Of a stretch of 64,000 nucleotides of DNA, positions 1 through 64,000 are shown piece by piece. This DNA comes from Schmidtea polychroa. Its lineage: Eukaryota. The translations under genes were made by a program, and so were the position numbers. Position 1 is the stretch's first letter, and each line of letters opens with the position of its first letter. The stretch is taken from assembly GCA_044892525.1 (NCBI GenBank), contig CM097885.1, positions 3,474,001 to 3,538,000 on the forward strand, read 5' to 3'. A model generated the notes under the pieces. That model ran no database searches. It saw only the letters and a list, made by a program, of their open reading frames with translations, and was not told the origin of the DNA.

Positions 1-773
1 TTCCAAACTTTGATTTTTATCCACCCAATTTTGCTTACATGTCAAGGCTCTTTTATTATTTTTAATACTAAAAGTTGGTGATTTTTTGACGTTATTCTAA
101 ACTGAGGGACTGTGTATATTTTATCGTTTAAATAACAATCTAGATACGACTGATGTGTTAGTCCAGTATCTTACATACTAATCCCCTTAGCCTTCATACT
201 TTCCTCATCACCCATCAAACTGTAACATTTAGGTCTCAAGAACACCCAATCTTTATATAATCACCCTTTATTATCGTCTTTGAATTTACCAATGACAAAA
301 TCAAGGTTCGTACTATATAAAGGATGATTTGGATCATAATTCGAAGTATCTAATAATTGATCTCTAATCATCGCAGGTAAAAGAATGTCAAGACTACAAT
401 GTTTAATTTCCAAGAAGAAGGAATCTGTGTCCCCAGCAACGATATTAATTTCGCAGTTGAATTCGTCGCGATATTTTTGCAACTCTTCATACTGCAGCTG
501 GTTCATCCTGAGATTGGATAAATCTAGTACAGTTTGACCAATGTAACTAGGTCTATTCAAACACACTATGTCCTTCCTCAATAAAACCGAAATCAAGTCA
601 TCATCGATTTTCGTGGATTTACGAAAAGTTGGTTTCGAACAGTATGTTAATAATCTCTGTGAAGAATTACACAGACGTAAATTAATACGTTTTTTAAGAT
701 TTTCAACAGTCTTGCCGTAAAGACTGTTGTTTAATAATTTATAAAAATTTTTATCTAGTTTATTTGTCGACAT
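1..773 (-). pseudogene. Polinton protein-primed DNA polymerase B, C-terminal fragment
   Basis: Motif B KLLNNSLYGK and motif C GDTDS in ORF 261..773. After a frameshift it continues as FLRPKCYS...KAKGI towards position 1. Inverted relative to the adjacent capsid module. Confidence 0.9.
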
Positions 774-778
774 AAATC

Positions 779-1273
779 ATGTTTTCAAAAACAAGGATAT
801 CGAGTAAAAAACAACCAAAAGTTCCACCAACAACTAATTATACTCCATCTAAAGAACTTATTACAGAAAACTTTCCTGCAATGAATCTTATTTCGAAAAA
901 TCCTAAACCTAAACCTAAAAGTAAAACCACTAAGAAAGTAAAACTTGTTAAAAATCATCGGAGTTTCCCGTTTTTCAATACATTGTTAAAGGCACCCAGT
1001 ATGAAAAGAAACAGTATTTTGCAATCATTTCCAAATTATGTTGTCGATGATTTACTCGATATTATACTTAAAGTAGTCAAAGGCAAGATTAAAATCAGTA
1101 AATCTAAAAAGCAATTATTGAGTAAACATAGGAAACCTTTGCTATCATTAGTAAATAATAAAAATCGTCAACAAATGAGAAAAATTATATATAAACAACA
1201 AGGGGGATTTATCGGTGCATTGATACATTTAGCAATATCATTATTAGGTGGAATAATAGGAAGTCGATCATAA
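779..1273 (+). CDS. Basic Polinton virion core-like protein with C-terminal amphipathic peptide
   Basis: Lys-rich. Ends QQGG-FIGALIHLAISLLGGII, an adenain-type xxGG site followed by a hydrophobic helix. Confidence 0.7.
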   Translation: MFSKTRISSKKQPKVPPTTNYTPSKELITENFPAMNLISKNPKPKPKSKTTKKVKLVKNHRSFPFFNTLLKAPSMKRNSILQSFPNYVVDDLLDIILKVVKGKIKISKSKKQLLSKHRKPLLSLVNNKNRQQMRKIIYKQQGGFIGALIHLAISLLGGIIGSRS

Positions 1274-1335
1274 ACAATGGGTGCTAATCCTTCATTACCA
1301 GACATTAAATTTAATATTAAATCTTCTTGTTGTAA

Positions 1336-2438
<1,103 letters not shown>

Positions 2439-2536
2439 ATCCGCTTGACTCTATGTTTTACAAGGATGGATAAAATATCAGTTGTGATTTTAAACCATTT
2501 ACAATAACATTCGAATATATTGAAGATGCTAAACGA

Positions 2537-3184
2537 TTGGGTTGCAATAAGTTGAAAAATGAAGTTATGGAAACAGAATATTTATTACGCTTTAATCTAT
2601 TTGAAGCAAACAGTGTAATGAGAGAAGAAATCAAAATATCAGTGTCGTGTAATAATGAAGTTGAAGAATCATTCACCTTTGCTGACGAATTATATATTGA
2701 TAAACTTGATGTGTTACTTAAATATTTAAAATACAATTGTTCACACATATTTAAAAGTTTGGACATTGTGAAAGATTTGTTATTTACATTCAGTTTGAAT
2801 GATGATATATGCGAAGTTACATTTGATAAAAATTTGACAAATACACTTGGATTAGAGAAGCAGCAATATCGAGAAAAATCGGCTGGTATACGTAAACCAA
2901 GAATACTTGAACATCATCAACAAATGTTCATATATACTAATATTATTGAGCCTATAATTGTTGGTGATTCCAGTGTTCCTCTATTGAAATCGGTGTGGAT
3001 TGGAAAATATGAACATGATGAAGTTGTCAATATAAATATAGATAATCCCATGTATTTACCAATTTCAAGCTCATGTATAAACAATATAGAAATAAATATT
3101 CGTGACGATAGTGGAAAACTTATAAACTTCCCAAAAGACTCAAAAACTCATTTGACACTACATTTTCGTAAAGTAGATGGCTAA
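2537..3184 (+). CDS. Polinton minor capsid (penton-like) protein, 5'-incomplete
   Basis: C-terminal MFIYTNIIEPIIVGDSSVPLL...PMYLPI...IEINIRDDSG..INF...LTLHFRK, typical of Polinton minor capsid. Confidence 0.85.
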   Translation: MGCNKLKNEVMETEYLLRFNLFEANSVMREEIKISVSCNNEVEESFTFADELYIDKLDVLLKYLKYNCSHIFKSLDIVKDLLFTFSLNDDICEVTFDKNLTNTLGLEKQQYREKSAGIRKPRILEHHQQMFIYTNIIEPIIVGDSSVPLLKSVWIGKYEHDEVVNINIDNPMYLPISSSCINNIEINIRDDSGKLINFPKDSKTHLTLHFRKVDG

Positions 3185-3539
3185 CTCCGATATTATTAGT
3201 ATATATAGTGATAGCCAATCTGGCGGTGAATTACCATATTTTATTGGTAAACAGTACGGATCAGGTTGGTTAAAAACAATAGGGAGATTTGCACTTCCTA
3301 TTTTTAAACGTATTGGTAGTTTTGGTATGAAAACTGAAAAAGATTTTATTATGAATGAACAGAAAATATTACCATCCCTAAAAACAAATGCTTTAGCTGA
3401 GTTAGGGAAGGTTCTACCTGGAGTTGCTGGTATGTTTCAAAAAGATACGCCTTCAGCCCCAGCTCCAAAACGTAAAGGACATGGAATATCGCGTATAAAC
3501 AAACGAATGAAAGGACATGGAACTATATTTGTAAAATAA
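3177..3539 (+). CDS. Polinton core protein (pVII-like)
   Basis: QSGG and QYGSG protease-site motifs followed by WLKTIGRFALPIFK; basic tail; lies between minor and major capsid. Confidence 0.75.
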   Translation: MANSDIISIYSDSQSGGELPYFIGKQYGSGWLKTIGRFALPIFKRIGSFGMKTEKDFIMNEQKILPSLKTNALAELGKVLPGVAGMFQKDTPSAPAPKRKGHGISRINKRMKGHGTIFVK

Positions 3540-4758
3540 TTTGTGGTAAATCCGAATTATGTATATTTGATAGACCATCGCCTCAAGCTGTAATAGAATT
3601 TGGGGCATTTGAGGAAGTTTTTCCTATGAATTCAATTACCGATAGTAGAAATGATATCGAGTTTTATATTAATGGGTCGCAAATTGAATATTTAGATTTG
3701 AACGATACTTTATTGACTGTTTAGATCAAGGTTGTAGATAAAGATAGAAAAGTTTTGGATGCCAATGCAGATGTAATACCAAACAATTTCATGTTTCATA
3801 CTCTTTTTAAAGATTCAGTGTTGGGATTTAATAATATTAAGATTGAGGGCGGAAATAATACATTCATTCACAAGGCTTTGATAGAAACTATTTTAAATTA
3901 CAATTCCGATACTAAAAATACCTGTCTTACACCTATGGGTTATGCAGCAACAGATGATGAAAGAAAAAAGTGGGTTAAAGGCTCAAAATCATTCACTTTG
4001 TGCTTAGCATTACAACCCGATTTTATGGATCAACCGAAATATTTGCTACCAGGAGTTAATGTACACATTAGATTGAAAAGGTCCGATTCTGCATTATCTC
4101 TTACTAGTGCAACTGGTGCACCAATATGCCAATTAGTTGATGCAAAATTATTGGTGAGAAGAGTTCGAGTAGACCCGTCAGTATTAGCTGGTCATCAATT
4201 GGGTCTTAATTCAAAACATGCAATTTATCCTTTAAAAACAAAGGAAATTGTACAATTTGCTATTGCTAAAGGTGCTTCATCATTCTATAAAGAACAAATA
4301 TTTGGTGACAGAAGAATTCCTAATTTTATTTTGGTAACATTTCAAAGTGAAACGCAATATAATGGATCTTATACTGCGTCCAGCTCAATTTTCAAACATT
4401 TTGGTGTTACTTCATTGACTTTGTCGAAAAATACTGATTATAGAGAAACATATACTCAAGATTTCGAAAGCGATAATTACTGTGCGACATATATGCAGAG
4501 TATTGTTAGAAATCTGGGTTACTTAGATAAAAACTTGAATTGTGGAATTACTCTAGAAGAATTTAAAAGCAAATATCCATTTTTCACATTTATTTTAGCT
4601 CCGATTTTGATTTAAATCAGAGTCAACTACCACAAAACGGGAATTTACGACTGGATATTAAGTTTGCAAAGGCCATTACAGAACCGGTGCATGTTATAAT
4701 ATATGGAGTATTTGTAAATGAAGTTCAAATTACTGCAAATAGAACGGTGCTAGTATAA
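3539..4758 (+). pseudogene. Polinton major capsid protein (double jelly roll), disrupted
   Basis: CGKSELCIFD...IEFYING..EYLDLNDT upstream of the track ORF, in-frame TAG at ~3722, frameshift at ~4605, then GNLRLDIKFA...VIIYG...EVQITANRTVLV*. Confidence 0.88.
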
Positions 4759-4835
4759 ATGTATACAGAAACACAAAAAGTTGTCATGGAGTAAGTTTTT
4801 TGATACTGTTTAATTTTATTAAAGTAGTTCTGTTC

Positions 4836-5170
4836 AGGTTAATCGAATTGGCAAACAAATATTAGGAAATGAATTTGTAGGTGTTTTTCCTCTCGATAAA
4901 ATTCCTTATTTGAGCAATAATCAAGCCATAATTGTCAATACTCATTCGTCTCATCTTGGTGGAGAACATTGGATAGCTATATATGTGAAACCTAGTAATA
5001 TATTCGTATTCGATCCTATGGGTTTCTATTATCCTGCTTTGTTGATATCAAAACTTCAAACAATTGGGAAACCTATTGTATATAATAAAACTATGTTTCA
5101 AAATCCATTGACTCAAACATGTAGTCAACACTGTTTGGCATGGTTGTTGTATAAAAAATTTGATGGTTAA
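4836..5170 (+). pseudogene. Adenain-like cysteine maturation protease
   Basis: FVGVFPLD..IVNTH..GEHWIA..FDPMG..FQ..TCSQHC (His-Asp-Gln-Cys arrangement); 5' end disrupted. Confidence 0.85.
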
Positions 5171-5561
5171 TAAATGTATACTGTATGATTTTTATTTGTT
5201 GAATATTTTAATTATTTGTTAAATATTATTATTTTATGTTTAAATTATTATTTGTTAAATATTATTATTATATGTTAAATATTATTATTTTATGTTTAAA
5301 TATATTATTGGTTAAATTTTATGTTTAAAATTATTATGTAATACTATTACATGTTCAGTGCAAAGTAACAAAGCACTGAGTAATAAAGACATGTAAAGGT
5401 CATTATTCCGTCATGGTTTGTATAAACAAACATGTAGTGTCTTTTCCTATCCTATCTCTATTTTCATTGGTCGGTTAATAAAACCTGTAATATCTCTCTT
5501 ATATAGTCTACACTTTCATTTTTTCATCACTTTTAAAAATCTATTAACAATATTTAACAAC

Positions 5562-5908
5562 ATGAACAACAACAACAACATTCAAAGAGTTTACGGAAAG
5601 ATCGTTGGAGGAATTAATGGTAAATTTATTATTTTATTATTTTATTATTTTTAATATGATTATTAGGTACTAATCAACAAATTAAAATGAATATCGACGG
5701 ACAAGCTGTAGACATGAATAGAATAAATGGTAATAGTTTACTCTTATTATCATTATTTTTATTATGCTTTTAGATGGAAATGTAATAAATACTTCTGCTG
5801 GTTCTGATGCTGGAAAATTTCTTTCGAAAGGACGAAAATGTAAGTATTTATTTATTGTTATACGTTTTTGAGGTTTTTAATTTTTTTAAACAATATTAAT
5901 ACTAATAC

Positions 5909-5964
<56 letters not shown>

Positions 5965-5966
5965 GA

Positions 5967-6029
<63 letters not shown>

Positions 6030-7037
6030 TAAAAGAAGATTATAAAGAAACTTATGAAAAGAAGATTTATTCATAAAAAGAAGATATTTTAAAAGAAGAT
6101 TTATTTATTTATGATGATTTTGAAAGAAAGATTCATGAAAAGAAGATTTATTTATTTATGATAATTTTGAAAGGAAGATTTATGGAAAGAAGATTTATTA
6201 AATATGATGATTTTGAACATTATAATTAATAACTTTTGTATATTATTTGGAATCATAATTTATTTTAATTATTTATGAAAATAAAATCTATTTTAGAAAA
6301 TGAATTATTTGTTTATGAAAATGAATTAAATTATATATTTTATAATATTTTTTATAATATTTTTTATAAGATACTATTTAAAAGACAATTTTGAATAATA
6401 TCTAAAGAAAAATATCTTAAACTTTGAAAATGATTATTAAAATTATCTTAACATTTTTTAAACATTTTATGATAAAAATATTTTCATAGGTTTGAAATAC
6501 CAAAACTTTTGTAATAGTCAATATCATAATGACTGCGGTGATATAATGGAAAGATATTATAGTAATAAATATAACGGTGTCACCTACATCCTATGCCCTA
6601 AATGTGAGGTTATTGAAGTTATAACGTATAAGGAATTTTATAATAAGCATAGACTCCATCTCCAACAATTTAAACATTCTAAGAAATCTCTTTTCTATAG
6701 CTTATATGAATCGTTTGTTAACAATAATAATATCAACAACAATAATAATAATATCAATAATTATAATAATAATATCAACAACAATAATAATAATAATAAT
6801 ATCAACAACAATAATAATAATAATATCAACAACAATAATAATAATATCAGCAACAATAATAATAATATCAACAATAATAATAATAATATCACCAACAATA
6901 ATACTAACAACACCAATAATAATAATAATGATATAAACGAAATCAATAATCTAAAAGATCAAGTAAATAAATTAAATGATCAAATAAATAATCTAATTAA
7001 TATGAATAAAAGAAAAAATAAATTTAATACCAAGTAA
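5562..7037 (+). CDS. Predicted spliced ORF (exons 5562-5619, 5667-5729, 5774-5839, 6490 onward), probable N-terminal leader of pPolB
   Basis: GT..AG introns of 47, 44 and 650 nt, all phase 1, frame stays open. Last exon has CPKC..H..H and an Asn-rich tract. Confidence 0.65.
5900..6028. repeat. (AAT)n microsatellite inside predicted intron 3
   Basis: Read directly. Confidence 0.95.
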
Positions 7038-7200
7038 AAAATCTAAAGTTATTGATGTAATCACAATAAGTGATGATGATGAAATAATCAACATAAGTGA
7101 TGATGAAATTGATAATAATAGTAGTAGTAGTAATATTTATTATAATAATGGTAATAATAATAATAATGGTAATAATAATAATAATTATAATTATAATAAT

Positions 7201-8661
7201 ATTAATCAAATAGGTTATGGTGTCGTAGATGTCACCAGTGATTTAAATAATAATCCTATTATATTAAAAATGGACGTTTCGTCTTTAGATTTAAAAACGG
7301 TCTCTGTACCAGACATTTTAATAAATAAATTAAATTTATATGTAAATAAATTAAAATCATGTAAAATTCAATTTTGTCTAAAGGTGGAATTTATAAAAGA
7401 TGATGAGTTACAATCTTTTGTAATCTCGAATCCCGCCCGAGTTTGGAGCGATACATTCATTGACGAAGGTATTGCTCGTTTAAATGAAAAAATAATTAAA
7501 ATTAATGAGAAAGGTAGTAATTGGACTATCAATAAAATAGAATACATAAGCTTTGTTCTGACTAAATTTGCTGAAAGTTTTATTGAAACCCCAAAATCTT
7601 TAAGAAACTTAAGCTGTCTCGTTAATGTAGTTAATAATGACCACTTCTGTTTTTTGTATAGTTTCTTGTCAATTATTAAATATGACAGTATAAATAGGCA
7701 ATATAGAAATCGCCCTAATTCCTACAATCTTTCTGAAATTAAATTTGATCCTAATGATATGCCGATGAAACTATCAAATATAAGTAAATTTGAACAACAA
7801 AATCCAGGTTATAGTATTAATGTTCTTACTTATAACGAAAAGGCTTTGATTGACATTTCCGATGAAGATGCAGTTATGAAACATCCCTTTATTGATATAA
7901 TATACAGGAGTAAGATAGTAGGAGCCATACCTATCAATTTATTATTAATTGAAAAGAATGATAATTATCATTATCTTGGAATCACAGACCTAAATAGATT
8001 CCTTAATTGTAGGAATAGTTCAATCACTCCTGTTAGGATTTGTAGTCAGTGGTGCCCTAGATGTTTAAACGGTTTTAGGAATGATGACGCTTTTAATAGA
8101 CATAAGGGTCTTTGCGATAAAAATCAGCTTGGTACTACCTTGTACACATTGCCTAAAAATAAATATTTAGAATTTACTGATTGGAGTAAAACAGTCACTC
8201 CTCCCTTTGTTATTTACGCTGACTTTGAGGCTATCTTACCTAAAGACACTCGCTACTTTCAACGTCATCTGCCTATTTCTGCCGGTATGCTTTTTATTAA
8301 TAATTTCACGGGCGTAAAAATTTATAAGTCGTTCACCGGTTTAGATTGTGTCGATCAATTTCTTACTGAAATTGAAATGATAGGGAAATATATTGTAACT
8401 CCTTATTATTATAAAAATTATCAAAAGAAAATGATAATTACAGATGAGCAACAATTAATGTTTGAAAACAGCACATCATGCTATTTGTGCAATAAACCTT
8501 TAGTTAGTCCAGTTAGGGCCCATGATCATTTTACCGGTCTATATCTTGGTGCCGCTTGTACAACTTGTAATCTGTCGAGGCAAATTAGACATATCCTTCC
8601 TGTAGTATTTCATAATTTAAAGGGTTATGATCTGCATCATATCTTTCGCCTCAGTCCATAA
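7201..8661 (+). pseudogene. Polinton pPolB N-terminal half (OTU-like region, Exo I, endonuclease VII-like insert, Exo II), truncated
   Basis: NDHFCFLYS..HY, YADFEA, CYLC..RAHDHFTG.YLGAAC..CNL, FHNLKGYD. Cut at ~8645 by a retrotransposon. Confidence 0.92.
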
Positions 8662-11600
8662 AGATTCGTCAGACACTATGGATACTCTTTCTTACTTAAA
8701 CCCCCCTTCCAATAAAACTAACACTTGTGATCTTGACGAAGACTGCGATGATGTCCAACTATCCAGCAGTGACTCATCCAATACTAATCCCGCTAATCTC
8801 TATATCCCAAATATTACATCAACTCCCATAAAAGATGAATCCAACATCTCAAAAAAATACTCTTACTTTGATAATGACTCTATGATAATTCCCATATCCT
8901 TCAAACCTTCTCCGTTAAACGACACTTCTATCATCCAAACAACTAGCTCCCACATCTCCATAGACTTAGTAAACCTAAACGACTCTCAAGATATCATAGA
9001 GGGTTCAGTACAGAGACACTCTGTAACTGATGACGCTGAGGATCTCTTCATAAACCCTATTTCTCTTAAACTTTCCCCTTTAAACGAAACATCACTCCTT
9101 AACGAAAATCTTCAACCCAACTCCTCCTTACTCTCCAATGATCCCAATAACACCATCGCTCTGATCGACCACTTACCCATAACTAATGAAAATGATAATA
9201 GAGCAGATGACACTGATAATATTAATAATAATAATGCTAACAACTCTAAATGTTGTAACTGCAATAAACCCAAATCCCTTGTTGGAATAAAAATATCCAT
9301 GGACACAGGCGAAATCCCAAAACCAACCCAAACCTTAATACCACCTAGCCTGAAATCACTTTATATGCAAGACCCTAATCTCTACTATTTCAACTCCAGA
9401 GGGAAATGTAGATGCAAACACCACTTACGCACACCTTTTTGTGGAGCGATATCCATTTACAATAGGGAAAAATTGGCCCAGCACGCACTCGAAAGACACA
9501 ACATCACTATCACTGAAAACTCCATCATAGACTGCGGCCAATGCAAAGGTGATGACGAACGCTACGTTATATATCCGGTTACACACAGGGACATATATAG
9601 ACATGTCGAGCAGTATGTGCACGAGCTGCAAAACGACAAAGATACCCTTAAAATGATATATATTAAAATTGATAAAAATAATCGCCTAACGTGTAACAGT
9701 CACAATAAAAATTACAAAAAATGCTTTACGACGTGGAATTGGGACACTCCATTGGCATGTGTTTGGGAGCACATGTCTAAAAAGCATAGGAATAGAATCT
9801 TTGATAAAAATGCAGATATATACTGCGCATGTAAGAGCTGGGTCCCAATAGATGACATTATAAATCATATAGCCCAAAGACACCCAATACCACCTAACAC
9901 TAATAATATCCCACTAACATCACAAAATCATACCGCCGAAATGCCTGTATCCATGGATATTAATGATAATATCTTAAACAATATTCTAAACACCCAGGAG
10001 GTGATTGCAGTTAACCTCGAGATACCTGTAAACACCCCGGAGGTGCCTGTAAACACCCAGGAAGCAAAACTAACTTCTTCAGATGAAGATATGATTAATA
10101 TTGAATTTAGTAGGGATATACCAGATGATTGCTTATTCACTAATAATGTTGATAAGGAGTCAGCCTGATGGTCCCAGCACACAATAAAGGCATTCGTTTA
10201 CTCCTTCGCCATCAAAAAATCCACCATCTTCGTTGACCCCTTTGTTGGTAACGCTCTAATCCAACACAATTACATAACTTTCTTTTCTTCCTTCCCTTTC
10301 AAAGATTTCGCTGAGTGGAACGAAATCATTATGCCAATGTCAAACGGCAAAGACAACTGGTTTTTCTTCTATCTTGATAAGCGGAGACATCTTGCTGTTA
10401 TAATAGATCCTTTACTTGATGATAGCCACTCCATACACTTATCTCTAGCAAATAGCATACTTAATACCATTCTTGATCTTCAAAAAATCGTCTCACCAAT
10501 CACAATTAGACTCACTAAATATGAGTACCCCCGTTGCTCTTCCTCAAACGAATCTGCCTTTTTTGTGTGCCACTTCATCAAATGCCTAATAAGAAATACA
10601 AAATTAACTACTCCTAAAATTGATATCATGCAAAAATATATCAGAACTGTTATCAAATACTATATTTCACGTAATATACCTAAAGATAATATTAAAAAAT
10701 ATTCCCCACTTATTAAAAGCATAATAATTAATTTAAATAATAATAATATGGACTGTGAAACAGCCCTTAATGAAATGCAAAAAATAAATTCATTTATTTC
10801 TCCTGATAAATATAAAATTAAAAAACCTGCAGACATTGTCCATAAGAAAACTAGGACAAAAAACGAACTGCTCTGCATTAAACGTTTTAAATATAAAACT
10901 AAACCTAAAGAGGAGATAACAAAGATCTTAAATAATAAAGTTGAGTGTAGCAAACCAACTATGTCTAATATTGTGAGACTTTTCGCAGGTACTTCCGCAC
11001 ACTGCAATACGGATCTTATTAAAAACCTTCCATCTTTACCGGAAAAACTCTCATCCACTCCTTTTGCCTTGAATGATATCAAATTCATTTTCTCACAACT
11101 TCAAAACACTGCTCCAGGACTCGATGGAATCACTTTGGCTGATAGGGTGTAAAACAGGGCTGTCCCCTGTCTATGACCCTCTTCTGTTTATCTATAGACT
11201 TCATACTACGTAATATCTTGCAAAATCATCCATTTCTTTTCCATGGTCATAATGTCGGCATACTTGCTTATGCGGATGACATTGTCCTTGTTGCTAATTC
11301 ATATACCTTGGAGTTGATTTTTCTTTATAATAGGTATGATTAATGAATGTTATAAGATGTTGAAATATTTTGATAATTTTGTCAATTTTAGATAAAACTT
11401 TTGCAAGCGTATGGGAAATCATGAAAAGAAATTAATTTGAATAGTGAGAGAGATTCTCTTCTAACTCCTCAATCATTATTAAATAAACATTGCTTATTTA
11501 ATATCAACAATAAGGTTTATTTGATCTATAGCATTTTAGCTAATTTGAATATAATGACGTTGATTGTAATAATAGAAATCGAATTAGTAATAATAAGGTT

Positions 11601-11890
11601 TCTGATCAGATGAAACAATAATTATAATAAGTATGATTTACCTGTTAGAACTGAACTTTTCACCCCATAGACCTAAAACAAAAATATCTTTACAATTTAG
11701 GATATGTAATTCACAACATGAAGCTCAAGCGCATGTCTTTAACCACTGTCCAGCAAAGATAAATGAGCGTAGAAACAAACACTCTCGTGTACTTGATGCC
11801 GTTTGTGAGTTTCTTTTTAACCTTTACTTTTATTTAGATGTTGAAAAGAAAAGAGAACTCTTTCCAAAACAACTGATAACGTCTCTGAGA
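8645..11890 (+). mobile_element. NeSL/R2-superfamily (restriction-like endonuclease) non-LTR retrotransposon relic with large internal deletions
   Basis: Cys/His-rich N-terminal region (ORF 8627..10168), Ulp1-like segment (10170-10600), RT remnants APGLDGI and QGCPLS...AYADDIVL (11110-11300), zinc-knuckle remnant RICNSQHEAQAHVFNHC...RRNKHSRV (11690-11790). Confidence 0.8.
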
Positions 11891-13619
11891 TGGCTTGTGT
11901 TGCCACCATGTATTGCCGAAACAAGCACATCAATAAAAAAGAACAGGAAAGATTGACTGCATGCATGATCAACGAGGATCTATTGGAGAAATATGCGAAG
12001 ACAGTTAAAAAAGCAGAAGTAAAGCTGAACTCTTTTTATAAATTTTTTGATGCTTTTATAATTTTTATAATAATTTTTTTATGATATTTATAAAATATTT
12101 TAATTATATATCAAGATTTTAATCAAGATGGAAGAAATGTTCCAAAAATAAAGAATAGACCTTCATATTGTGCTCCTGAATTATTAGCTTATAGAATCAA
12201 GAAATTAACAGGAATCAATATAGAGGAAATTATACGAATGCATTACGAATCTATGCTGGAATCAAGATAGAAGAAATGTTCCCAATTATAAAGAATCGAC
12301 TTTCATTATATTTGGAATAACGATCGAATTTGAAAAAAAGTGGAAAAATAAAAAGTAATTATATATCTTATAATGGAAAACCCTTAATTGAAACATTTTT
12401 CGATGAGAGGATTAGAGTATTATGAAGTAGTTTAAGCTGATCTAAAATTATAGAGGATATGTTCCTGAAAAGAGAACACAGAAAACGTCCTGAAGTAGTC
12501 AAAAAAGCGGTGAAAAAAGCATTAAGAAAAGAGCATTATGGTGTACTTCAGAGTCTCTATAAAACTGATCGAAAAGAACGATTATCAGGAAGCCAAATAA
12601 GAACCTTAGGCATATAATGAATTGTTGCATGCGATAGTTTGATGACGAGTCGCATCTCCAACAATGCAGTCAAGATAAAAGGTAATTTGTATTATCCCTG
12701 CGAAGAAACCTACCGTAAACCGAATCTAACTGCATAAATAACTCGAAATCATCAGCAACTACAAAAACCTATTTAAATAAAATTTTAAAAAATAAGTTAA
12801 AAATTAAATATTACTTAAAATGCTTCATTAAGATTATTTTGTAATTAATTGATTAATAAAACAAATTAAAAATAAAATTTATAAATAAAATTTGAAATTT
12901 GGAAATGTTTAGTTTTATTAATAAATTTTTTAGAGTTTTAAATTTTAATATAAATTTTAATATTTATTTCACATTCAGAATTTTACCAAGGGAAATATTT
13001 ACTATTCGAAATATTTTATTAAAACTTTAACAATTTATTAACAATTTTTATGTAATTTTATATATAAATTTGCGGATTTTTTATATGTTTTTCTGATATT
13101 TAATTATAATTTTCTTTTGTAAAATAAATGATTTGTGAATAAGATAAACTTTGTCAATTGTTGCTTCTGATTGATGATAAATTGAGAATAGAGAACTGGA
13201 ACCTTGGCTATACCCTTCTGTAATTCATTAGGAAATTCACTCACTACCTTTCTGTTTGTCCTAGTGCTTTTAGGGGTTTTGAAAAATAATTTTTTCTATA
13301 GAATTAAAATTTAAAGTTTTGCATTTAAACAAATCTGAATTTTCTCATGGGCAAATCTTATTAAGAATAAAAAATATCAAATGCAAAATTTATAAAAATA
13401 TTTAATATTCAATTTGAAAATTGTGTAAAATTTTTGTATTTTTAAAATTAATTGCAAAAATGTTAATCGAGATATTTAGAATTTCAAATATTATAATTTT
13501 ATGTTTGTAAAATATTTATTGAAAATGATAATTTAACTTTTAATATTTTCACGCTTCTCTATTTCTCTATAGTTGACCTTGGTTCATCAAGTTTTCGATA
13601 ATTCTTTACTTTATTTAAT

Positions 13620-14273
13620 TATTCTGTCCCCCTATGGGTAATGGTCACAAAAGTAAAGGTCACAAAGGTAAAGGTCACAAATGTACTGCTAAAAATATTC
13701 AAGACAAAACTTTAACAAAGAAATTCTAAATATTATACTTTAAATATACACTCAAATTTATAAACACATTGGGTAATGGTCACAAAGGTAAAGGTTACTA
13801 ATGTACTGCTTGCAAAGGTACTACTCACATTCAACATGTCGTAAATTATTTTCAAATAAAATTTCAAAGTATTATTATTATTTATTATTAAAATTAAAAT
13901 TATTATTAAATTCCGACCAACTTTAATCAATGAAGGGGTAGGACAAAATATATTACGTTGCGGTATTTTAAAATTTAAATATATTTTAAAAACGTATTTT
14001 GACACTAAAGTTTACTTATTTAACAAAGACATAATTATTGCACATGCTTTGCATAAATATTATTATTATTTTTTGCATTTTCAATATTTTCTTTCAAAGT
14101 AACACGCGCGGGTGTTATTATTATTATTATTAATATTATTGAAAAACCTAAAATATTTTTTACACACACAACCCATTAAACGTTATTATTATTATTATTA
14201 TTATTGCAAATATTAGTGAAAAAACTAACCTATTATTTACACACATATACAACTCATTAAACTTTATTATTAC

Positions 14274-14349
<76 letters not shown>

Positions 14350-14600
14350 GCAAGTGTTAGTCAAAAATCTAAAATAATTTTTACACACTAGGTTATTGGG
14401 TAGAGAATTATTATATGTTTGCAGTATTCTGTGTTTGCATTTACATGAAATTTTCAATAAGGAGCGATAATTTTACACATACATTCTATATACACATACC
14501 TTGTTTAACATTGGTGTATATACTCCTAGTCTATCCGAAAAGATATTCTGTCCCCCTATGGGTATTGCTAGCAAGGGTACTACTCACATTCAACATGTCG
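13620..14600. repeat. Non-coding dispersed repeat with (ATT)n tracts; inverted copy at 37262-38650
   Basis: Long reverse-complement matches, e.g. 14470-14520 vs 37265-37320 and 13730-14030 vs 37900-38230. Confidence 0.8.
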
Positions 14601-15939
14601 CAAGGGTATATTAATTAAGGTTAGTAAATAAAACTTATCACACACACTTTAATATTTAAACGATAAAAATCAAGACAAGAGAGGACAAGGCAAAGTTAAT
14701 GCATTTAGTATTGCCAGGCCTAATGAGCAGTGACCAAATATCTGTGCCTGAAAGACACGGTGGATATTTGTTCGCGTCCACAAGGGTCGTCTATGCCTCC
14801 CCAAGTGGGGTCAGAAGAACCTGGGCATTATAGTTTTCCGTACGGAACATTACGCCTAGCATGAGTAGTCAACTACCAGAACATTCGAAACGTATAAAAA
14901 TACATTACAAAATACATGCGTCATTGGCACTATAACCAAATTAATTAATGTTTTCACTAACAACAATATATATTTACAAAGGCCTCCCACTAGTTGGATT
15001 ACAACCGCCCACCACGACGATCAGCTTGTAAATATATATTAATTAAGGGATAAAGAGGGTCCACCAAACCCTTTTATATTTAATTTACAAAATAATGTTT
15101 TTAAAGGGCTTCTCCGTCAGTTTTCTCACTCTTCTGAAATTTCTCTGGAATTTGTCGGTAATCTAGCATTATTATTATTATTTAAATTATTATTATTATA
15201 AATATTATAATTATTATTTATTATTTTTAAGATTTTATTCTGTGATCAAATTCTAATAATATCAACAAATTTGTATTTATTTTAATTACTATTATCAATT
15301 ACTTAGTTGGCGAAGTCCTAAACAAAGAACTCTATTGAACCATCTAATAACACAGAATATGATCATCCTTTAAATTAATTAATAAAATATTTTTATTATG
15401 ATAAAGAAATAAACCTAGTTCTTTCCGAATTTAATTTATATATCCACAGGTAATGTCAGTAAGTTGGATTCATCTATAAATTTATATCACATTCATTATT
15501 TAAAGTTAAACTACCCACTGAGAATGACTGAGATAAAGTTTCGCAAACAATAAACTGTAGTTCTCTGGATAGAAAAGAAAGAATTTTCAAAAAATCCACT
15601 AAAATTTTATCATAAATAGTATTGAATAAATAATTTTGAAATTCTGTTCTAAAATAGAGTTATAAAATTATTTTATATACAAATTAACTTTTTTTTGAAT
15701 TTAAAAAACTAACTATAAAATTTGCTTTTATATTTAAACAAAGTTTTAAACAAGTTATAATTAAATTATTTTTCGTAAAAAATGATTATATAAAGATGAT
15801 GAACTATAAAATAAATATTATTACTTGAAAATACTTTTATTTGTTATTGGAAATTTAGTTTTCTTACATAAATTATTACCAAAAATTTAATATCCTTATA
15901 AAAATATTTAAGCATAAGTAAATAACATTAAATTAATCG

Positions 15940-16640
15940 AACAACCAAGTACTTACAACTAGACACTAACAACTAGACACTAACAACTAGTTACCGTTTA
16001 CATAGTACAAGATATCAACAACCTACAACTAGATATCAACAACCTGTTACTAACTATGTATTACAAATGGCTACCAAGTACTAACAACCAGATACTGACA
16101 ACCAAGTACTTACAACTAGACACTAACAACTAGTTACCGTTTATATAGTACAAGATATCAACAACCTACAACTAGATACCAACAACTTGTTACGAACTAT
16201 ATATTACAACGGGCTACCAAGTACTAACAACTATCTACTAACAACCAGATACTAACAACCAAGTACTTACAACTAGACACTAACAACTAGTTACCGTTTA
16301 CATAGTACAAGATATCAACAACAACAACAACAACAACAACAACGACAACTGGATACATACAACTAGATACTAACAACAAAGTACTTACAACTAGACACTA
16401 ACAACTAGTTACCGTTTACATAGTACAAGATATCAACAACAATAACAACAACAACAACAACTGGATACATACAACTAGATACCAACAACCTGTTACCAAA
16501 TACCAACAACCTGTTACCGAATAGGTACTAACAACTATCTACTAAGTACCAACCTAAATTCAATCACCCCCAAGTATTTTCAACTACTCACTAACAAATA
16601 CCAAGTACTAAGCACTTACAACTAGGTGTTAACAAATAGA
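15940..16640. repeat. Minisatellite of ~14-15 bp units (ACAACTAGACACTA-like) with higher-order repetition
   Basis: The block CAACTAGTTACCGTTTA(C/T)ATAGTACAAGATATCAACAAC occurs four times. Confidence 0.9.
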
Positions 16641-16694
16641 TTTAAAAGAAACTTGTTCTTCATTGATGAAAATGATAATCATTGAATGAAAATA

Positions 16695-17603
16695 AGTAGT
16701 GTGTATATATACCCAACCCAAACAGCCCTCCCAACAAAAACATACCTCCATTACGCTTAAACCATTAGAAAAACAACATAAAACCTATGTTTTTATAGTA
16801 TTTTAACCCCATATTTTAAACAACAACCACCCTTAATCTTTAAAGCCTCAAACTCAATAGCTTCAAACTAAAAAGAGAATAGAAAAGAAAATGGCATTAT
16901 GAAAAAGTTAGAGGGCTATATCCGGAGTTGATCTTTATCAGATTATTGATTTTAAATTATATAAATTAAAAAATAAATGAAAAATAGTAAAACTGCTCTG
17001 AGAGGACAGTGGTATTTTTTTTTTTTTCACTGTCCTCTCAACAGTTTTTTTGATCCGGATCATTTTTTTTTATTCAACCTCTTTCGTTTATCAAATCTCT
17101 TCCAATATACAAGCTGGCCAGGCTCATACATCAGAATCAATTCGATAATAGCAGCACACCTTATTATTCGCTTCTCGCTCGAATACGATTTCATCGGCGT
17201 TTTAAGCGTGCTGCTCGAAAGTACAAATGAATTCGAAAGCGAATCCGAAAGAGGTCCGAAAACAACCGAGAAAGGGATCGATCCGGGGGTGTTCGAAAGA
17301 CAGGTGGCGATAATTACCGGTTCGCCACCATCACCCGTTTCAATAATTTTTTTTCATATTTATGTTTAAAAAATAATTAATTAATAAAAAAATAAAATAA
17401 AATAAAATAAATAAAATAAAATATACAAGTACTTTATAAATATAAGATACCCACACTATTTTCAATATTATTTTCAAATTTTTAATATTATTTTATGTTG
17501 AAAAAAAACTAACCTCAGATGTGATTTGAACCGCTAGCATTTTGAACCACTGTGCCAGTCTATTCCCACTGCGCCATCAAGGTTCGAATTTTTGTCATTT
17601 TTT
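16695..17603 (+). repeat. Left terminal inverted repeat (~909 bp)
   Basis: Reverse complement of 34487-35438, apart from about ten substitutions and a ~43-bp indel. Confidence 0.95.
17510..17583 (-). ncRNA. tRNA-like Pol III cassette A (inside left TIR)
   Basis: A box TGGCGCAGTGG at position 8, B box GGTTCAAATC, partial acceptor stem ACCTTG/TGAGGT, followed by T8. Confidence 0.55.
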
Positions 17604-17830
17604 AGACTATAAATAATCGATTCAAGTTCTTTAACTCTTTCCTGTAATTGTTTCATTTTCTTCAATCTTATATCAGCAACATCTACAGCCTTCATATAAA
17701 AATGTCGATACTTTTCATTATCTACCATCAACTCTTTGATGTATTCTAATGGTTCTTCTTCTCTTCTTTTCATTCTCTTATGTTTAACTTCATTCAATTC
17801 ATTTCTCATTCTTTCTTTTAACTCATCCAT
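17534..17830 (-). CDS. Small coiled-coil hypothetical protein ending inside the TIR
   Basis: 98-aa ATG ORF, charged and helical; 3' end overlaps cassette A. Confidence 0.5.
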   Translation of the reverse strand: MDELKERMRNELNEVKHKRMKRREEEPLEYIKELMVDNEKYRHFYMKAVDVADIRLKKMKQLQERVKELESIIYSLKNDKNSNLDGAVGIDWHSGSKC

Positions 17831-17999
17831 TTTTATAAATATTTTTTTATCGGATATATTAATTTTTGGTAGCTTAAGTTAAAACGTTTTTGATCTTAAA
17901 TTTCCAAGAGTTGCCGTTGACCAATCTCCTTAAAAATTTGTACAAGTACTAAATCGAGTATGCTGATCAATATTTCGTTAAAAATAAATTTGAAAAAAA

Positions 18000-18072
18000 T
18001 GACCGAAATGGGATTTGAACCCATTGGTATTGGCAATGCAGTCGAGTGCTATTACCACTAAGCTATTAGAGC
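18000..18072 (-). ncRNA. tRNA-like Pol III cassette B (5' half resembles tRNA-Cys(GCA))
   Basis: GCTCTAA-TAGCTTAGTGGTAATAGC-A-CTCGA-CTGCATT...ATGGG-TTCAAAT-CCCAT-TTCGGTCA then T7. T arm is perfect; anticodon stem does not pair. Confidence 0.65.
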
Positions 18073-18242
18073 TATACTCAATATAAAATAAGTTGTTAAT
18101 GTGTGACTATTTATTGATGAAATTAATAATTAATTATTCATTTTCTCGACAACTACCACTCGGATCGATCTGAAAATTTAAATATATACTAAAATCAGTA
18201 CGCTGAATCAGATTCCGTTGAAAAAAAAATATCGAAAAAAAT

Positions 18243-18316
18243 TGACCAAAATCGAAAATTGAACCCGGTACTCCCGGTGATAAAATTGAAGCCTATTCCC
18301 ACTCCGCTATAATGGC
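18243..18316 (-). ncRNA. tRNA-like Pol III cassette C
   Basis: A box TAGCGGAGTGG at position 8, B-box-like GGTTCAATT, followed by T7. Downstream flank is similar to that of cassette B. Confidence 0.5.
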
Positions 18317-18372
18317 TTACATAATATATTTAATTAATCCTATTGTGTGTGTGTAAATTTTAATATATAAAA

Positions 18373-19659
18373 ATGAATAATATAAAAATTCAAGAAAAAA
18401 ATAAATTAAATCTTGATTATAATAAAGAATTTACTCATGAAATCAAGAAAAACGATGTATTTAAAATCTCCCCAACTTCAGGATCTATTGCAAACTTAAA
18501 TCGTAGGGGTGATATAGTTTTTCAATCTCTTCAAACATCAAACCCAATAGATATTTGTAATGCCAAATTATATAATAAAATCGAATTAGAAATTGAAGCA
18601 AACAAAGATATAACCCTAGAAAATAATTTCTTTCCAAATTTATTCTCCAACATGAGATTAAAACTAGGATCATCAGAAATTGAAACTGTTTTGCATCCGG
18701 GAGTATATTCTACAATGTTAAATTTTATTTTGACTGGTTGTGATTATAAAAACGAATATGGTGAATTAACAGGTTGGATTCCTGATGTTAATAAAGGGGA
18801 TTTAGATAAAGCTGGTTTAGATATAAACCATGGTTACCATAAAAAAGCTGAACTTTATAAATCTAAAAAATTTGAAGGTTATTTTGAATTAAAACACTTG
18901 TTTGGATTCCTTCAAAACTATAATCGTATACTTCATAATGTTTTTATAGAATTCATCTGTAATAGAGTAGAAGGTGATAAAAGATTGTTCTATGGAGCTG
19001 TAGATACAAAAGCTAAATTAAAATTATCAACACTTGAATTACATATACCTGAATGGACATTAAACACACATTCTGAGATTAAACTCCTTGAAAGATTAAA
19101 TTCCAACAAGTCTATAAATGTAAATTATTTAAATAGAATCTGTAGTGAATTTAGTATGACAGAGGGTTCAACATATTCTATAAAGGTAGCAAATTTAGCA
19201 TACCGACCAAGATATATCTTGATTGGATTCAAAGAAGTAGATTCATCTTTCCAAAAAAATAACAACTTGTTTATTCAAAAGATTGGAGTTGATAATTTAA
19301 AAACAATCCAAATTCAATTAAATAGTTCTTATTATCCAATAAATAGAATGGAATTTAATATAGAAAATAATGAAAACATATTCCCATATCTAAATTATAT
19401 TGAAACATGTTATGATTTCAAAGTTGAACCGCAATTAAGTTTAGAAGATTTCAAAAATTTATATTCTATATTTTGTATAAATGTTTCAGACCAAGATGAT
19501 CGCCTAGCCATAAATAATGTTGATGTTACACTTCATGTAACAAAGGATTCTAATTTTAAAGCTAAAGTATATACATTAATATTAGAAGAAAAGAAAATAG
19601 AAATGAAATTATATGGTGGAAAGATTTCAATAATCGAAAATGTTAGGGGAGATTCTTGA
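18373..19659 (+). CDS. Polinton major capsid protein (double jelly roll)
   Basis: Intact 428 aa; LKHLFGF, RPRYILIGF, IQIQLNSSYYP, FKNLYSIFCINVS motifs; genomic context. Confidence 0.9.
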   Translation: MNNIKIQEKNKLNLDYNKEFTHEIKKNDVFKISPTSGSIANLNRRGDIVFQSLQTSNPIDICNAKLYNKIELEIEANKDITLENNFFPNLFSNMRLKLGSSEIETVLHPGVYSTMLNFILTGCDYKNEYGELTGWIPDVNKGDLDKAGLDINHGYHKKAELYKSKKFEGYFELKHLFGFLQNYNRILHNVFIEFICNRVEGDKRLFYGAVDTKAKLKLSTLELHIPEWTLNTHSEIKLLERLNSNKSINVNYLNRICSEFSMTEGSTYSIKVANLAYRPRYILIGFKEVDSSFQKNNNLFIQKIGVDNLKTIQIQLNSSYYPINRMEFNIENNENIFPYLNYIETCYDFKVEPQLSLEDFKNLYSIFCINVSDQDDRLAINNVDVTLHVTKDSNFKAKVYTLILEEKKIEMKLYGGKISIIENVRGDS

Positions 19660-19688
19660 TATAATCCCTGATATTTTAACATTTTAAA

Positions 19689-21098
19689 ATGTCTCTAAAT
19701 AAATATTGGAGATGTGAAAGTTGTAATTGTCAAGTTACAAGACATCATAAAGCAAGTCATTTAAAAACTAAAAAACATACAGGAGGTGATCTAATTCCAC
19801 GAGCTGGAGGTGATTTGCAATCTTCAAAAGTGGCATCTTCAATATTAAAACCTTTTACTACAGAAAAATATCCAGGTGAAAGACATTTATTTAAACACAA
19901 CTATACTGGACCAGGAACACGTCTAGATATTAGATTAGATGAAAATAATAATCCCAAACAAGGAGAAGAACCAATAAATAGAATTGATCAAGCAGCTTTA
20001 AAACATGACATTGCATACAATTCAACAAATCTTAGAGATAGACATGTTGCAGATGTGAATTTAATACATGATTTAAATAGTATCCAAAATCCATCAACCC
20101 AAGAAAAGATTCAAAGAGCTCTAGTTAAATTAGCAATGAAAGGTAAGATTTTCGTAGGCTTAGGACACAGTCCGATCACCATGGGTGCAAGACTTCCTAG
20201 GAAAGCAAAAGATGTTGCTTATAAAAAGATTATCGAACAAGCAGAGATTGAAAGATCCCTCGAGAGTACAGCCAAGACTAGTTTACAAACCCCAACAGAA
20301 TCAGAAATAAAATATGCAAAGGAATTACACCATGAATTTAGAAAAAATAAAAAATATTTAAAAGTTCAAGTACATGAAAAAGATCAAACATGGTCTGCAG
20401 ATTTAGTCTTTATGCCCAAATCATCAGACCCTGAAAAATATAAAATAATTTTAACTGTAATTGATTTATATACAAGATTTGCTTTTGCAAGATGTTTAGA
20501 AAATAAAACAGGATATTCTATTACAGAAGCATTTGAAAATATATTTGAAGAAAATCAAAGAATCCCAAAATATTTATGGTGTGATAAAGGAACAGAATTT
20601 TATAACAAAGTTTTTACAAAGTTTTTAAATGAAAATGATATTAAATTATATTCAACAGAAAACGAAGGAAAAGCAGTCGTAGTTGAAAGATTAAATAGAA
20701 CATTAAAAAATAAAATGTGGAAATATTTTACTGCTATTGGAAAACAAAAATGGAACAATGAATTGTTACAAAAGATTGTAAATGAATATAATAATGATGT
20801 ACATAGTTCTATAAAATCAACACCTTTAAATGCTTCCATGAAGCCTGAAACCATTAAAGTGGTAAATATTGAAAATGATGTTATTGAAAAACCAAAGTTT
20901 AAAATTGGTGACCGAGTAAGAATATTTAAATATAAAAATAAATTTGAAAAAGGATTCACAGCAAAATGGACAAATGAAATTTTTATTATAAATAAAATAC
21001 ATTATACAACTCCAATAACATATAGCATCTTTGATTTAAATAATGAAAAAATATTAGGTAGATTTTATAATAATGAACTACAGAAAACAGATTTTTAA
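19689..21098 (+). CDS. C2H2 zinc finger + parvovirus-type phospholipase A2 + rve integrase fusion
   Basis: CESC..HLKTKKH; HNYTGPG...IDQAALKHDIAY; WSADL, IDLYTRFA, WCDKGTEFYN, VERLNRT. Confidence 0.93.
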   Translation: MSLNKYWRCESCNCQVTRHHKASHLKTKKHTGGDLIPRAGGDLQSSKVASSILKPFTTEKYPGERHLFKHNYTGPGTRLDIRLDENNNPKQGEEPINRIDQAALKHDIAYNSTNLRDRHVADVNLIHDLNSIQNPSTQEKIQRALVKLAMKGKIFVGLGHSPITMGARLPRKAKDVAYKKIIEQAEIERSLESTAKTSLQTPTESEIKYAKELHHEFRKNKKYLKVQVHEKDQTWSADLVFMPKSSDPEKYKIILTVIDLYTRFAFARCLENKTGYSITEAFENIFEENQRIPKYLWCDKGTEFYNKVFTKFLNENDIKLYSTENEGKAVVVERLNRTLKNKMWKYFTAIGKQKWNNELLQKIVNEYNNDVHSSIKSTPLNASMKPETIKVVNIENDVIEKPKFKIGDRVRIFKYKNKFEKGFTAKWTNEIFIINKIHYTTPITYSIFDLNNEKILGRFYNNELQKTDF

Positions 21099-21109
21099 GT
21101 CGACAAGCC

Positions 21110-21916
21110 CTAAAACAAACTTTTCCATATTTCAGCTTCTTCTCTATCCAAATAAATATAATTATATTTTTCTTTCCAATGATTATCAACAAACATATCA
21201 AACATATTCTTATCAGGTTCAACATTTGAAAATAAATCATTATAAATCATATTCTTATCACGGCGATCTAATTTAAAAAATATAAAACAATTGGAATTAT
21301 TTCTTATTGAATTTTTATCTAAAGCATAATATGTTTGAGATATATAAATAACATTACAATTATTATGTCGACCTCGTGTAAAGTAACTCTTTTGAATCTC
21401 TTGATTTTTCATATTAACAACATCATCAAATATAACTAGATTCTTTTTATCTTTAGGAAGTAAATCACAATGTAAAACATCTTCAGGTTTATTAGAGAAT
21501 AAAACTTGAATTGCCTCCTGCCCTTCTTCACAAATATAATCATTTTTATTACTAATATCTGATTCTAAAATCTTTTCCTTATACCAATCAACCATATCAC
21601 AAGGTTGAAAAACTTCTTCAGGACATCTATGTTGATTTTTAAAAATATCAATTATTGCTTTTTTAGTTAATTTATTTTCAAATCCACATTTCAAAAGTTG
21701 TAATTCTGGTTGATTTATAGTTGTAGAGTAAAAGATTAAATTATTATAATCTAAAAAATCATCTTCAAGTAACATTCTCAAAACAAGTACATTCTTTCCA
21801 CATCCAGAAGAACCAACAATTAATAATCTAAAATTATCAGGAAATACTTTATTATTAAATTTACTCTTATGTCTATTTAAAATTGGTTTCCAAATTATTG
21901 GACTTCGTACATCCAT
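21110..21916 (-). CDS. A32/FtsK-like genome packaging ATPase
   Basis: Walker A GSSGCGKN, Walker B LVIFDD, FTRGRHNN, YISQ, IRNN. ATG at 21916. Confidence 0.93.
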   Translation of the reverse strand: MDVRSPIIWKPILNRHKSKFNNKVFPDNFRLLIVGSSGCGKNVLVLRMLLEDDFLDYNNLIFYSTTINQPELQLLKCGFENKLTKKAIIDIFKNQHRCPEEVFQPCDMVDWYKEKILESDISNKNDYICEEGQEAIQVLFSNKPEDVLHCDLLPKDKKNLVIFDDVVNMKNQEIQKSYFTRGRHNNCNVIYISQTYYALDKNSIRNNSNCFIFFKLDRRDKNMIYNDLFSNVEPDKNMFDMFVDNHWKEKYNYIYLDREEAEIWKSLF

Positions 21917-21931
21917 TTTGTTTATTATAAA

Positions 21932-22509
21932 ATGACAACTGAAGAATCTTTGCAAGAATTAATAAATTCAAATAAAAATAAATCAGTAGTAATTGATGGT
22001 AAAAATATTTTATTGGAAAACATGTAAAAGAACAAGTTAGAGCGAAGCTCCACGAAGCTAAAGAAGGAGGCATTCTTCCATTAGCTGCTTTAATACCTGC
22101 AATCATTGCTGGTTTATCAGGTGCTGCTGGAATAGCTGGAGGAATTGCAACTACAGTTCAAAAAGCTAAAGAATCTCAAAAGACAGACCTAGAAAAAGAA
22201 AAACTACAAACTGAAATCGATTCAATGAAGAAGGTAGGGCAAGCTAAAGTGGGAGTGTCCGTTGGAAAGGGTCTCTATCTTAATCCATATGAGGGGAGTC
22301 GGCAAAAGTCTCAGGGCAAAGGTCTCTATCTTGATCCTTATAAAGGTAGAGGTTTAAATGATTTTTTAAAAAATCAAATTTCTACATCTGAATCTTTATC
22401 TTCAAAAGATAAAGAAGATTTAAAAAAAATATGTAAATCTTTAAAGAATGGATGCCTTTGTAAAACTAAAAATGGTAAAGGATTATACTTGAAGCCCTTC
22501 GAACTATGA
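21932..22509 (+). pseudogene. Virion core/membrane-active precursor protein with a 1-nt frameshift at 22001-22005
   Basis: One extra A restores MTTEESLQ..GKKYFIG..KEGG-ILPLAALIPAIIAGLSGAAGIAGGIATTV..., followed by three GKGLYLxP repeats. Confidence 0.8.
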
Positions 22510-22531
22510 TACCATTTTTGATACCATTAAA

Positions 22532-23413
22532 ATGGTATATGAAGAAAGATTAGCACTTTTAAAAAAATTACAATCAGAACAAGATAAATATAATAAAAAA
22601 GATACAACTCAACATGCTGAATCTATAATATTAAATGAGGTAATAACACAACAACAGGGGCCAACAATTAAAGCTATAAAAGAGTTGGAAGATTTCAATG
22701 AGCAAGCAAAATTTAAAGAGTTAGAAGATAAAAAACAAAAAATAAAAGAACTAGAGTGGCAGGATAAAGAAAAAGAATCCAGTGAAAACCATCCTGAAAG
22801 TCATCCTGAAAGAAATCAAAGAAAACGCAGAAGAATTTCTAATGTGGAAGAAGAAGAAATGTTTTTAAAAACAAAACCTCTTAAAGTTGATCCTAAAATT
22901 AGAGATGATTTACCTCCTTCAATTAGACCCACATTTAATACTAATACTGAAGGATATCAAATAATAACAATTAATAAACAAAACTTTACTTTATATTCAA
23001 ATTCAGAAAATAAATCACGTATTCATTCACAAAATGTTTATAATAATGAATATTTAGACTTTGAATTTACAGATGATTTTTATAGATTACTTTGTGGATA
23101 TTCTTCAGATGATGTTGAAGAAATTAAAAAATATTTAAATTTAATAAGATTAATAAGAGCTGGTTCTAAAGCAAAATATATTCAAGATTTAAAGAATTAT
23201 TTAAATAAAAATGAAAAGGGTTATGTTGTTACAGAGGGAGAGGGATTGGTTGAACCAAATCCTATCAATCTTTTTATTGAATTAAGAAAACTATTAGCTG
23301 CAAGGAAAGCAGGACATAATAATTTAGATTCTGATATTTTAAAGATTTCTAAAGATTTGTTAAAACAAGGAATAATTTCAAAAGATAAATTTAATAAGTA
23401 TACGAAGTTATAA
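22532..23413 (+). CDS. Conserved Polinton uncharacterised protein
   Basis: Intact 293 aa; C-terminal GEGL..PINLFIELRKLLAARKAGHNN..I..DL...GII, resembling a recurrent Polinton ORF. Confidence 0.7.
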   Translation: MVYEERLALLKKLQSEQDKYNKKDTTQHAESIILNEVITQQQGPTIKAIKELEDFNEQAKFKELEDKKQKIKELEWQDKEKESSENHPESHPERNQRKRRRISNVEEEEMFLKTKPLKVDPKIRDDLPPSIRPTFNTNTEGYQIITINKQNFTLYSNSENKSRIHSQNVYNNEYLDFEFTDDFYRLLCGYSSDDVEEIKKYLNLIRLIRAGSKAKYIQDLKNYLNKNEKGYVVTEGEGLVEPNPINLFIELRKLLAARKAGHNNLDSDILKISKDLLKQGIISKDKFNKYTKL

Positions 23414-23435
23414 ATACGAAGTTTTAAAATACAAA

Positions 23436-23900
23436 ATGACTCCTTCAATATTAGATTTTTTAAAAACATTTGGAATAAATGCAAAAACAAATTTTGATTT
23501 AAAAGATTATGCAAATTATTTAAATTTAAAAATTAAAATATTAATGAATGATGAATTATCAAGTCTGGAGAGTCCCCTGAATATAATAATCAATTATCAA
23601 ATTTCAAATGAAAAAGGATCTCATTGGGTTTGTATATATAAGAAATCTATCTACTTTGATTCTTTTGGGATTAAACCTACTAAAGAAGTTGAAGATTATC
23701 TCTTGAGGGGTTCTCCGATTGATTCCCCAAATGGTTATACTTTTAACTCTTTACAAGTTCAACCTTTGAATACTAAAATATGTGGTATTTTAAGTTTATA
23801 TGTTTTGTATAGATTGAATAAGGGAGAGGGAAAGGGGCATACGCAGGATTTTGAATCTATAATTCAAGAAATTTATAATGATCTAGAATCTCTACTATAA
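23436..23900 (+). CDS. Adenain-like cysteine protease (copy 1)
   Basis: GSHWVC, YFDSFG, QVQ..ICG catalytic residues intact. Confidence 0.93.
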   Translation: MTPSILDFLKTFGINAKTNFDLKDYANYLNLKIKILMNDELSSLESPLNIIINYQISNEKGSHWVCIYKKSIYFDSFGIKPTKEVEDYLLRGSPIDSPNGYTFNSLQVQPLNTKICGILSLYVLYRLNKGEGKGHTQDFESIIQEIYNDLESLL

Positions 23901-23948
23901 GGATTTTTACTATAAGGATTTTTACTATATGAATTTACTATTAAAGAA

Positions 23949-24713
23949 ATGGAGCTTCACAACCCTCCGGAAGATAATTTAAAAAAAATGGTAAACATAA
24001 TGTCAGATAAATATTCAAGAACTTTATCTATAAATTCAAAAGAATCAGACTTTACTATAAACTTTCAAGATTCAATTAAATTAGATCAAAATTTAAATTA
24101 TGAATTGGGGCTATTATGGTTTTGTGCTTATAATACTATTTTTAATATAACTAAAGATAATAATAAATTTACTATTCAAACTCGTGATGGGCATAAACCA
24201 GAAATTATAACAATAGAACCTGGGGCATATGAGATAAAAGATTTAAATGATATACTTTCTAAAAAAACAAATGAAGGTATTAAAATTAAAATGGATATAC
24301 CAACTTCAAAATGTGTAATGACTTTGATGAATATAAAAATTAGTTTTTTAGATAATTGTTTCTTTCACACAGTTTTAGAATTTAAACCTATGGATATAAC
24401 AATAAAAGAAGATAAAATAATAACATCAGAACATATTATAAAAATAATAAATACAAACACAATAAATATTCATTGCGATTGTATAACAGGTTCTTATAAT
24501 AATGGTAAACAAACAAATGTTTTATATATCTTTCCCTCAAACACAGTTCCTATGGGATATAAAATAGTTGAAAGAATGAATCCTCCAAATTATTTACCTT
24601 TATGTAGAAAATATATAATGGATATTAATTTTAAAATTCTTAATCAAGAAGGAGAATTGATTGATTTTAATGGAGAAGAGATTTCAATGTATTTACATTT
24701 GAAACAGGTTTGA
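23949..24713 (+). CDS. Minor capsid (penton-like) protein (copy 1)
   Basis: FNIT..NNKF, PGAYEI, INIHCDCITGSY.NG, PPNYLPL, NQEGELIDFNGEEI..LHLK. Confidence 0.88.
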   Translation: MELHNPPEDNLKKMVNIMSDKYSRTLSINSKESDFTINFQDSIKLDQNLNYELGLLWFCAYNTIFNITKDNNKFTIQTRDGHKPEIITIEPGAYEIKDLNDILSKKTNEGIKIKMDIPTSKCVMTLMNIKISFLDNCFFHTVLEFKPMDITIKEDKIITSEHIIKIINTNTINIHCDCITGSYNNGKQTNVLYIFPSNTVPMGYKIVERMNPPNYLPLCRKYIMDINFKILNQEGELIDFNGEEISMYLHLKQV

Positions 24714-24737
24714 AGATTCATTTTAAATTATTAATAA

Positions 24738-25748
24738 ATGAGTTCTTATATTCCATGTAATAGAGGTGGTGGAACAATAAAAACAGGGTTTAATACAGAA
24801 GAAATATTAACTTTAACAGAAAATAAATATATTAATGAAAGAGGTGATTCAATGAAGGGTGATTTAATTTTAAATGGACACAAGATAAAGGAATTATCTT
24901 TTCCAACTGATGAAGCTGATGCAGTTAATAAGAAATATGTAGATGGTGTTAAAAAATATACTGATTTAACAACAACAAGAATTGAAAGTTCATTAACAAC
25001 AAAAATTGATTCAATGGAATCAAAGCTTAATAATATCGAACAACGATTTAATGATAAATTTGACAAGTTACAAAGTCTGTTAACTGAACAAGTTGTAAAG
25101 TTAAATACTGCTATATTAAATTCTAAAGATAAACAAATTATGAATACTAAATTTAATACAATATATAAAATAATAAATGAGATGATTACATCATTTAATA
25201 AAAGAATTTCAAATTTAGAGTCTCATGGAATACACATTAACACCACACATAGTATTAGAAAAAGAGCTGCTGAATTAGAACAGAATAAAACATTATTACC
25301 CCATACATATAAACATTTTATAGAACCAAGTTTAATAACAACAAACAGTAAAGAATGGGGTGTTTTTATGGTTGTAAAAATTATTGATCCTTATTTCTTT
25401 TTGTTTGATGATGATAATGAAAGAATGAAATGGTTTGTGAAATGTGATTATAATAGTAAGCTTGAAAAGGGTGATGTTATAATGACTAGTTATGATTAAC
25501 CACACGGAGATTGGTATGTTAATACTCATTCACATGGACTACATAAAGTTAAAAGTAAGAATATTCATTTTTCTAGTTCACTTGTACAATATATAGATTT
25601 AATATTTTATGAAAAAAAGGTTGATGTTGATGAAGTTCGTAAAGCATTGAGAGAATTGTATAAAGATATCCTCTCAACAAGAGTTTCTTTTGATATCCGA
25701 GTATTGGTGCCAGATGGTGCTCAGAAGAATAAAGTCTTATTTTTTTAA
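24738..25748 (+). CDS. Putative fibre/attachment protein (copy 1) with in-frame TAA at 25497-25499
   Basis: GDSMKGDLILNGHKI..L..P....DAVNKKYVD fibre/adhesin-neck-like motif plus coiled coil. The same frame is open for 82 more codons after the stop. Confidence 0.6.
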
Positions 25749-25756
25749 TTATTAAA

Positions 25757-26254
25757 ATGGAAGAAGTAAGAGAAGAAAAAATTTACCCAGAATTGAGATC
25801 ATCAGGATATTATTCCGAAGGTCACAAAGGTTCCAAGGCCTCGGCTCCCACAGAACTTGAAATTATGAGAGTAAAAGAATTTAAATCAGAAACCTTACAT
25901 TTACAAGATTTATTAAAGCATTATAAAAAAATTAAAAATAGATGGAATAAAGGGAATACAGTTATAGGTTATTCTTTAGGATTTGCATCTGCAATATTAA
26001 CAGTTATTTTACCCATAACTTTACCAGTTGTTACTCTTGCACCTGTAATACTTGGAAGTATTTCTGTGGCTGATGGTTTCTTAACTGAAATAGTTTCATT
26101 ATCTTATACTTCTAAAAAGAAAAGTTTATATAGAGAAGTTTGTTTATCAATAGAATTAGGAATCTCTAAATTATTTTTATTTCAATTAAAAGCTTTGGAA
26201 GATGGAATCCTGACAGACGAAGAAATAATGAAATCAAATCAAATAATAAGATAA
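25757..26254 (+). pseudogene. Membrane protein truncated by the duplication junction
   Basis: Identical to 29424..30026 up to the junction at 26247. Confidence 0.85.
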
Positions 26255-27080
26255 ATATAATAAAAAAGATACAACTCAACATGCTGAATCTATAATATTA
26301 AATGAGGTAATAACACAACAACAGGGGCCAACAATTAAAGCTATAAAAGAGTTGGAAGATTTCAATGAGCAAGCAAAATTTAAAGAGTTAGAAGATAAAA
26401 AACAAAAAATAAAAGAACTAGAGTGGCAGGATAAAGAAAAAGAATCCAGTGAAAACCATCCTGAAAGTCATCCTGAAAGAAATCAAAGAAAACGCAGAAG
26501 AATTTCTAATGTGGAAGAAGAAGAAATGTTTTTAAAAACAAAACCTCTTAAAGTTGATCCTAAAATTAGAGATGATTTACCTCCTTCAATTAGACCCACA
26601 TTTAATACTAATACTGAAGGATATCAAATAATAACAATTAATAAACAAAACTTTACTTTATATTCAAATTCAGAAAATAAATCACGTATTCATTCACAAA
26701 ATGTTTATAATAATGAATATTTAGACTTTGAATTTACAGATGATTTTTATAGATTACTTTGTGGATATTCTTCAGATGATGTTGAAGAAATTAAAAAATA
26801 TTTAAATTTAATAAGATTAATAAGAGCTGGTTCTAAAGCAAAATATATTCAAGATTTAAAGAATTATTTAAATAAAAATGAAAAGGGTTATGTTGTTACA
26901 GAGGGAGAGGGATTGGTTGAACCAAATCCTATCAATCTTTTTATTGAATTAAGAAAACTATTAGCTGCAAGGAAAGCAGGACATAATAATTTAGATTCTG
27001 ATATTTTAAAGATTTCTAAAGATTTGTTAAAACAAGGAATAATTTCAAAAGATAAATTTAATAAGTATACGAAGTTATAA
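26248..27080 (+). pseudogene. 5'-truncated duplicate of 22532..23413
   Basis: Lacks the start codon; begins at the junction. Confidence 0.85.
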
Positions 27081-27102
27081 ATACGAAGTTTTAAAATACA
27101 AA

Positions 27103-27567
27103 ATGACTCCTTCAATATTAGATTTTTTAAAAACATTTGGAATAAATGCAAAAACAAATTTTGATTTAAAAGATTATGCAAATTATTTAAATTTAAAAAT
27201 TAAAATATTAATGAATGATGAATTATCAAGTCTGGAGAGTCCCCTGAATATAATAATCAATTATCAAATTTCAAATGAAAAAGGATCTCATTGGGTTTGT
27301 ATATATAAGAAATCTATCTACTTTGATTCTTTTGGGATTAAACCTACTAAAGAAGTTGAAGATTATCTCTTGAGGGGTTCTCCGATTGATTCCCCAAATG
27401 GTTATACTTTTAACTCTTTACAAGTTCAACCTTTGAATACTAAAATATGTGGTATTTTAAGTTTATATGTTTTGTATAGATTGAATAAGGGAGAGGGAAA
27501 GGGGCATACGCAGGATTTTGAATCTATAATTCAAGAAATTTATAATGATCTAGAATCTCTACTATAA
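27103..27567 (+). CDS. Adenain-like cysteine protease (copy 2)
   Basis: Identical translation to copy 1. Confidence 0.93.
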   Translation: MTPSILDFLKTFGINAKTNFDLKDYANYLNLKIKILMNDELSSLESPLNIIINYQISNEKGSHWVCIYKKSIYFDSFGIKPTKEVEDYLLRGSPIDSPNGYTFNSLQVQPLNTKICGILSLYVLYRLNKGEGKGHTQDFESIIQEIYNDLESLL

Positions 27568-27615
27568 GGATTTTTACTATAAGGATTTTTACTATATGAA
27601 TTTACTATTAAAGAA

Positions 27616-28380
27616 ATGGAGCTTCACAACCCTCCGGAAGATAATTTAAAAAAAATGGTAAACATAATGTCAGATAAATATTCAAGAACTTTATCTATAA
27701 ATTCAAAAGAATCAGACTTTACTATAAACTTTCAAGATTCAATTAAATTAGATCAAAATTTAAATTATGAATTGGGGCTATTATGGTTTTGTGCTTATAA
27801 TACTATTTTTAATATAACTAAAGATAATAATAAATTTACTATTCAAACTCGTGATGGGCATAAACCAGAAATTATAACAATAGAACCTGGGGCATATGAG
27901 ATAAAAGATTTAAATGATATACTTTCTAAAAAAACAAATGAAGGTATTAAAATTAAAATGGATATACCAACTTCAAAATGTGTAATGACTTTGATGAATA
28001 TAAAAATTAGTTTTTTAGATAATTGTTTCTTTCACACAGTTTTAGAATTTAAACCTATGGATATAACAATAAAAGAAGATAAAATAATAACATCAGAACA
28101 TATTATAAAAATAATAAATACAAACACAATAAATATTCATTGCGATTGTATAACAGGTTCTTATAATAATGGTAAACAAACAAATGTTTTATATATCTTT
28201 CCCTCAAACACAGTTCCTATGGGATATAAAATAGTTGAAAGAATGAATCCTCCAAATTATTTACCTTTATGTAGAAAATATATAATGGATATTAATTTTA
28301 AAATTCTTAATCAAGAAGGAGAATTGATTGATTTTAATGGAGAAGAGATTTCAATGTATTTACATTTGAAACAGGTTTGA
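27616..28380 (+). CDS. Minor capsid protein (copy 2)
   Basis: Identical translation to copy 1. Confidence 0.88.
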   Translation: MELHNPPEDNLKKMVNIMSDKYSRTLSINSKESDFTINFQDSIKLDQNLNYELGLLWFCAYNTIFNITKDNNKFTIQTRDGHKPEIITIEPGAYEIKDLNDILSKKTNEGIKIKMDIPTSKCVMTLMNIKISFLDNCFFHTVLEFKPMDITIKEDKIITSEHIIKIINTNTINIHCDCITGSYNNGKQTNVLYIFPSNTVPMGYKIVERMNPPNYLPLCRKYIMDINFKILNQEGELIDFNGEEISMYLHLKQV

Positions 28381-28404
28381 AGATTCATTTTAAATTATTA
28401 ATAA

Positions 28405-29415
28405 ATGAGTTCTTATATTCCATGTAATAGAGGTGGTGGAACAATAAAAACAGGGTTTAATACAGAAGAAATATTAACTTTAACAGAAAATAAATATATT
28501 AATGAAAGAGGTGATTCAATGAAGGGTGATTTAATTTTAAATGGACACAAGATAAAAGAATTATCTTTTCCAACTGATGAAGCTGATGCAGTTAATAAGA
28601 AATATGTAGATGGTGTTAAAAAATATACTGATTTAACAACAACAAGAATTGAAAGTTCATTAACAACAAAAATTGATTCAATGGAATCAAAGCTTAATAA
28701 TATCGAACAACGATTTAATGATAAATTTGACAAGTTACAAAGTCTGTTAACTGAACAAGTTGTAAAGTTAAATACTGCTATATTAAATTCTAAAGATAAA
28801 CAAATTATGAATACTAAATTTAATACAATATATAAAATAATAAATGAGATGATTACATCATTTAATAAAAGAATTTCAAATTTAGAGTCTCATGGAATAC
28901 ACATTAACACCACACATAGTATTAGAAAAAGAGCTGCTGAATTAGAACAGAATAAAACATTATTACCCCATACATATAAACATTTTATAGAACCAAGTTT
29001 AATAACAACAAACAGTAAAGAATGGGGTGTTTTTATGGTTGTAAAAATTATTGATCCTTATTTCTTTTTGTTTGATGATGATAATGATAGAATGAAATGG
29101 TTTGTGAAATGTGATTATAATAGTAAGCTTGAAAAGGGTGATGTTATAATGACTAGTTATGATTAACCACACGGAGATTGGTATGTTAATACTCATTCAC
29201 ATGGACTACATAAAGTTAAAAGTAAGAATATTCATTTTTCTAGTTCACTTGTACAATATATAGATTTAATATTTTATGAAAAAAAGGTTGATGTTGATGA
29301 AGTTCGTAAAGCATTGAGAGAATTGTATAAAGATATCCTCTCAACAAGAGTTTCTTTTGATATCCGAGTATTGGTGCCAGATGGTGCTCAGAAGAATAAA
29401 GTCTTATTTTTTTAA
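28405..29415 (+). CDS. Putative fibre/attachment protein (copy 2) with the same in-frame TAA at 29164-29166
   Basis: One amino-acid difference from copy 1 (E/D). Confidence 0.6.
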
Positions 29416-29423
29416 TTATTAAA

Positions 29424-30026
29424 ATGGAAGAAGTAAGAGAAGAAAAAATTTACCCAGAATTGAGATCATCAGGATATTATTCCGAAGGTCACAAAGGTTC
29501 CAAGGCCTCGGCTCCCACAGAACTTGAAATTATGAGAGTAAAAGAATTTAAATCAGAAACCTTACATTTACAAGATTTATTAAAGCATTATAAAAAAATT
29601 AAAAATAGATGGAATAAAGGGAATACAGTTATAGGTTATTCTTTAGGATTTGCATCTGCAATATTAACAGTTATTTTACCCATAACTTTACCAGTTGTTA
29701 CTCTTGCACCTGTAATACTTGGAAGTATTTCTGTGGCTGATGGTTTCTTAACTGAAATAGTTTCATTATCTTATACTTCTAAAAAGAAAAGTTTATATAG
29801 AGAAGTTTGTTTATCAATAGAATTAGGAATCTCTAAATTATTTTTATTTCAATTAAAAGCTTTGGAAGATGGAATCCTGACAGACGAAGAAATAATGAAA
29901 TCAAATCAAATAATACAAGATATAAAGAATGAGGTTATAAGATTAAAAAGGGAGGGCATGGTGGCTAATGTTATAAGTAATAAAAAAACATCTCGAGAAA
30001 AATGGTTAAAGAATTCTTACTTATAA
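29424..30026 (+). CDS. Hydrophobic-hairpin membrane protein of Polinton B
   Basis: IYPEL N-terminus, coiled coil, ~45-aa hydrophobic stretch, ALEDGILTDEE motif. Confidence 0.7.
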   Translation: MEEVREEKIYPELRSSGYYSEGHKGSKASAPTELEIMRVKEFKSETLHLQDLLKHYKKIKNRWNKGNTVIGYSLGFASAILTVILPITLPVVTLAPVILGSISVADGFLTEIVSLSYTSKKKSLYREVCLSIELGISKLFLFQLKALEDGILTDEEIMKSNQIIQDIKNEVIRLKREGMVANVISNKKTSREKWLKNSYL

Positions 30027-30120
30027 AATGGGTGTATTTTTATAAAAGTAGATCAAGTTGCTATAGTTGCTTAAATTAATTGTCGACATTTTATTATTAA
30101 AAAATTAAATATCGTTGGTT

Positions 30121-33100
30121 TCAGTTATGTTTGAAAGCCAACCTATGAATCATTAATTTATGATCTTTAAATTCTTTATCACTTAGACCTTTTATATATT
30201 CAGGATCAGTATTAAAATATTTAATTTCTAAACATATAGGATTAAAAACTTGAGAATATAAAGGTTTCTCGATTTCTCTCTCGGGATAAATAATTTCAAC
30301 ATTATAAATATCAAGATCAGTAATCTTTGTATCATATAACTTATTCAACTTTTCTAGATTTTTTATTAGAGGGATTAAATTATTTCCAATAGGTAGAGTT
30401 GTCTTTAAATCACTTAGTATGAATCTCTTATCATCATAATTTGATAATGATACTTTTTGAGATTCTATCAAGTGAATATCATGGTTTTCACTTTTAACTT
30501 GATGTATTTCATCAATTTTATCTTTATGATTTGGATTCAATGTATCTATATAATCTTGATGAGAAAGATTCTTTGCAACCACTCTCTGTATTCCTTTACA
30601 TCTGTTATCCTTTACAGGTTTTTCTTCTTTAGGAAATATAGGATATCTATGTGTAATGGTTTCTTCTGTTTCTGGAGTTTTAAATATAAATGATCTAGTT
30701 ATAAATTCAGGGTTTCTAAATGTTTCGTATGAATATTGTTTAGCACGAATAAATATTCCATTTTCTATAGGAGTAAAAGGTTTTTCATCTTTAAACGAAA
30801 ATAGTTCTCCAGATGAATTTATTAAATTTGAAAGTATAGGATTTTCTTTCATATCTTTTTGTAAATCATGAGTTCTTATTGTTAAAAACATTGAATCTGT
30901 ATCCATTGCATGCATTGATATATTTGCTCCGTATATAGGTTGTAAGATGTTATAATATGTTTCATACATTTGTAATTTTGAAAGTTCTAAAATTGTAAAC
31001 CCTATAAATATTGGTTTGTTATATGTTTTCTCATAATTTTTTAATTCTACTGCAGTAAGATTTTCAGAAAATACTTGTGCGTTTTTAAATGTAGGCTTTG
31101 CTAGCATGCGATTATAACGCTTAATATCTTTGGTAGTATTTGTTAGGAGTTCAATATGAGTATATTTATCAACATTCTCCATTGTTTTCCCAAAGACTGA
31201 ATTGTTTAAAAGTTTATAATTATTATCTTTAAAAAGGTTACCTTCTCTTTTTGCAATGTTTCGACACCTAATGTTCTCCTCGATAAAAGCTTTCATGAAT
31301 GGAGCTTGTTTAAATCTTATGACACTATGAACTTTTTTTAATATCATTCCTCGTGAGAGATAAAATTGGAGGAGTCTATAGTGACAAAGATAAAACCTTC
31401 GATCTGTTTGATCACAAAGAAGTTTCATTGTTGGAGGTTTATCTTGTGAGATTTGCCATTCAGAAAGTTCGTTGATATCAATCTTTCTTCTTATGGGAGC
31501 TAAAGGAAAATATCTTGTTTCTGATTTTATATCATCTGGATAGACGAGGTCACATTCTATAAAGTAACCTATTGGAGAATCTTTCGATGTTGAAAGTATT
31601 TCTTTCATAAGGTCATCTGTTGGGTTCTCCATTTCAGTGAAATCACTCATTGGTAAATATTGAGTCATAATTCCTGAATATAAAGCTGTTGCATCTATAT
31701 AAAGTATAAATATAGGATTTTTCATTGTTTCTAATAATTCTTTTAATTCCTCATTGTTAATTTTCATATATGGATCATCAGGGTGTTTAGATAGTCTTCG
31801 GCTAGTAGTTATTGCATTTCTAGCTTTTATTTCTCTATTCCCCATTATTGAAGAGACTCCTCCTCTAATGTTTGTTTTAATTTGGTTAAACATATCGAGG
31901 TTAGTTAAAAGATCTATAATTTTATCAGCATCTTCTATATTTGAAGTCCAAATGGTATATAACATAGTATCCCAAGCTAAAGAGGGTGCAGTTATATAAT
32001 TATAAGGTTTAAGAACAAAAGAGTTTGTAAATTCTTCAAAGCAATCTGCTAGAATATAAACATCCAAGGATAAATACATACTTGTATATTCTCCTAAAGT
32101 TTTACATTTGAATAATTCCCACATTTTTAATGCTCGAGAATATTCTTGATCTGTAATCCCTGATTGTAGTAAGTTTGAAAAGAAATCTTCTTTGTTAGGA
32201 AGACTTGTTTCATTATATCTTTCAAACGAGTCAACATAGTCATAAGGATATATTCCTTTTGCTAAACATGTAGGATATTCTTCTAGAGGAATATTATTTT
32301 TTTCCAAGAATTCTCGAGTGATTTTAAAATCTTCTGGTTTCATTGTTTTAGCTATTCCATCTAGAGACATTTGAAGAAAGTTAACGAGTCTATAAATTTT
32401 AATTTCCCATATTCAACTGATTTATATTTTTCTTTTGTTAAGCCGATAACTTTGAAAGAGTTTTTAGCATTTGCTGCAAAATGTTTAATAAATAGATGTA
32501 TGTCATATCCAAAAAGATTATGAAATATAACAGGTATAAATTTAGGAGTATGGCAATTAAGATTGCAATTTTTATGAGCTGCTCCTCGATAATTATTTTC
32601 CTTTTTTAAATGATCATGATCTATAACTTTTTCATCAGGAAGAATATTCTGTTTACACATCCAACAGTTGGAAGTATTTTCATATTCTTGTTGTTGTTGA
32701 TTAGAAATATTTTGAGGATACTTTGTTTTTAATATTTTAAATATTTCATGTTCTAGATCATTTATATTTTTAGCAAAATGATTCAAGACTTCTTCAGGGG
32801 TACCTCCTAGAATTGAATATTCTCTAGATTCTATGAGTTCAGGATAATTACTTTTAAATAATAATTTATAAGCAGATGGTAATTGTTTAGTTTTTTTAAC
32901 ACTATTAGGTTTATTTCTTTTTCTTAGAAAGGCTTTCATCCTCTCTGGTTTCATCTTCTCTCCTGAGGAGTTCCATAAATCCATAAGTTTATTTTTTTCT
33001 ATTATTTTTAAATATTGATAAACCAAATCTTGTTTATGGTTTATAGATTCAAAGTCACCATAAAGAACTCCAACTGTTTGTAGTAAATTTGAAAAGTTTT

Positions 33101-34400
33101 TAAAATACATCTTGGGATTATTAGGCATTTTAATTAAAGCTGGATCATCTTTTTCACAAAATCTTGTATGTTTAATCATAGAGTTTTTAGTTGTTGAATA
33201 ATGAAGACATCTTTTACATGTTCCTCCTCCACTAGTTGGATTCTTTGGAGATGTAAAAGCTTGAAAGTTTTTTATTAAAACATAATGTTGATTATTTTCT
33301 TGTTCCAAGATTAAAAGATATATCTCGTTGTCCTGTGCTCCGTTATCCTTGGTTCCACTATCTGAAATATAAATTGGAATAATTTCTTTCCCTATAACAT
33401 GTTCATAAATATTAAGTTTAAGATTATTTAATTTTTCAAATTCTGGAATGTCTTCTAGTTTCATTGAGTGTTTGAATCCTTTGGGAAATATTAATTCATT
33501 TTCATATTGTTTGTATTTTGAAACTCTTTGGGGATTTGTTGCTTGAGGATGTAAATGTGCAAGTATTGACCAGATGAAACATTTGTTATCATTATTCTGT
33601 ACATTTATAACATGTTTAGATTTAAAGGGTGTAGGAATATAAGATTTAGGATTGGGTGGTAATCCTCTCCAATAATCAATCACTAAAGTTTGGAAAGAGT
33701 TGAATACTAAGTTTGAATCTCCTAATTCATTTTCTACTTCCTCTTGTTTTGCTTCTGCTGCTTTAATTATTTCTTTGATGGTTTTATCAAATCCTTTAAT
33801 TGAAAATAAATATTTAAAAGGTATTCCAATTTCAACATCTAAGGGTGTTGTCTTTTCTTCTGCTCCTCGCCAGTATTTTGCTTTGATTATAATTTTATAT
33901 TTTATAACATTATACCTTGTCGGTTTATAATTTTTTAAAGCTTCAGTGAAAGAATTTTTAATATTTTTTTTATTTTTATTTATATATTCTCCAGGAGTTG
34001 CAGGCCCATTAATTTTTAATTGAAATTCATCTATATGATTAAAATTATCCCAGTTATATTTTTCTCTTTCAACATGATCAGGTTCTCCTTCTGAATGACA
34101 TTCCTCATCGTCAGAATTTTGTTTTTTATTTTTACATTCTTTTATATGTTCTAAATAATAGAAATTTAGTTTTGTTGAAAAGTTACAATGAGGACATGTA
34201 AATATTTCTCTATTTTTCCCGATACAATTTTCAAAATGTTTATTATATCCAGAATGTAGAAATCTTCCTTTACATTTAAGACAAAGTTTTGAATTTGTAT
34301 CATTAAGATTATTTTCTTTTAATAAATGAGCTTTCGATTTTAAGTGAGAAATTAATCCAGTTTTATTTTTAAAAACTTTATTGCAAATATTACAATTCAT
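30121..34400 (-). pseudogene. Protein-primed DNA polymerase B, full length, split by a 1-nt frameshift at ~32382
   Basis: N-terminal C2H2 fingers, NKCFIWS..HY (OTU-like), YGDFES, CWMC..DHDH..YRGAAH..CNL, FHNLFGYD, YIDATALY, KLLNNSVFGK, MDTDS. One added base gives IDSLNFLQMSLD. Confidence 0.95.
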
Positions 34401-34486
34401 TTTTAGAAAAAAATTTTTTATTGGATACCCTGTTTTCATTTTATTTTTTAAGATTTATATTATTCATTTTTTATAAATTAAAAATT

Positions 34487-35438
34487 AAAAAAATGACAAA
34501 AATTTGAAACTTGATGGCGCAGTGGGAATAGATTGGCACAGTGGTTCAAAATGCTAGCGGTTCAAATCACATCTGAGGTTAGTTTTTTTTTCAACATAAA
34601 ATAATATTAAAAATTTGAAAATAATATTGAAAATAGTGTGGGTATCTTATATTTATAAAGTACTTGTATATTTTATTTTATTTATTTTATTTTATTTTAT
34701 TTTTTTATTAATTAATTATTTTTTAAACATAAATATGAAAAAAAAATTATTGAAACGGGTGATGGTGGCGAACCGGTAATTATCGCCACCAGTCTTTCGA
34801 ACACCCCCGGATCGATCCCTTTCTCGGTTGTTATCGGACCTCTTTCGGATTCGCTTTCGAATTCATTTGTACTTTCGAGCAGCACGCTTAAAACGCCGAT
34901 GAAATCGTATTCGAGCGAGAAGCGAATAATAAGGTGTGCTGCTATTATCGAATTGATTCTGATGTATGAGTCTGGCCAGCTTGTATATTGGAAGAGATTT
35001 GATAAACGAAAGAGGTTGAATAAAAAAAAATGATCCGGATCAAAAAAACTGTTGAGAGGACAGTGAAAAAAAAAATACCACTGTCCTCTCAGAGCAGTTT
35101 TACTATTTTTCATTTATTTTTTAATTTATATAATTTAAAATCAATAATCTGATAAAGATCAACTCCGGAGTTTGATTGCGATCAAAAGTAGTGTGTATAT
35201 AGCCCTATCCCAAATAGCCCTCTACCTTTTTCATAATGCCATTTTCTTTTCTATTCTCTTTTTACTTTGAAGCTTTTGAGTTTGAGGCTTTAAAGATTAA
35301 GGGTGGTTGTTTTTTAAAATATTGGGTTAAAATACTATAAAAACATAGGTTTTATGTTGTTTTTCTAATGGTTTAAGCGTAATGGAGGTATGTTTTTGTT
35401 GGGAGGGCTGTTTGGGTTGGGTATATATACACACTACT
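34487..35438 (-). repeat. Right terminal inverted repeat (~952 bp)
   Basis: Reverse complement of the left TIR plus a ~43-bp extra segment at ~35170-35213. Confidence 0.95.
34508..34581 (+). ncRNA. tRNA-like Pol III cassette A, right-TIR copy
   Basis: TGGCGCAGTGG...GGTTCAAATC...T9. Confidence 0.55.
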
Positions 35439-35440
35439 AA

Positions 35441-35549
<109 letters not shown>

Positions 35550-37261
35550 CAACTGATTGACTGAATTCAAGGTACCAGTACTTGTAAGATTCCAAATAAC
35601 TAGGTAAAAATTGATTAAATTATTGTAAAAATAACATGTAAAACATTTAAATTATTCAAAACCTAGTAAATAAATACAATAAAAAGTCAATTAATGGACA
35701 AGAAAGAACTTGAAATTATAGTCATTGATAATCCAGTAAATATTTATCTTAAATACTAATCATTCAAGTTATTAATAAAGTAATTTTAATGATTTCAAAT
35801 TGATTGACTGATTGCTCAAATTATTCAGAAAATTCAGTATAAATTCATTACAAATCATCAAAGTCGTCAATCTAGACTAAAAATATCTAAATAATTATCA
35901 TTAATTTCCAAAGGAAACTGATATAAGTCCACTAATGATAACATCTAATAAACCAGTAAATTCATTTATGTGACAATATTTAACATTCTTTATATATCCA
36001 AGTGAATTCTCCACTAAAATCATCTAAAAAGCCTCAAATTTCGTTAAAATATCTATCCATCTTTAAAGATTAATATTTTATCGATAAGTATCTGTAAAAG
36101 ATAATATCTAACTAATACGATTTATTAAAATCCATTTAAATGACTATAATTCTAACTCCTTTAACTTTGATTATCTAAAGATTACAAATATTTCACAATA
36201 AAACATCTAAAATCAAGTAAATTAAATTGGTCATTAACCTCAAATAATTTATAAAATCATTTGATAAAACCAGTTATAATTATAAAGAATTAAATTTTTG
36301 TTCTATCACTCTACTCGAAATTTAAAATAAATATTACTATACTTTTAACTGAATATATCCCACTTAGAATATTCCCACATAACCGATCCCTCGCCAAATA
36401 ATTCTACCCCATATTTATATCCAACCGAATATATATCCAAAGATTCATGAAATTCCACCCACTTGAAATCAATTCTTTAAAAACCCTTAGAAAAGGTGAA
36501 TTATGTTCAAAAATATGAATTTTCATTAATTGCTTTCGCCACCCAACATACATCTATGAAATATTGTAATATCTAAATAGATATATAATAAGAAAATCCT
36601 TGATCAAAATTTAATAAAATCAATATTTTCTACAAATCAACAAAATATTTCACCTCATCTACCATCAAATACCTAATTAGAGATTATATTTTCTCATTGA
36701 TTGAAGAAAACTTTGATAAAATTATTCTGAGGTGCTAAGAATCTTCATTGAAATAGAATTATTAGTGGGAAAATAAATTGATTGATCAAATTATTCATCG
36801 ATTCCGACCAAATTTTATTATTCATTGAACTATATTATTCTTAAAAGATGGAAATCTTAATTGAGATAGAATTAATGTCTACTGGTATAATTGCTAAAGG
36901 AAAATACACTAACAAGTGGTATTGAAATGTTTTTAATGAAAAATTGACGTATAAGATTGGAGATATATTAAGTATTTATTTAAAAAATATTTTACTAAAA
37001 CATCACTTGAGTATTTAGTTCAATTTTACAGAAGAAATATTTGTGGGGTGAATAAAAATCATTCGATGATTATTAGTGTGAAAATAAATATTGTAAATCA
37101 GCACCTGTTGATTGTTCACATTATTAATATAAGGATTATTTCTTACCTAAATTGTTACATGTCAAACCATGAAATGGTATTTGACTTTGAAATAATTACC
37201 AATTGTTTTAATATATTTTTGGATAATTTATCATATAGTTCAATGAATAATAAAATTTGGT

Positions 37262-37436
37262 TGGAATATATACACCCATGTTAAACAAGGTATGTGTATA
37301 TAGAATGTATGTGTAAAATTATCGGTCCTTATTGACAACTTCCTGTAGAGGCAAACACAGAATATTGCAAACATATAATAATTCTCTACCCCATAACTTA
37401 GTGTGTAAAAATTATTTTAGGTTTTTGACTAAATAT

Positions 37437-37473
<37 letters not shown>

Positions 37474-37788
37474 TTGATAATAATAATAAAGTTTAATGGG
37501 TTGTATATGTGTGTAAAAAATATTTTAGGTTTTCACTAATAATAATAACTCCCGCGCGTGTTACTTTGAAATAATAGGGTATGTGTATATAGAATGTGTG
37601 TAAAATTGTAAATTATCGCTCTTTATTGACAACTTCCTGTATAGGCAAACACAGAATACTGCAAACATATAATAATTCTCTACCCCATAACTTAGTATGT
37701 AAAAATTATTTTAGGTTTTCACTAATATTGATAATAATAATTGTTAATGGGTTGTATATGTGTGTAAATAATATTTTAGTTTTTTTTC

Positions 37789-37824
<36 letters not shown>

Positions 37825-38349
37825 TCCCGCGCGTGTTACTTTGAAAGAAAATATTGAAAATTCAAAAATTAATAATAATATTTATGCAAATTAATAATTA
37901 TGTCTTTGTTAAATAAGTCAACTTTAGTGTCAAAATAAGTTTTTTTTTAAATATATTTAAATTTTAAAATACCGCAACGCAATATTTTTTTTGTCCTACC
38001 CCTTCATTGATTTAAGTTGGTCAGAATTTAATAATAATTTTTTTTTAATAATAAATAATAATAATACTTTGAAATTGTATTTGAAAATAATTTACGACAT
38101 GTTGAATGTGAGTAGTACCTTTGCGAGCAGTACATTAGTAACCTTTACCTTTGCGACCATTACCCAATGTGTTAATAAATTTTAGTGTATATTTAAAGTA
38201 TAATATTTAGAATTTCTTTGTTAAAGTTCTGTCTTGAATATTTTTAGCAGTACCTTTGCGACCTTTGTGGCCTTTACTTTTGTGACCATTATTCATAGGG
38301 GAACAGAATATCTTGTCGGATAGACTCAGACTATATATAATTATAATAC

Positions 38350-38421
<72 letters not shown>

Positions 38422-38650
38422 TTGTTGCATGTGTGGACACTAATAAGATTTTTTATACATTGTGTGTAATAATATGTTAAAGTTTTAGCAATACCTTTGT
38501 GACCATTACCCTTAGAGGAACAGAATATCTTGTCTGATAGACTATATATGATAATAAAAAGTATGTGCAATAATTTTATTTTGTCAACTTTAGCGTCAAA
38601 ATAAGTTTTTCAAATATATTTAAATTTTAAAATACCGCAACGTAATATAT
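37262..38650. repeat. Inverted, internally duplicated copy of the 13620-14600 repeat
   Basis: Reverse-complement similarity; shadow ORFs 13733..14005 and 37991..38185 share translation. Confidence 0.8.
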
Positions 38651-39469
38651 TTAAAAAGTATGATTAGTCATGTGTGTCTTTGTTATGCAATATGTCTTTG
38701 TTATATAAAATTGAATATAAAGATGGGGAAAGCTGGTTTGTAAATATGTCAATACAGGATATAAAATAGATGAGAAAGATGTCACCGATTTGGAAATAAG
38801 ATAGTGATCGAATTTCTCTAGGATTTTAATAAATGTTTAGTTTTTAATACATCCTTTAATATGTTTTTAATATAATTATTTACTATGAGTTAAGTATAGA
38901 TGAATAATTTGTATTTTTTAAAAGTTGAAAATATGTGTGTATGTAAAAGTTGGCTGAAAAATACATTGTTTAAGGTGTTTTGAATATGAATTTTAAGTAA
39001 ATAAAGATGTCATTTTATAGAGATTAAAATTCTATCTATATATTGTTTGAGTGAAAATATCTCAATTTGTTTAAAAAGATGTGTAAATTTAAAAATGGTG
39101 TACTAAAAATGAAATTTCAGAATTTTGATTACATCATAGTCTCATTTAACAGAGAATAAAATTTCAAGTATAATGACATAAAAAATTCTTATAAAAAATT
39201 AAAATCAATGACGTAATCAACGCTTTGAAATTTTTTAAAAATGTTACATAATCGACGATTAAAACAAATAAAAATATAATGTAATCAATAATTAAAACAA
39301 AAATCTTACGTAATCAATGATTAAAACAAAAAATAAAATTATTGTGCAATCGATAATTAAAACAAAAATTTTAATTAAAAAAAGTATGTGGGGGGGATCT
39401 TTTTAAAAAAAATTTAAAAAATAGTGGGGGGTCTGGATCTGGAGCCTACATGGATCTGGACCCTACATA

Positions 39470-39770
39470 ACTACCTACTAAAATGCTTAGCAGCTAGAAA
39501 AATAGCAAGTAATTCTCTGTCGAATGCACTGTACTCTGCCAATGAAAATATTCTTGAGAAAAATGCTATTGGGAGTAAAACATTGTCTTTAATATGATGA
39601 AGGACTGTGCTGCGTATTTGAATAGAGCGTCTTTGACTGTGTTGAATGCGTTACGTGTTGGGTCAAACCAGTTAATGGTGGAGTTTTTCTTTCCTTTGTT
39701 CAGTGTTGAAAGAGGTGCCGTTATGTGTGATGCGTATTTTATCAATCTGTGACAGAAATTGGCTATAGAT
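39470..39770 (-). pseudogene. Gypsy-like RT connection/RNase H fragment
   Basis: Manual translation: ANFCHRLIKYASHITAPL..INW....NAFNTVKDAL and YSAFDRELLAIFLAAKHF. Confidence 0.8.
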
Positions 39771-42700
39771 AATCTTTTGTGATAAATTTCATTTGAAATA
39801 TTTTTATAAATTTTTTTTTATTTTGTATTTAATATTAAAAAATAATTTTTAATTTGAATTTTCACTTTTGTTTATTTTGTTGAAAACTTTTCACGAATTC
39901 TTTTAATCTTTCATAAAATTTTAAATGGGATTTTTCAAATATTATGTTTTATTGAGACAAAGCCAAAAATGTTTGTTGAATATATTAAAAAATATTTAAT
40001 CTTTTGTCAAAATGTGCTTAAAGAAATTATCATCAAAAAGATCAAAGGTGATAAAAACAAAATAAAGTTTTGTAATTTCCCTTTATTATTTTTATGTTAT
40101 TTCTATATGCGTTGTATAAATTAGTCAATTAGTCAAACAATCAGCAGCCTCATCTTTTTTAACTATAGAAAACATAAATTTTCATTATTTTTAACATTAT
40201 ATACATTTTGTTATTTACATTTTTTTATTTTTAAGATGGTTTGGAGTTTATCTACAATTTTTCTATTTAATGAACCTAATCTACTTATTTTTGTAATTGT
40301 AAAATGAATTTCGGTTATTCTATTTATAATCCAACTACTTTCTAGCTCTGTTATAGTTTGTATTTTGCGAAACTGAAAGTAATTATAACTTGAAGCAAGC
40401 TCCATTTACCATTGTTCGACTCAATTGAATTCAAGTTTTCTTCCAAAATTTATTTATTAATTACAATTTTAAATTCTTTTGTTTTTCTCAAAGTTTAATC
40501 AACCAAGAAATGTTATTTATTAATTTTGATTTCAATCTAAATATTTTTTAAATTTTTTAAGTTTTTAAATATTAAAGAAAAGTATATAAAAGAAAATATT
40601 ATATTTAAAATAAAAAATCTTTATATTATAAAGAAATATTTTGAAGAAACTTCGAAGAAACGATAAAATAATTTGAATTTTTGATTTTTATCTTTAACTA
40701 TCTTAATTTTACGATCATTTTCACAATTGATAAACGAAAATGATTCGTTAACATACATGTCTTAAGTAATTAATCGAAGAATTTCCCCGAAGAACTTTTT
40801 TTGGCTTAATTATGATGTAATAATCAAAAAGTGATAATTTACAAATATGTTATTTATTATTATTAATGAAACCCTTAAATAATTATAAAACAATTTACAT
40901 GGACCAAACTTGGTAAGATTTTTATTTTAATTTTTAAATTTATTTTTAAATTTCAGAAAATGACTAAATTTTTCTAACTCTTTAAAATTATTTTTTTTTG
41001 GAGGTTTTCCACTTTAATTGATCTCATTTTTATTATGCATTCTATTATTGTAATTCTGTTCTTCAATAAGATTTTATCTTTGTTCATTTTGATTTTTTAA
41101 AGATTCGAAATTTAAAATTTTTTTGAAATTTTGAAATTTATGTCATTATATAAATCAATTTATAAAAACATTCCCATGCCAATTTTTTAAATTATTTCTT
41201 TGTATAATTTTGAAATATTAATTCATTTTTGATACAATCTAATGATTATATTAGGTCAATTCCTACGCAAATTATTTTTATCATATTTTATAGAATATTT
41301 GACACTTATATAACGCCAAAATTTTTATAATAATTTTTGAGTATTTAAACAATATAATGTCCACATTATCAAATTATATCCACAAACCAATCTAATTTTT
41401 TAGACAAATAAAATTATTTAGACAAATTTAACATTTCTTTAATAACCATTGTAAATAACCATAAAAACTCATTTAATACATAAATTTATTTATTGTCATT
41501 TTAATTTTCCAAATTGGTTTAATCTTGGCACCTTGAATAAGTATCTGAATTTTTGATTTTGTATCTTCAACTATATTAATTTTACAATCTTTTTCGAAGT
41601 TGATAAATGAAAGTTTTTAGTTAAAATACATGTCTTTATTTATTGATGGAAGAATTTCTCCAATATTTCCAATTTGAATACTGAATTGATAGGTTTTTTA
41701 ATTAATATGTTCCTACAAAAAATCAATAATTTAAATAATTAAATAAAAATACCTTAAATGAATAAGTAATAGGATATTTCAAATAGTACACATTATATTG
41801 AAAGGTATTGTACAGGAGGGTTATATGACAAACCAACTGAGATCAAATATCCAAAACCCTTCATTGGGTGATCAAGGAGGCCTATTTTAAAGTATTTTTG
41901 GCTGCAAAATGCCAAGAATATATCATAAACCTCCCAACGTCAGACGAAATATATTCGAATATATATATTATAACCATCTACTTAGTTATAATATCATCAT
42001 CAAAGTAAGTTTTTACTTTTTAATTTTATATAATTTATAATTTTATAATTTAGAAAAGAAAAAATGAACTTTAATTATAAGCGAAAAAGAAGCATTCAGA
42101 AGAGTTCCGATATTCCGGATGAAGAAATGTTTTATCTGTATGAAATAATAACCGATGCGTAAAAAAGAATTTAAAATTGCTTGCAACATGCGACAAAAGT
42201 GATTGCGAATTCTGCACCGATAATAGGTTTTATACACGACGTGCAAGTGGCACTCGGGAAGCGGAAATGAAAAATTGCCAATTGAAAACGTGGATATTTC
42301 AATTCGATTGATATCCACGTTTTCAAAATCTTCGAGGATCTATCAAATGATGAAGATCGTTTCATCACATAATATTTCTATTTGACGAAGAAGCGTCATT
42401 TTGGTAATTTATTAATTTATATTTAATTTTATTATTATTATTAATTTTAGATACTTCTACAAAGCGAATTGAACCATCAATCAATCTGGATCGATTTTGT
42501 TTTAATAAATTTTGAAAAGCCGAAATGTTTTTTTTACTTTATTTTGTTAGTAAATTTTATTGTATTTAATATTTTTATGTGGAATCAGATACATATTTTT
42601 ATTGCATCTGATTTTATTAATTTTTATGAGGTAATAAATAATTTGAGTTAAATAATTTTTATTATTTTAAATAAAAACAGTATGACTTTAGTAATTTTAT

Positions 42701-43019
42701 ATATTATTTAATAATAATTTAATAATTTTTATGAGGTATTAATTACATGTTTTTATTGTATTTGAATTAAATAATTTTTATTATTTTAAATAAAACCAGC
42801 TTGATTTTGGTAATTTTATATTTAATTTTATGATTAATTTAGATACTTCTACAAAGAGAATTGAATCATCAATCAATCAGGAGCGATTTTTATTTAATCT
42901 TTCATCCTTACTATTTTAACGACTACAGTAAGCATGTATCGGATACACGGATACATGGATACACACACATGATTAATAGCGACTTATACATGTATATGTG
43001 ATTTCCTCTCACCAAATTT

Positions 43020-44362
43020 GAGATATTTGCGAAGAAAATGTGTGTCGCTCAATAGAGATTGGTTGATAATAAATCTCCGATAATAGTTACATATACCTAG
43101 AAAGCTTCTCAAATTCTTTATACACTTAGGCCTCTGAAATGATTTAATAGCCTCAATTTTACTTTGATCTGTCCAAATCCCCTGACTGTTAATAATGTGC
43201 CCTAAAAACTTTACTTCGCTCTTTAATAACTAACATTTTTCTGGGTTGATTCTCAATTTAGCTTCCCTTATTTTCTCTAGAACTTTTCCAAACACATTGT
43301 AATGTTCTTCAATTGTTCTTGTAAAAATTAAAATATCGTCTAAATACACCATAACTCCTTCTTTCCATAGATCCTTCAATATTTTTGTCATTAATTCTTG
43401 GAATGTACCCGGTGCCGCCGCAATTCCAAAAGGCATTCTATTAAAACAAAATTGTCCTTCTTTAGTAGAAAATGCTGTCTTTTCTTGCGATTCTATGTCC
43501 AATTTCACCTGATAATAAGCGTTCCCAAGGTCTATAGAACTAAAGTACTTAGATCCATTAATGTATCTAGAATTTCTTCTACATTCGGCATAGGAAAAGC
43601 TTGTCTTTCAGTAATCTTATTAAGCTGTCTAAAATCTAAACAAAGTCTGATATCTTTTTTGTCTTTTTTCCACACGCATACTAACGGCGTATTCCAAGGT
43701 GAATTACATCTTCTTATGATATCATTATTTTCTAAATTTTTTATAGCAGCATTTATTTTCTCCTCTAAATTGATGGGTTGTCTTCTGGGTTTTATCATAA
43801 TTGGCCCTTCTTTTGTGATGATTTTATGTGCAATTAAATCAGTACATCCAATATCCCAGTTATTAGCCATAAAAACACTTTTATTGTTTTTAACAATCTC
43901 TAACAGTCTTTTATTTTCGTTTAATCTTAGAATTTCTATTGCTCTTTGACATCTCTCGTTATCTGTAATCTTTTCCCCAAATCTAGCTTCTATTTCACAT
44001 ACAAATTCATTATATCCTTCTTCATTTTGCTTGATGTAGTTTAATTCAATTCCAAACTCTTTCTGCAATTTCACTCCGCCTATTATATCTGGAACAATAT
44101 TTTTAACTATTATAAATGTTATTTTCCTTTCCATATTACCAATTCTAACATCAATATATATTTTTCCGATTGTCTCTAATTTACTATCATTTGCACATCT
44201 TAACATCTCATCTGTTTTTATGATTTTCACATTCACTAATTTTTCCACAACTGCTTCTGCCATTACATTTACTCTTGCTCCTGTATCTAGTAAGCATTCT
44301 ATTTTATAACCCTGAATTTCAAGAGTTGTACTCGGTCTACCTTGCATTTTGTCATTACTCAA
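43020..44362 (-). pseudogene. pol: Gypsy pol (aspartic protease + reverse transcriptase)
   Basis: ORFs 43532..44362 and 43230..43508 plus continuation KFLGHII...RSFLGICNYYRRFI. Confidence 0.9.
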
Positions 44363-44735
44363 TTTCGGTCGTTTCCATTCATCTTTAGTGAAAATATTTT
44401 GCTCCTCTGATATTTCATTAATCCACCCAATTTCATTTCTCTCTAATTTATCTTCTGCCTTCTTAATAAATTTATAAACTTTTTCATTTACTATTTTATT
44501 ATTATATTCTGCTTCTTAATTTCACTATACTCTTCTTGATTCTTAGGATTATTATTATTATTATTTATTAAAGATCGATCAGCATTAAAATAACTATAAC
44601 ATTAAAAATTATTTGAAGGAAACTTTTTAAAATTACAAATATTATTACATAAAGGTTCTACATTATTATATATATAAGGATTATTTACATTATTAAAATT
44701 ATTATGACCAATATTTACATCAATATCAAAATTAC

Positions 44736-45792
44736 CTAGTATATTGCTCCGATCATTGCCTCCCGTGTCGAAGCATGTACTTTTGGGCGCTGAATCTCCT
44801 CATATTTGTCTTCTGCATCATCTGAATACTCAAGTGGCATCGTTTCATCATTAGCTTCAATTGCTGCAATTGTTCTTCCTGGATTGTTGATCTTTTGTTG
44901 ATAGCTTGTGGTTCGATGGGCATAATAATTATTGTTTTTCATGTTTGAATTAGTTTGAAACTTCCTTCTTTCAAAATTTGTATAGCAGTCAATCTCCTTA
45001 TGTCCACGTAAGTGACATCTCTGGCATTGAATCGTTGAACATTCTCGCCGTACGTGGCCTTCAACTCCGCATGCAAAACACGTAATTTTCTTTTTCATTT
45101 GGCATTCTCGACTCACATGACCAATTTTCTGGCATGTCCAGCATTCCAATTGTCGGTTACTGACGTTTCGCTGCTTGAAATTATTATTTCCGTTTACCAT
45201 TCCTCTTTGAGCAACATCTCTGTAGCTTCTGTAGTTTTGAACAACCGGTGAAGTCTTCACAACATTAATATGGCCTATAATTTTGTTTACCTTTTCTAAT
45301 TTCTTTATTGTCGCTTTTATTTCTTCTGATGTTTTCAAATCTTTCATCTCGATCTCTTACACAGTTTGTAAGCAGGCATTTTTCTATTTCTTCTTCATCC
45401 CATTTGTGCGCTATTAATTTCTTTGTCATATTTTTAATTTTCTCTATAAAGGTTTCGGCTGAATCTGATCCTTGTTCATAACTCAAAGCTTCTTTTAGAT
45501 CATCCATTAATGATGTCGGTTTTGAAAATGCATATCGAAGTTTCTCTTCCATAGTTTTTCCTTTGGCTGCTTCATAATCTTCCATTAGCGATCTGTCAAG
45601 TAATGTTGTAGTTAATATTACTTGCATCCTAATTGTTGTTTTTGTCGCGCCAAAAAACCTTTGACAATCCTTGATAAAATTTTCTAAATCATCGCCTTTG
45701 TGAAATTTCTCAGGTAATAGTCTGCTTATCAATAAATCCCTGGTCGTGGTCGCCATGTTAGACGCAATTAAATTCAAATCTTCTTCAAGCAT
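44736..45792 (-). pseudogene. gag: Gypsy gag, frameshifted
   Basis: ORFs 45265..45792 and 44736..45347; CX2CX4HX4C three times. Confidence 0.88.
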
Positions 45793-46099
45793 TTATTTTT
45801 ATAACAACTTCAAAAATTGAGCCGTTTACTAGAATATTTAAACACCGAGGCGTGATAATTATTAATATTAATGTAATTACTGGTCATACATTTAATTGAT
45901 TTAATTTAATATAATTTAATATAATATGATATAATTTAATATAGAATTTAAATATATAAATTTAACAGAAATAATTATTTCTACTAACTGATCTCACTTC
46001 TACCATTTAACCATAATAATTTTATATAGAGGTTTACTACCTCCTTACAATTTGTATAATTTATAATGGCTCCTAATTAAATGCAAACTAAATAATCCC

Positions 46100-46345
46100 A
46101 TTTTGCACACTAAAAATTTAACATTTGCTAACTATTTTTGCAAACTAAAAAATAATTTTTGCACACTATAAAATTGATTTTTGCTAACTATTTTTTGAAA
46201 ACTAAAAAAATGATTTTTGCACACTATTAAATACTTATTTGCTAACTATATTTTGCAAACTAAAAAAATGAATTTTGCACACTATAAAATCGATATTTGC
46301 TAACTATGTTCTGCAAACTAAAAAATAAATATTTGCACACTATTT
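46100..46345. repeat. ~59-bp subterminal tandem repeats of the MULE
   Basis: TTTGCACACTA..TTTGCTAACTAT..GCAAACTAAAAA repeated about 4.5 times. Confidence 0.85.
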
Positions 46346-48344
46346 TCAAAAATATTTATACATTATAAAATAAAAATTTCAGATATTTCAATGAATAAAA
46401 AAGCATAGAGATTACCATTTATTGTGAATGCTTAAATACAACAATTTATAGATATTTAAAAAATGGTTTAACAAAATGTTTTGTATGATGGCTGCATTTT
46501 ATTTGCACTAGATATAATAAATTTTTAGTTCTACTGCAACAGCAATGCTTTTCTTGCTTTTGCAGGGCGACCTCTCTTTCTTTGGGTTCCAATTGGAACA
46601 TTTTTCGCTTCGGTTGGAGGGGCTACAAGCTTTAGTCGAATAGCTAATCCAACAATGTGTTTGCAAAGCATTATTTAAAAAAAGAAGGGCAGTTACAGTC
46701 TCCGTTAATCCAGTCATTTTGATCCTTTGGTAAAATAGTAGTCCATGAAAGAAATGCATTAATTTTAAACTCATCAAACGTTTCCCAGTTGTCAATTCCA
46801 TCGCCGGTTTCTGTCAAATCTTTTGCAGCAATTTTGTAAACAATACCACTCTCTGTTGATTCTGGAGAAATGGTTTTCTTCAACTTTGCCCACTGGTATG
46901 AGCTAGTCCAAAGTTCCAAATCAATTTCTGGTTCGGTTTTGATGATTTTAATTCCAGATTCGTAATTGTTGGACCACCTTTCAATCCAATCAACCAATCC
47001 AACAGTAAATCTTGATAGTGAGACTCGCTCTCTCATAGAATCTTCATCTTTCATGACTCGGTTGTATGCCTCAAGGGCATTGTTTGTGCTAGGTGTTAGT
47101 TTTTTAGCACCTTCAAACCAATTTTTATTTGATTTCAGCCATAACAAACTCCTTGTTTGCCTTCCACTTTTTCAAGAATAAAATTGATGCTTTTTCAAAA
47201 ACTTCTCTGGATTGACTGAGTTGCAAAGAATCAATGTCAGACAAAATTTCCTGTCTTGCATCTTTTGGAATCAAAGAATCCACTTTTTTCTGAACATTTC
47301 TTTTCATATGAGCCCAGCACATAATCACCAATACGTCTTTGCCAAACACTGCTATAAAAGAGTTTTGGATGCTTTTTGATGCATCAGAAATTAATGTGCT
47401 TAGATTGAAGGAGCATTGAAGATTTTAGAAACTTCATTCTTCAATGCAGTAAACATAAATTTGAAGTCCTCAGTTTTTTCATCGGTGCATACTCCAATAC
47501 CAAAACAATGAAACTGGCGATTGCGATCTGTTGTACCAATAACAAGAACAGGGAAGCCTTGCCATACAAGTTTGTATGTAGCATCTGCATGAATGCTGTC
47601 AGCGTTTAAAGCCATTTTCAACATTGTTTTGGATGAAATGAAGTACCGGAAATATCCAGTGTCCTCATATTTAATTTCATATGCAACAACAAATGCTTTG
47701 TTATCTGCTTCTGGAACAGCTGAATGAATTTGCAACCACTGATTTAATTCTCCAAGCCTAATGATGTTGGCACCATATTTGGACTTTCTCAAGGATGCCA
47801 TCAAGGATTATTCAGTTGTGTTTGACTCGGAAGGGGTAATTTTTCGTTAGACAAATGTTCTAACATTGCTTTTGGTTTCAATTTTAAAGCAAACAATTTG
47901 TCAATTTCAGCTTTGACGGTATCTGTCATTGTTGGTCTTGTTTTGATGTTGTCACAATCATGTGCATGTCCTGATCTGTATAGAACAACATCACTAGTGC
48001 TGGACTCGTATCACAAGTAAACTGAGGCTGAACATTATTACCCACGAAATTTATTAAAACCTCTTTTTCCCCTCTTCAGTTTTATTTGTCCGAAAACAAG
48101 ACCACACTTTTTCGTTTTTTACAAAATCCCCAGTTTCATTTGAACTTGCAAATGCATTTGCTCTTTTCCAGTCTTTGCAAATTTTTTTCCTTCGAGTTTC
48201 AAGTTTTAAAACGTGTTCTTCATCTTCATTTCCTGGAACATTCTGGAACAAAGTCAAACTCTGAATTTTTTTAAAATTCCACCATTGCTATAACGACAAA
48301 GAAGTATTTATTATGAATAAAACAAATATAGTTAGAAAATAATT

Positions 48345-48490
48345 TATTTATAGTTAGCATTACTATAGTTAGCTTTTATTTATTATAGTTTGCATTTATT
48401 ATTTAAAGTTATTTATAGTTAGCATTTATTATTTATAGTTAGCATTTATTATTTATAGTTAGTATTTATTATTTATAGTTAGCATTTATA
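48345..48490. repeat. 20-bp subterminal tandem repeats of the MULE
   Basis: ATTTATAGTTAGCATTTATT units; core TAGTTAGCA is the reverse complement of TGCTAACTA at the other end. Confidence 0.85.
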
Positions 48491-48690
48491 GTGTGCAAAT
48501 ACATTAAAATAGTGTGCATTTAAATTGTAGCGATTTATAATTATTAATTGTAGAATTTATTATTATTTGTAGAATTATTATTATTAAATTGATAAAATGT
48601 TGTAAATTTAATTTATAAATTATAAATTATGTAATCATGTTGGTAATTTTATATATTATTTAATAATAATTTAATGATTTTCGATTAAAA

Positions 48691-49193
48691 ATGGACGATG
48701 AATTAGATAATATTTTACGTGTCATGTTGGCAGGAGAAAACGGTAAATTATTTTATTTTTATTATTATTATTATTTATTATTTTAGAGAATTTATGGTAT
48801 GAAGTCACCGAGGCCAAAAACTATAATCAAGATCTGCCAATTAGTGACGATGAATTAGATCTTTTATTAAGTAAATTTATTTTTAAAATTTAATCGAAAT
48901 TAAAATTATTTAGTTGATCAGCCTATTAATGACGGTGAAAATGTTATTGGGGACAATAGGCGAGATATTATCATGGAATCAACGGGTAAATTTATTTAAT
49001 TTATTTATTATTTATTTATTATTTATTTATTTTACAAAAACTTTATGTGATGATACCTCAAATGTAGTATATACCCCAAATATTAATGATATTTCTGATG
49101 ACTATGCCCGCACGTCTATTGAGAAGGAAATTAATCATGCCTCCGTTTTTTATGGGGATGAAACTGAGGATGATTTCGATATAGAATCAAAAT
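48691..49193 (+). pseudogene. Predicted spliced acidic ORF (exons 48691-48742, 48787-48870, 48914-48985, 49038-49193)
   Basis: Introns of 44, 43 and 52 nt, all phase 1, open frame. The third acceptor reads CAA instead of CAG. Confidence 0.6.
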
Positions 49194-49424
49194 GTTAGTT
49201 ATATTTTATCATTATGTTTAAAATTAATTTAAAATTATGTTTGATAATTAATTTTGTTTAATAACCACATATAAATTATGAAAATACTGAATATGAATGA
49301 AATGCTGAAAATTATCAAAATGTTGAAAATTATGAAAATGTTCCTCTAAATTATGAGAAATATGAAAATGATTCTGAAAATAATAATGAAATTGTTCAGT
49401 GTTTCATCTATAGCATTTTAATTT

Positions 49425-50620
49425 AGACAAAAATTATTATTAATTGTCAAATAACAGTTTATATGGCAAAACAGTAGAGAATTTAAAGAGAAGAATGAAT
49501 CTTAGTCTTTGTACTACTGCTGGTAAATTAGTAAAATATTCATCAAAACCAACTTTTAAAAAATCTACTAAAATAGATGATAATTTAATTGCTGCATTAC
49601 TGAATTCAGATTCTATATGGTTAGATAGACCAAGTTACATTGGTCAATCTGTACTTGATCTATCTAAACTATCTAAAGTGATGGAGGCTCTTTGTCATTT
49701 GATATTTTGTCAAAAAATTGGATTATTAATAATATGGGAAATCATAAAGAGAAATAAATTTGAATAGTGGGAGGGATTCTCTTCCAACTCCTTAATCACT
49801 ATTAAATAAGCATTGTTTAATTAATATCAACAATACGGTTTGTTTGAGTTTCATCTATAGCAATTTTTCTATTTTGAAATATAATGACGTTTGTAGTATT
49901 AATAGAAATCGAATTAGTAATTATATTATTTTTTATCAGATGAAACAATAATTATGATAAGTATGATTTGTCAATGTTGTAAAATGTTGAAATATTTTGA
50001 TAATTTTGGTAATTTTAGATAAAAACTGCAAATTTTCAATTTTTGGATTAATATAATAAAGGCATTAGGGAATTAAATGAAAAAAACACTAATATTACCG
50101 AGTTCGGAAGAAGTTGGATTATAAAAAATATAACAGAAATATAACTAAAATAAGTAGATTAAGAAGGTTAAGTGGTAGGAGTTTTATTGAAACACCAACA
50201 TATCTAAAAAATAAATATTGTTTAATCAATATTAAAAACACTGATGGCTTTTTATATAGCATTTTAGTTATTTTAAAATATGATGAAGTTATTATACAAT
50301 ATAGGAATAGGACATAATTTATCTGACCTAGTATACGACTCGTCAGAATTACCAATGAAACTTAAAGATATTAGGAAATTTGAAGCTAAAAATCTAGGTT
50401 TAATAATTAATGTTTTTACATATGACAATAATAGACAATTAACCGAAAATGATGTATTAAAACATCAGCATATGGATATTATACATCGTTCCAAAGTTTT
50501 AAATGGAACTATAATTAATTTATTATTATTAAATAAAGGGAACAAATTCCATTACGTAGCTATAAGCAACTTAAATAGGTTAAAATAGGTTACGATCATT
50601 TTGGTGCCAGCGGTGTTTGA
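49425..50620 (+). pseudogene. Scrambled Polinton pPolB fragments
   Basis: NNSLYGKTVEN..RPSYIGQSVLDLSKL, then SFIETP..KYCLINIKN..HYVAISNLNR; similar to element A pPolB. Confidence 0.85.
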
Positions 50621-53600
50621 ACAGATAGCATTATGAAGTAGTTTGATTGGAAAAAATAACCGAAATACGAGAAATAGTGGTACCTACAGACAAAAGCGAG
50701 ATTTCAGGAATGTGGTAACCACAACGAGAAATAAGGGTACCTATGGATCAAGATGCGAGAAACACAAAGGATGAATTTCTGATAAAGCCGCGAGCAGAAA
50801 CTGAAATTTCTATCAACCATAATGTTTATATGAGTTTCATCTATAGCATTTTAGCTATTTTGAATAAAAGGACGTTGATTGTAATGATAGAAATCGAATT
50901 AGTAATAATAAGGTTTCTGATCAGATGATACAATAATTTTGTCAATTTTAGATAAAATGTTTGCAAGCGTATCATGAAAAGAAATAAATTTGAATAGTGG
51001 CAGGGATTCTCTTCCAACTCCTCAATCATTATTAAATAAACATTGCTTAATAAATATCAACAATAAGGTTACGTTGATTGTAATAATAGTAATCGAATTA
51101 GTAATTATAATGTTTCTGATCTGATGAAACAATTATTATAATAATTATGATTTATGAATGTTGTAAAATGTTGAAATATTTTGATAATTTTGTTAGTTTT
51201 AGATGGAAATCATGAAGAGAAATAAATTTGAAATTGATGAAAAAGTTACAAAGGTTTAATAGTAAAATTATTATAATAACAATGTTTAGACTATCTCTTC
51301 TGAAATCCATTCTATTATTGGCCTCATATATGCTGAAAAATGGACTCTTCTAACGCGCCAAGGCTATATTGCAAAATCAATTTTAATAGCAGTACAGCTG
51401 ACTTCCTCATAAAAACCGATATACTTACTGATGCCCAATTCTTCTTCCTTATTAGGGCACGCAATAACCTCTTAGAACTGATTTTTACACCCCATAGACC
51501 TAAAACAAAAAAAATCTTTACAATTTAGGATATGTAATTCACAACATGAAGCTCAAGCGCATGTCTTTAACCACTGTCCAGCAAAGATAAATGAGCGTAG
51601 AAACAAACACTCTCGTGTACTTGATGCCGTTTGTGAGTTTCTTCTTAACCTTAACTTTTATTTAGATGTTCAAAAGAAAAGAGAACTATTTCCAAAACAA
51701 CTGATAACGTCTCCGAGATGGCTTGTGTTGCCACCATGTATTGCCGAAACAACCACATCAATAAAAAAGAACAGGAAAGATTGACTGCATGCATGGTCAA
51801 CGAGGATCTATTGGACAAATATGCGAAGAGATTTAAAAAAGCAGAAGTAAAGCAGAATTCTTTTTATAAATTTTTTGATGCTTTTATAATTTTTATAATA
51901 ATTTTTTTATGATATTTATAAAATATTTTAATTATATATCAAGATTTTAGTCAAGATGGAACTAATGTTACAAAAATAAAGAATAGACCTTCATATTGTG
52001 CTCCTGAATTATTAGCTTATAGAATCAAGAAATTAACAGGAATCAATATAGAGGAAATTATACGAATGCATTACGAATCTATGCTGGAATCAAGATAGAA
52101 GAAATGTTCCCAATTATAAAGAATCGACTTTCATTATATTTGGAATAACGATCGAATTTGAAAAAAGTGGAAAAATAAAAATTAATTATATATCTTATAA
52201 TGGAAAACCCTTAATTGAGACATTTTTCGATGAGGGGATTAGAGCATTATGAAGTAGTTTGATTGGAAAAAATGACAAAAATACGAGAAATAGTGGTACC
52301 TACAGACCAAAACGAGATTTCAGGAATGTGGTAACCACAACGAGAAATAGGGGTACCTATGGATCAAGATTCGCGAAACCCAAAGGATGAATCTCTGATA
52401 AAGTCGCGAGCAGAAACTTTAAAAAAAATTGGACTTTAGGTTGTATCCCAATCACAACTGAAAAATCTATTTCCTTGATTACGCATTTAGGAAAAATTAA
52501 CTTAAGATTCATTGATGCTTATCAATTTGTTAATGAATTTTCAGCTAAAGCAGTCAAAACTTTGAATACTTTACCTTTAACTAATTCTGTTTTTACTGGC
52601 ACTATAGTTTCTGAAAAAGGAATCTTTCCTTATAATTTCGCTACATCTTTAGATATTCTCCAAACTACCTATGAATTACCAGAAATATGGGAAGGTGTCA
52701 CTGAACTTGAGTATGAAAAAGCTCAGGAGATTTGGGTTGAAGCTAATTGCGTAACTTTCTTAGATTACATGATGATATACTTAAAACTCGATTGTTTTCT
52801 TTTGGCTGATTTCTTTCAACAATTTCGTTTGAAATCTATTGCTCATACTAGATTAGAACCATTGAATTATTTCGGAATTCCTGGTATGTCTTCGTCTTCT
52901 GCATTAATGTCTTTAGATGAACCGATTGAACTGATAACTAGAAAATGTCTAGCTTTTATGAGGGTGGAATAAGAGGTGGTCTTACTTTTGTAAATAAACA
53001 TTATGTAAAAACCGATGAAAACACTAAGTTACTTTATATAGATATAAATATCAACATTACGGTTTATTTGTCTTTCGTCTATAGCATTTTAGCTATTTTG
53101 AATAAAAGGACGTTGATTGTAATGATAGAAATCGAATTAGTAATAATAAGGTTTCTGATCATTTCTAAACTTAAAGATATTAGGAAATTTGAAGCTAAAA
53201 ATCTAGGTTTAATAATTAATGTTTTTACATATGACAATAATAGACAATTAACCGAAAATGATGTATTAAAACATCAGCATATGGATATTATACATCGTTC
53301 CAAAGTTTTAAATGGAACTATAATTAATTTATTATTATTAAATAAAGGGAACAAATTCCATTACGTAGCTATAAGCAACTTAAATAGGTTAAAATAGGTT
53401 ACGATCATTTTGGTGCCAGCGGTGTTTGAACAGATAGCATTATGAAGTAGTTTGATTGGAAAAAATAACCGAAATACGAGAAATAGTGGTACCTACAGAC
53501 AAAAGCGAGATTTCAGGAATGTGGTAACTACAACGAGAAATAAGGGTACCTATGGATCAAGATGCGAGAAACACAAAGGATGAATTTCTGATAAAGCCGC

Positions 53601-56600
53601 GAGCAGAAACTGAAATTTCTATCAACCATAATGTTTATATGAGTTTCATCTATAGCATTTTAGCTATTTTGAATAAAAGGACGTTGATTGTAATGATAGA
53701 AATCGAATTAGTAATAATAAGGTTTCTGATCAGATGATACAATAATTTTGTCAATTTTAGATAAAATGTTTGCAAGCGTATCATGAAAAGAAATAAATTT
53801 GAATAGTGGCAGGGATTCTCTTCCAACTCCTCAATCATTATTAAATAAACATTGCTTAATAAATATCAACAATAAGGTTACGTTGATTGTAATAATAGTA
53901 ATCGAATTAGTAATTATAATGTTTCTGATCTGATGAAACAATTATTATAATAATTATGATTTATGAATGTTGTAAAATGTTGAAATATTTTGATAATTTT
54001 GTTAGTTTTAGATGGAAATCATGAAGAGAAATAAATTTGAAATTGATGAAAAAGTTACAAAGGTTTAATAGTAAAATTATTATAATAACAATGTTTAGAC
54101 TATCTCTTCTGAAATCCATTCTATTATTGGCCTCATATATGCTGAAAAATGGACTCTTCTAACGCGCCAAGGCTATATTGCAAAATCAATTTTAATAGCA
54201 GTACAGCTGACTTCCTCATAAAAACCGATATACTTACTGATGCCCAATTCTTCTTCCTTATTAGGGCACGCAATAACCTCTTAGAACTGATTTTTACACC
54301 CCATAGACCTAAAACAAAAAAAATCTTTACAATTTAGGATATGTAATTCACAACATGAAGCTCAAGCGCATGTCTTTAACCACTGTCCAGCAAAGATAAA
54401 TGAGCGTAGAAACAAACACTCTCGTGTACTTGATGCCGTTTGTGAGTTTCTTCTTAACCTTAACTTTTATTTAGATGTTCAAAAGAAAAGAGAACTATTT
54501 CCAAAACAACTGATAACGTCTCCGAGATGGCTTGTGTTGCCACCATGTATTGCCGAAACAACCACATCAATAAAAAAGAACAGGAAAGATTGACTGCATG
54601 CATGGTCAACGAGGATCTATTGGACAAATATGCGAAGAGATTTAAAAAAGCAGAAGTAAAGCAGAATTCTTTTTATAAATTTTTTGATGCTTTTATAATT
54701 TTTATAATAATTTTTTTATGATATTTATAAAATATTTTAATTATATATCAAGATTTTAGTCAAGATGGAACTAATGTTACAAAAATAAAGAATAGACCTT
54801 CATATTGTGCTCCTGAATTATTAGCTTATAGAATCAAGAAATTAACAGGAATCAATATAGAGGAAATTATACGAATGCATTACGAATCTATGCTGGAATC
54901 AAGATAGAAGAAATGTTCCCAATTATAAAGAATCGACTTTCATTATATTTGGAATAACGATCGAATTTGAAAAAAGTGGAAAAATAAAAATTAATTATAT
55001 ATCTTATAATGGAAAACCCTTAATTGAGACATTTTTCGATGAGGGGATTAGAGCATTATGAAGTAGTTTGATTGGAAAAAATGACAAAAATACGAGAAAT
55101 AGTGGTACCTACAGACCAAAACGAGATTTCAGGAATGTGGTAACCACAACGAGAAATAGGGGTACCTATGGATCAAGATTCGCGAAACCCAAAGGATGAA
55201 TCTCTGATAAAGTCGCGAGCAGAAACTTTAAAAAAAATTGGACTTTAGGTTGTATCCCAATCACAACTGAAAAATCTATTTCTTTGATTACGCATTTAGG
55301 AAAAATTAACTTAAGATTCATTGATGCTTATCAATTTGTTAATGAATTTTCAGCTAAAGCAGTCAAAACTTTGAATACTTTACCTTTAACTAATTCTGTT
55401 TTTACTGGCACTATAGTTTCTGAAAAAGGAATCTTTCCTTATAATTTCGCTACATCTTTAGATATTCTCCAAACTACCTATGAATTACCAGAAATATGGG
55501 AAGGTGTCACTGAACTTGAGTATGAAAAAGCTCAGGAGATTTGGGTTGAAGCTAATTGCGTAACTTTCTTAGATTACATGATGATATACTTAAAACTCGA
55601 TTGTTTTCTTTTGGCTGATTTCTTTCAACAATTTCGTTTGAAATCTATTGCTCATACTAGATTAGAACCATTGAATTATTTCGGAATTCCTGGTATGTCT
55701 TCGTCTTCTGCATTAATGTCTTTAGATGAACCGATTGAACTGATAACTAGAAAATGTCTAGCTTTTATGAGGGTGGAATAAGAGGTGGTCTTACTTTTGT
55801 AAATAAACATTATGTAAAAACCGATGAAAACACTAAGTTACTTTATATAGATATAAATATCAACATTACGGTTTATTTGTCTTTCGTCTATAGCATTTTA
55901 GCTATTTTGAATAAAAGGACGTTGATTGTAATGATAGAAATCGAATTAGTAATAATAAGGTTTCTGATCATTTCTAAACTTAAAGATATTAGGAAATTTG
56001 AAGCTAAAAATCTAGGTTTAATAATTAATGTTTTTACATATGACAATAATAGACAATTAACCGAAAATGATGTATTAAAACATCAGCATATGGATATTAT
56101 ACATCGTTCCAAAGTTTTAAATGGAACTATAATTAATTTATTATTATTAAATAAAGGGAACAAATTCCATTACGTAGCTATAAGCAACTTAAATAGGTTA
56201 AAATAGGTTACGATCATTTTGGTGCCAGCGGTGTTTGAACAGATAGCATTATGAAGTAGTTTGATTGGAAAAAATAACCGAAATACGAGAAATAGTGGTA
56301 CCTACAGACAAAAGCGAGATTTCAGGAATGTGGTAACTACAACGAGAAATAAGGGTACCTATGGATCAAGATGCGAGAAACACAAAGGATGAATTTCTGA
56401 TAAAGCCGCGAGCAGAAACTGAAATTTCTATCAACCATAATGTTTATATGAGTTTCATCTATAGCATTTTAGCTATTTTGAATAAAAGGACGTTGATTGT
56501 AATGATAGAAATCGAATTAGTAATAATAAGGTTTCTGATCAGATGATACAATAATTTTGTCAATTTTAGATAAAATGTTTGCAAGCGTATCATGAAAAGA

Positions 56601-58238
56601 AATAAATTTGAATAGTGGCAGGGATTCTCTTCCAACTCCTCAATCATTATTAAATAAACATTGCTTAATAAATATCAACAATAAGGTTACGTTGATTGTA
56701 ATAATAGTAATCGAATTAGTAATTATAATGTTTCTGATCTGATGAAACAATTATTATAATAATTATGATTTATGAATGTTGTAAAATGTTGAAATATTTT
56801 GATAATTTTGTTAGTTTTAGATGGAAATCATGAAGAGAAATAAATTTGAAATTGATGAAAAAGTTACAAAGGTTTAATAGTAAAATTATTATAATAACAA
56901 TGTTTAGACTATCTCTTCTGAAATCCATTCTATTATTGGCCTCATATATGCTGAAAAATGGACTCTTCTAACGCGCCAAGGCTATATTGCAAAATCAATT
57001 TTAATAGCAGTACAGCTGACTTCCTCATAAAAACCGATATACTTACTGATGCCCAATTCTTCTTCCTTATTAGGGCACGCAATAACCTCTTAGAACTGAT
57101 TTTTACACCCCATAGACCTAAAACAAAAAAAATCTTTACAATTTAGGATATGTAATTCACAACATGAAGCTCAAGCGCATGTCTTTAACCACTGTCCAGC
57201 AAAGATAAATGAGCGTAGAAACAAACAGTCTCGTGTACTTGATGCCGTTTGTGAGTTTCTTCTTAACCTTAACTTTTATTTAGATGTTCAAAAGAAAAGA
57301 GAACTATTTCCAAAACAACTGATAACGTCTCCGAGATGGCTTGTGTTGCCACCATGTATTGCCGAAACAACCACATCAATAAAAAAGAACAGGAAAGATT
57401 GACTGCATGCATGGTCAACGAGGATCTATTGGACAAATATGCGAAGAGATTTAAAAAAGCAGAAGTAAAGCAGAATTCTTTTTATAAATTTTTTGATGCT
57501 TTTATAATTTTTATAATAATTTTTTTATGATATTTATAAAATATTTTAATTATATATCAAGATTTTAGTCAAGATGGAACTAATGTTACAAAAATAAAGA
57601 ATAGACCTTCATATTGTGCTCCTGAATTATTAGCTTATAGAATCAAGAAATTAACAGGAATCAATATAGAGGAAATTATACGAATGCATTACGAATCTAT
57701 GCTGGAATCAAGATAGAAGAAATGTTCCCAATTATAAAGAATCGACTTTCATTATATTTGGAATAACGATCGAATTTGAAAAAAGTGGAAAAATAAAAAT
57801 TAATTATATATCTTATAATGGAAAACCCTTAATTGAGACATTTTTCGATGAGGGGATTAGAGCATTATGAAGTAGTTTGATTGGAAAAAATGACAAAAAT
57901 ACGAGAAATAGTGGTACCTACAGACCAAAACGAGATTTCAGGAATGTGGTAACCACAACGAGAAATAGGGGTACCTATGGATCAAGATTCGCGAAACCCA
58001 AAGGATGAATCTCTGATAAAGTCGCGAGCAGAAACTTTAAAAAAAATTGGACTTTAGGTTGTATCCCAATCACAACTGAAAAATCTATTTCTTTGATTAC
58101 GCATTTAGGAAAAATTAACTTAAGATTCATTGATGCTTATCAATTTGTTAATGAATTTTCAGCTAAAGCAGTCAAAACTTTGAATACTTTACCTTTAACT
58201 AATTCTGTTTTTACTGGCACTATAGTTTCTGAAAAAGG
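50358..58238 (+). repeat. Tandem array of a 2809-bp chimeric unit (2.8 copies, starting 50358, 53167, 55976)
   Basis: ORFs repeat at offset 2809. Unit holds pPolB pieces (KGIFPYNF, GIRGG) and non-LTR pieces (IRARNNLL, HVFNHC). Confidence 0.97.
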
Positions 58239-59492
58239 TAATTGTGAAAAAGTTGTGTAATGTAGTGCTGTCAATTTCAGTTAGTACGAATTATTTTGTA
58301 ATATTATTACCGTTATTGAAATATTATTGAAAATATTATTTTGAAATATTATTACCGTTAGAAAAATGCATCTAGAGTTCATAATAAGTAGTAAAGGAAG
58401 ATCTGTGCTAGTTCATGAGGGATATGAATTCTGGCTCAAGAAGAAGGCGCTAAACGGAAACATGAATTGGAGATGTACCAAGCATCAAGTGTCAGGTAAC
58501 ATTAGTGACAGACAGCGGTAAAATAATCAAGCAGTTATCTACTCACAATCATGAATGTAACAGAGAGAAGGCGATGGCAAAGAATGCGGTAGGAAAAATG
58601 AAGCAGAAGATGACTGAAGCAACAACAACGGCGAGGGCTTGTCAAGCTGCGGTAAACGTCGATTTACCTCCATCTGTTCAAATGGCTCTACCAAGTAAAA
58701 GTATTATAAACAGGACTCTGAATCGACATCGTGACAGACTCAGAAACCAAGATGTGGGGGGAGCTCTACCACCTCTTCCTGTTGATGCAATGTTTGAAGT
58801 ACCAGCATTATACAAGGAGTTCCTATTACACGACTCCATGGAAACAAGCAACGATAGTCGCTTTCTAGTTTTCGGTGACAGGCAATTGCTAGACTGGCTC
58901 GGAAGCAGCAAATGTTGGTTCGCCGACGGCACTTTCAAAGTTGTCCCCAGTTTATTCTATCAACTCTACACAATCCATTTCCAATTTGCGCAAGGAGTGA
59001 TTCCACCGGTGCTTTACTGCCTGCTTCAGGACAAATCAAGTGTAACCTATAATAGATTGTTGAATGTTGTCAGAGAACTAATACCTAATGCAGCTCCAGA
59101 TATTATATTAACAGACTTTGAGAAAGCTGCAATGACCGCTTTTCAAGAGAATTTTCCGTCATGTAGAGTAACGGGATGTTATTTTCACTTAAGTCAAGCG
59201 GTATTACGCAAAGTCGCCGAATTGGGTATGAGAAGTGATTATGACGAAAACGACGAGTTACGTGGAATGGTCAGATGCCTCCCAGCATTGGCCTATGTTC
59301 GTGAAGAAGACATTGTTGATTCTTTACTAAATAATTATAAAAATAATTGTTTGAATTAAATTCTTTCATAATTTTAAACTTAAAATGGCATTTTTGGGAT
59401 TAAGTGTCGGGGATTAAGTGACTCGGGGATTAAGTGACTCGGGGATTAAGTGACTCGGGGATTAATGGACGGGGATTAAGTGACTGGTAATC
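58239..59492 (+). mobile_element. Second MULE relic with FLYWCH-MULE transposase
   Basis: From ATG 58366: HEGYEF..NWRC..HNH (FLYWCH), WFADGTFK, DFEKA, GCYFHL; internal deletions; one terminus with 17-bp repeats. Confidence 0.88.
59396..59486. repeat. 17-bp tandem repeat GGGGATTAAGTGACTCG-like (MULE terminal repeats)
   Basis: About six units read directly. Confidence 0.9.
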
Positions 59493-60270
59493 GAATTAGT
59501 AATTATATTATTTCTTATCAGATGAAACAATAATTATGATAAGTATGATTTATGAATGTTGTAAAATGCTGAAATATTTTGATAATTTTGTTAATTTTAG
59601 ATAAAATGTTTGCAAGCGTATGTGAAATCATGAAAAGAAATAAATTTGAATACTAGGACGGATTCTCTTCCAACTCCTCTAACATTATTAAATAAACATT
59701 GCTTAATAAATATCAACAATAAGTTTTATTTGAGTTTCATCTATAGCATTTTAGCTATTTTGAAATATAATGACGTATATAGTAATAATATATATCGAAT
59801 TAGTAATAATAAGGTTTCTGATCAGATGAAACAATAATTATAAAAAGTAAGATTTATGAATGTTGTAAAATGTTGAAATATTTTTATAATTTTGTCAATT
59901 TTAGATAAAATGTTTTCAAGCTTATGGGAAATCATGAAAAGAAATAAATTTGAATAGTGCTTAAAAAATATCAGCAATAAGGTTTATTTGAGTTTCATCT
60001 ATTGCATTTTAGCTATTTTGAAACATAACGACGTTGATTGTAATAATAGAAATCGAATTAGTAATTATAATGTTTCTTATCTGATGAAACAATTATTATA
60101 ATAATTATGATTTATGAATGTTGTAAAATGTTGAAATATTTTGATAATTTTGTTTTTTTTTAGATGGAAATCATGAAGAGAAATAAAATTTGAATTTAAT
60201 GATGAAATCTGCAGTGATTTAATATGCAGAAAAAATTACAAAGGTTTTAGAGTAAAATTATTATCATAAC
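59490..60270 (+). repeat. Degenerate ~250-300 bp repeats derived from pPolB N-terminal coding sequence
   Basis: Translation NKHCLININNKFYLSFIYSILAILKYND; related copies at ~11340-11640, 49740-50030 and within the 2809-bp unit. Confidence 0.75.
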
Positions 60271-60600
60271 TTTTATTTATTCTGATTTTAACACTTATTT
60301 TTTTATCCTTTGAATTAAAAATAGTAAAACTAAAAACCAGGTTAAAAAACACATTAACGTAGCTAGAAAGAGGGCTATTTATGGGACTTTATAGAGATTA
60401 TTCCAGAAGGATCGAAGTGCGGCCGCTAGCACTATCTTAGAAGTTAAGCTGGATAGTCTGCTGTTAGACGATGGTCTAATGCCGGGTAGAGGTATTCATT
60501 TTCTCGAAAACTACCACTCAGATCCATCTGAAAATTTAAATATATACTTAAATCAGTACGCTGAATCAGATTCCGTTGAAAATAAAATATCGAAAAAAAT

Positions 60601-60674
60601 TGACCAAAATCGAAAATTGAACCCGGTACTCCCGGTGATAAAATTGAAGCCTATTCCCACTCCGCTATAATGGC
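60601..60674 (-). ncRNA. tRNA-like cassette C, second copy
   Basis: Identical to 18243-18316. Confidence 0.5.
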
Positions 60675-60730
60675 TTACATAATATATTTAATTAATCCTA
60701 TTGTGTGTGTGTAAATTTTAATATATAAAA

Positions 60731-62023
60731 ATGAATAATATAAATCTTAAAATTCAAGAAAAAAATAAATTAAATCTTGATTATAATAAAGAATTTACTC
60801 ATGAAATCAAAAGAAATGATGTACTTAAAATCTCCCCAACTTCAGGATCTATTGCAAACTTAAATCGTAGGGGTGATATAGTTTTTCAATCTCTTCAAAC
60901 ATCAAACCCAATAGATATTTGTAATGCCAAATTATATTATAAAATCGAATTAGAAATTGAAGCAAACACAGATATAACCCTAGAAAATAATTTCTTTCCA
61001 AATTTATTCTCCAACATGAGATTAAAACTAGGATCATCAGAAATTGAAACTGTTTTACATCCGGGAGTATATTCTACAATGTTAAATTTTATTTTGACTG
61101 GTTGTGATTATAAAAATGAATATGGTGAATTAACAGGCTGGATTCCTGATGTTAATAAAGGAGATTTAGATAAAGCTGGTTTAGATATAAATTATGGTTA
61201 CTATAAAAGAGCTGAACTTTATAAATCTAAAAAATTTGAAGGTTATTTTGAATTAAAACACTTATTTGAATTCATTCAAAACTATAACCGTATACTTCAT
61301 AATGTTTTTATAGAATTAGTTTGTAATAGAGTAGAAGGTGATAAAAGATTGTTCTATGGAGCTGCAGATACAACAGCTAAATTAAAAATATCAACACTTG
61401 AATTGCATATACCTGAATGGACATTAAATCCACATTCCGAAATCAAACTCCTTGAAAGATTAAATTCCAACAAGTCTATAAATGTAAATTATTTAAATAG
61501 AATCTGTAGTGAATTTAGTATGACAGAGGGTTCAACATATTCTATAAAGGTAGCAAATTTAGCATACCGACCAAGATATATCTTGATTGGATTCAAAGAA
61601 GTAGATTCATCTTTCCAAAAAAATAACAACTTGTTTATTCAAAAGATTGGAGATGATAATTTAAAAACAATCCAAATTCAATTAAATAGTTCTTATTATC
61701 CAATAAATAGAATGGAATTTAATATTGAAAATAATGAAAACATATTCCCATATCTAAATTATATTGAAACATGTTATGATTTCAAAGTTGAACCGCAATT
61801 AAGTTTAGAAGATTTCAAAAATTTATATTCTATATTTTGTATAAATGTTTCAGACCAAGATGATCGCCTAGCCATAAATAATGTTGATGTTACACTTCAT
61901 ATAACAAAGAATTCTAATTTTAAAGCTAAAGTATATACATTAATATTAGAAGAAAAGAAAATAGAAATGAAATTATATGGTGGAAAGATTTCAATAATCG
62001 AAAATGTTAGAAGAGATTCTTAA
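60731..62023 (+). CDS. Polinton major capsid protein
   Basis: Intact paralogue of 18373..19659. Confidence 0.9.
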   Translation: MNNINLKIQEKNKLNLDYNKEFTHEIKRNDVLKISPTSGSIANLNRRGDIVFQSLQTSNPIDICNAKLYYKIELEIEANTDITLENNFFPNLFSNMRLKLGSSEIETVLHPGVYSTMLNFILTGCDYKNEYGELTGWIPDVNKGDLDKAGLDINYGYYKRAELYKSKKFEGYFELKHLFEFIQNYNRILHNVFIELVCNRVEGDKRLFYGAADTTAKLKISTLELHIPEWTLNPHSEIKLLERLNSNKSINVNYLNRICSEFSMTEGSTYSIKVANLAYRPRYILIGFKEVDSSFQKNNNLFIQKIGDDNLKTIQIQLNSSYYPINRMEFNIENNENIFPYLNYIETCYDFKVEPQLSLEDFKNLYSIFCINVSDQDDRLAINNVDVTLHITKNSNFKAKVYTLILEEKKIEMKLYGGKISIIENVRRDS

Positions 62024-62040
62024 TATTTTAACATTTTAAA

Positions 62041-63381
62041 ATGTCTCTCTATTGGAGATGTGAAAGTTGTAATTGTCAAGTTACAAGACATCATAAAGCA
62101 AGTCATCTAAAAACTAAAAAACATATAGGAGGCGATCTACAATCTTCAAAAGTGACATCTTCAATATTAAAACCTTTTACTAATGAAAAATATCCAGGTG
62201 AAAGACATTTATTTAAACACAACTATACCGGACCAGGAACAAGATTAGATATTAGATTAGATGAAAATAATAATCCTAAACAAGGAGAAGAACCAATAAA
62301 TAGAATTGATCAAGCAGCTTTAAAACATGATATTGTTTACAATTCAACAAATCTTAGAGATAGACATGTTGCAGATGTGAATTTAATACATGATTTAAAT
62401 AATATACAAAATCCATCAACTCAAGAAAAGATTCAAAGAGCTCTAGTTAAATTAGCAATGAAAGGTAAGATTTTTATAGGTGCAGGACTTACTAGGAAAG
62501 CAAAAGATGTTGCTAATAAAAAGATCCTCGAACAAGCAGACGCTGAAAGATCCCTCGAGAATATATCCAAGACTAGTTTACAAACCCCAACAGAATCACA
62601 AATAAAATATGCCAACGAATTACACCATGAATTTAGAAAAAATAAAAAATATTTAAAAGTTCAAGTACATGAAAAAGATCAAACATGGTCTGCAGATTTA
62701 GTCTTTATGCCAACCAAATCATCAGACCCTGAAAAATATAAAATAATTTTAACAGTAATAGATTTATATACAAGATTTGCTTTTGCAAGGTGTTTAGAAA
62801 ATAAAACAGGATATTCTATTACAGAAGCATTTGAAAATATATTTGAACAACATCAAAGAATTCCAAAATATTTATGGTGTGATAAAGGAACAGAATTTTA
62901 TAACAAAGTTTTTACAAAGTTTTTAAATGAAAATGATATTAAATTATATTCAACAGAAAACGAAGGAAAAGCAGTTGTGGTTGAAAGATTAAATAGAACA
63001 TTAAAAAATAAAATGTGGAAATATTTTACGGCTATTGGAAAACAAAAATGGAACAATGAATTGTTACAAAAGATTGTAAATGAATATAATAATGATGTAC
63101 ATAGTTCTATAAAATCAACACCTTTAAATGCTTCCATAAATCCTGAAACCATTAAAGTGGTAAATATTGAAAATGATGTTATTGAAAAACCAAAGTTTAA
63201 AATTGGTGACCGAGTAAGAATATTTAAATATAAACATAAATTTGAAAAAGGATTCACAGCAAAATGGACAAATGAAATTTTTATTATAAATAAAATAAAT
63301 TATACAACTCCAATAACATATAGCATCATTGATTTAAATAATGAAAAAATATTAGGTAGATTTTATAAAACAGATTTCTGA
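62041..63381 (+). CDS. Zn finger-PLA2-integrase fusion
   Basis: Paralogue of 19689..21098; indels in the linkers are in frame; last residues altered. Confidence 0.92.
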   Translation: MSLYWRCESCNCQVTRHHKASHLKTKKHIGGDLQSSKVTSSILKPFTNEKYPGERHLFKHNYTGPGTRLDIRLDENNNPKQGEEPINRIDQAALKHDIVYNSTNLRDRHVADVNLIHDLNNIQNPSTQEKIQRALVKLAMKGKIFIGAGLTRKAKDVANKKILEQADAERSLENISKTSLQTPTESQIKYANELHHEFRKNKKYLKVQVHEKDQTWSADLVFMPTKSSDPEKYKIILTVIDLYTRFAFARCLENKTGYSITEAFENIFEQHQRIPKYLWCDKGTEFYNKVFTKFLNENDIKLYSTENEGKAVVVERLNRTLKNKMWKYFTAIGKQKWNNELLQKIVNEYNNDVHSSIKSTPLNASINPETIKVVNIENDVIEKPKFKIGDRVRIFKYKHKFEKGFTAKWTNEIFIINKINYTTPITYSIIDLNNEKILGRFYKTDF

Positions 63382-63396
63382 ACTATAGAAAACAAG

Positions 63397-64000
63397 TTAA
63401 AACAAACTTTTCCATATTTCAGCTTCTTCTCTATCCAAATAAATATAATTATATTTTTCTTTCCAATGATTATCAACAAACATATCAAACATATTCTTAT
63501 CAGGTTCAACATTTGAAAATAAATCATATTCTTATCACGGCGATCTAATTTAAAAAATATAAAACAATTAGAATTATTTCTTATAGAGGTTTTATCTAAA
63601 GCATAATAAGTTTGAGATATATAAATAACATTACAATTATTATGTCTTCCTCTTGTAAAGTAACTCTTTTGAATCTCTTGATTTTTCATGTTAACAACAT
63701 CATCAAATATAACTAGATTCTTTTTATCTTTAGGAAGTAAATCACAATGTAAAACATCTTCAGGTTTATTAGAGAATAAAACTTGAATCGCCTCTGCCTG
63801 CCCCTCATCTTCACAGATGTAATCAATTTTATTACTAATATCTGATTCTAAAATCTTTTCCTTATACCAATCAACCATATCACAAGGTTGAAAAACTTCT
63901 TCAGGACATCTATGTTGATTTTTAAAAATATCAATTATAGCTTTTTTAGTTAATTTATTTTCAAATCCACATTTCAAAAGTTGTAATTCTGGTTGATTTA
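63397..64000 (-). pseudogene. Packaging ATPase, frameshifted, partial
   Basis: 10-bp deletion of a TATAAATCAT direct repeat at ~63525 relative to the copy at 21110..21916. Confidence 0.9.

Follow-up and report, generated by a model that had tools for sequence, protein, structure and literature searches.

Predicted spliced leaders and core-gene introns in a high-copy Polinton/Maverick lineage of Schmidtea polychroa

The protein-primed DNA polymerase (pPolB) gene of a high-copy Polinton/Maverick family in Schmidtea polychroa is in all likelihood a spliced gene. Its predicted structure places the family in a Polinton lineage with core genes unlike the intronless ones described in print. The window analysed here, a stretch of 64,000 nucleotides (GCA_044892525.1, contig CM097885.1, positions 3,474,001 to 3,538,000), holds what we are confident is the 5' end of the pPolB gene of this adintovirus-type family. 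Judged from sequence, the element very probably needs the host splicing machinery for its DNA polymerase, integrase and protease. An earlier note on this DNA had proposed the spliced pPolB leader; the four-exon leader of a sister family (family C), the integrase and protease introns and the survey of homologues are additions to that finding.

An inverted CCAAT box (5466-5470) and a TATA-like box (5500-5505) form a likely Pol II core promoter (5466..5505, + strand), so called from its motifs, ahead of exon 1. Four predicted exons follow on the + strand: exon 1 (5562..5619, 58 nt), with the start codon and a short Asn run; exon 2 (5667..5729, 63 nt, phase 1-1); exon 3 (5774..5839, 66 nt), whose final base (5839) is base 1 of a conserved Cys codon; and exon 4, from 6490, the long last exon, which is the pPolB frame itself. 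The three introns, at 5620..5666 (47 nt), 5730..5773 (44 nt) and 5840..6489 (650 nt, with a GTAAGT donor and several short repeats, among them (AAT)n), are all GT-AG and phase 1 on the + strand, and the coordinates given for them and for the exons in the earlier note were correct. Keeping any one of them leads to a stop in the read-through frame. In the window's family (family A), leader exons were 30-35% GC versus 6-18% for the introns (Fisher p = 1e-4).

Exon 4 begins with a Cys/His domain (6490..6720, + strand), a putative two-site zinc module of the pattern C-x6-C-x4-H-x2-C ... C-x2-C-x14-H-x2-H, within which lies an in-frame internal ATG at 6546. An Asn-rich low-complexity linker (6721..7005, + strand) of varying length among copies follows. 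Once the exons are joined, the frame reads as proposed; it stays open over 244 codons, to a stop at 7035-7037, and it does lead toward NQIGYG and pPolB: the pPolB frame opens at 7006 and is unbroken through NQIGYG to 8661. The several frameshifts thought to lie at 7010-7090 came down to a single frame change (7006..7037, + strand), where two frames overlap and through which most other mapped copies read.

The pPolB body (7038..8645, + strand) contains an acidic patch, QIGYG, a terminal-protein/OTU-like region and the start of an exonuclease; these domain names are our assumption, taken from position per PMC11071308 and from motifs. With the window's second pPolB the body shared 24% identity (E 1e-19). 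It is ended by an insertion, a non-LTR retroelement fragment (8646..11152, + strand, left junction approximate) that truncates the window pPolB and has a weak PF02902 Ulp1-type protease match below cut-off. Besides this N-terminal half (7006-8645), the window holds an inverted piece of the pPolB C-terminal region (3..771, - strand), 96% identical to the copy L067. With its frame break, the retroelement insertion near 8645 and the inverted piece, the window copy is a damaged, rearranged and dead one.

The gene order read from copies was TBP (opposite strand), ATPase, basic ORF, integrase, two capsid-sized frames with a small ORF between them, protease and pPolB. Pfam supported the polymerase, ATPase, protease and TBP, with the integrase below cut-off. 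PF03175 matched the C-terminal half of pPolB in L067, of the same family as the window copy (E 1.6e-19), and PF04665 (E 1.8e-7) marked the packaging ATPase in L066, a gene absent from the rearranged window copy. The capsid-sized frames, of 427 and 360 codons, stood in the expected place and had no Pfam match; from position and motifs they may encode double and single jelly-roll capsid proteins. The OTU region of the window pPolB had no Pfam or PDB match, and is a putative OTU on account of a Cys/His motif near 7640-7970. The cassette is like that of animal Polintons/Mavericks in uniting a PF03175 pPolB, an rve integrase with chromodomain, an A32-type ATPase, an adenain protease and capsid-sized genes. 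As for the Alpha class of adintovirus PolB, PF03175 is found here, and an OTU by that presumed motif only.

A single sequence might be spliceable on paper by chance, so the weight of the argument comes from other copies and from sister families. The genome searched was 781 Mb and AT-rich, with four very large contigs. Leader DNA returned 383 first-look candidates, and the best 40, which were scored, were 93-96% identical, the window itself aside. Copy set 1, obtained by searching with leader DNA, comprised 29 copies besides that of the window. Every one of the 29 retained the ATG and five splice dinucleotides, and all 28 with exon 4 mapped retained the last acceptor; the spliced frame entered pPolB in 17 of the 29, and the copies that stop do so at differing places. 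Copy set 2 comprised 29 loci picked by exon-4 protein, two of them repeats from set 1, with the leader mapped in 25. All seven signals were present in 24 of these 25, frame-keeping exon lengths in all 25, and an open frame into pPolB in 23. Both sets hold the best-scoring copies only and therefore lean toward young copies. Thus the splice dinucleotides, on whose conservation the earlier proposal turned, were conserved among copies, and the leader exons lay in Polinton context rather than away from it as a host gene, with the protease upstream in 26 of 29 loci.

Exon and intron lengths were compared in 58 loci, with the leader mapped in 56. Intron 1 measured 47 nt in 51 and 39 nt in five; exon 2, 63 nt in 51 and 57 nt in five; intron 2, 47 nt in 50, 46 nt in five and 44 nt in one; and exon 3, 66 nt in 51 and 60 nt in five. 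Intron 3 ranged from 418 to 985 nt in other copies, its length modulo 3 being 0, 1 and 2 in 14, 25 and 15 copies (n=54). Exon indels thus keep the frame (63/57 and 66/60 nt) and intron indels do not (47/39 nt; 47/46/44 nt; any length for intron 3), where the short exon forms, confined to one subfamily, count as two events and not ten. One copy had a 1-nt loss in exon 1. Exact flanks of intron 1 separated by 26-55 nt occurred at 256 genomic places, compared with none for a control pattern, and open frames of 1,320-1,410 codons held about 63 of the 150 scored exon-4 matches (hand count). Among variants common to at least three copies, the leader had six non-synonymous and one synonymous, the exon-4 domain none and three; purifying selection on the 62-residue leader peptide was not seen in these shared variants.

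Two further pPolB families were compared with family A. Their exon-4 domains were 43% (family B, L063) and 42% (family C, L066/L078) identical to that of the window's family. Family B had leader exons of 55, 57 and 48 nt, with all signals kept in nine of nine further copies. Family C had four leader exons, of 52, 60, 108 and 201 nt (one copy read), and its leader had matches up to 100% identical at many genomic places, which indicates that these elements moved recently with the introns already in place. Three features are common to all three families: the Cys codon split by the last acceptor is the same one, the ATG is preceded at 53-142 nt by a CCAAT and TATA-like pair, and leader exons are GC-richer than introns (p = 1e-4, 3e-3 and 4e-15 for A, B and C). 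Homology between the A and B leader peptides was not detected (p = 0.11). Across families, as read from these sequences, the structure of the leader is conserved and its sequence is not.

The leader introns of the three families were phase 1 in ten of ten cases. The earlier note's description of the introns as phase 1 only therefore stood for pPolB and failed for the element, since the protease intron described below is phase 2. G bases in these genes fell at codon position 1 in 46-52% of cases, which alone favours phase-1 G|GT donors; with about half of G at that position, and symmetric exons freely gained and lost, the run of phase-1 introns needs no special device. Exon duplication as the origin of the leader was unsupported in family A (p = 0.32-0.99); the family C leader gave a weak signal of it (p = 0.011 and 0.022, uncorrected among 13 tests). 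Introns 1 and 2 of family A were alike at p = 0.007, this being one of 13 uncorrected comparisons in AT-rich sequence.

The domain at the start of exon 4 was searched for as a profile of the three families against 1.84 billion protein representatives. The 52 homologues returned included 31 with the full Cys/His pattern, 26 of which began Met-x1-6-Cys, with Met at most seven residues before the first Cys; several homologues ran on into pPolB. The first residue of the domain is the Cys whose codon is split by the last acceptor. In the window genome the unspliced frame has Gly in place of this Cys and no Met before 6546, so that a start together with the first Cys is obtained only by splicing. 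At 6546 the internal Met was invariant in the three families, and about ten homologues were called from the equivalent Met; these could represent genuine short forms, or gene calls that begin downstream of an unrecognised intron. Thirteen of the 52, from other samples, ended like a read-through phase-1 donor just past the domain, and intron read-through may be a candidate reading of these tails.

The Cys/His domain had no Pfam match, and neither the PDB sequence search nor Atlas (recognition below threshold) named it. A model of the homologue P0012 (pLDDT 76) had no significant match in BFVD, PDB or a wide fold search (best Z 2.7). The residue pattern suggests that the domain probably binds zinc. 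A word-index search among longer proteins gave three candidates, none significant, three single-protein scans of viral contigs gave no match, and a metagenome scan gave two distant loci, both without the domain. Eight related pPolB genes from viral contigs were single open frames in which the domain was absent, and in seven of them a Met lay no more than 17 codons from where the frame opens.

Integrase and protease also look spliced, a new observation in this element that comes from the sequence patterns of several copies. The rve integrase gene (1335..2438, + strand; PF00665 E 9.5e-7, 29.5 bits, below the cut-off of 32.6) is split into two exons by a predicted GT-AG, phase-1 intron (1723..1845, + strand; 123 nt, here (ATT)n) just past the second catalytic Asp. 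Two other copies had inserts of 97 and 70 nt at this place, each of which breaks the frame, and rve_3 and Chromo matches fell on integrase exon 2 of another copy. Both intron flanks with a gap of 36-66 nt had 265 genomic matches; among the 100 listed, about 80 (hand count) had a different intron of 41-43 nt, with an in-frame stop right after the donor and ahead of the third catalytic residue. The adenain-type protease gene (4786..5172, + strand) comprises a 5-nt exon (4786-4790), a 37-nt phase-2 intron (4791-4827) and a second exon (4828-5172). It has no start codon unless this intron is removed, and its removal leaves a frame open from ATG to stop. The protease intron had 26 matches among the examined loci, overlaps included, 24 of 37 nt and two of 36 nt, and PF00770 matched the protease of the sister copy L061 (E 1.6e-6). 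As the integrase and protease introns would also block their proteins if kept, splicing appears to be a property of the lineage and not of pPolB alone. Young, high-copy elements with predicted introns blocking three enzymes are the strongest indirect argument for splicing.

Host-type introns within a replicase gene, one of two explanations offered in the earlier note, are supported by the continuation of the frame into pPolB in most copies of both sets. Host RNA polymerase II would transcribe pPolB in the nucleus from the CCAAT/TATA promoter, and the host spliceosome would remove three ordinary AT-rich GT-AG introns. The leader would give the start codon and base 1 of the first Cys of the N-terminal Cys/His module. 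Translation from 5562 would then run through the leader, the Cys/His module, the Asn-rich linker and the terminal protein-OTU-exonuclease-polymerase chain, as that chain is outlined for pPolB in PMC11071308. The 62-residue leader is most likely a loosely constrained spacer in which frame matters and sequence little; its peptide being unconstrained, it most likely supplies a start codon and not a function. The three families have 3, 3 and 4 leader exons, and phase-1 symmetry would let such exons come and go with the frame intact.

Splicing may in addition act as a control gate, which would add to the spliced-gene reading without excluding it. The place and time at which full pPolB and integrase are produced would then depend on whether introns are retained, exons are skipped or the internal Met is used as the start, much as in the germline-limited splicing of the Drosophila P element; or the same choices would give polymerase forms with versus without a complete first metal site. 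Consistent with this, the frame is ended or shifted by any leader intron that is kept, the integrase intron most frequent among those listed has its immediate stop, all internal leader exons are phase 1-1 and each skippable in frame, and the internal Met is invariant in three families. However, chance alone would put stops into AT-rich introns, there is nothing unusual about the donors and acceptors, and the bias of G toward codon position 1 by itself favours phase-1 donors. We regard such a gate as conceivable, though rather improbable.

RNA and processed copies were also searched for. When contigs of four runs were placed on a sister copy, none of the 15 joints listed (there were 118 more) was a predicted intron, and the stretch of introns 1 and 2 and exon 2 was skipped as repeat. 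One contig of run X1, which is RNA only by guess and covers the element like DNA, crosses the intron-3 acceptor unspliced. Among the sequencing runs listed with the sequence, none was recorded as RNA. Exon-edge patterns with a 0-25 nt gap, as expected of processed copies, had no match at junction 1, where the positive control had 256, and none at junction 3, where no positive control was possible; in the integrase there were four, all with 21-23 nt inserts and no insert-free copy. The lack of a junction among the joints listed fits a second explanation, that the upstream exons are unused and an unspliced RNA starts in intron 3 and is initiated at ATG 6546, the exon-like blocks being promoter DNA or relics. 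The invariance of this Met in three families, the homologues, about ten, called from the equivalent Met and the unconstrained leader amino acids are in keeping with it as well. Initiation there would nevertheless lose four conserved Cys/His residues kept in all three families, and would leave unexplained the shared AG at the same Cys codon, the frame-keeping exon lengths, the GC-rich exon islands behind a CCAAT/TATA pair and the integrase and protease introns. We consider it unlikely.

Capture of a host-gene piece, with its introns, ahead of pPolB is less probable again. Nematode Mavericks are described as carrying intron-containing host-derived cargo (10.1101/2022.07.12.499685), and the sequences of the three leaders are dissimilar, which separate captures would produce. 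However, unrelated captures would not share a promoter layout, first introns of 44-47 nt, a phase and a final acceptor, and all scored leader matches (the best 40 of 383 candidates) were element copies. The other explanation of the earlier note, an independent accessory gene spliced from exons 1-4, coding for about 244 residues and ending at 7037, with pPolB starting downstream, describes the window copy as it stands and recalls Polintons in which the N-terminal part is split from pPolB, such as the coral polinton of PMC11071308, but it is unsupported and scarcely credible, since 23 of 25 copies in one set and 17 of 29 in the other have a spliced frame that reads on into pPolB, and the copies that stop do so at differing places.

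A spliced pPolB, the preferred reading, would set this lineage apart from published elements. In PMC8097293, as far as its accessible text goes, no introns were seen in intact vertebrate Mavericks, and the intron statement of Kapitonov and Jurka (2006) is taken here as cited in that paper. Nematode Maverick core genes are described, in the accessible text of 10.1101/2022.07.12.499685, as intronless, with introns only in cargo. Splicing goes unmentioned in the accessible text of PMC8502044, on the OTU + PF03175 'Alpha' PolB class of adintoviruses, and in that of 10.1101/2023.08.22.554363, PMC12220804 and PMC12721341 only group I introns, or the absence of introns, are mentioned. In the accessible literature we found no mention of spliceosomal introns inherited within the core genes of animal Polintons; subscription papers, Repbase entries and supplements may hold one. 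The predicted GT-AG introns in pPolB, integrase and protease are thus unlike described Polintons/Mavericks, in which intronlessness is a descriptive and not a definitional trait.

Adenovirus E2B offers a partial parallel, in that the start codon of a protein-priming replication protein would lie on a small upstream exon in both. Ad-pol uses the same small first exon as pTP. In PMC2397415, the HAdV-37 pTP has a 9-nt first coding exon (Table 1), whereas pol is listed as unspliced. The earlier note's comparison with adenovirus pol and pTP serves as an analogy only. Unlike E2B, which has one tiny distant exon for separate TP and pol genes, the lineage here has three or four adjacent predicted coding exons with a promoter of their own ahead of one fused TP-OTU-polymerase gene, and no leader was seen to be shared across genes. 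According to the accessible text of PMC11071308, the adenovirus TP is a separate gene and the adenovirus OTU domain is inactive.

Spliceosomal introns inside Polinton-like elements are also reported from dinoflagellates, where Maverick-Polinton-like proviruses carry introners, described in the accessible text as mobile intron families mostly gained after integration (10.1101/2025.03.18.643946). In contrast, intron positions here are inherited across divergent, recently active families, and the introns are short and AT-rich. An introner-type empty allele was found at none of three sites (junction 1, junction 3 and integrase). The key enzyme of another DNA transposon, the Drosophila P element, also depends on host splicing, which there is limited to the germline. 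The P element differs in encoding a cut-and-paste transposase and in that tissue-specific splicing has been shown for it, whereas splicing here is predicted from sequence only.

A wider reading joins these observations. A whole animal Polinton lineage would be splicing-dependent in polymerase, integrase and maturation protease, and phase-1 exon modules grouped about a Cys/His domain of no named family would make up its pPolB N-terminus. Regulated splicing would be used, or suffered, as a switch limiting replication and integration to certain cells, and the lineage would represent a surviving transitional form that links intron-free Polintons with spliced adenovirus expression. We offer this combination as speculative and, taken whole, improbable.

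Surveys that define 'intact' by uninterrupted frames would score spliced lineages as dead and annotate their polymerases with a wrong start. A need for the spliceosome would tie these elements to nuclear expression by host Pol II, and would argue against the idea that this Polinton lineage lives as virophages do, in the cytoplasm within a giant-virus factory. Splicing would also be a control point for the host or for the element, and spliced core genes in a Polinton would bear on the origin of adenovirus-like splicing.

The Cys/His domain, a putative zinc module in the N-terminal part of pPolB exon 4, had 52 homologues in other samples. In 13 of these (P0012, P0017, P0021, P0023, P0025, P0027, P0031, P0034, P0035, P0044, P0045, P0047, and P0051) the protein terminated 10–20 residues past the domain in a Gly followed by a short hydrophobic tail, the pattern expected when a gene caller extends a frame into an AT-rich intron of phase 1. 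Other homologues contained the domain in at least two tandem copies. In family A, the high-copy Polinton family of the window, the linker of exon 4 (window 7050–7100) contained hydrophobic-then-acidic motifs of the SUMO-interacting type by their pattern, as did leader exon 3 of the sister family C (locus L078, 2128–2160).

Among flank matches listed genome-wide, the predicted integrase intron (window 1723–1845) had two unrelated sequence forms at a single position. One was an (ATT)n microsatellite whose length varied; the other was AT-rich, 41–43 nt long, and carried an in-frame stop. TTTAG|GT was repeated at both intron ends, a trace that an origin by tandem duplication would leave. The protease gene (4786–5172) had a predicted first exon of 5 nt followed by a 37-nt phase-2 intron, and a TATAAA box lay ~30 nt upstream of its ATG.

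A second, distant Polinton family occupied 16977–34454 and 60722–64000 of the window, encoding a DJR capsid, a PLA2-integrase, an A32 ATPase, and a C2H2-finger pPolB with 24% identity to the family A pPolB. It contained an internal duplication (about 22500–25700 recurred at 26250–30000). Its pPolB frame had a Met near the start, and no obvious leader exons preceded it in the window copy. Additionally, the window contained a non-LTR retroelement fragment (8646–11152) with a Cys/His-rich frame, a weak Ulp1-type protease match and an internally deleted reverse transcriptase (RT); we take this layout, protease ahead of RT, to be reminiscent of NeSL elements. A broken Gypsy-type LTR element (43230–45792, minus strand) and two Mutator-like transposase fragments (46671–47171 and 58466–59359) were recognized by translated motifs only.

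At locus L066, family A encoded a short TBP homologue (5982–6470, minus strand; PF00352, E 5e-15) head-to-head with the ATPase. Many leader copies formed close inverted pairs 1–5 kb apart (L069/L070, L071/L072, L076/L077, and L027/L028), suggesting palindromic, deleted derivatives of elements.

The capsid and protease genes of family C were nearly identical to those of family A (L078 1–1170 versus window 3990–5172), while their pPolBs were only about 42–49% identical. This difference suggests that the polymerase cassette has been swapped, as reported for nematode Polintons (10.1101/2023.08.22.554363).

Follow-up and report, generated by a model that had tools for sequence, protein, structure and literature searches.

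Adenoviruses, which are related to Polintons, encode the VA RNAs I and II, which are transcribed by Pol III from an intragenic A/B-box (type 2) promoter, are ~160 nt long and are highly structured, with a terminal stem, a central domain and an apical stem. The A box of type-2 Pol III genes (consensus TRGCNNAGTGG) lies near +8 to +19. The TMERs of MHV68 (murid gammaherpesvirus 68) keep a tRNA-like fold and carry pre-miRNA hairpins before the terminator. They are described as non-translational, tRNA-like Pol III units with A and B boxes, clustered near the genome end (PMC4337559, PMC8223928). Genes for tRNAs are reported to be frequent in polinton-like viruses (PLVs) and virophages (558 in 8300 genomes; PMC12220804), and they have been flagged in MELD viruses (PMC8502044). 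B-box sites can also act via the binding of TFIIIC rather than through an RNA (PMC3395662, PMC2040200); the boundary role of such tDNA/ETC sites is known from host loci of yeasts and mammals.

Here we describe three 73-74 nt units, A, B and C, all on the minus strand of a Polinton in a 64-kb window (the whole stretch of DNA analysed, 64,000 nt from Schmidtea polychroa). The likeness to PLVs, virophages and midsize viruses, as far as these are described in the sources cited, lies in tRNA-type Pol III genes inside a Polinton-class genome. The tRNAs of PLVs and virophages are reported as canonical by Rfam or ARAGORN and are discussed as a codon supply, whereas here only B scores, at the level of a pseudogene, and A and C have lost the cloverleaf and kept promoter and terminator; in addition, the host here is an animal-type genome, and one unit lies inside the TIR. 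With the MHV68 TMERs, as described, the locus shares a group of tRNA-like A/B-box units near one end of a DNA virus genome, but here a T7-T8 run lies within 0-1 nt of the units without a pre-miRNA hairpin, and A and C lack the fold. Compared to the adenovirus VA RNAs, the units measure only 73-74 nt, no Rfam VA match was found, and two of the three are without structure. The tDNA/ETC boundary sites resemble the units in that the boxes are kept here while RNA structure is lost; a TFIIIC-type boundary site as cargo of a Polinton was not found described in the literature searched. A tRNA-derived head, A and B boxes and thousands of genomic copies are also features of tRNA-derived SINEs, but the units have neither body nor tail, the terminator directly follows the head, and the context was a Polinton in all 31 sampled copies. 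The occurrence of tRNA genes in polinton-like viruses is already known; decayed tRNA paralogues that keep only the grammar of a Pol III promoter and terminator, in an animal Polinton and partly in its TIR, were not found in the full-text literature searched.

The Polinton and its three tRNA-shaped units

The element (16695..35438; 18,744 bp, termini AG...CT) is a true Polinton/Maverick: it is bracketed by a 6-bp target-site duplication, AAAATA (16689-16694 and 35439-35444), it has TIRs, and Pfam matches identify a DJR capsid gene (18373-19659), an rve integrase (19689-21098), an A32-type ATPase (21110-21916, minus strand) and a pPolB (30121-32370, minus strand). The left TIR (16695..17603) and the right TIR (34488..35438), which like the whole element are annotated without a strand, are 909-951 bp long and 98% identical (16695-16919 corresponds to 35438-35214 at 97.8%, and 16921-17603 to 35169-34488 at 98.4%). 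A small ORF of 98 codons is encoded on the minus strand (17534..17830, read 17830->17534); its residues 1 to ~77 are conserved and predicted to be coiled-coil-like, and its tail, which is encoded by the TIR and unit A, differs among copies (the last 50 nt of the ORF are overlapped by the first 50 nt of unit A). A T13 hairpin loop is present in the TIR, and a reading of the T-run loose ends at 17015-17063 as poly(A) tails was rejected because these ends coincide with that loop. Among sequencing runs recorded as RNA, none contained the stretch. In two runs that may be RNA (X1, X2), contigs are deep at 16956-17363 and in the capsid gene but reach a depth of only 5-35 over B and C, and in another run of unspecified type (X4) the bins over A, B and C stand above the capsid gene; these are contig depths, which cannot rank the parts of the locus.

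The geometry of the three units is uniform, with an A box beginning at unit position 8 and GGTTCAA at 52; oligo-T runs (T8, T7 and T7) start 0-1 nt past the ends of A, B and C. The initial annotation was correct in coordinates and motifs. It had placed all three between the left TIR and the capsid gene, which is true for B and C only, A being inside the TIR. Unit A (17510..17583, minus strand, read 17583->17510) has the A box TGGCGCAGTGG at position 8, a second A-box match fused to GGTTCAAA, and the B-box-like GGTTCAAATCA at position 52; its acceptor-like pairing is 6/7 (two of the six pairs are G-U), and D, anticodon and T stems are absent. A T8 run (17501..17508, minus strand), the candidate Pol III terminator, lies one base (G) past the unit. 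Because A is part of the TIR, it is present at both ends of the element, and the mirror copy A' in the right TIR (34508..34581, plus strand), a duplication that had been noted before, shows 2 differences from A, with G and a T9 run coming after it. The 227-bp A-module (17377..17603, minus strand) is a single copy here, and in five of the 10 loci chosen by unit A it forms 2-3 tandem copies at the inner TIR edge (three copies in L021, L022 and L026, two or more in L023 and L030).

Modules B and C occupy a segment of ~505 bp (17851..18355, minus strand). Unit B (18000..18072, minus strand, read 18072->18000) is a tRNA-like pseudogene with the A box TAGCTTAGTGG and the B box GGTTCAAATCC; as annotated initially, it has a perfect T arm and CT-GCA in the place of the anticodon, and its anticodon stem is unpaired. 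A T7 run (17993..17999, minus strand) immediately past the unit is its candidate Pol III terminator. Unit C (18243..18316, minus strand, read 18316->18243) is a decayed paralogue of B with the A box TAGCGGAGTGG and the B-box half GGTTCAATTTT; it lies 57 bp from the capsid ATG, is oriented away from the capsid gene and has a T7 run (18235..18241, minus strand) one base (A) past its end. Three internal T4 runs, also noted initially, occur in C and none in A or B, and these should stop Pol III early in C. A second Polinton copy in the window holds a unit C (60601..60674, minus strand) that is identical at 74/74 positions; full identity does not extend over the 252-bp block 18135-18386, which is 98.0% identical to 60493-60744. 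This second copy is incomplete, with homology starting at 60493, and thus gives no information on B.

The A-box consensus TRGCNNAGTGG has 7 matches in the 64-kb window compared to 0.15 expected (0 of 100 shuffles reached 7), which excludes chance, and all of them are inside the units (two in A, at 17566-76 and 17547-57, two in A', and one each in B, C and the C of the second copy). The motif GGTTCRA is less telling (19 matches versus 10.95 expected in the window). When scored against GGTTCRANNCC within 30-60 nt downstream of the A box, the B box matched at 11/11 positions in B, 10/11 in A and 7/11 in C. By these sequence features, A, B and C are tRNA-shaped, Pol III-type cassettes, with A box, B box and candidate terminator in tRNA geometry.

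The units are also related to each other. AGTGGGAATAG is common to A and C, the C-module matches the B-module at 66% over 200 bp including both flanks (E 1e-18), and the A-module matches the B-module at 63% over 124 bp (E 4e-6); the shared downstream flanks of B and C and the old paralogy proposed in the initial annotation are thereby borne out, and on sequence similarity B and C are old paralogues and A is a weaker one. At the 16 specified box positions the identity is 16/16 between B and C and 15/16 between B and A, compared to 64% and 60% at other positions (one-sided Fisher p 0.0011 and 0.0045, a post hoc comparison because the units had been picked by their boxes). Fully kept boxes and terminators in modules that are otherwise at 60-66% are as expected from selection on a Pol III/TFIIIC function, with the reservation that the test is post hoc.

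The pseudo-tRNA-level scores that had been anticipated were obtained for B and not for A or C. Unit B is the only Rfam match of the window at gathering score (tRNA, RF00005; 32.4 bits with a cut-off of 29, E 0.007), although non-standard pairs make up three of five in its anticodon stem and also occur in the D stem (one) and the acceptor stem (two), while A and C (~110 nt each) gave neither a tRNA match at E<=10 nor any other Rfam match. No tRNA gene was called by ARAGORN, either in the window or in 31 loci containing 24 copies of B. Unit B, which forms a 10-bp hairpin and the T arm, folds better than shuffles (z -2.45), whereas A (z -0.29) and C (z +0.14) fold no better than shuffles. The Rfam VA family gave no match, either in the window at gathering score or in 16500-19500 at E<=10, and no host tRNA whose anticodon loop reads CTGCARA came up in a pattern search of the genome. 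A, B and C are very probably unable to work as tRNAs.

Genomic copies, a sister subfamily and distant relatives

Thirty-one genomic copies, sampled by identity to B or A and hence not free of bias (20/20 chosen by B, L031, and 10/10 chosen by A), were all collinear with the Polinton on both sides. Of 100 B sites within the first 56 Mb of contig 1, 81 are accompanied by an exact C, 201-244 bp away and on the same strand. Exact pattern counts in the whole genome gave 1293 for the B pattern and 1902 for a C 29-mer, and a first look gave at least 1790 candidates for unit A. Cassettes with A box, B box and T6 were intact in 33/38 copies of A, 21/24 of B and 15/22 of C (T5 is retained in five of the seven incomplete C cassettes). 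No tRNA gene was predicted by ARAGORN in the 3.5-4 kb of host flanks of the 31 loci, so nothing suggests that the element inserts beside tRNA genes.

These data bear on two simple explanations of the units. That they are heads of an independent tRNA-derived SINE which inserted into a Polinton copy, or chance motif matches, might be proposed from the high genomic copy numbers, but is hardly tenable given the Polinton collinearity of 31/31 sampled copies on both sides, the fixed spacing of B and C, the T-run immediately after each unit in place of a SINE body, and the 7 A-box matches versus 0.15 expected. On this sequence evidence the units are fixed parts of the Polinton, as had been supposed, and not SINE heads independent of it. 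It also seems very improbable that B is a working (or recently working) Cys-GCA tRNA gene for the translation of the element's genes. Its score lies above the Rfam tRNA cut-off, GCA stands at the anticodon position, and tRNA genes are reported from PLVs and virophages (558 in 8300 genomes; PMC12220804) and predicted ones flagged in related midsize viruses (PMC8502044), but the non-standard pairs in the anticodon stem (3/5), acceptor (two) and D stem (one) and the rejection of B by ARAGORN, in the window as well as in 24/24 other copies, speak against it. In addition, hardly any differences occur among the listed copies of the B pattern, which means that it was in its broken form that B spread.

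Conservation peaks, for which the initial annotation had proposed a test, were not seen among copies: the units are no better kept than their flanks. Copies are 96-100% identical to the window throughout the block 17700-18700, and this holds for the spacers as well. Among 21 copies the diversity of C is 0.012 compared to 0.010-0.026 in the flanks, while A is the most variable segment (0.089); the value for B is biased, since B had served to select these loci. Spacers and neighbours share the low diversity of the B/C block, which thus does not single out the units. Changes in unit A at the level of subfamilies affected 1/16 box positions versus 14/58 others, which is not significant (p 0.105); the single box change (G/A) still conforms to the consensus, and a better B box, GGTTCAAATCC, occurs in one subfamily.

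There is a presence/absence polymorphism of B and C. In a sister subfamily (L023, L030) a ~50 bp AT-rich spacer replaces the ~505-bp B/C segment, and a contig of run X3 has a joint (17858->18354) that matches this arrangement. The capsid gene and the small ORF of the sister subfamily are divergent and ~85 bp apart, and the ORF there encodes 73 aa, differs by conservative changes and stops short of unit A; unit A itself is kept in both subfamilies. Junctions without B and C number 168 in the genome at <=2 mismatches (the 40 scored are all >=99% identical), the comparable junction of the B/C-bearing subfamily numbers 602, and the latter subfamily is 4-10 times more numerous. Judged by sequence, the B/C-less subfamily is of young age and has many copies. 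Most family members nevertheless carry B and C (1293 and 1902, respectively, versus 168 junctions without them), and the absence from most members that would have spoken against the initial annotation was not found.

With the capsid protein alone as query, no relative was found in viral contigs. An alignment-based search recovered 15 metagenomic loci with a capsid relative at 33-54% identity, and their 30,311 bases contained 0 tRNAs by ARAGORN, 0 Rfam tRNA matches at E<=1 and 0 relaxed A boxes, in a sample where the 0.6-3.2 kb upstream of the capsid gene are covered in 6/15 loci only and element ends were not located.

Origin and possible roles of the cassettes

In the reading that we prefer, to which we give a probability of roughly 55%, the units are captured relics of tRNA genes that would still be competent for Pol III/TFIIIC and are probably passengers. 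The origin would be a single tRNA-gene module of ~240 bp (a short leader, the tRNA gene, a T-run and a trailer of ~100 bp), which may have been taken up by the Polinton lineage and then duplicated. B can still be recognised as a tRNA pseudogene and carries GCA where the anticodon would be; C would be an older and more decayed tandem paralogue of it, and A a still more distant paralogue that was presumably incorporated into the TIR and sometimes amplified to 2-3 tandem copies. What A, B and C have in common is a type-2 Pol III grammar at the DNA level, with an A box at +8, a B box at +52 and oligo-T within two bases of the 3' end. TFIIIC could bind these boxes, and Pol III could transcribe A and B into RNAs of ~75-80 nt and C into truncated ones; such candidate RNAs are predicted to lack structure, unlike the VA RNAs. 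The element itself can most likely dispense with the cassettes, which would be passengers without a selected function, because the subfamily lacking B and C has undergone a recent expansion as well and no units were seen in distant relatives. Against a passenger status speak the boxes and terminators kept in otherwise drifted modules, the larger number of the B/C-bearing subfamily, and unit A, which is retained in both subfamilies and tandemly amplified in five of the 10 loci; the sparing of boxes in A points the same way without being significant.

It is conceivable, if rather doubtful, that the units are selected DNA-level elements and that TFIIIC bound to them, alone or together with Pol III, serves as a chromatin boundary or blocks enhancers; they might shield the capsid gene and small ORF from the heterochromatin of silenced ends or insulate the two divergent promoters. 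Retention of the boxes with loss of structure at the RNA level is easier to reconcile with a DNA-level role than with a role of the RNA, B and C lie exactly between the two divergent genes, A is placed at the inner TIR edge on both sides and has been amplified in part of the copies, and the greater number of the cassette-bearing subfamily could reflect an advantage. Boundary functions of tDNAs and extra-TFIIIC sites are described (PMC3395662, PMC2040200), and planarian Polintons are reported as major piRNA/SMEDWI-2 targets (PMC8532177). But the B/C-less subfamily recently multiplied too, the units are absent from distant relatives, the sparing of boxes among subfamilies is not significant, and the whole 1-kb block is equally conserved, spacers included. 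The VA-RNA-like function favoured in the initial annotation fares worse. That the units are virus-encoded, trans-acting Pol III small RNAs (VA-RNA-like or TMER-like decoys, or small-RNA precursors) directed against host defence is improbable in our view, although the type-2 promoter geometry is complete with terminators in three units, B has a fold (z -2.45; the 10-bp hairpin and T arm), and the adenovirus VA RNAs and the MHV68 TMERs as described (PMC4337559, PMC8223928) provide precedents. A and C have neither a fold beyond shuffles nor an Rfam match, no VA match appeared in the Rfam scans, the immediate T-run after 73-74 nt leaves no room for a downstream miRNA hairpin of the TMER type, three internal T4 runs interrupt C, and B and C are missing from the young, thriving sister subfamily as well as from distant relatives (0/15 with units). 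We also regard as unlikely that the cassettes are a working module of tRNA-derived TFIIIC/Pol III sites without tRNA function, which would shield genes from piRNA-directed heterochromatin or feed a small-RNA decoy and so aid the 4-10 fold excess over the sister subfamily; if they were, Polintons would recruit the host Pol III system as adenoviruses and gammaherpesviruses do.

Even if the cassettes of our preferred reading, the captured tRNA-gene relics, are inert, they exemplify how Polintons may capture host Pol III genes and spread their fragments. Two young sister subfamilies, with and without B and C, offer a natural experiment on Pol III cassettes versus escape from silencing. The effect on the host genome may be larger than that on the element: this Polinton family is very abundant and has added ~5,000 scattered candidate tRNA-type promoter sites of the Pol III/TFIIIC type (1293 B, 1902 C and at least 1790 A candidates), which could matter for TFIIIC/Pol III loading, for chromatin boundaries and, through pseudo-tRNA calls, for annotation.

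Anatomy and kinship of the cassettes

A complete Polinton/Maverick occupies 16695-35438, with AG...CT termini, a 6-bp target duplication (AAAATA) and terminal inverted repeats (TIRs; 16695-17603 and 34488-35438) that are 98% alike. Its three tRNA-shaped cassettes, unit A (17583 to 17510), unit B (18072 to 18000) and unit C (18316 to 18243), all lie on the minus strand, exactly as placed in the initial annotation, with starts 244 nt apart (C and B) and 489 nt apart (B and A). In all three, unit position 8 is the first base of the A box and position 52 that of GGTTCAA, and a T7 or T8 run stands 0-1 nt 3' of the unit. The A-box consensus TRGCNNAGTGG was observed seven times in 64 kb (0.15 expected; a number reached by none of 100 shuffles), and all seven matches are within units A-C or their copies. 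Three internal T4 runs were found in unit C, as noted initially, and none in A or B.

The tRNA-model check proposed initially separated the units: at gathering score, Rfam matched nothing in the window but B (tRNA, 32.4 bits vs 29), and for A and C (about 110 nt each) a search relaxed to E<=10 still gave no tRNA match. The model alignment of B has a perfect T arm and CT-GCA at the anticodon, together with non-standard pairs (three in the anticodon stem, two in the acceptor stem and one in the D stem). ARAGORN, run on the window, made no call for any of the three units. Compared with shuffles, folding was better for B (z -2.45) and no better for A (z -0.29) or C (z +0.14). The units keep a complete type-2 Pol III promoter (A box and B box) and a candidate terminator. 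None of the three is a tRNA, and neither A nor C is a structured RNA.

The modules (units plus flanks) of B and C align at 66% over 200 bp (E 1e-18); because this alignment takes in about 55 nt upstream and 60 nt downstream, B and C are true paralogues, as had been suggested, rather than a mere pair of tRNA-like motifs. The B- and A-modules align at 63% over 124 bp (E 4e-6). Specified box positions are identical at 16 of 16 (B-C) and 15 of 16 sites (B-A), against 64% and 60% in the rest of the modules (one-sided Fisher, p 0.0011 and 0.0045, a post hoc test since the boxes were what drew attention to the units). We read the units as the remains of a single captured tRNA-gene module, duplicated within this Polinton lineage.

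Copies in the genome and their conservation

The 101-nt query around B gave 766 first-look candidates, of which 40 were scored, all at least 99% identical; whole-genome exact counts were 1293 for a pattern of the 5' half of B and 1902 for a 29-mer of C, and unit A has at least 1790 candidates. Of 100 B sites within the first 56 Mb of contig 1, 81 have an exact C on the same strand, 201-244 bp away. The 20 loci retrieved from the B list all match the element collinearly, starting at the TIR tip and running inwards for 1.9-6.4 kb, as does a further locus (L031), and all 10 loci fetched by unit A are in TIR context; the sample, chosen by identity to B or A, is hence not unbiased. The units thus belong to the Polinton, and the collinearity of these loci, so chosen, makes independent SINE heads very unlikely. 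Counting a cassette as complete when it has both boxes and T6, 33 of 38 copies of A, 21 of 24 of B and 15 of 22 of C are complete (T5 is still present in five of the seven incomplete C cassettes).

The element's divergence is mosaic along its length. A comparison of 21 copies gave a diversity of 0.012 for C (0.010-0.026 for its flanks), 0.005 for B (biased, because loci were picked by B) and 0.089 for A, whose value exceeds that of every other segment; in each of 14 copies compared with the window, identity is 96-100% across the whole block 17700-18700 with its spacers. The conservation peaks that had been sought on boxes and T runs were therefore missing in both comparisons, the spacers being equally conserved. 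Within unit A, one of 16 box positions and 14 of 58 others vary in at least two copies (p 0.105); the single box substitution (G/A) still fits the consensus, and the full B box GGTTCAAATCC occurs in one subfamily.

Because unit A is within the TIR, it recurs at 34508-34581 with two differences, confirming its proposed duplication. A 98-codon ORF (17830 to 17534) overlaps the first 50 nt of unit A with its end. Copies share about 77 conserved residues of it; the tail, whose codons come from the TIR and unit A, varies from copy to copy, and the 73-residue version in the sister subfamily (conservative changes) ends upstream of A, so that coding does not explain unit A. The 227-bp segment 17377-17603, with unit A, is tandemly repeated (two to three copies, in the inner TIR at either element end) in five of the 10 A-chosen loci (L021, L022, L023, L026, L030).

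Sister subfamily, relatives and possible roles

Two loci (L023, L030) keep unit A and have an AT-rich spacer of about 50 bp where the window has 17851-18355, and therefore define a sister subfamily without B and C. Its junction was counted 168 times with up to 2 mismatches (40 scored, all at least 99% identical), and the corresponding junction in elements that carry B and C 602 times, which indicates that both multiplied recently. The capsid protein has 25 database relatives. At 15 metagenomic loci encoding a capsid relative (33-54% identity), of which only six extend 0.6-3.2 kb beyond the capsid gene on its upstream side, we found no tRNA by ARAGORN, no Rfam tRNA match at E<=1 and no relaxed A box in 30,311 bases.

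Judging from sequence, we give somewhat better than even odds (about 0.55) to the likeliest reading, that the cassettes would still bind TFIIIC and give short Pol III transcripts, and would be dispensable passengers for the element. The main rival, a selected DNA-level role as a putative TFIIIC boundary, appears unlikely; boundary action is reported for tDNA and ETC sites (PMC3395662, PMC2040200), and such a role would fit the retention of boxes while structure was lost, the location of the cassettes, with a divergent gene on either side, and the fact that the subfamily carrying them has been the more successful. Quite improbable is the VA-like RNA role favoured initially, or a TMER-like one. 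The TMERs of MHV68 are tRNA-like Pol III genes in a cluster (PMC4337559, PMC8223928). A conserved viral RNA system is countered by the recently multiplied subfamily lacking B and C, by the unit-free metagenomic relatives and by the missing conservation peak.

Polinton-like viruses and virophages are reported to carry tRNA genes (PMC12220804), and predicted ones are flagged in related midsize viruses (PMC8502044). Cassettes of this kind in an animal Polinton were not found described among the papers listed on Polintons with tRNA, polymerase III or planarians, as judged mostly by titles and the beginnings of abstracts.

The element and its surroundings

The window is AT-rich (G+C 21-37%) and comes from a chromosome-size contig of a 781-Mb genome. 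The Polinton carries genes for a double-jelly-roll capsid protein (18373-19659) and an rve integrase (19689-21098), and, on the minus strand, for an A32-type ATPase (21110-21916) and a protein-primed PolB (30121-32370). In the integrase ORF, a parvovirus-type phospholipase A2-like domain (PF08398, E 4e-9) precedes the rve core. The copy reaches 18.7 kb because 3,667 bp of its interior are duplicated in tandem (22578-29911), which doubles four ORFs (23436-25499 again at 27103-29166).

Just inside the right TIR, 34440-34487 repeats the AT-rich sequence that precedes the capsid gene, together with the gene's first seven codons, standing before an ORF that starts at 34439; this may reflect the same small promoter at both element ends, or a TIR that formerly extended further inward. 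Each TIR contains an entire ORF of 130-133 aa (16977-17369, plus strand; 34712-35113, minus strand) without Pfam match, a stretch with the deepest cover in two runs whose RNA type is only guessed. Among sequencing runs recorded as RNA, none contained the queried stretch, and no conclusion on expression is drawn from the contigs of four runs of unknown or guessed type. At 16989-17048, mirrored in the right TIR, a nearly perfect hairpin (17 bp, T13 loop) has a T-run that differs in length among copies and disrupts read and contig alignments there. Contigs of several runs end at 18385 because of an AAGATT subfamily indel, 12 nt into the capsid ORF region, an end that could pass for the start of a transcript.

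In seven of the 20 B-chosen copies (L006, L007, L008, L011, L013, L015, L019), homology to the window stops at 16950-16961, and in the others it reaches the tip at 16691-16711 (L017: 16900), so that the family has two kinds of outer terminus. The Polinton is enclosed by a larger inverted repeat (13620-14526 and 37263-38310, 89-92% alike), with tandem repeats at 15940-16514. Further downstream, a 2,809-bp unit stands in three tandem copies (50358-58036, 94-100% alike), to which a fourth stretch, 39.8 kb upstream at 11325-12433, is related.
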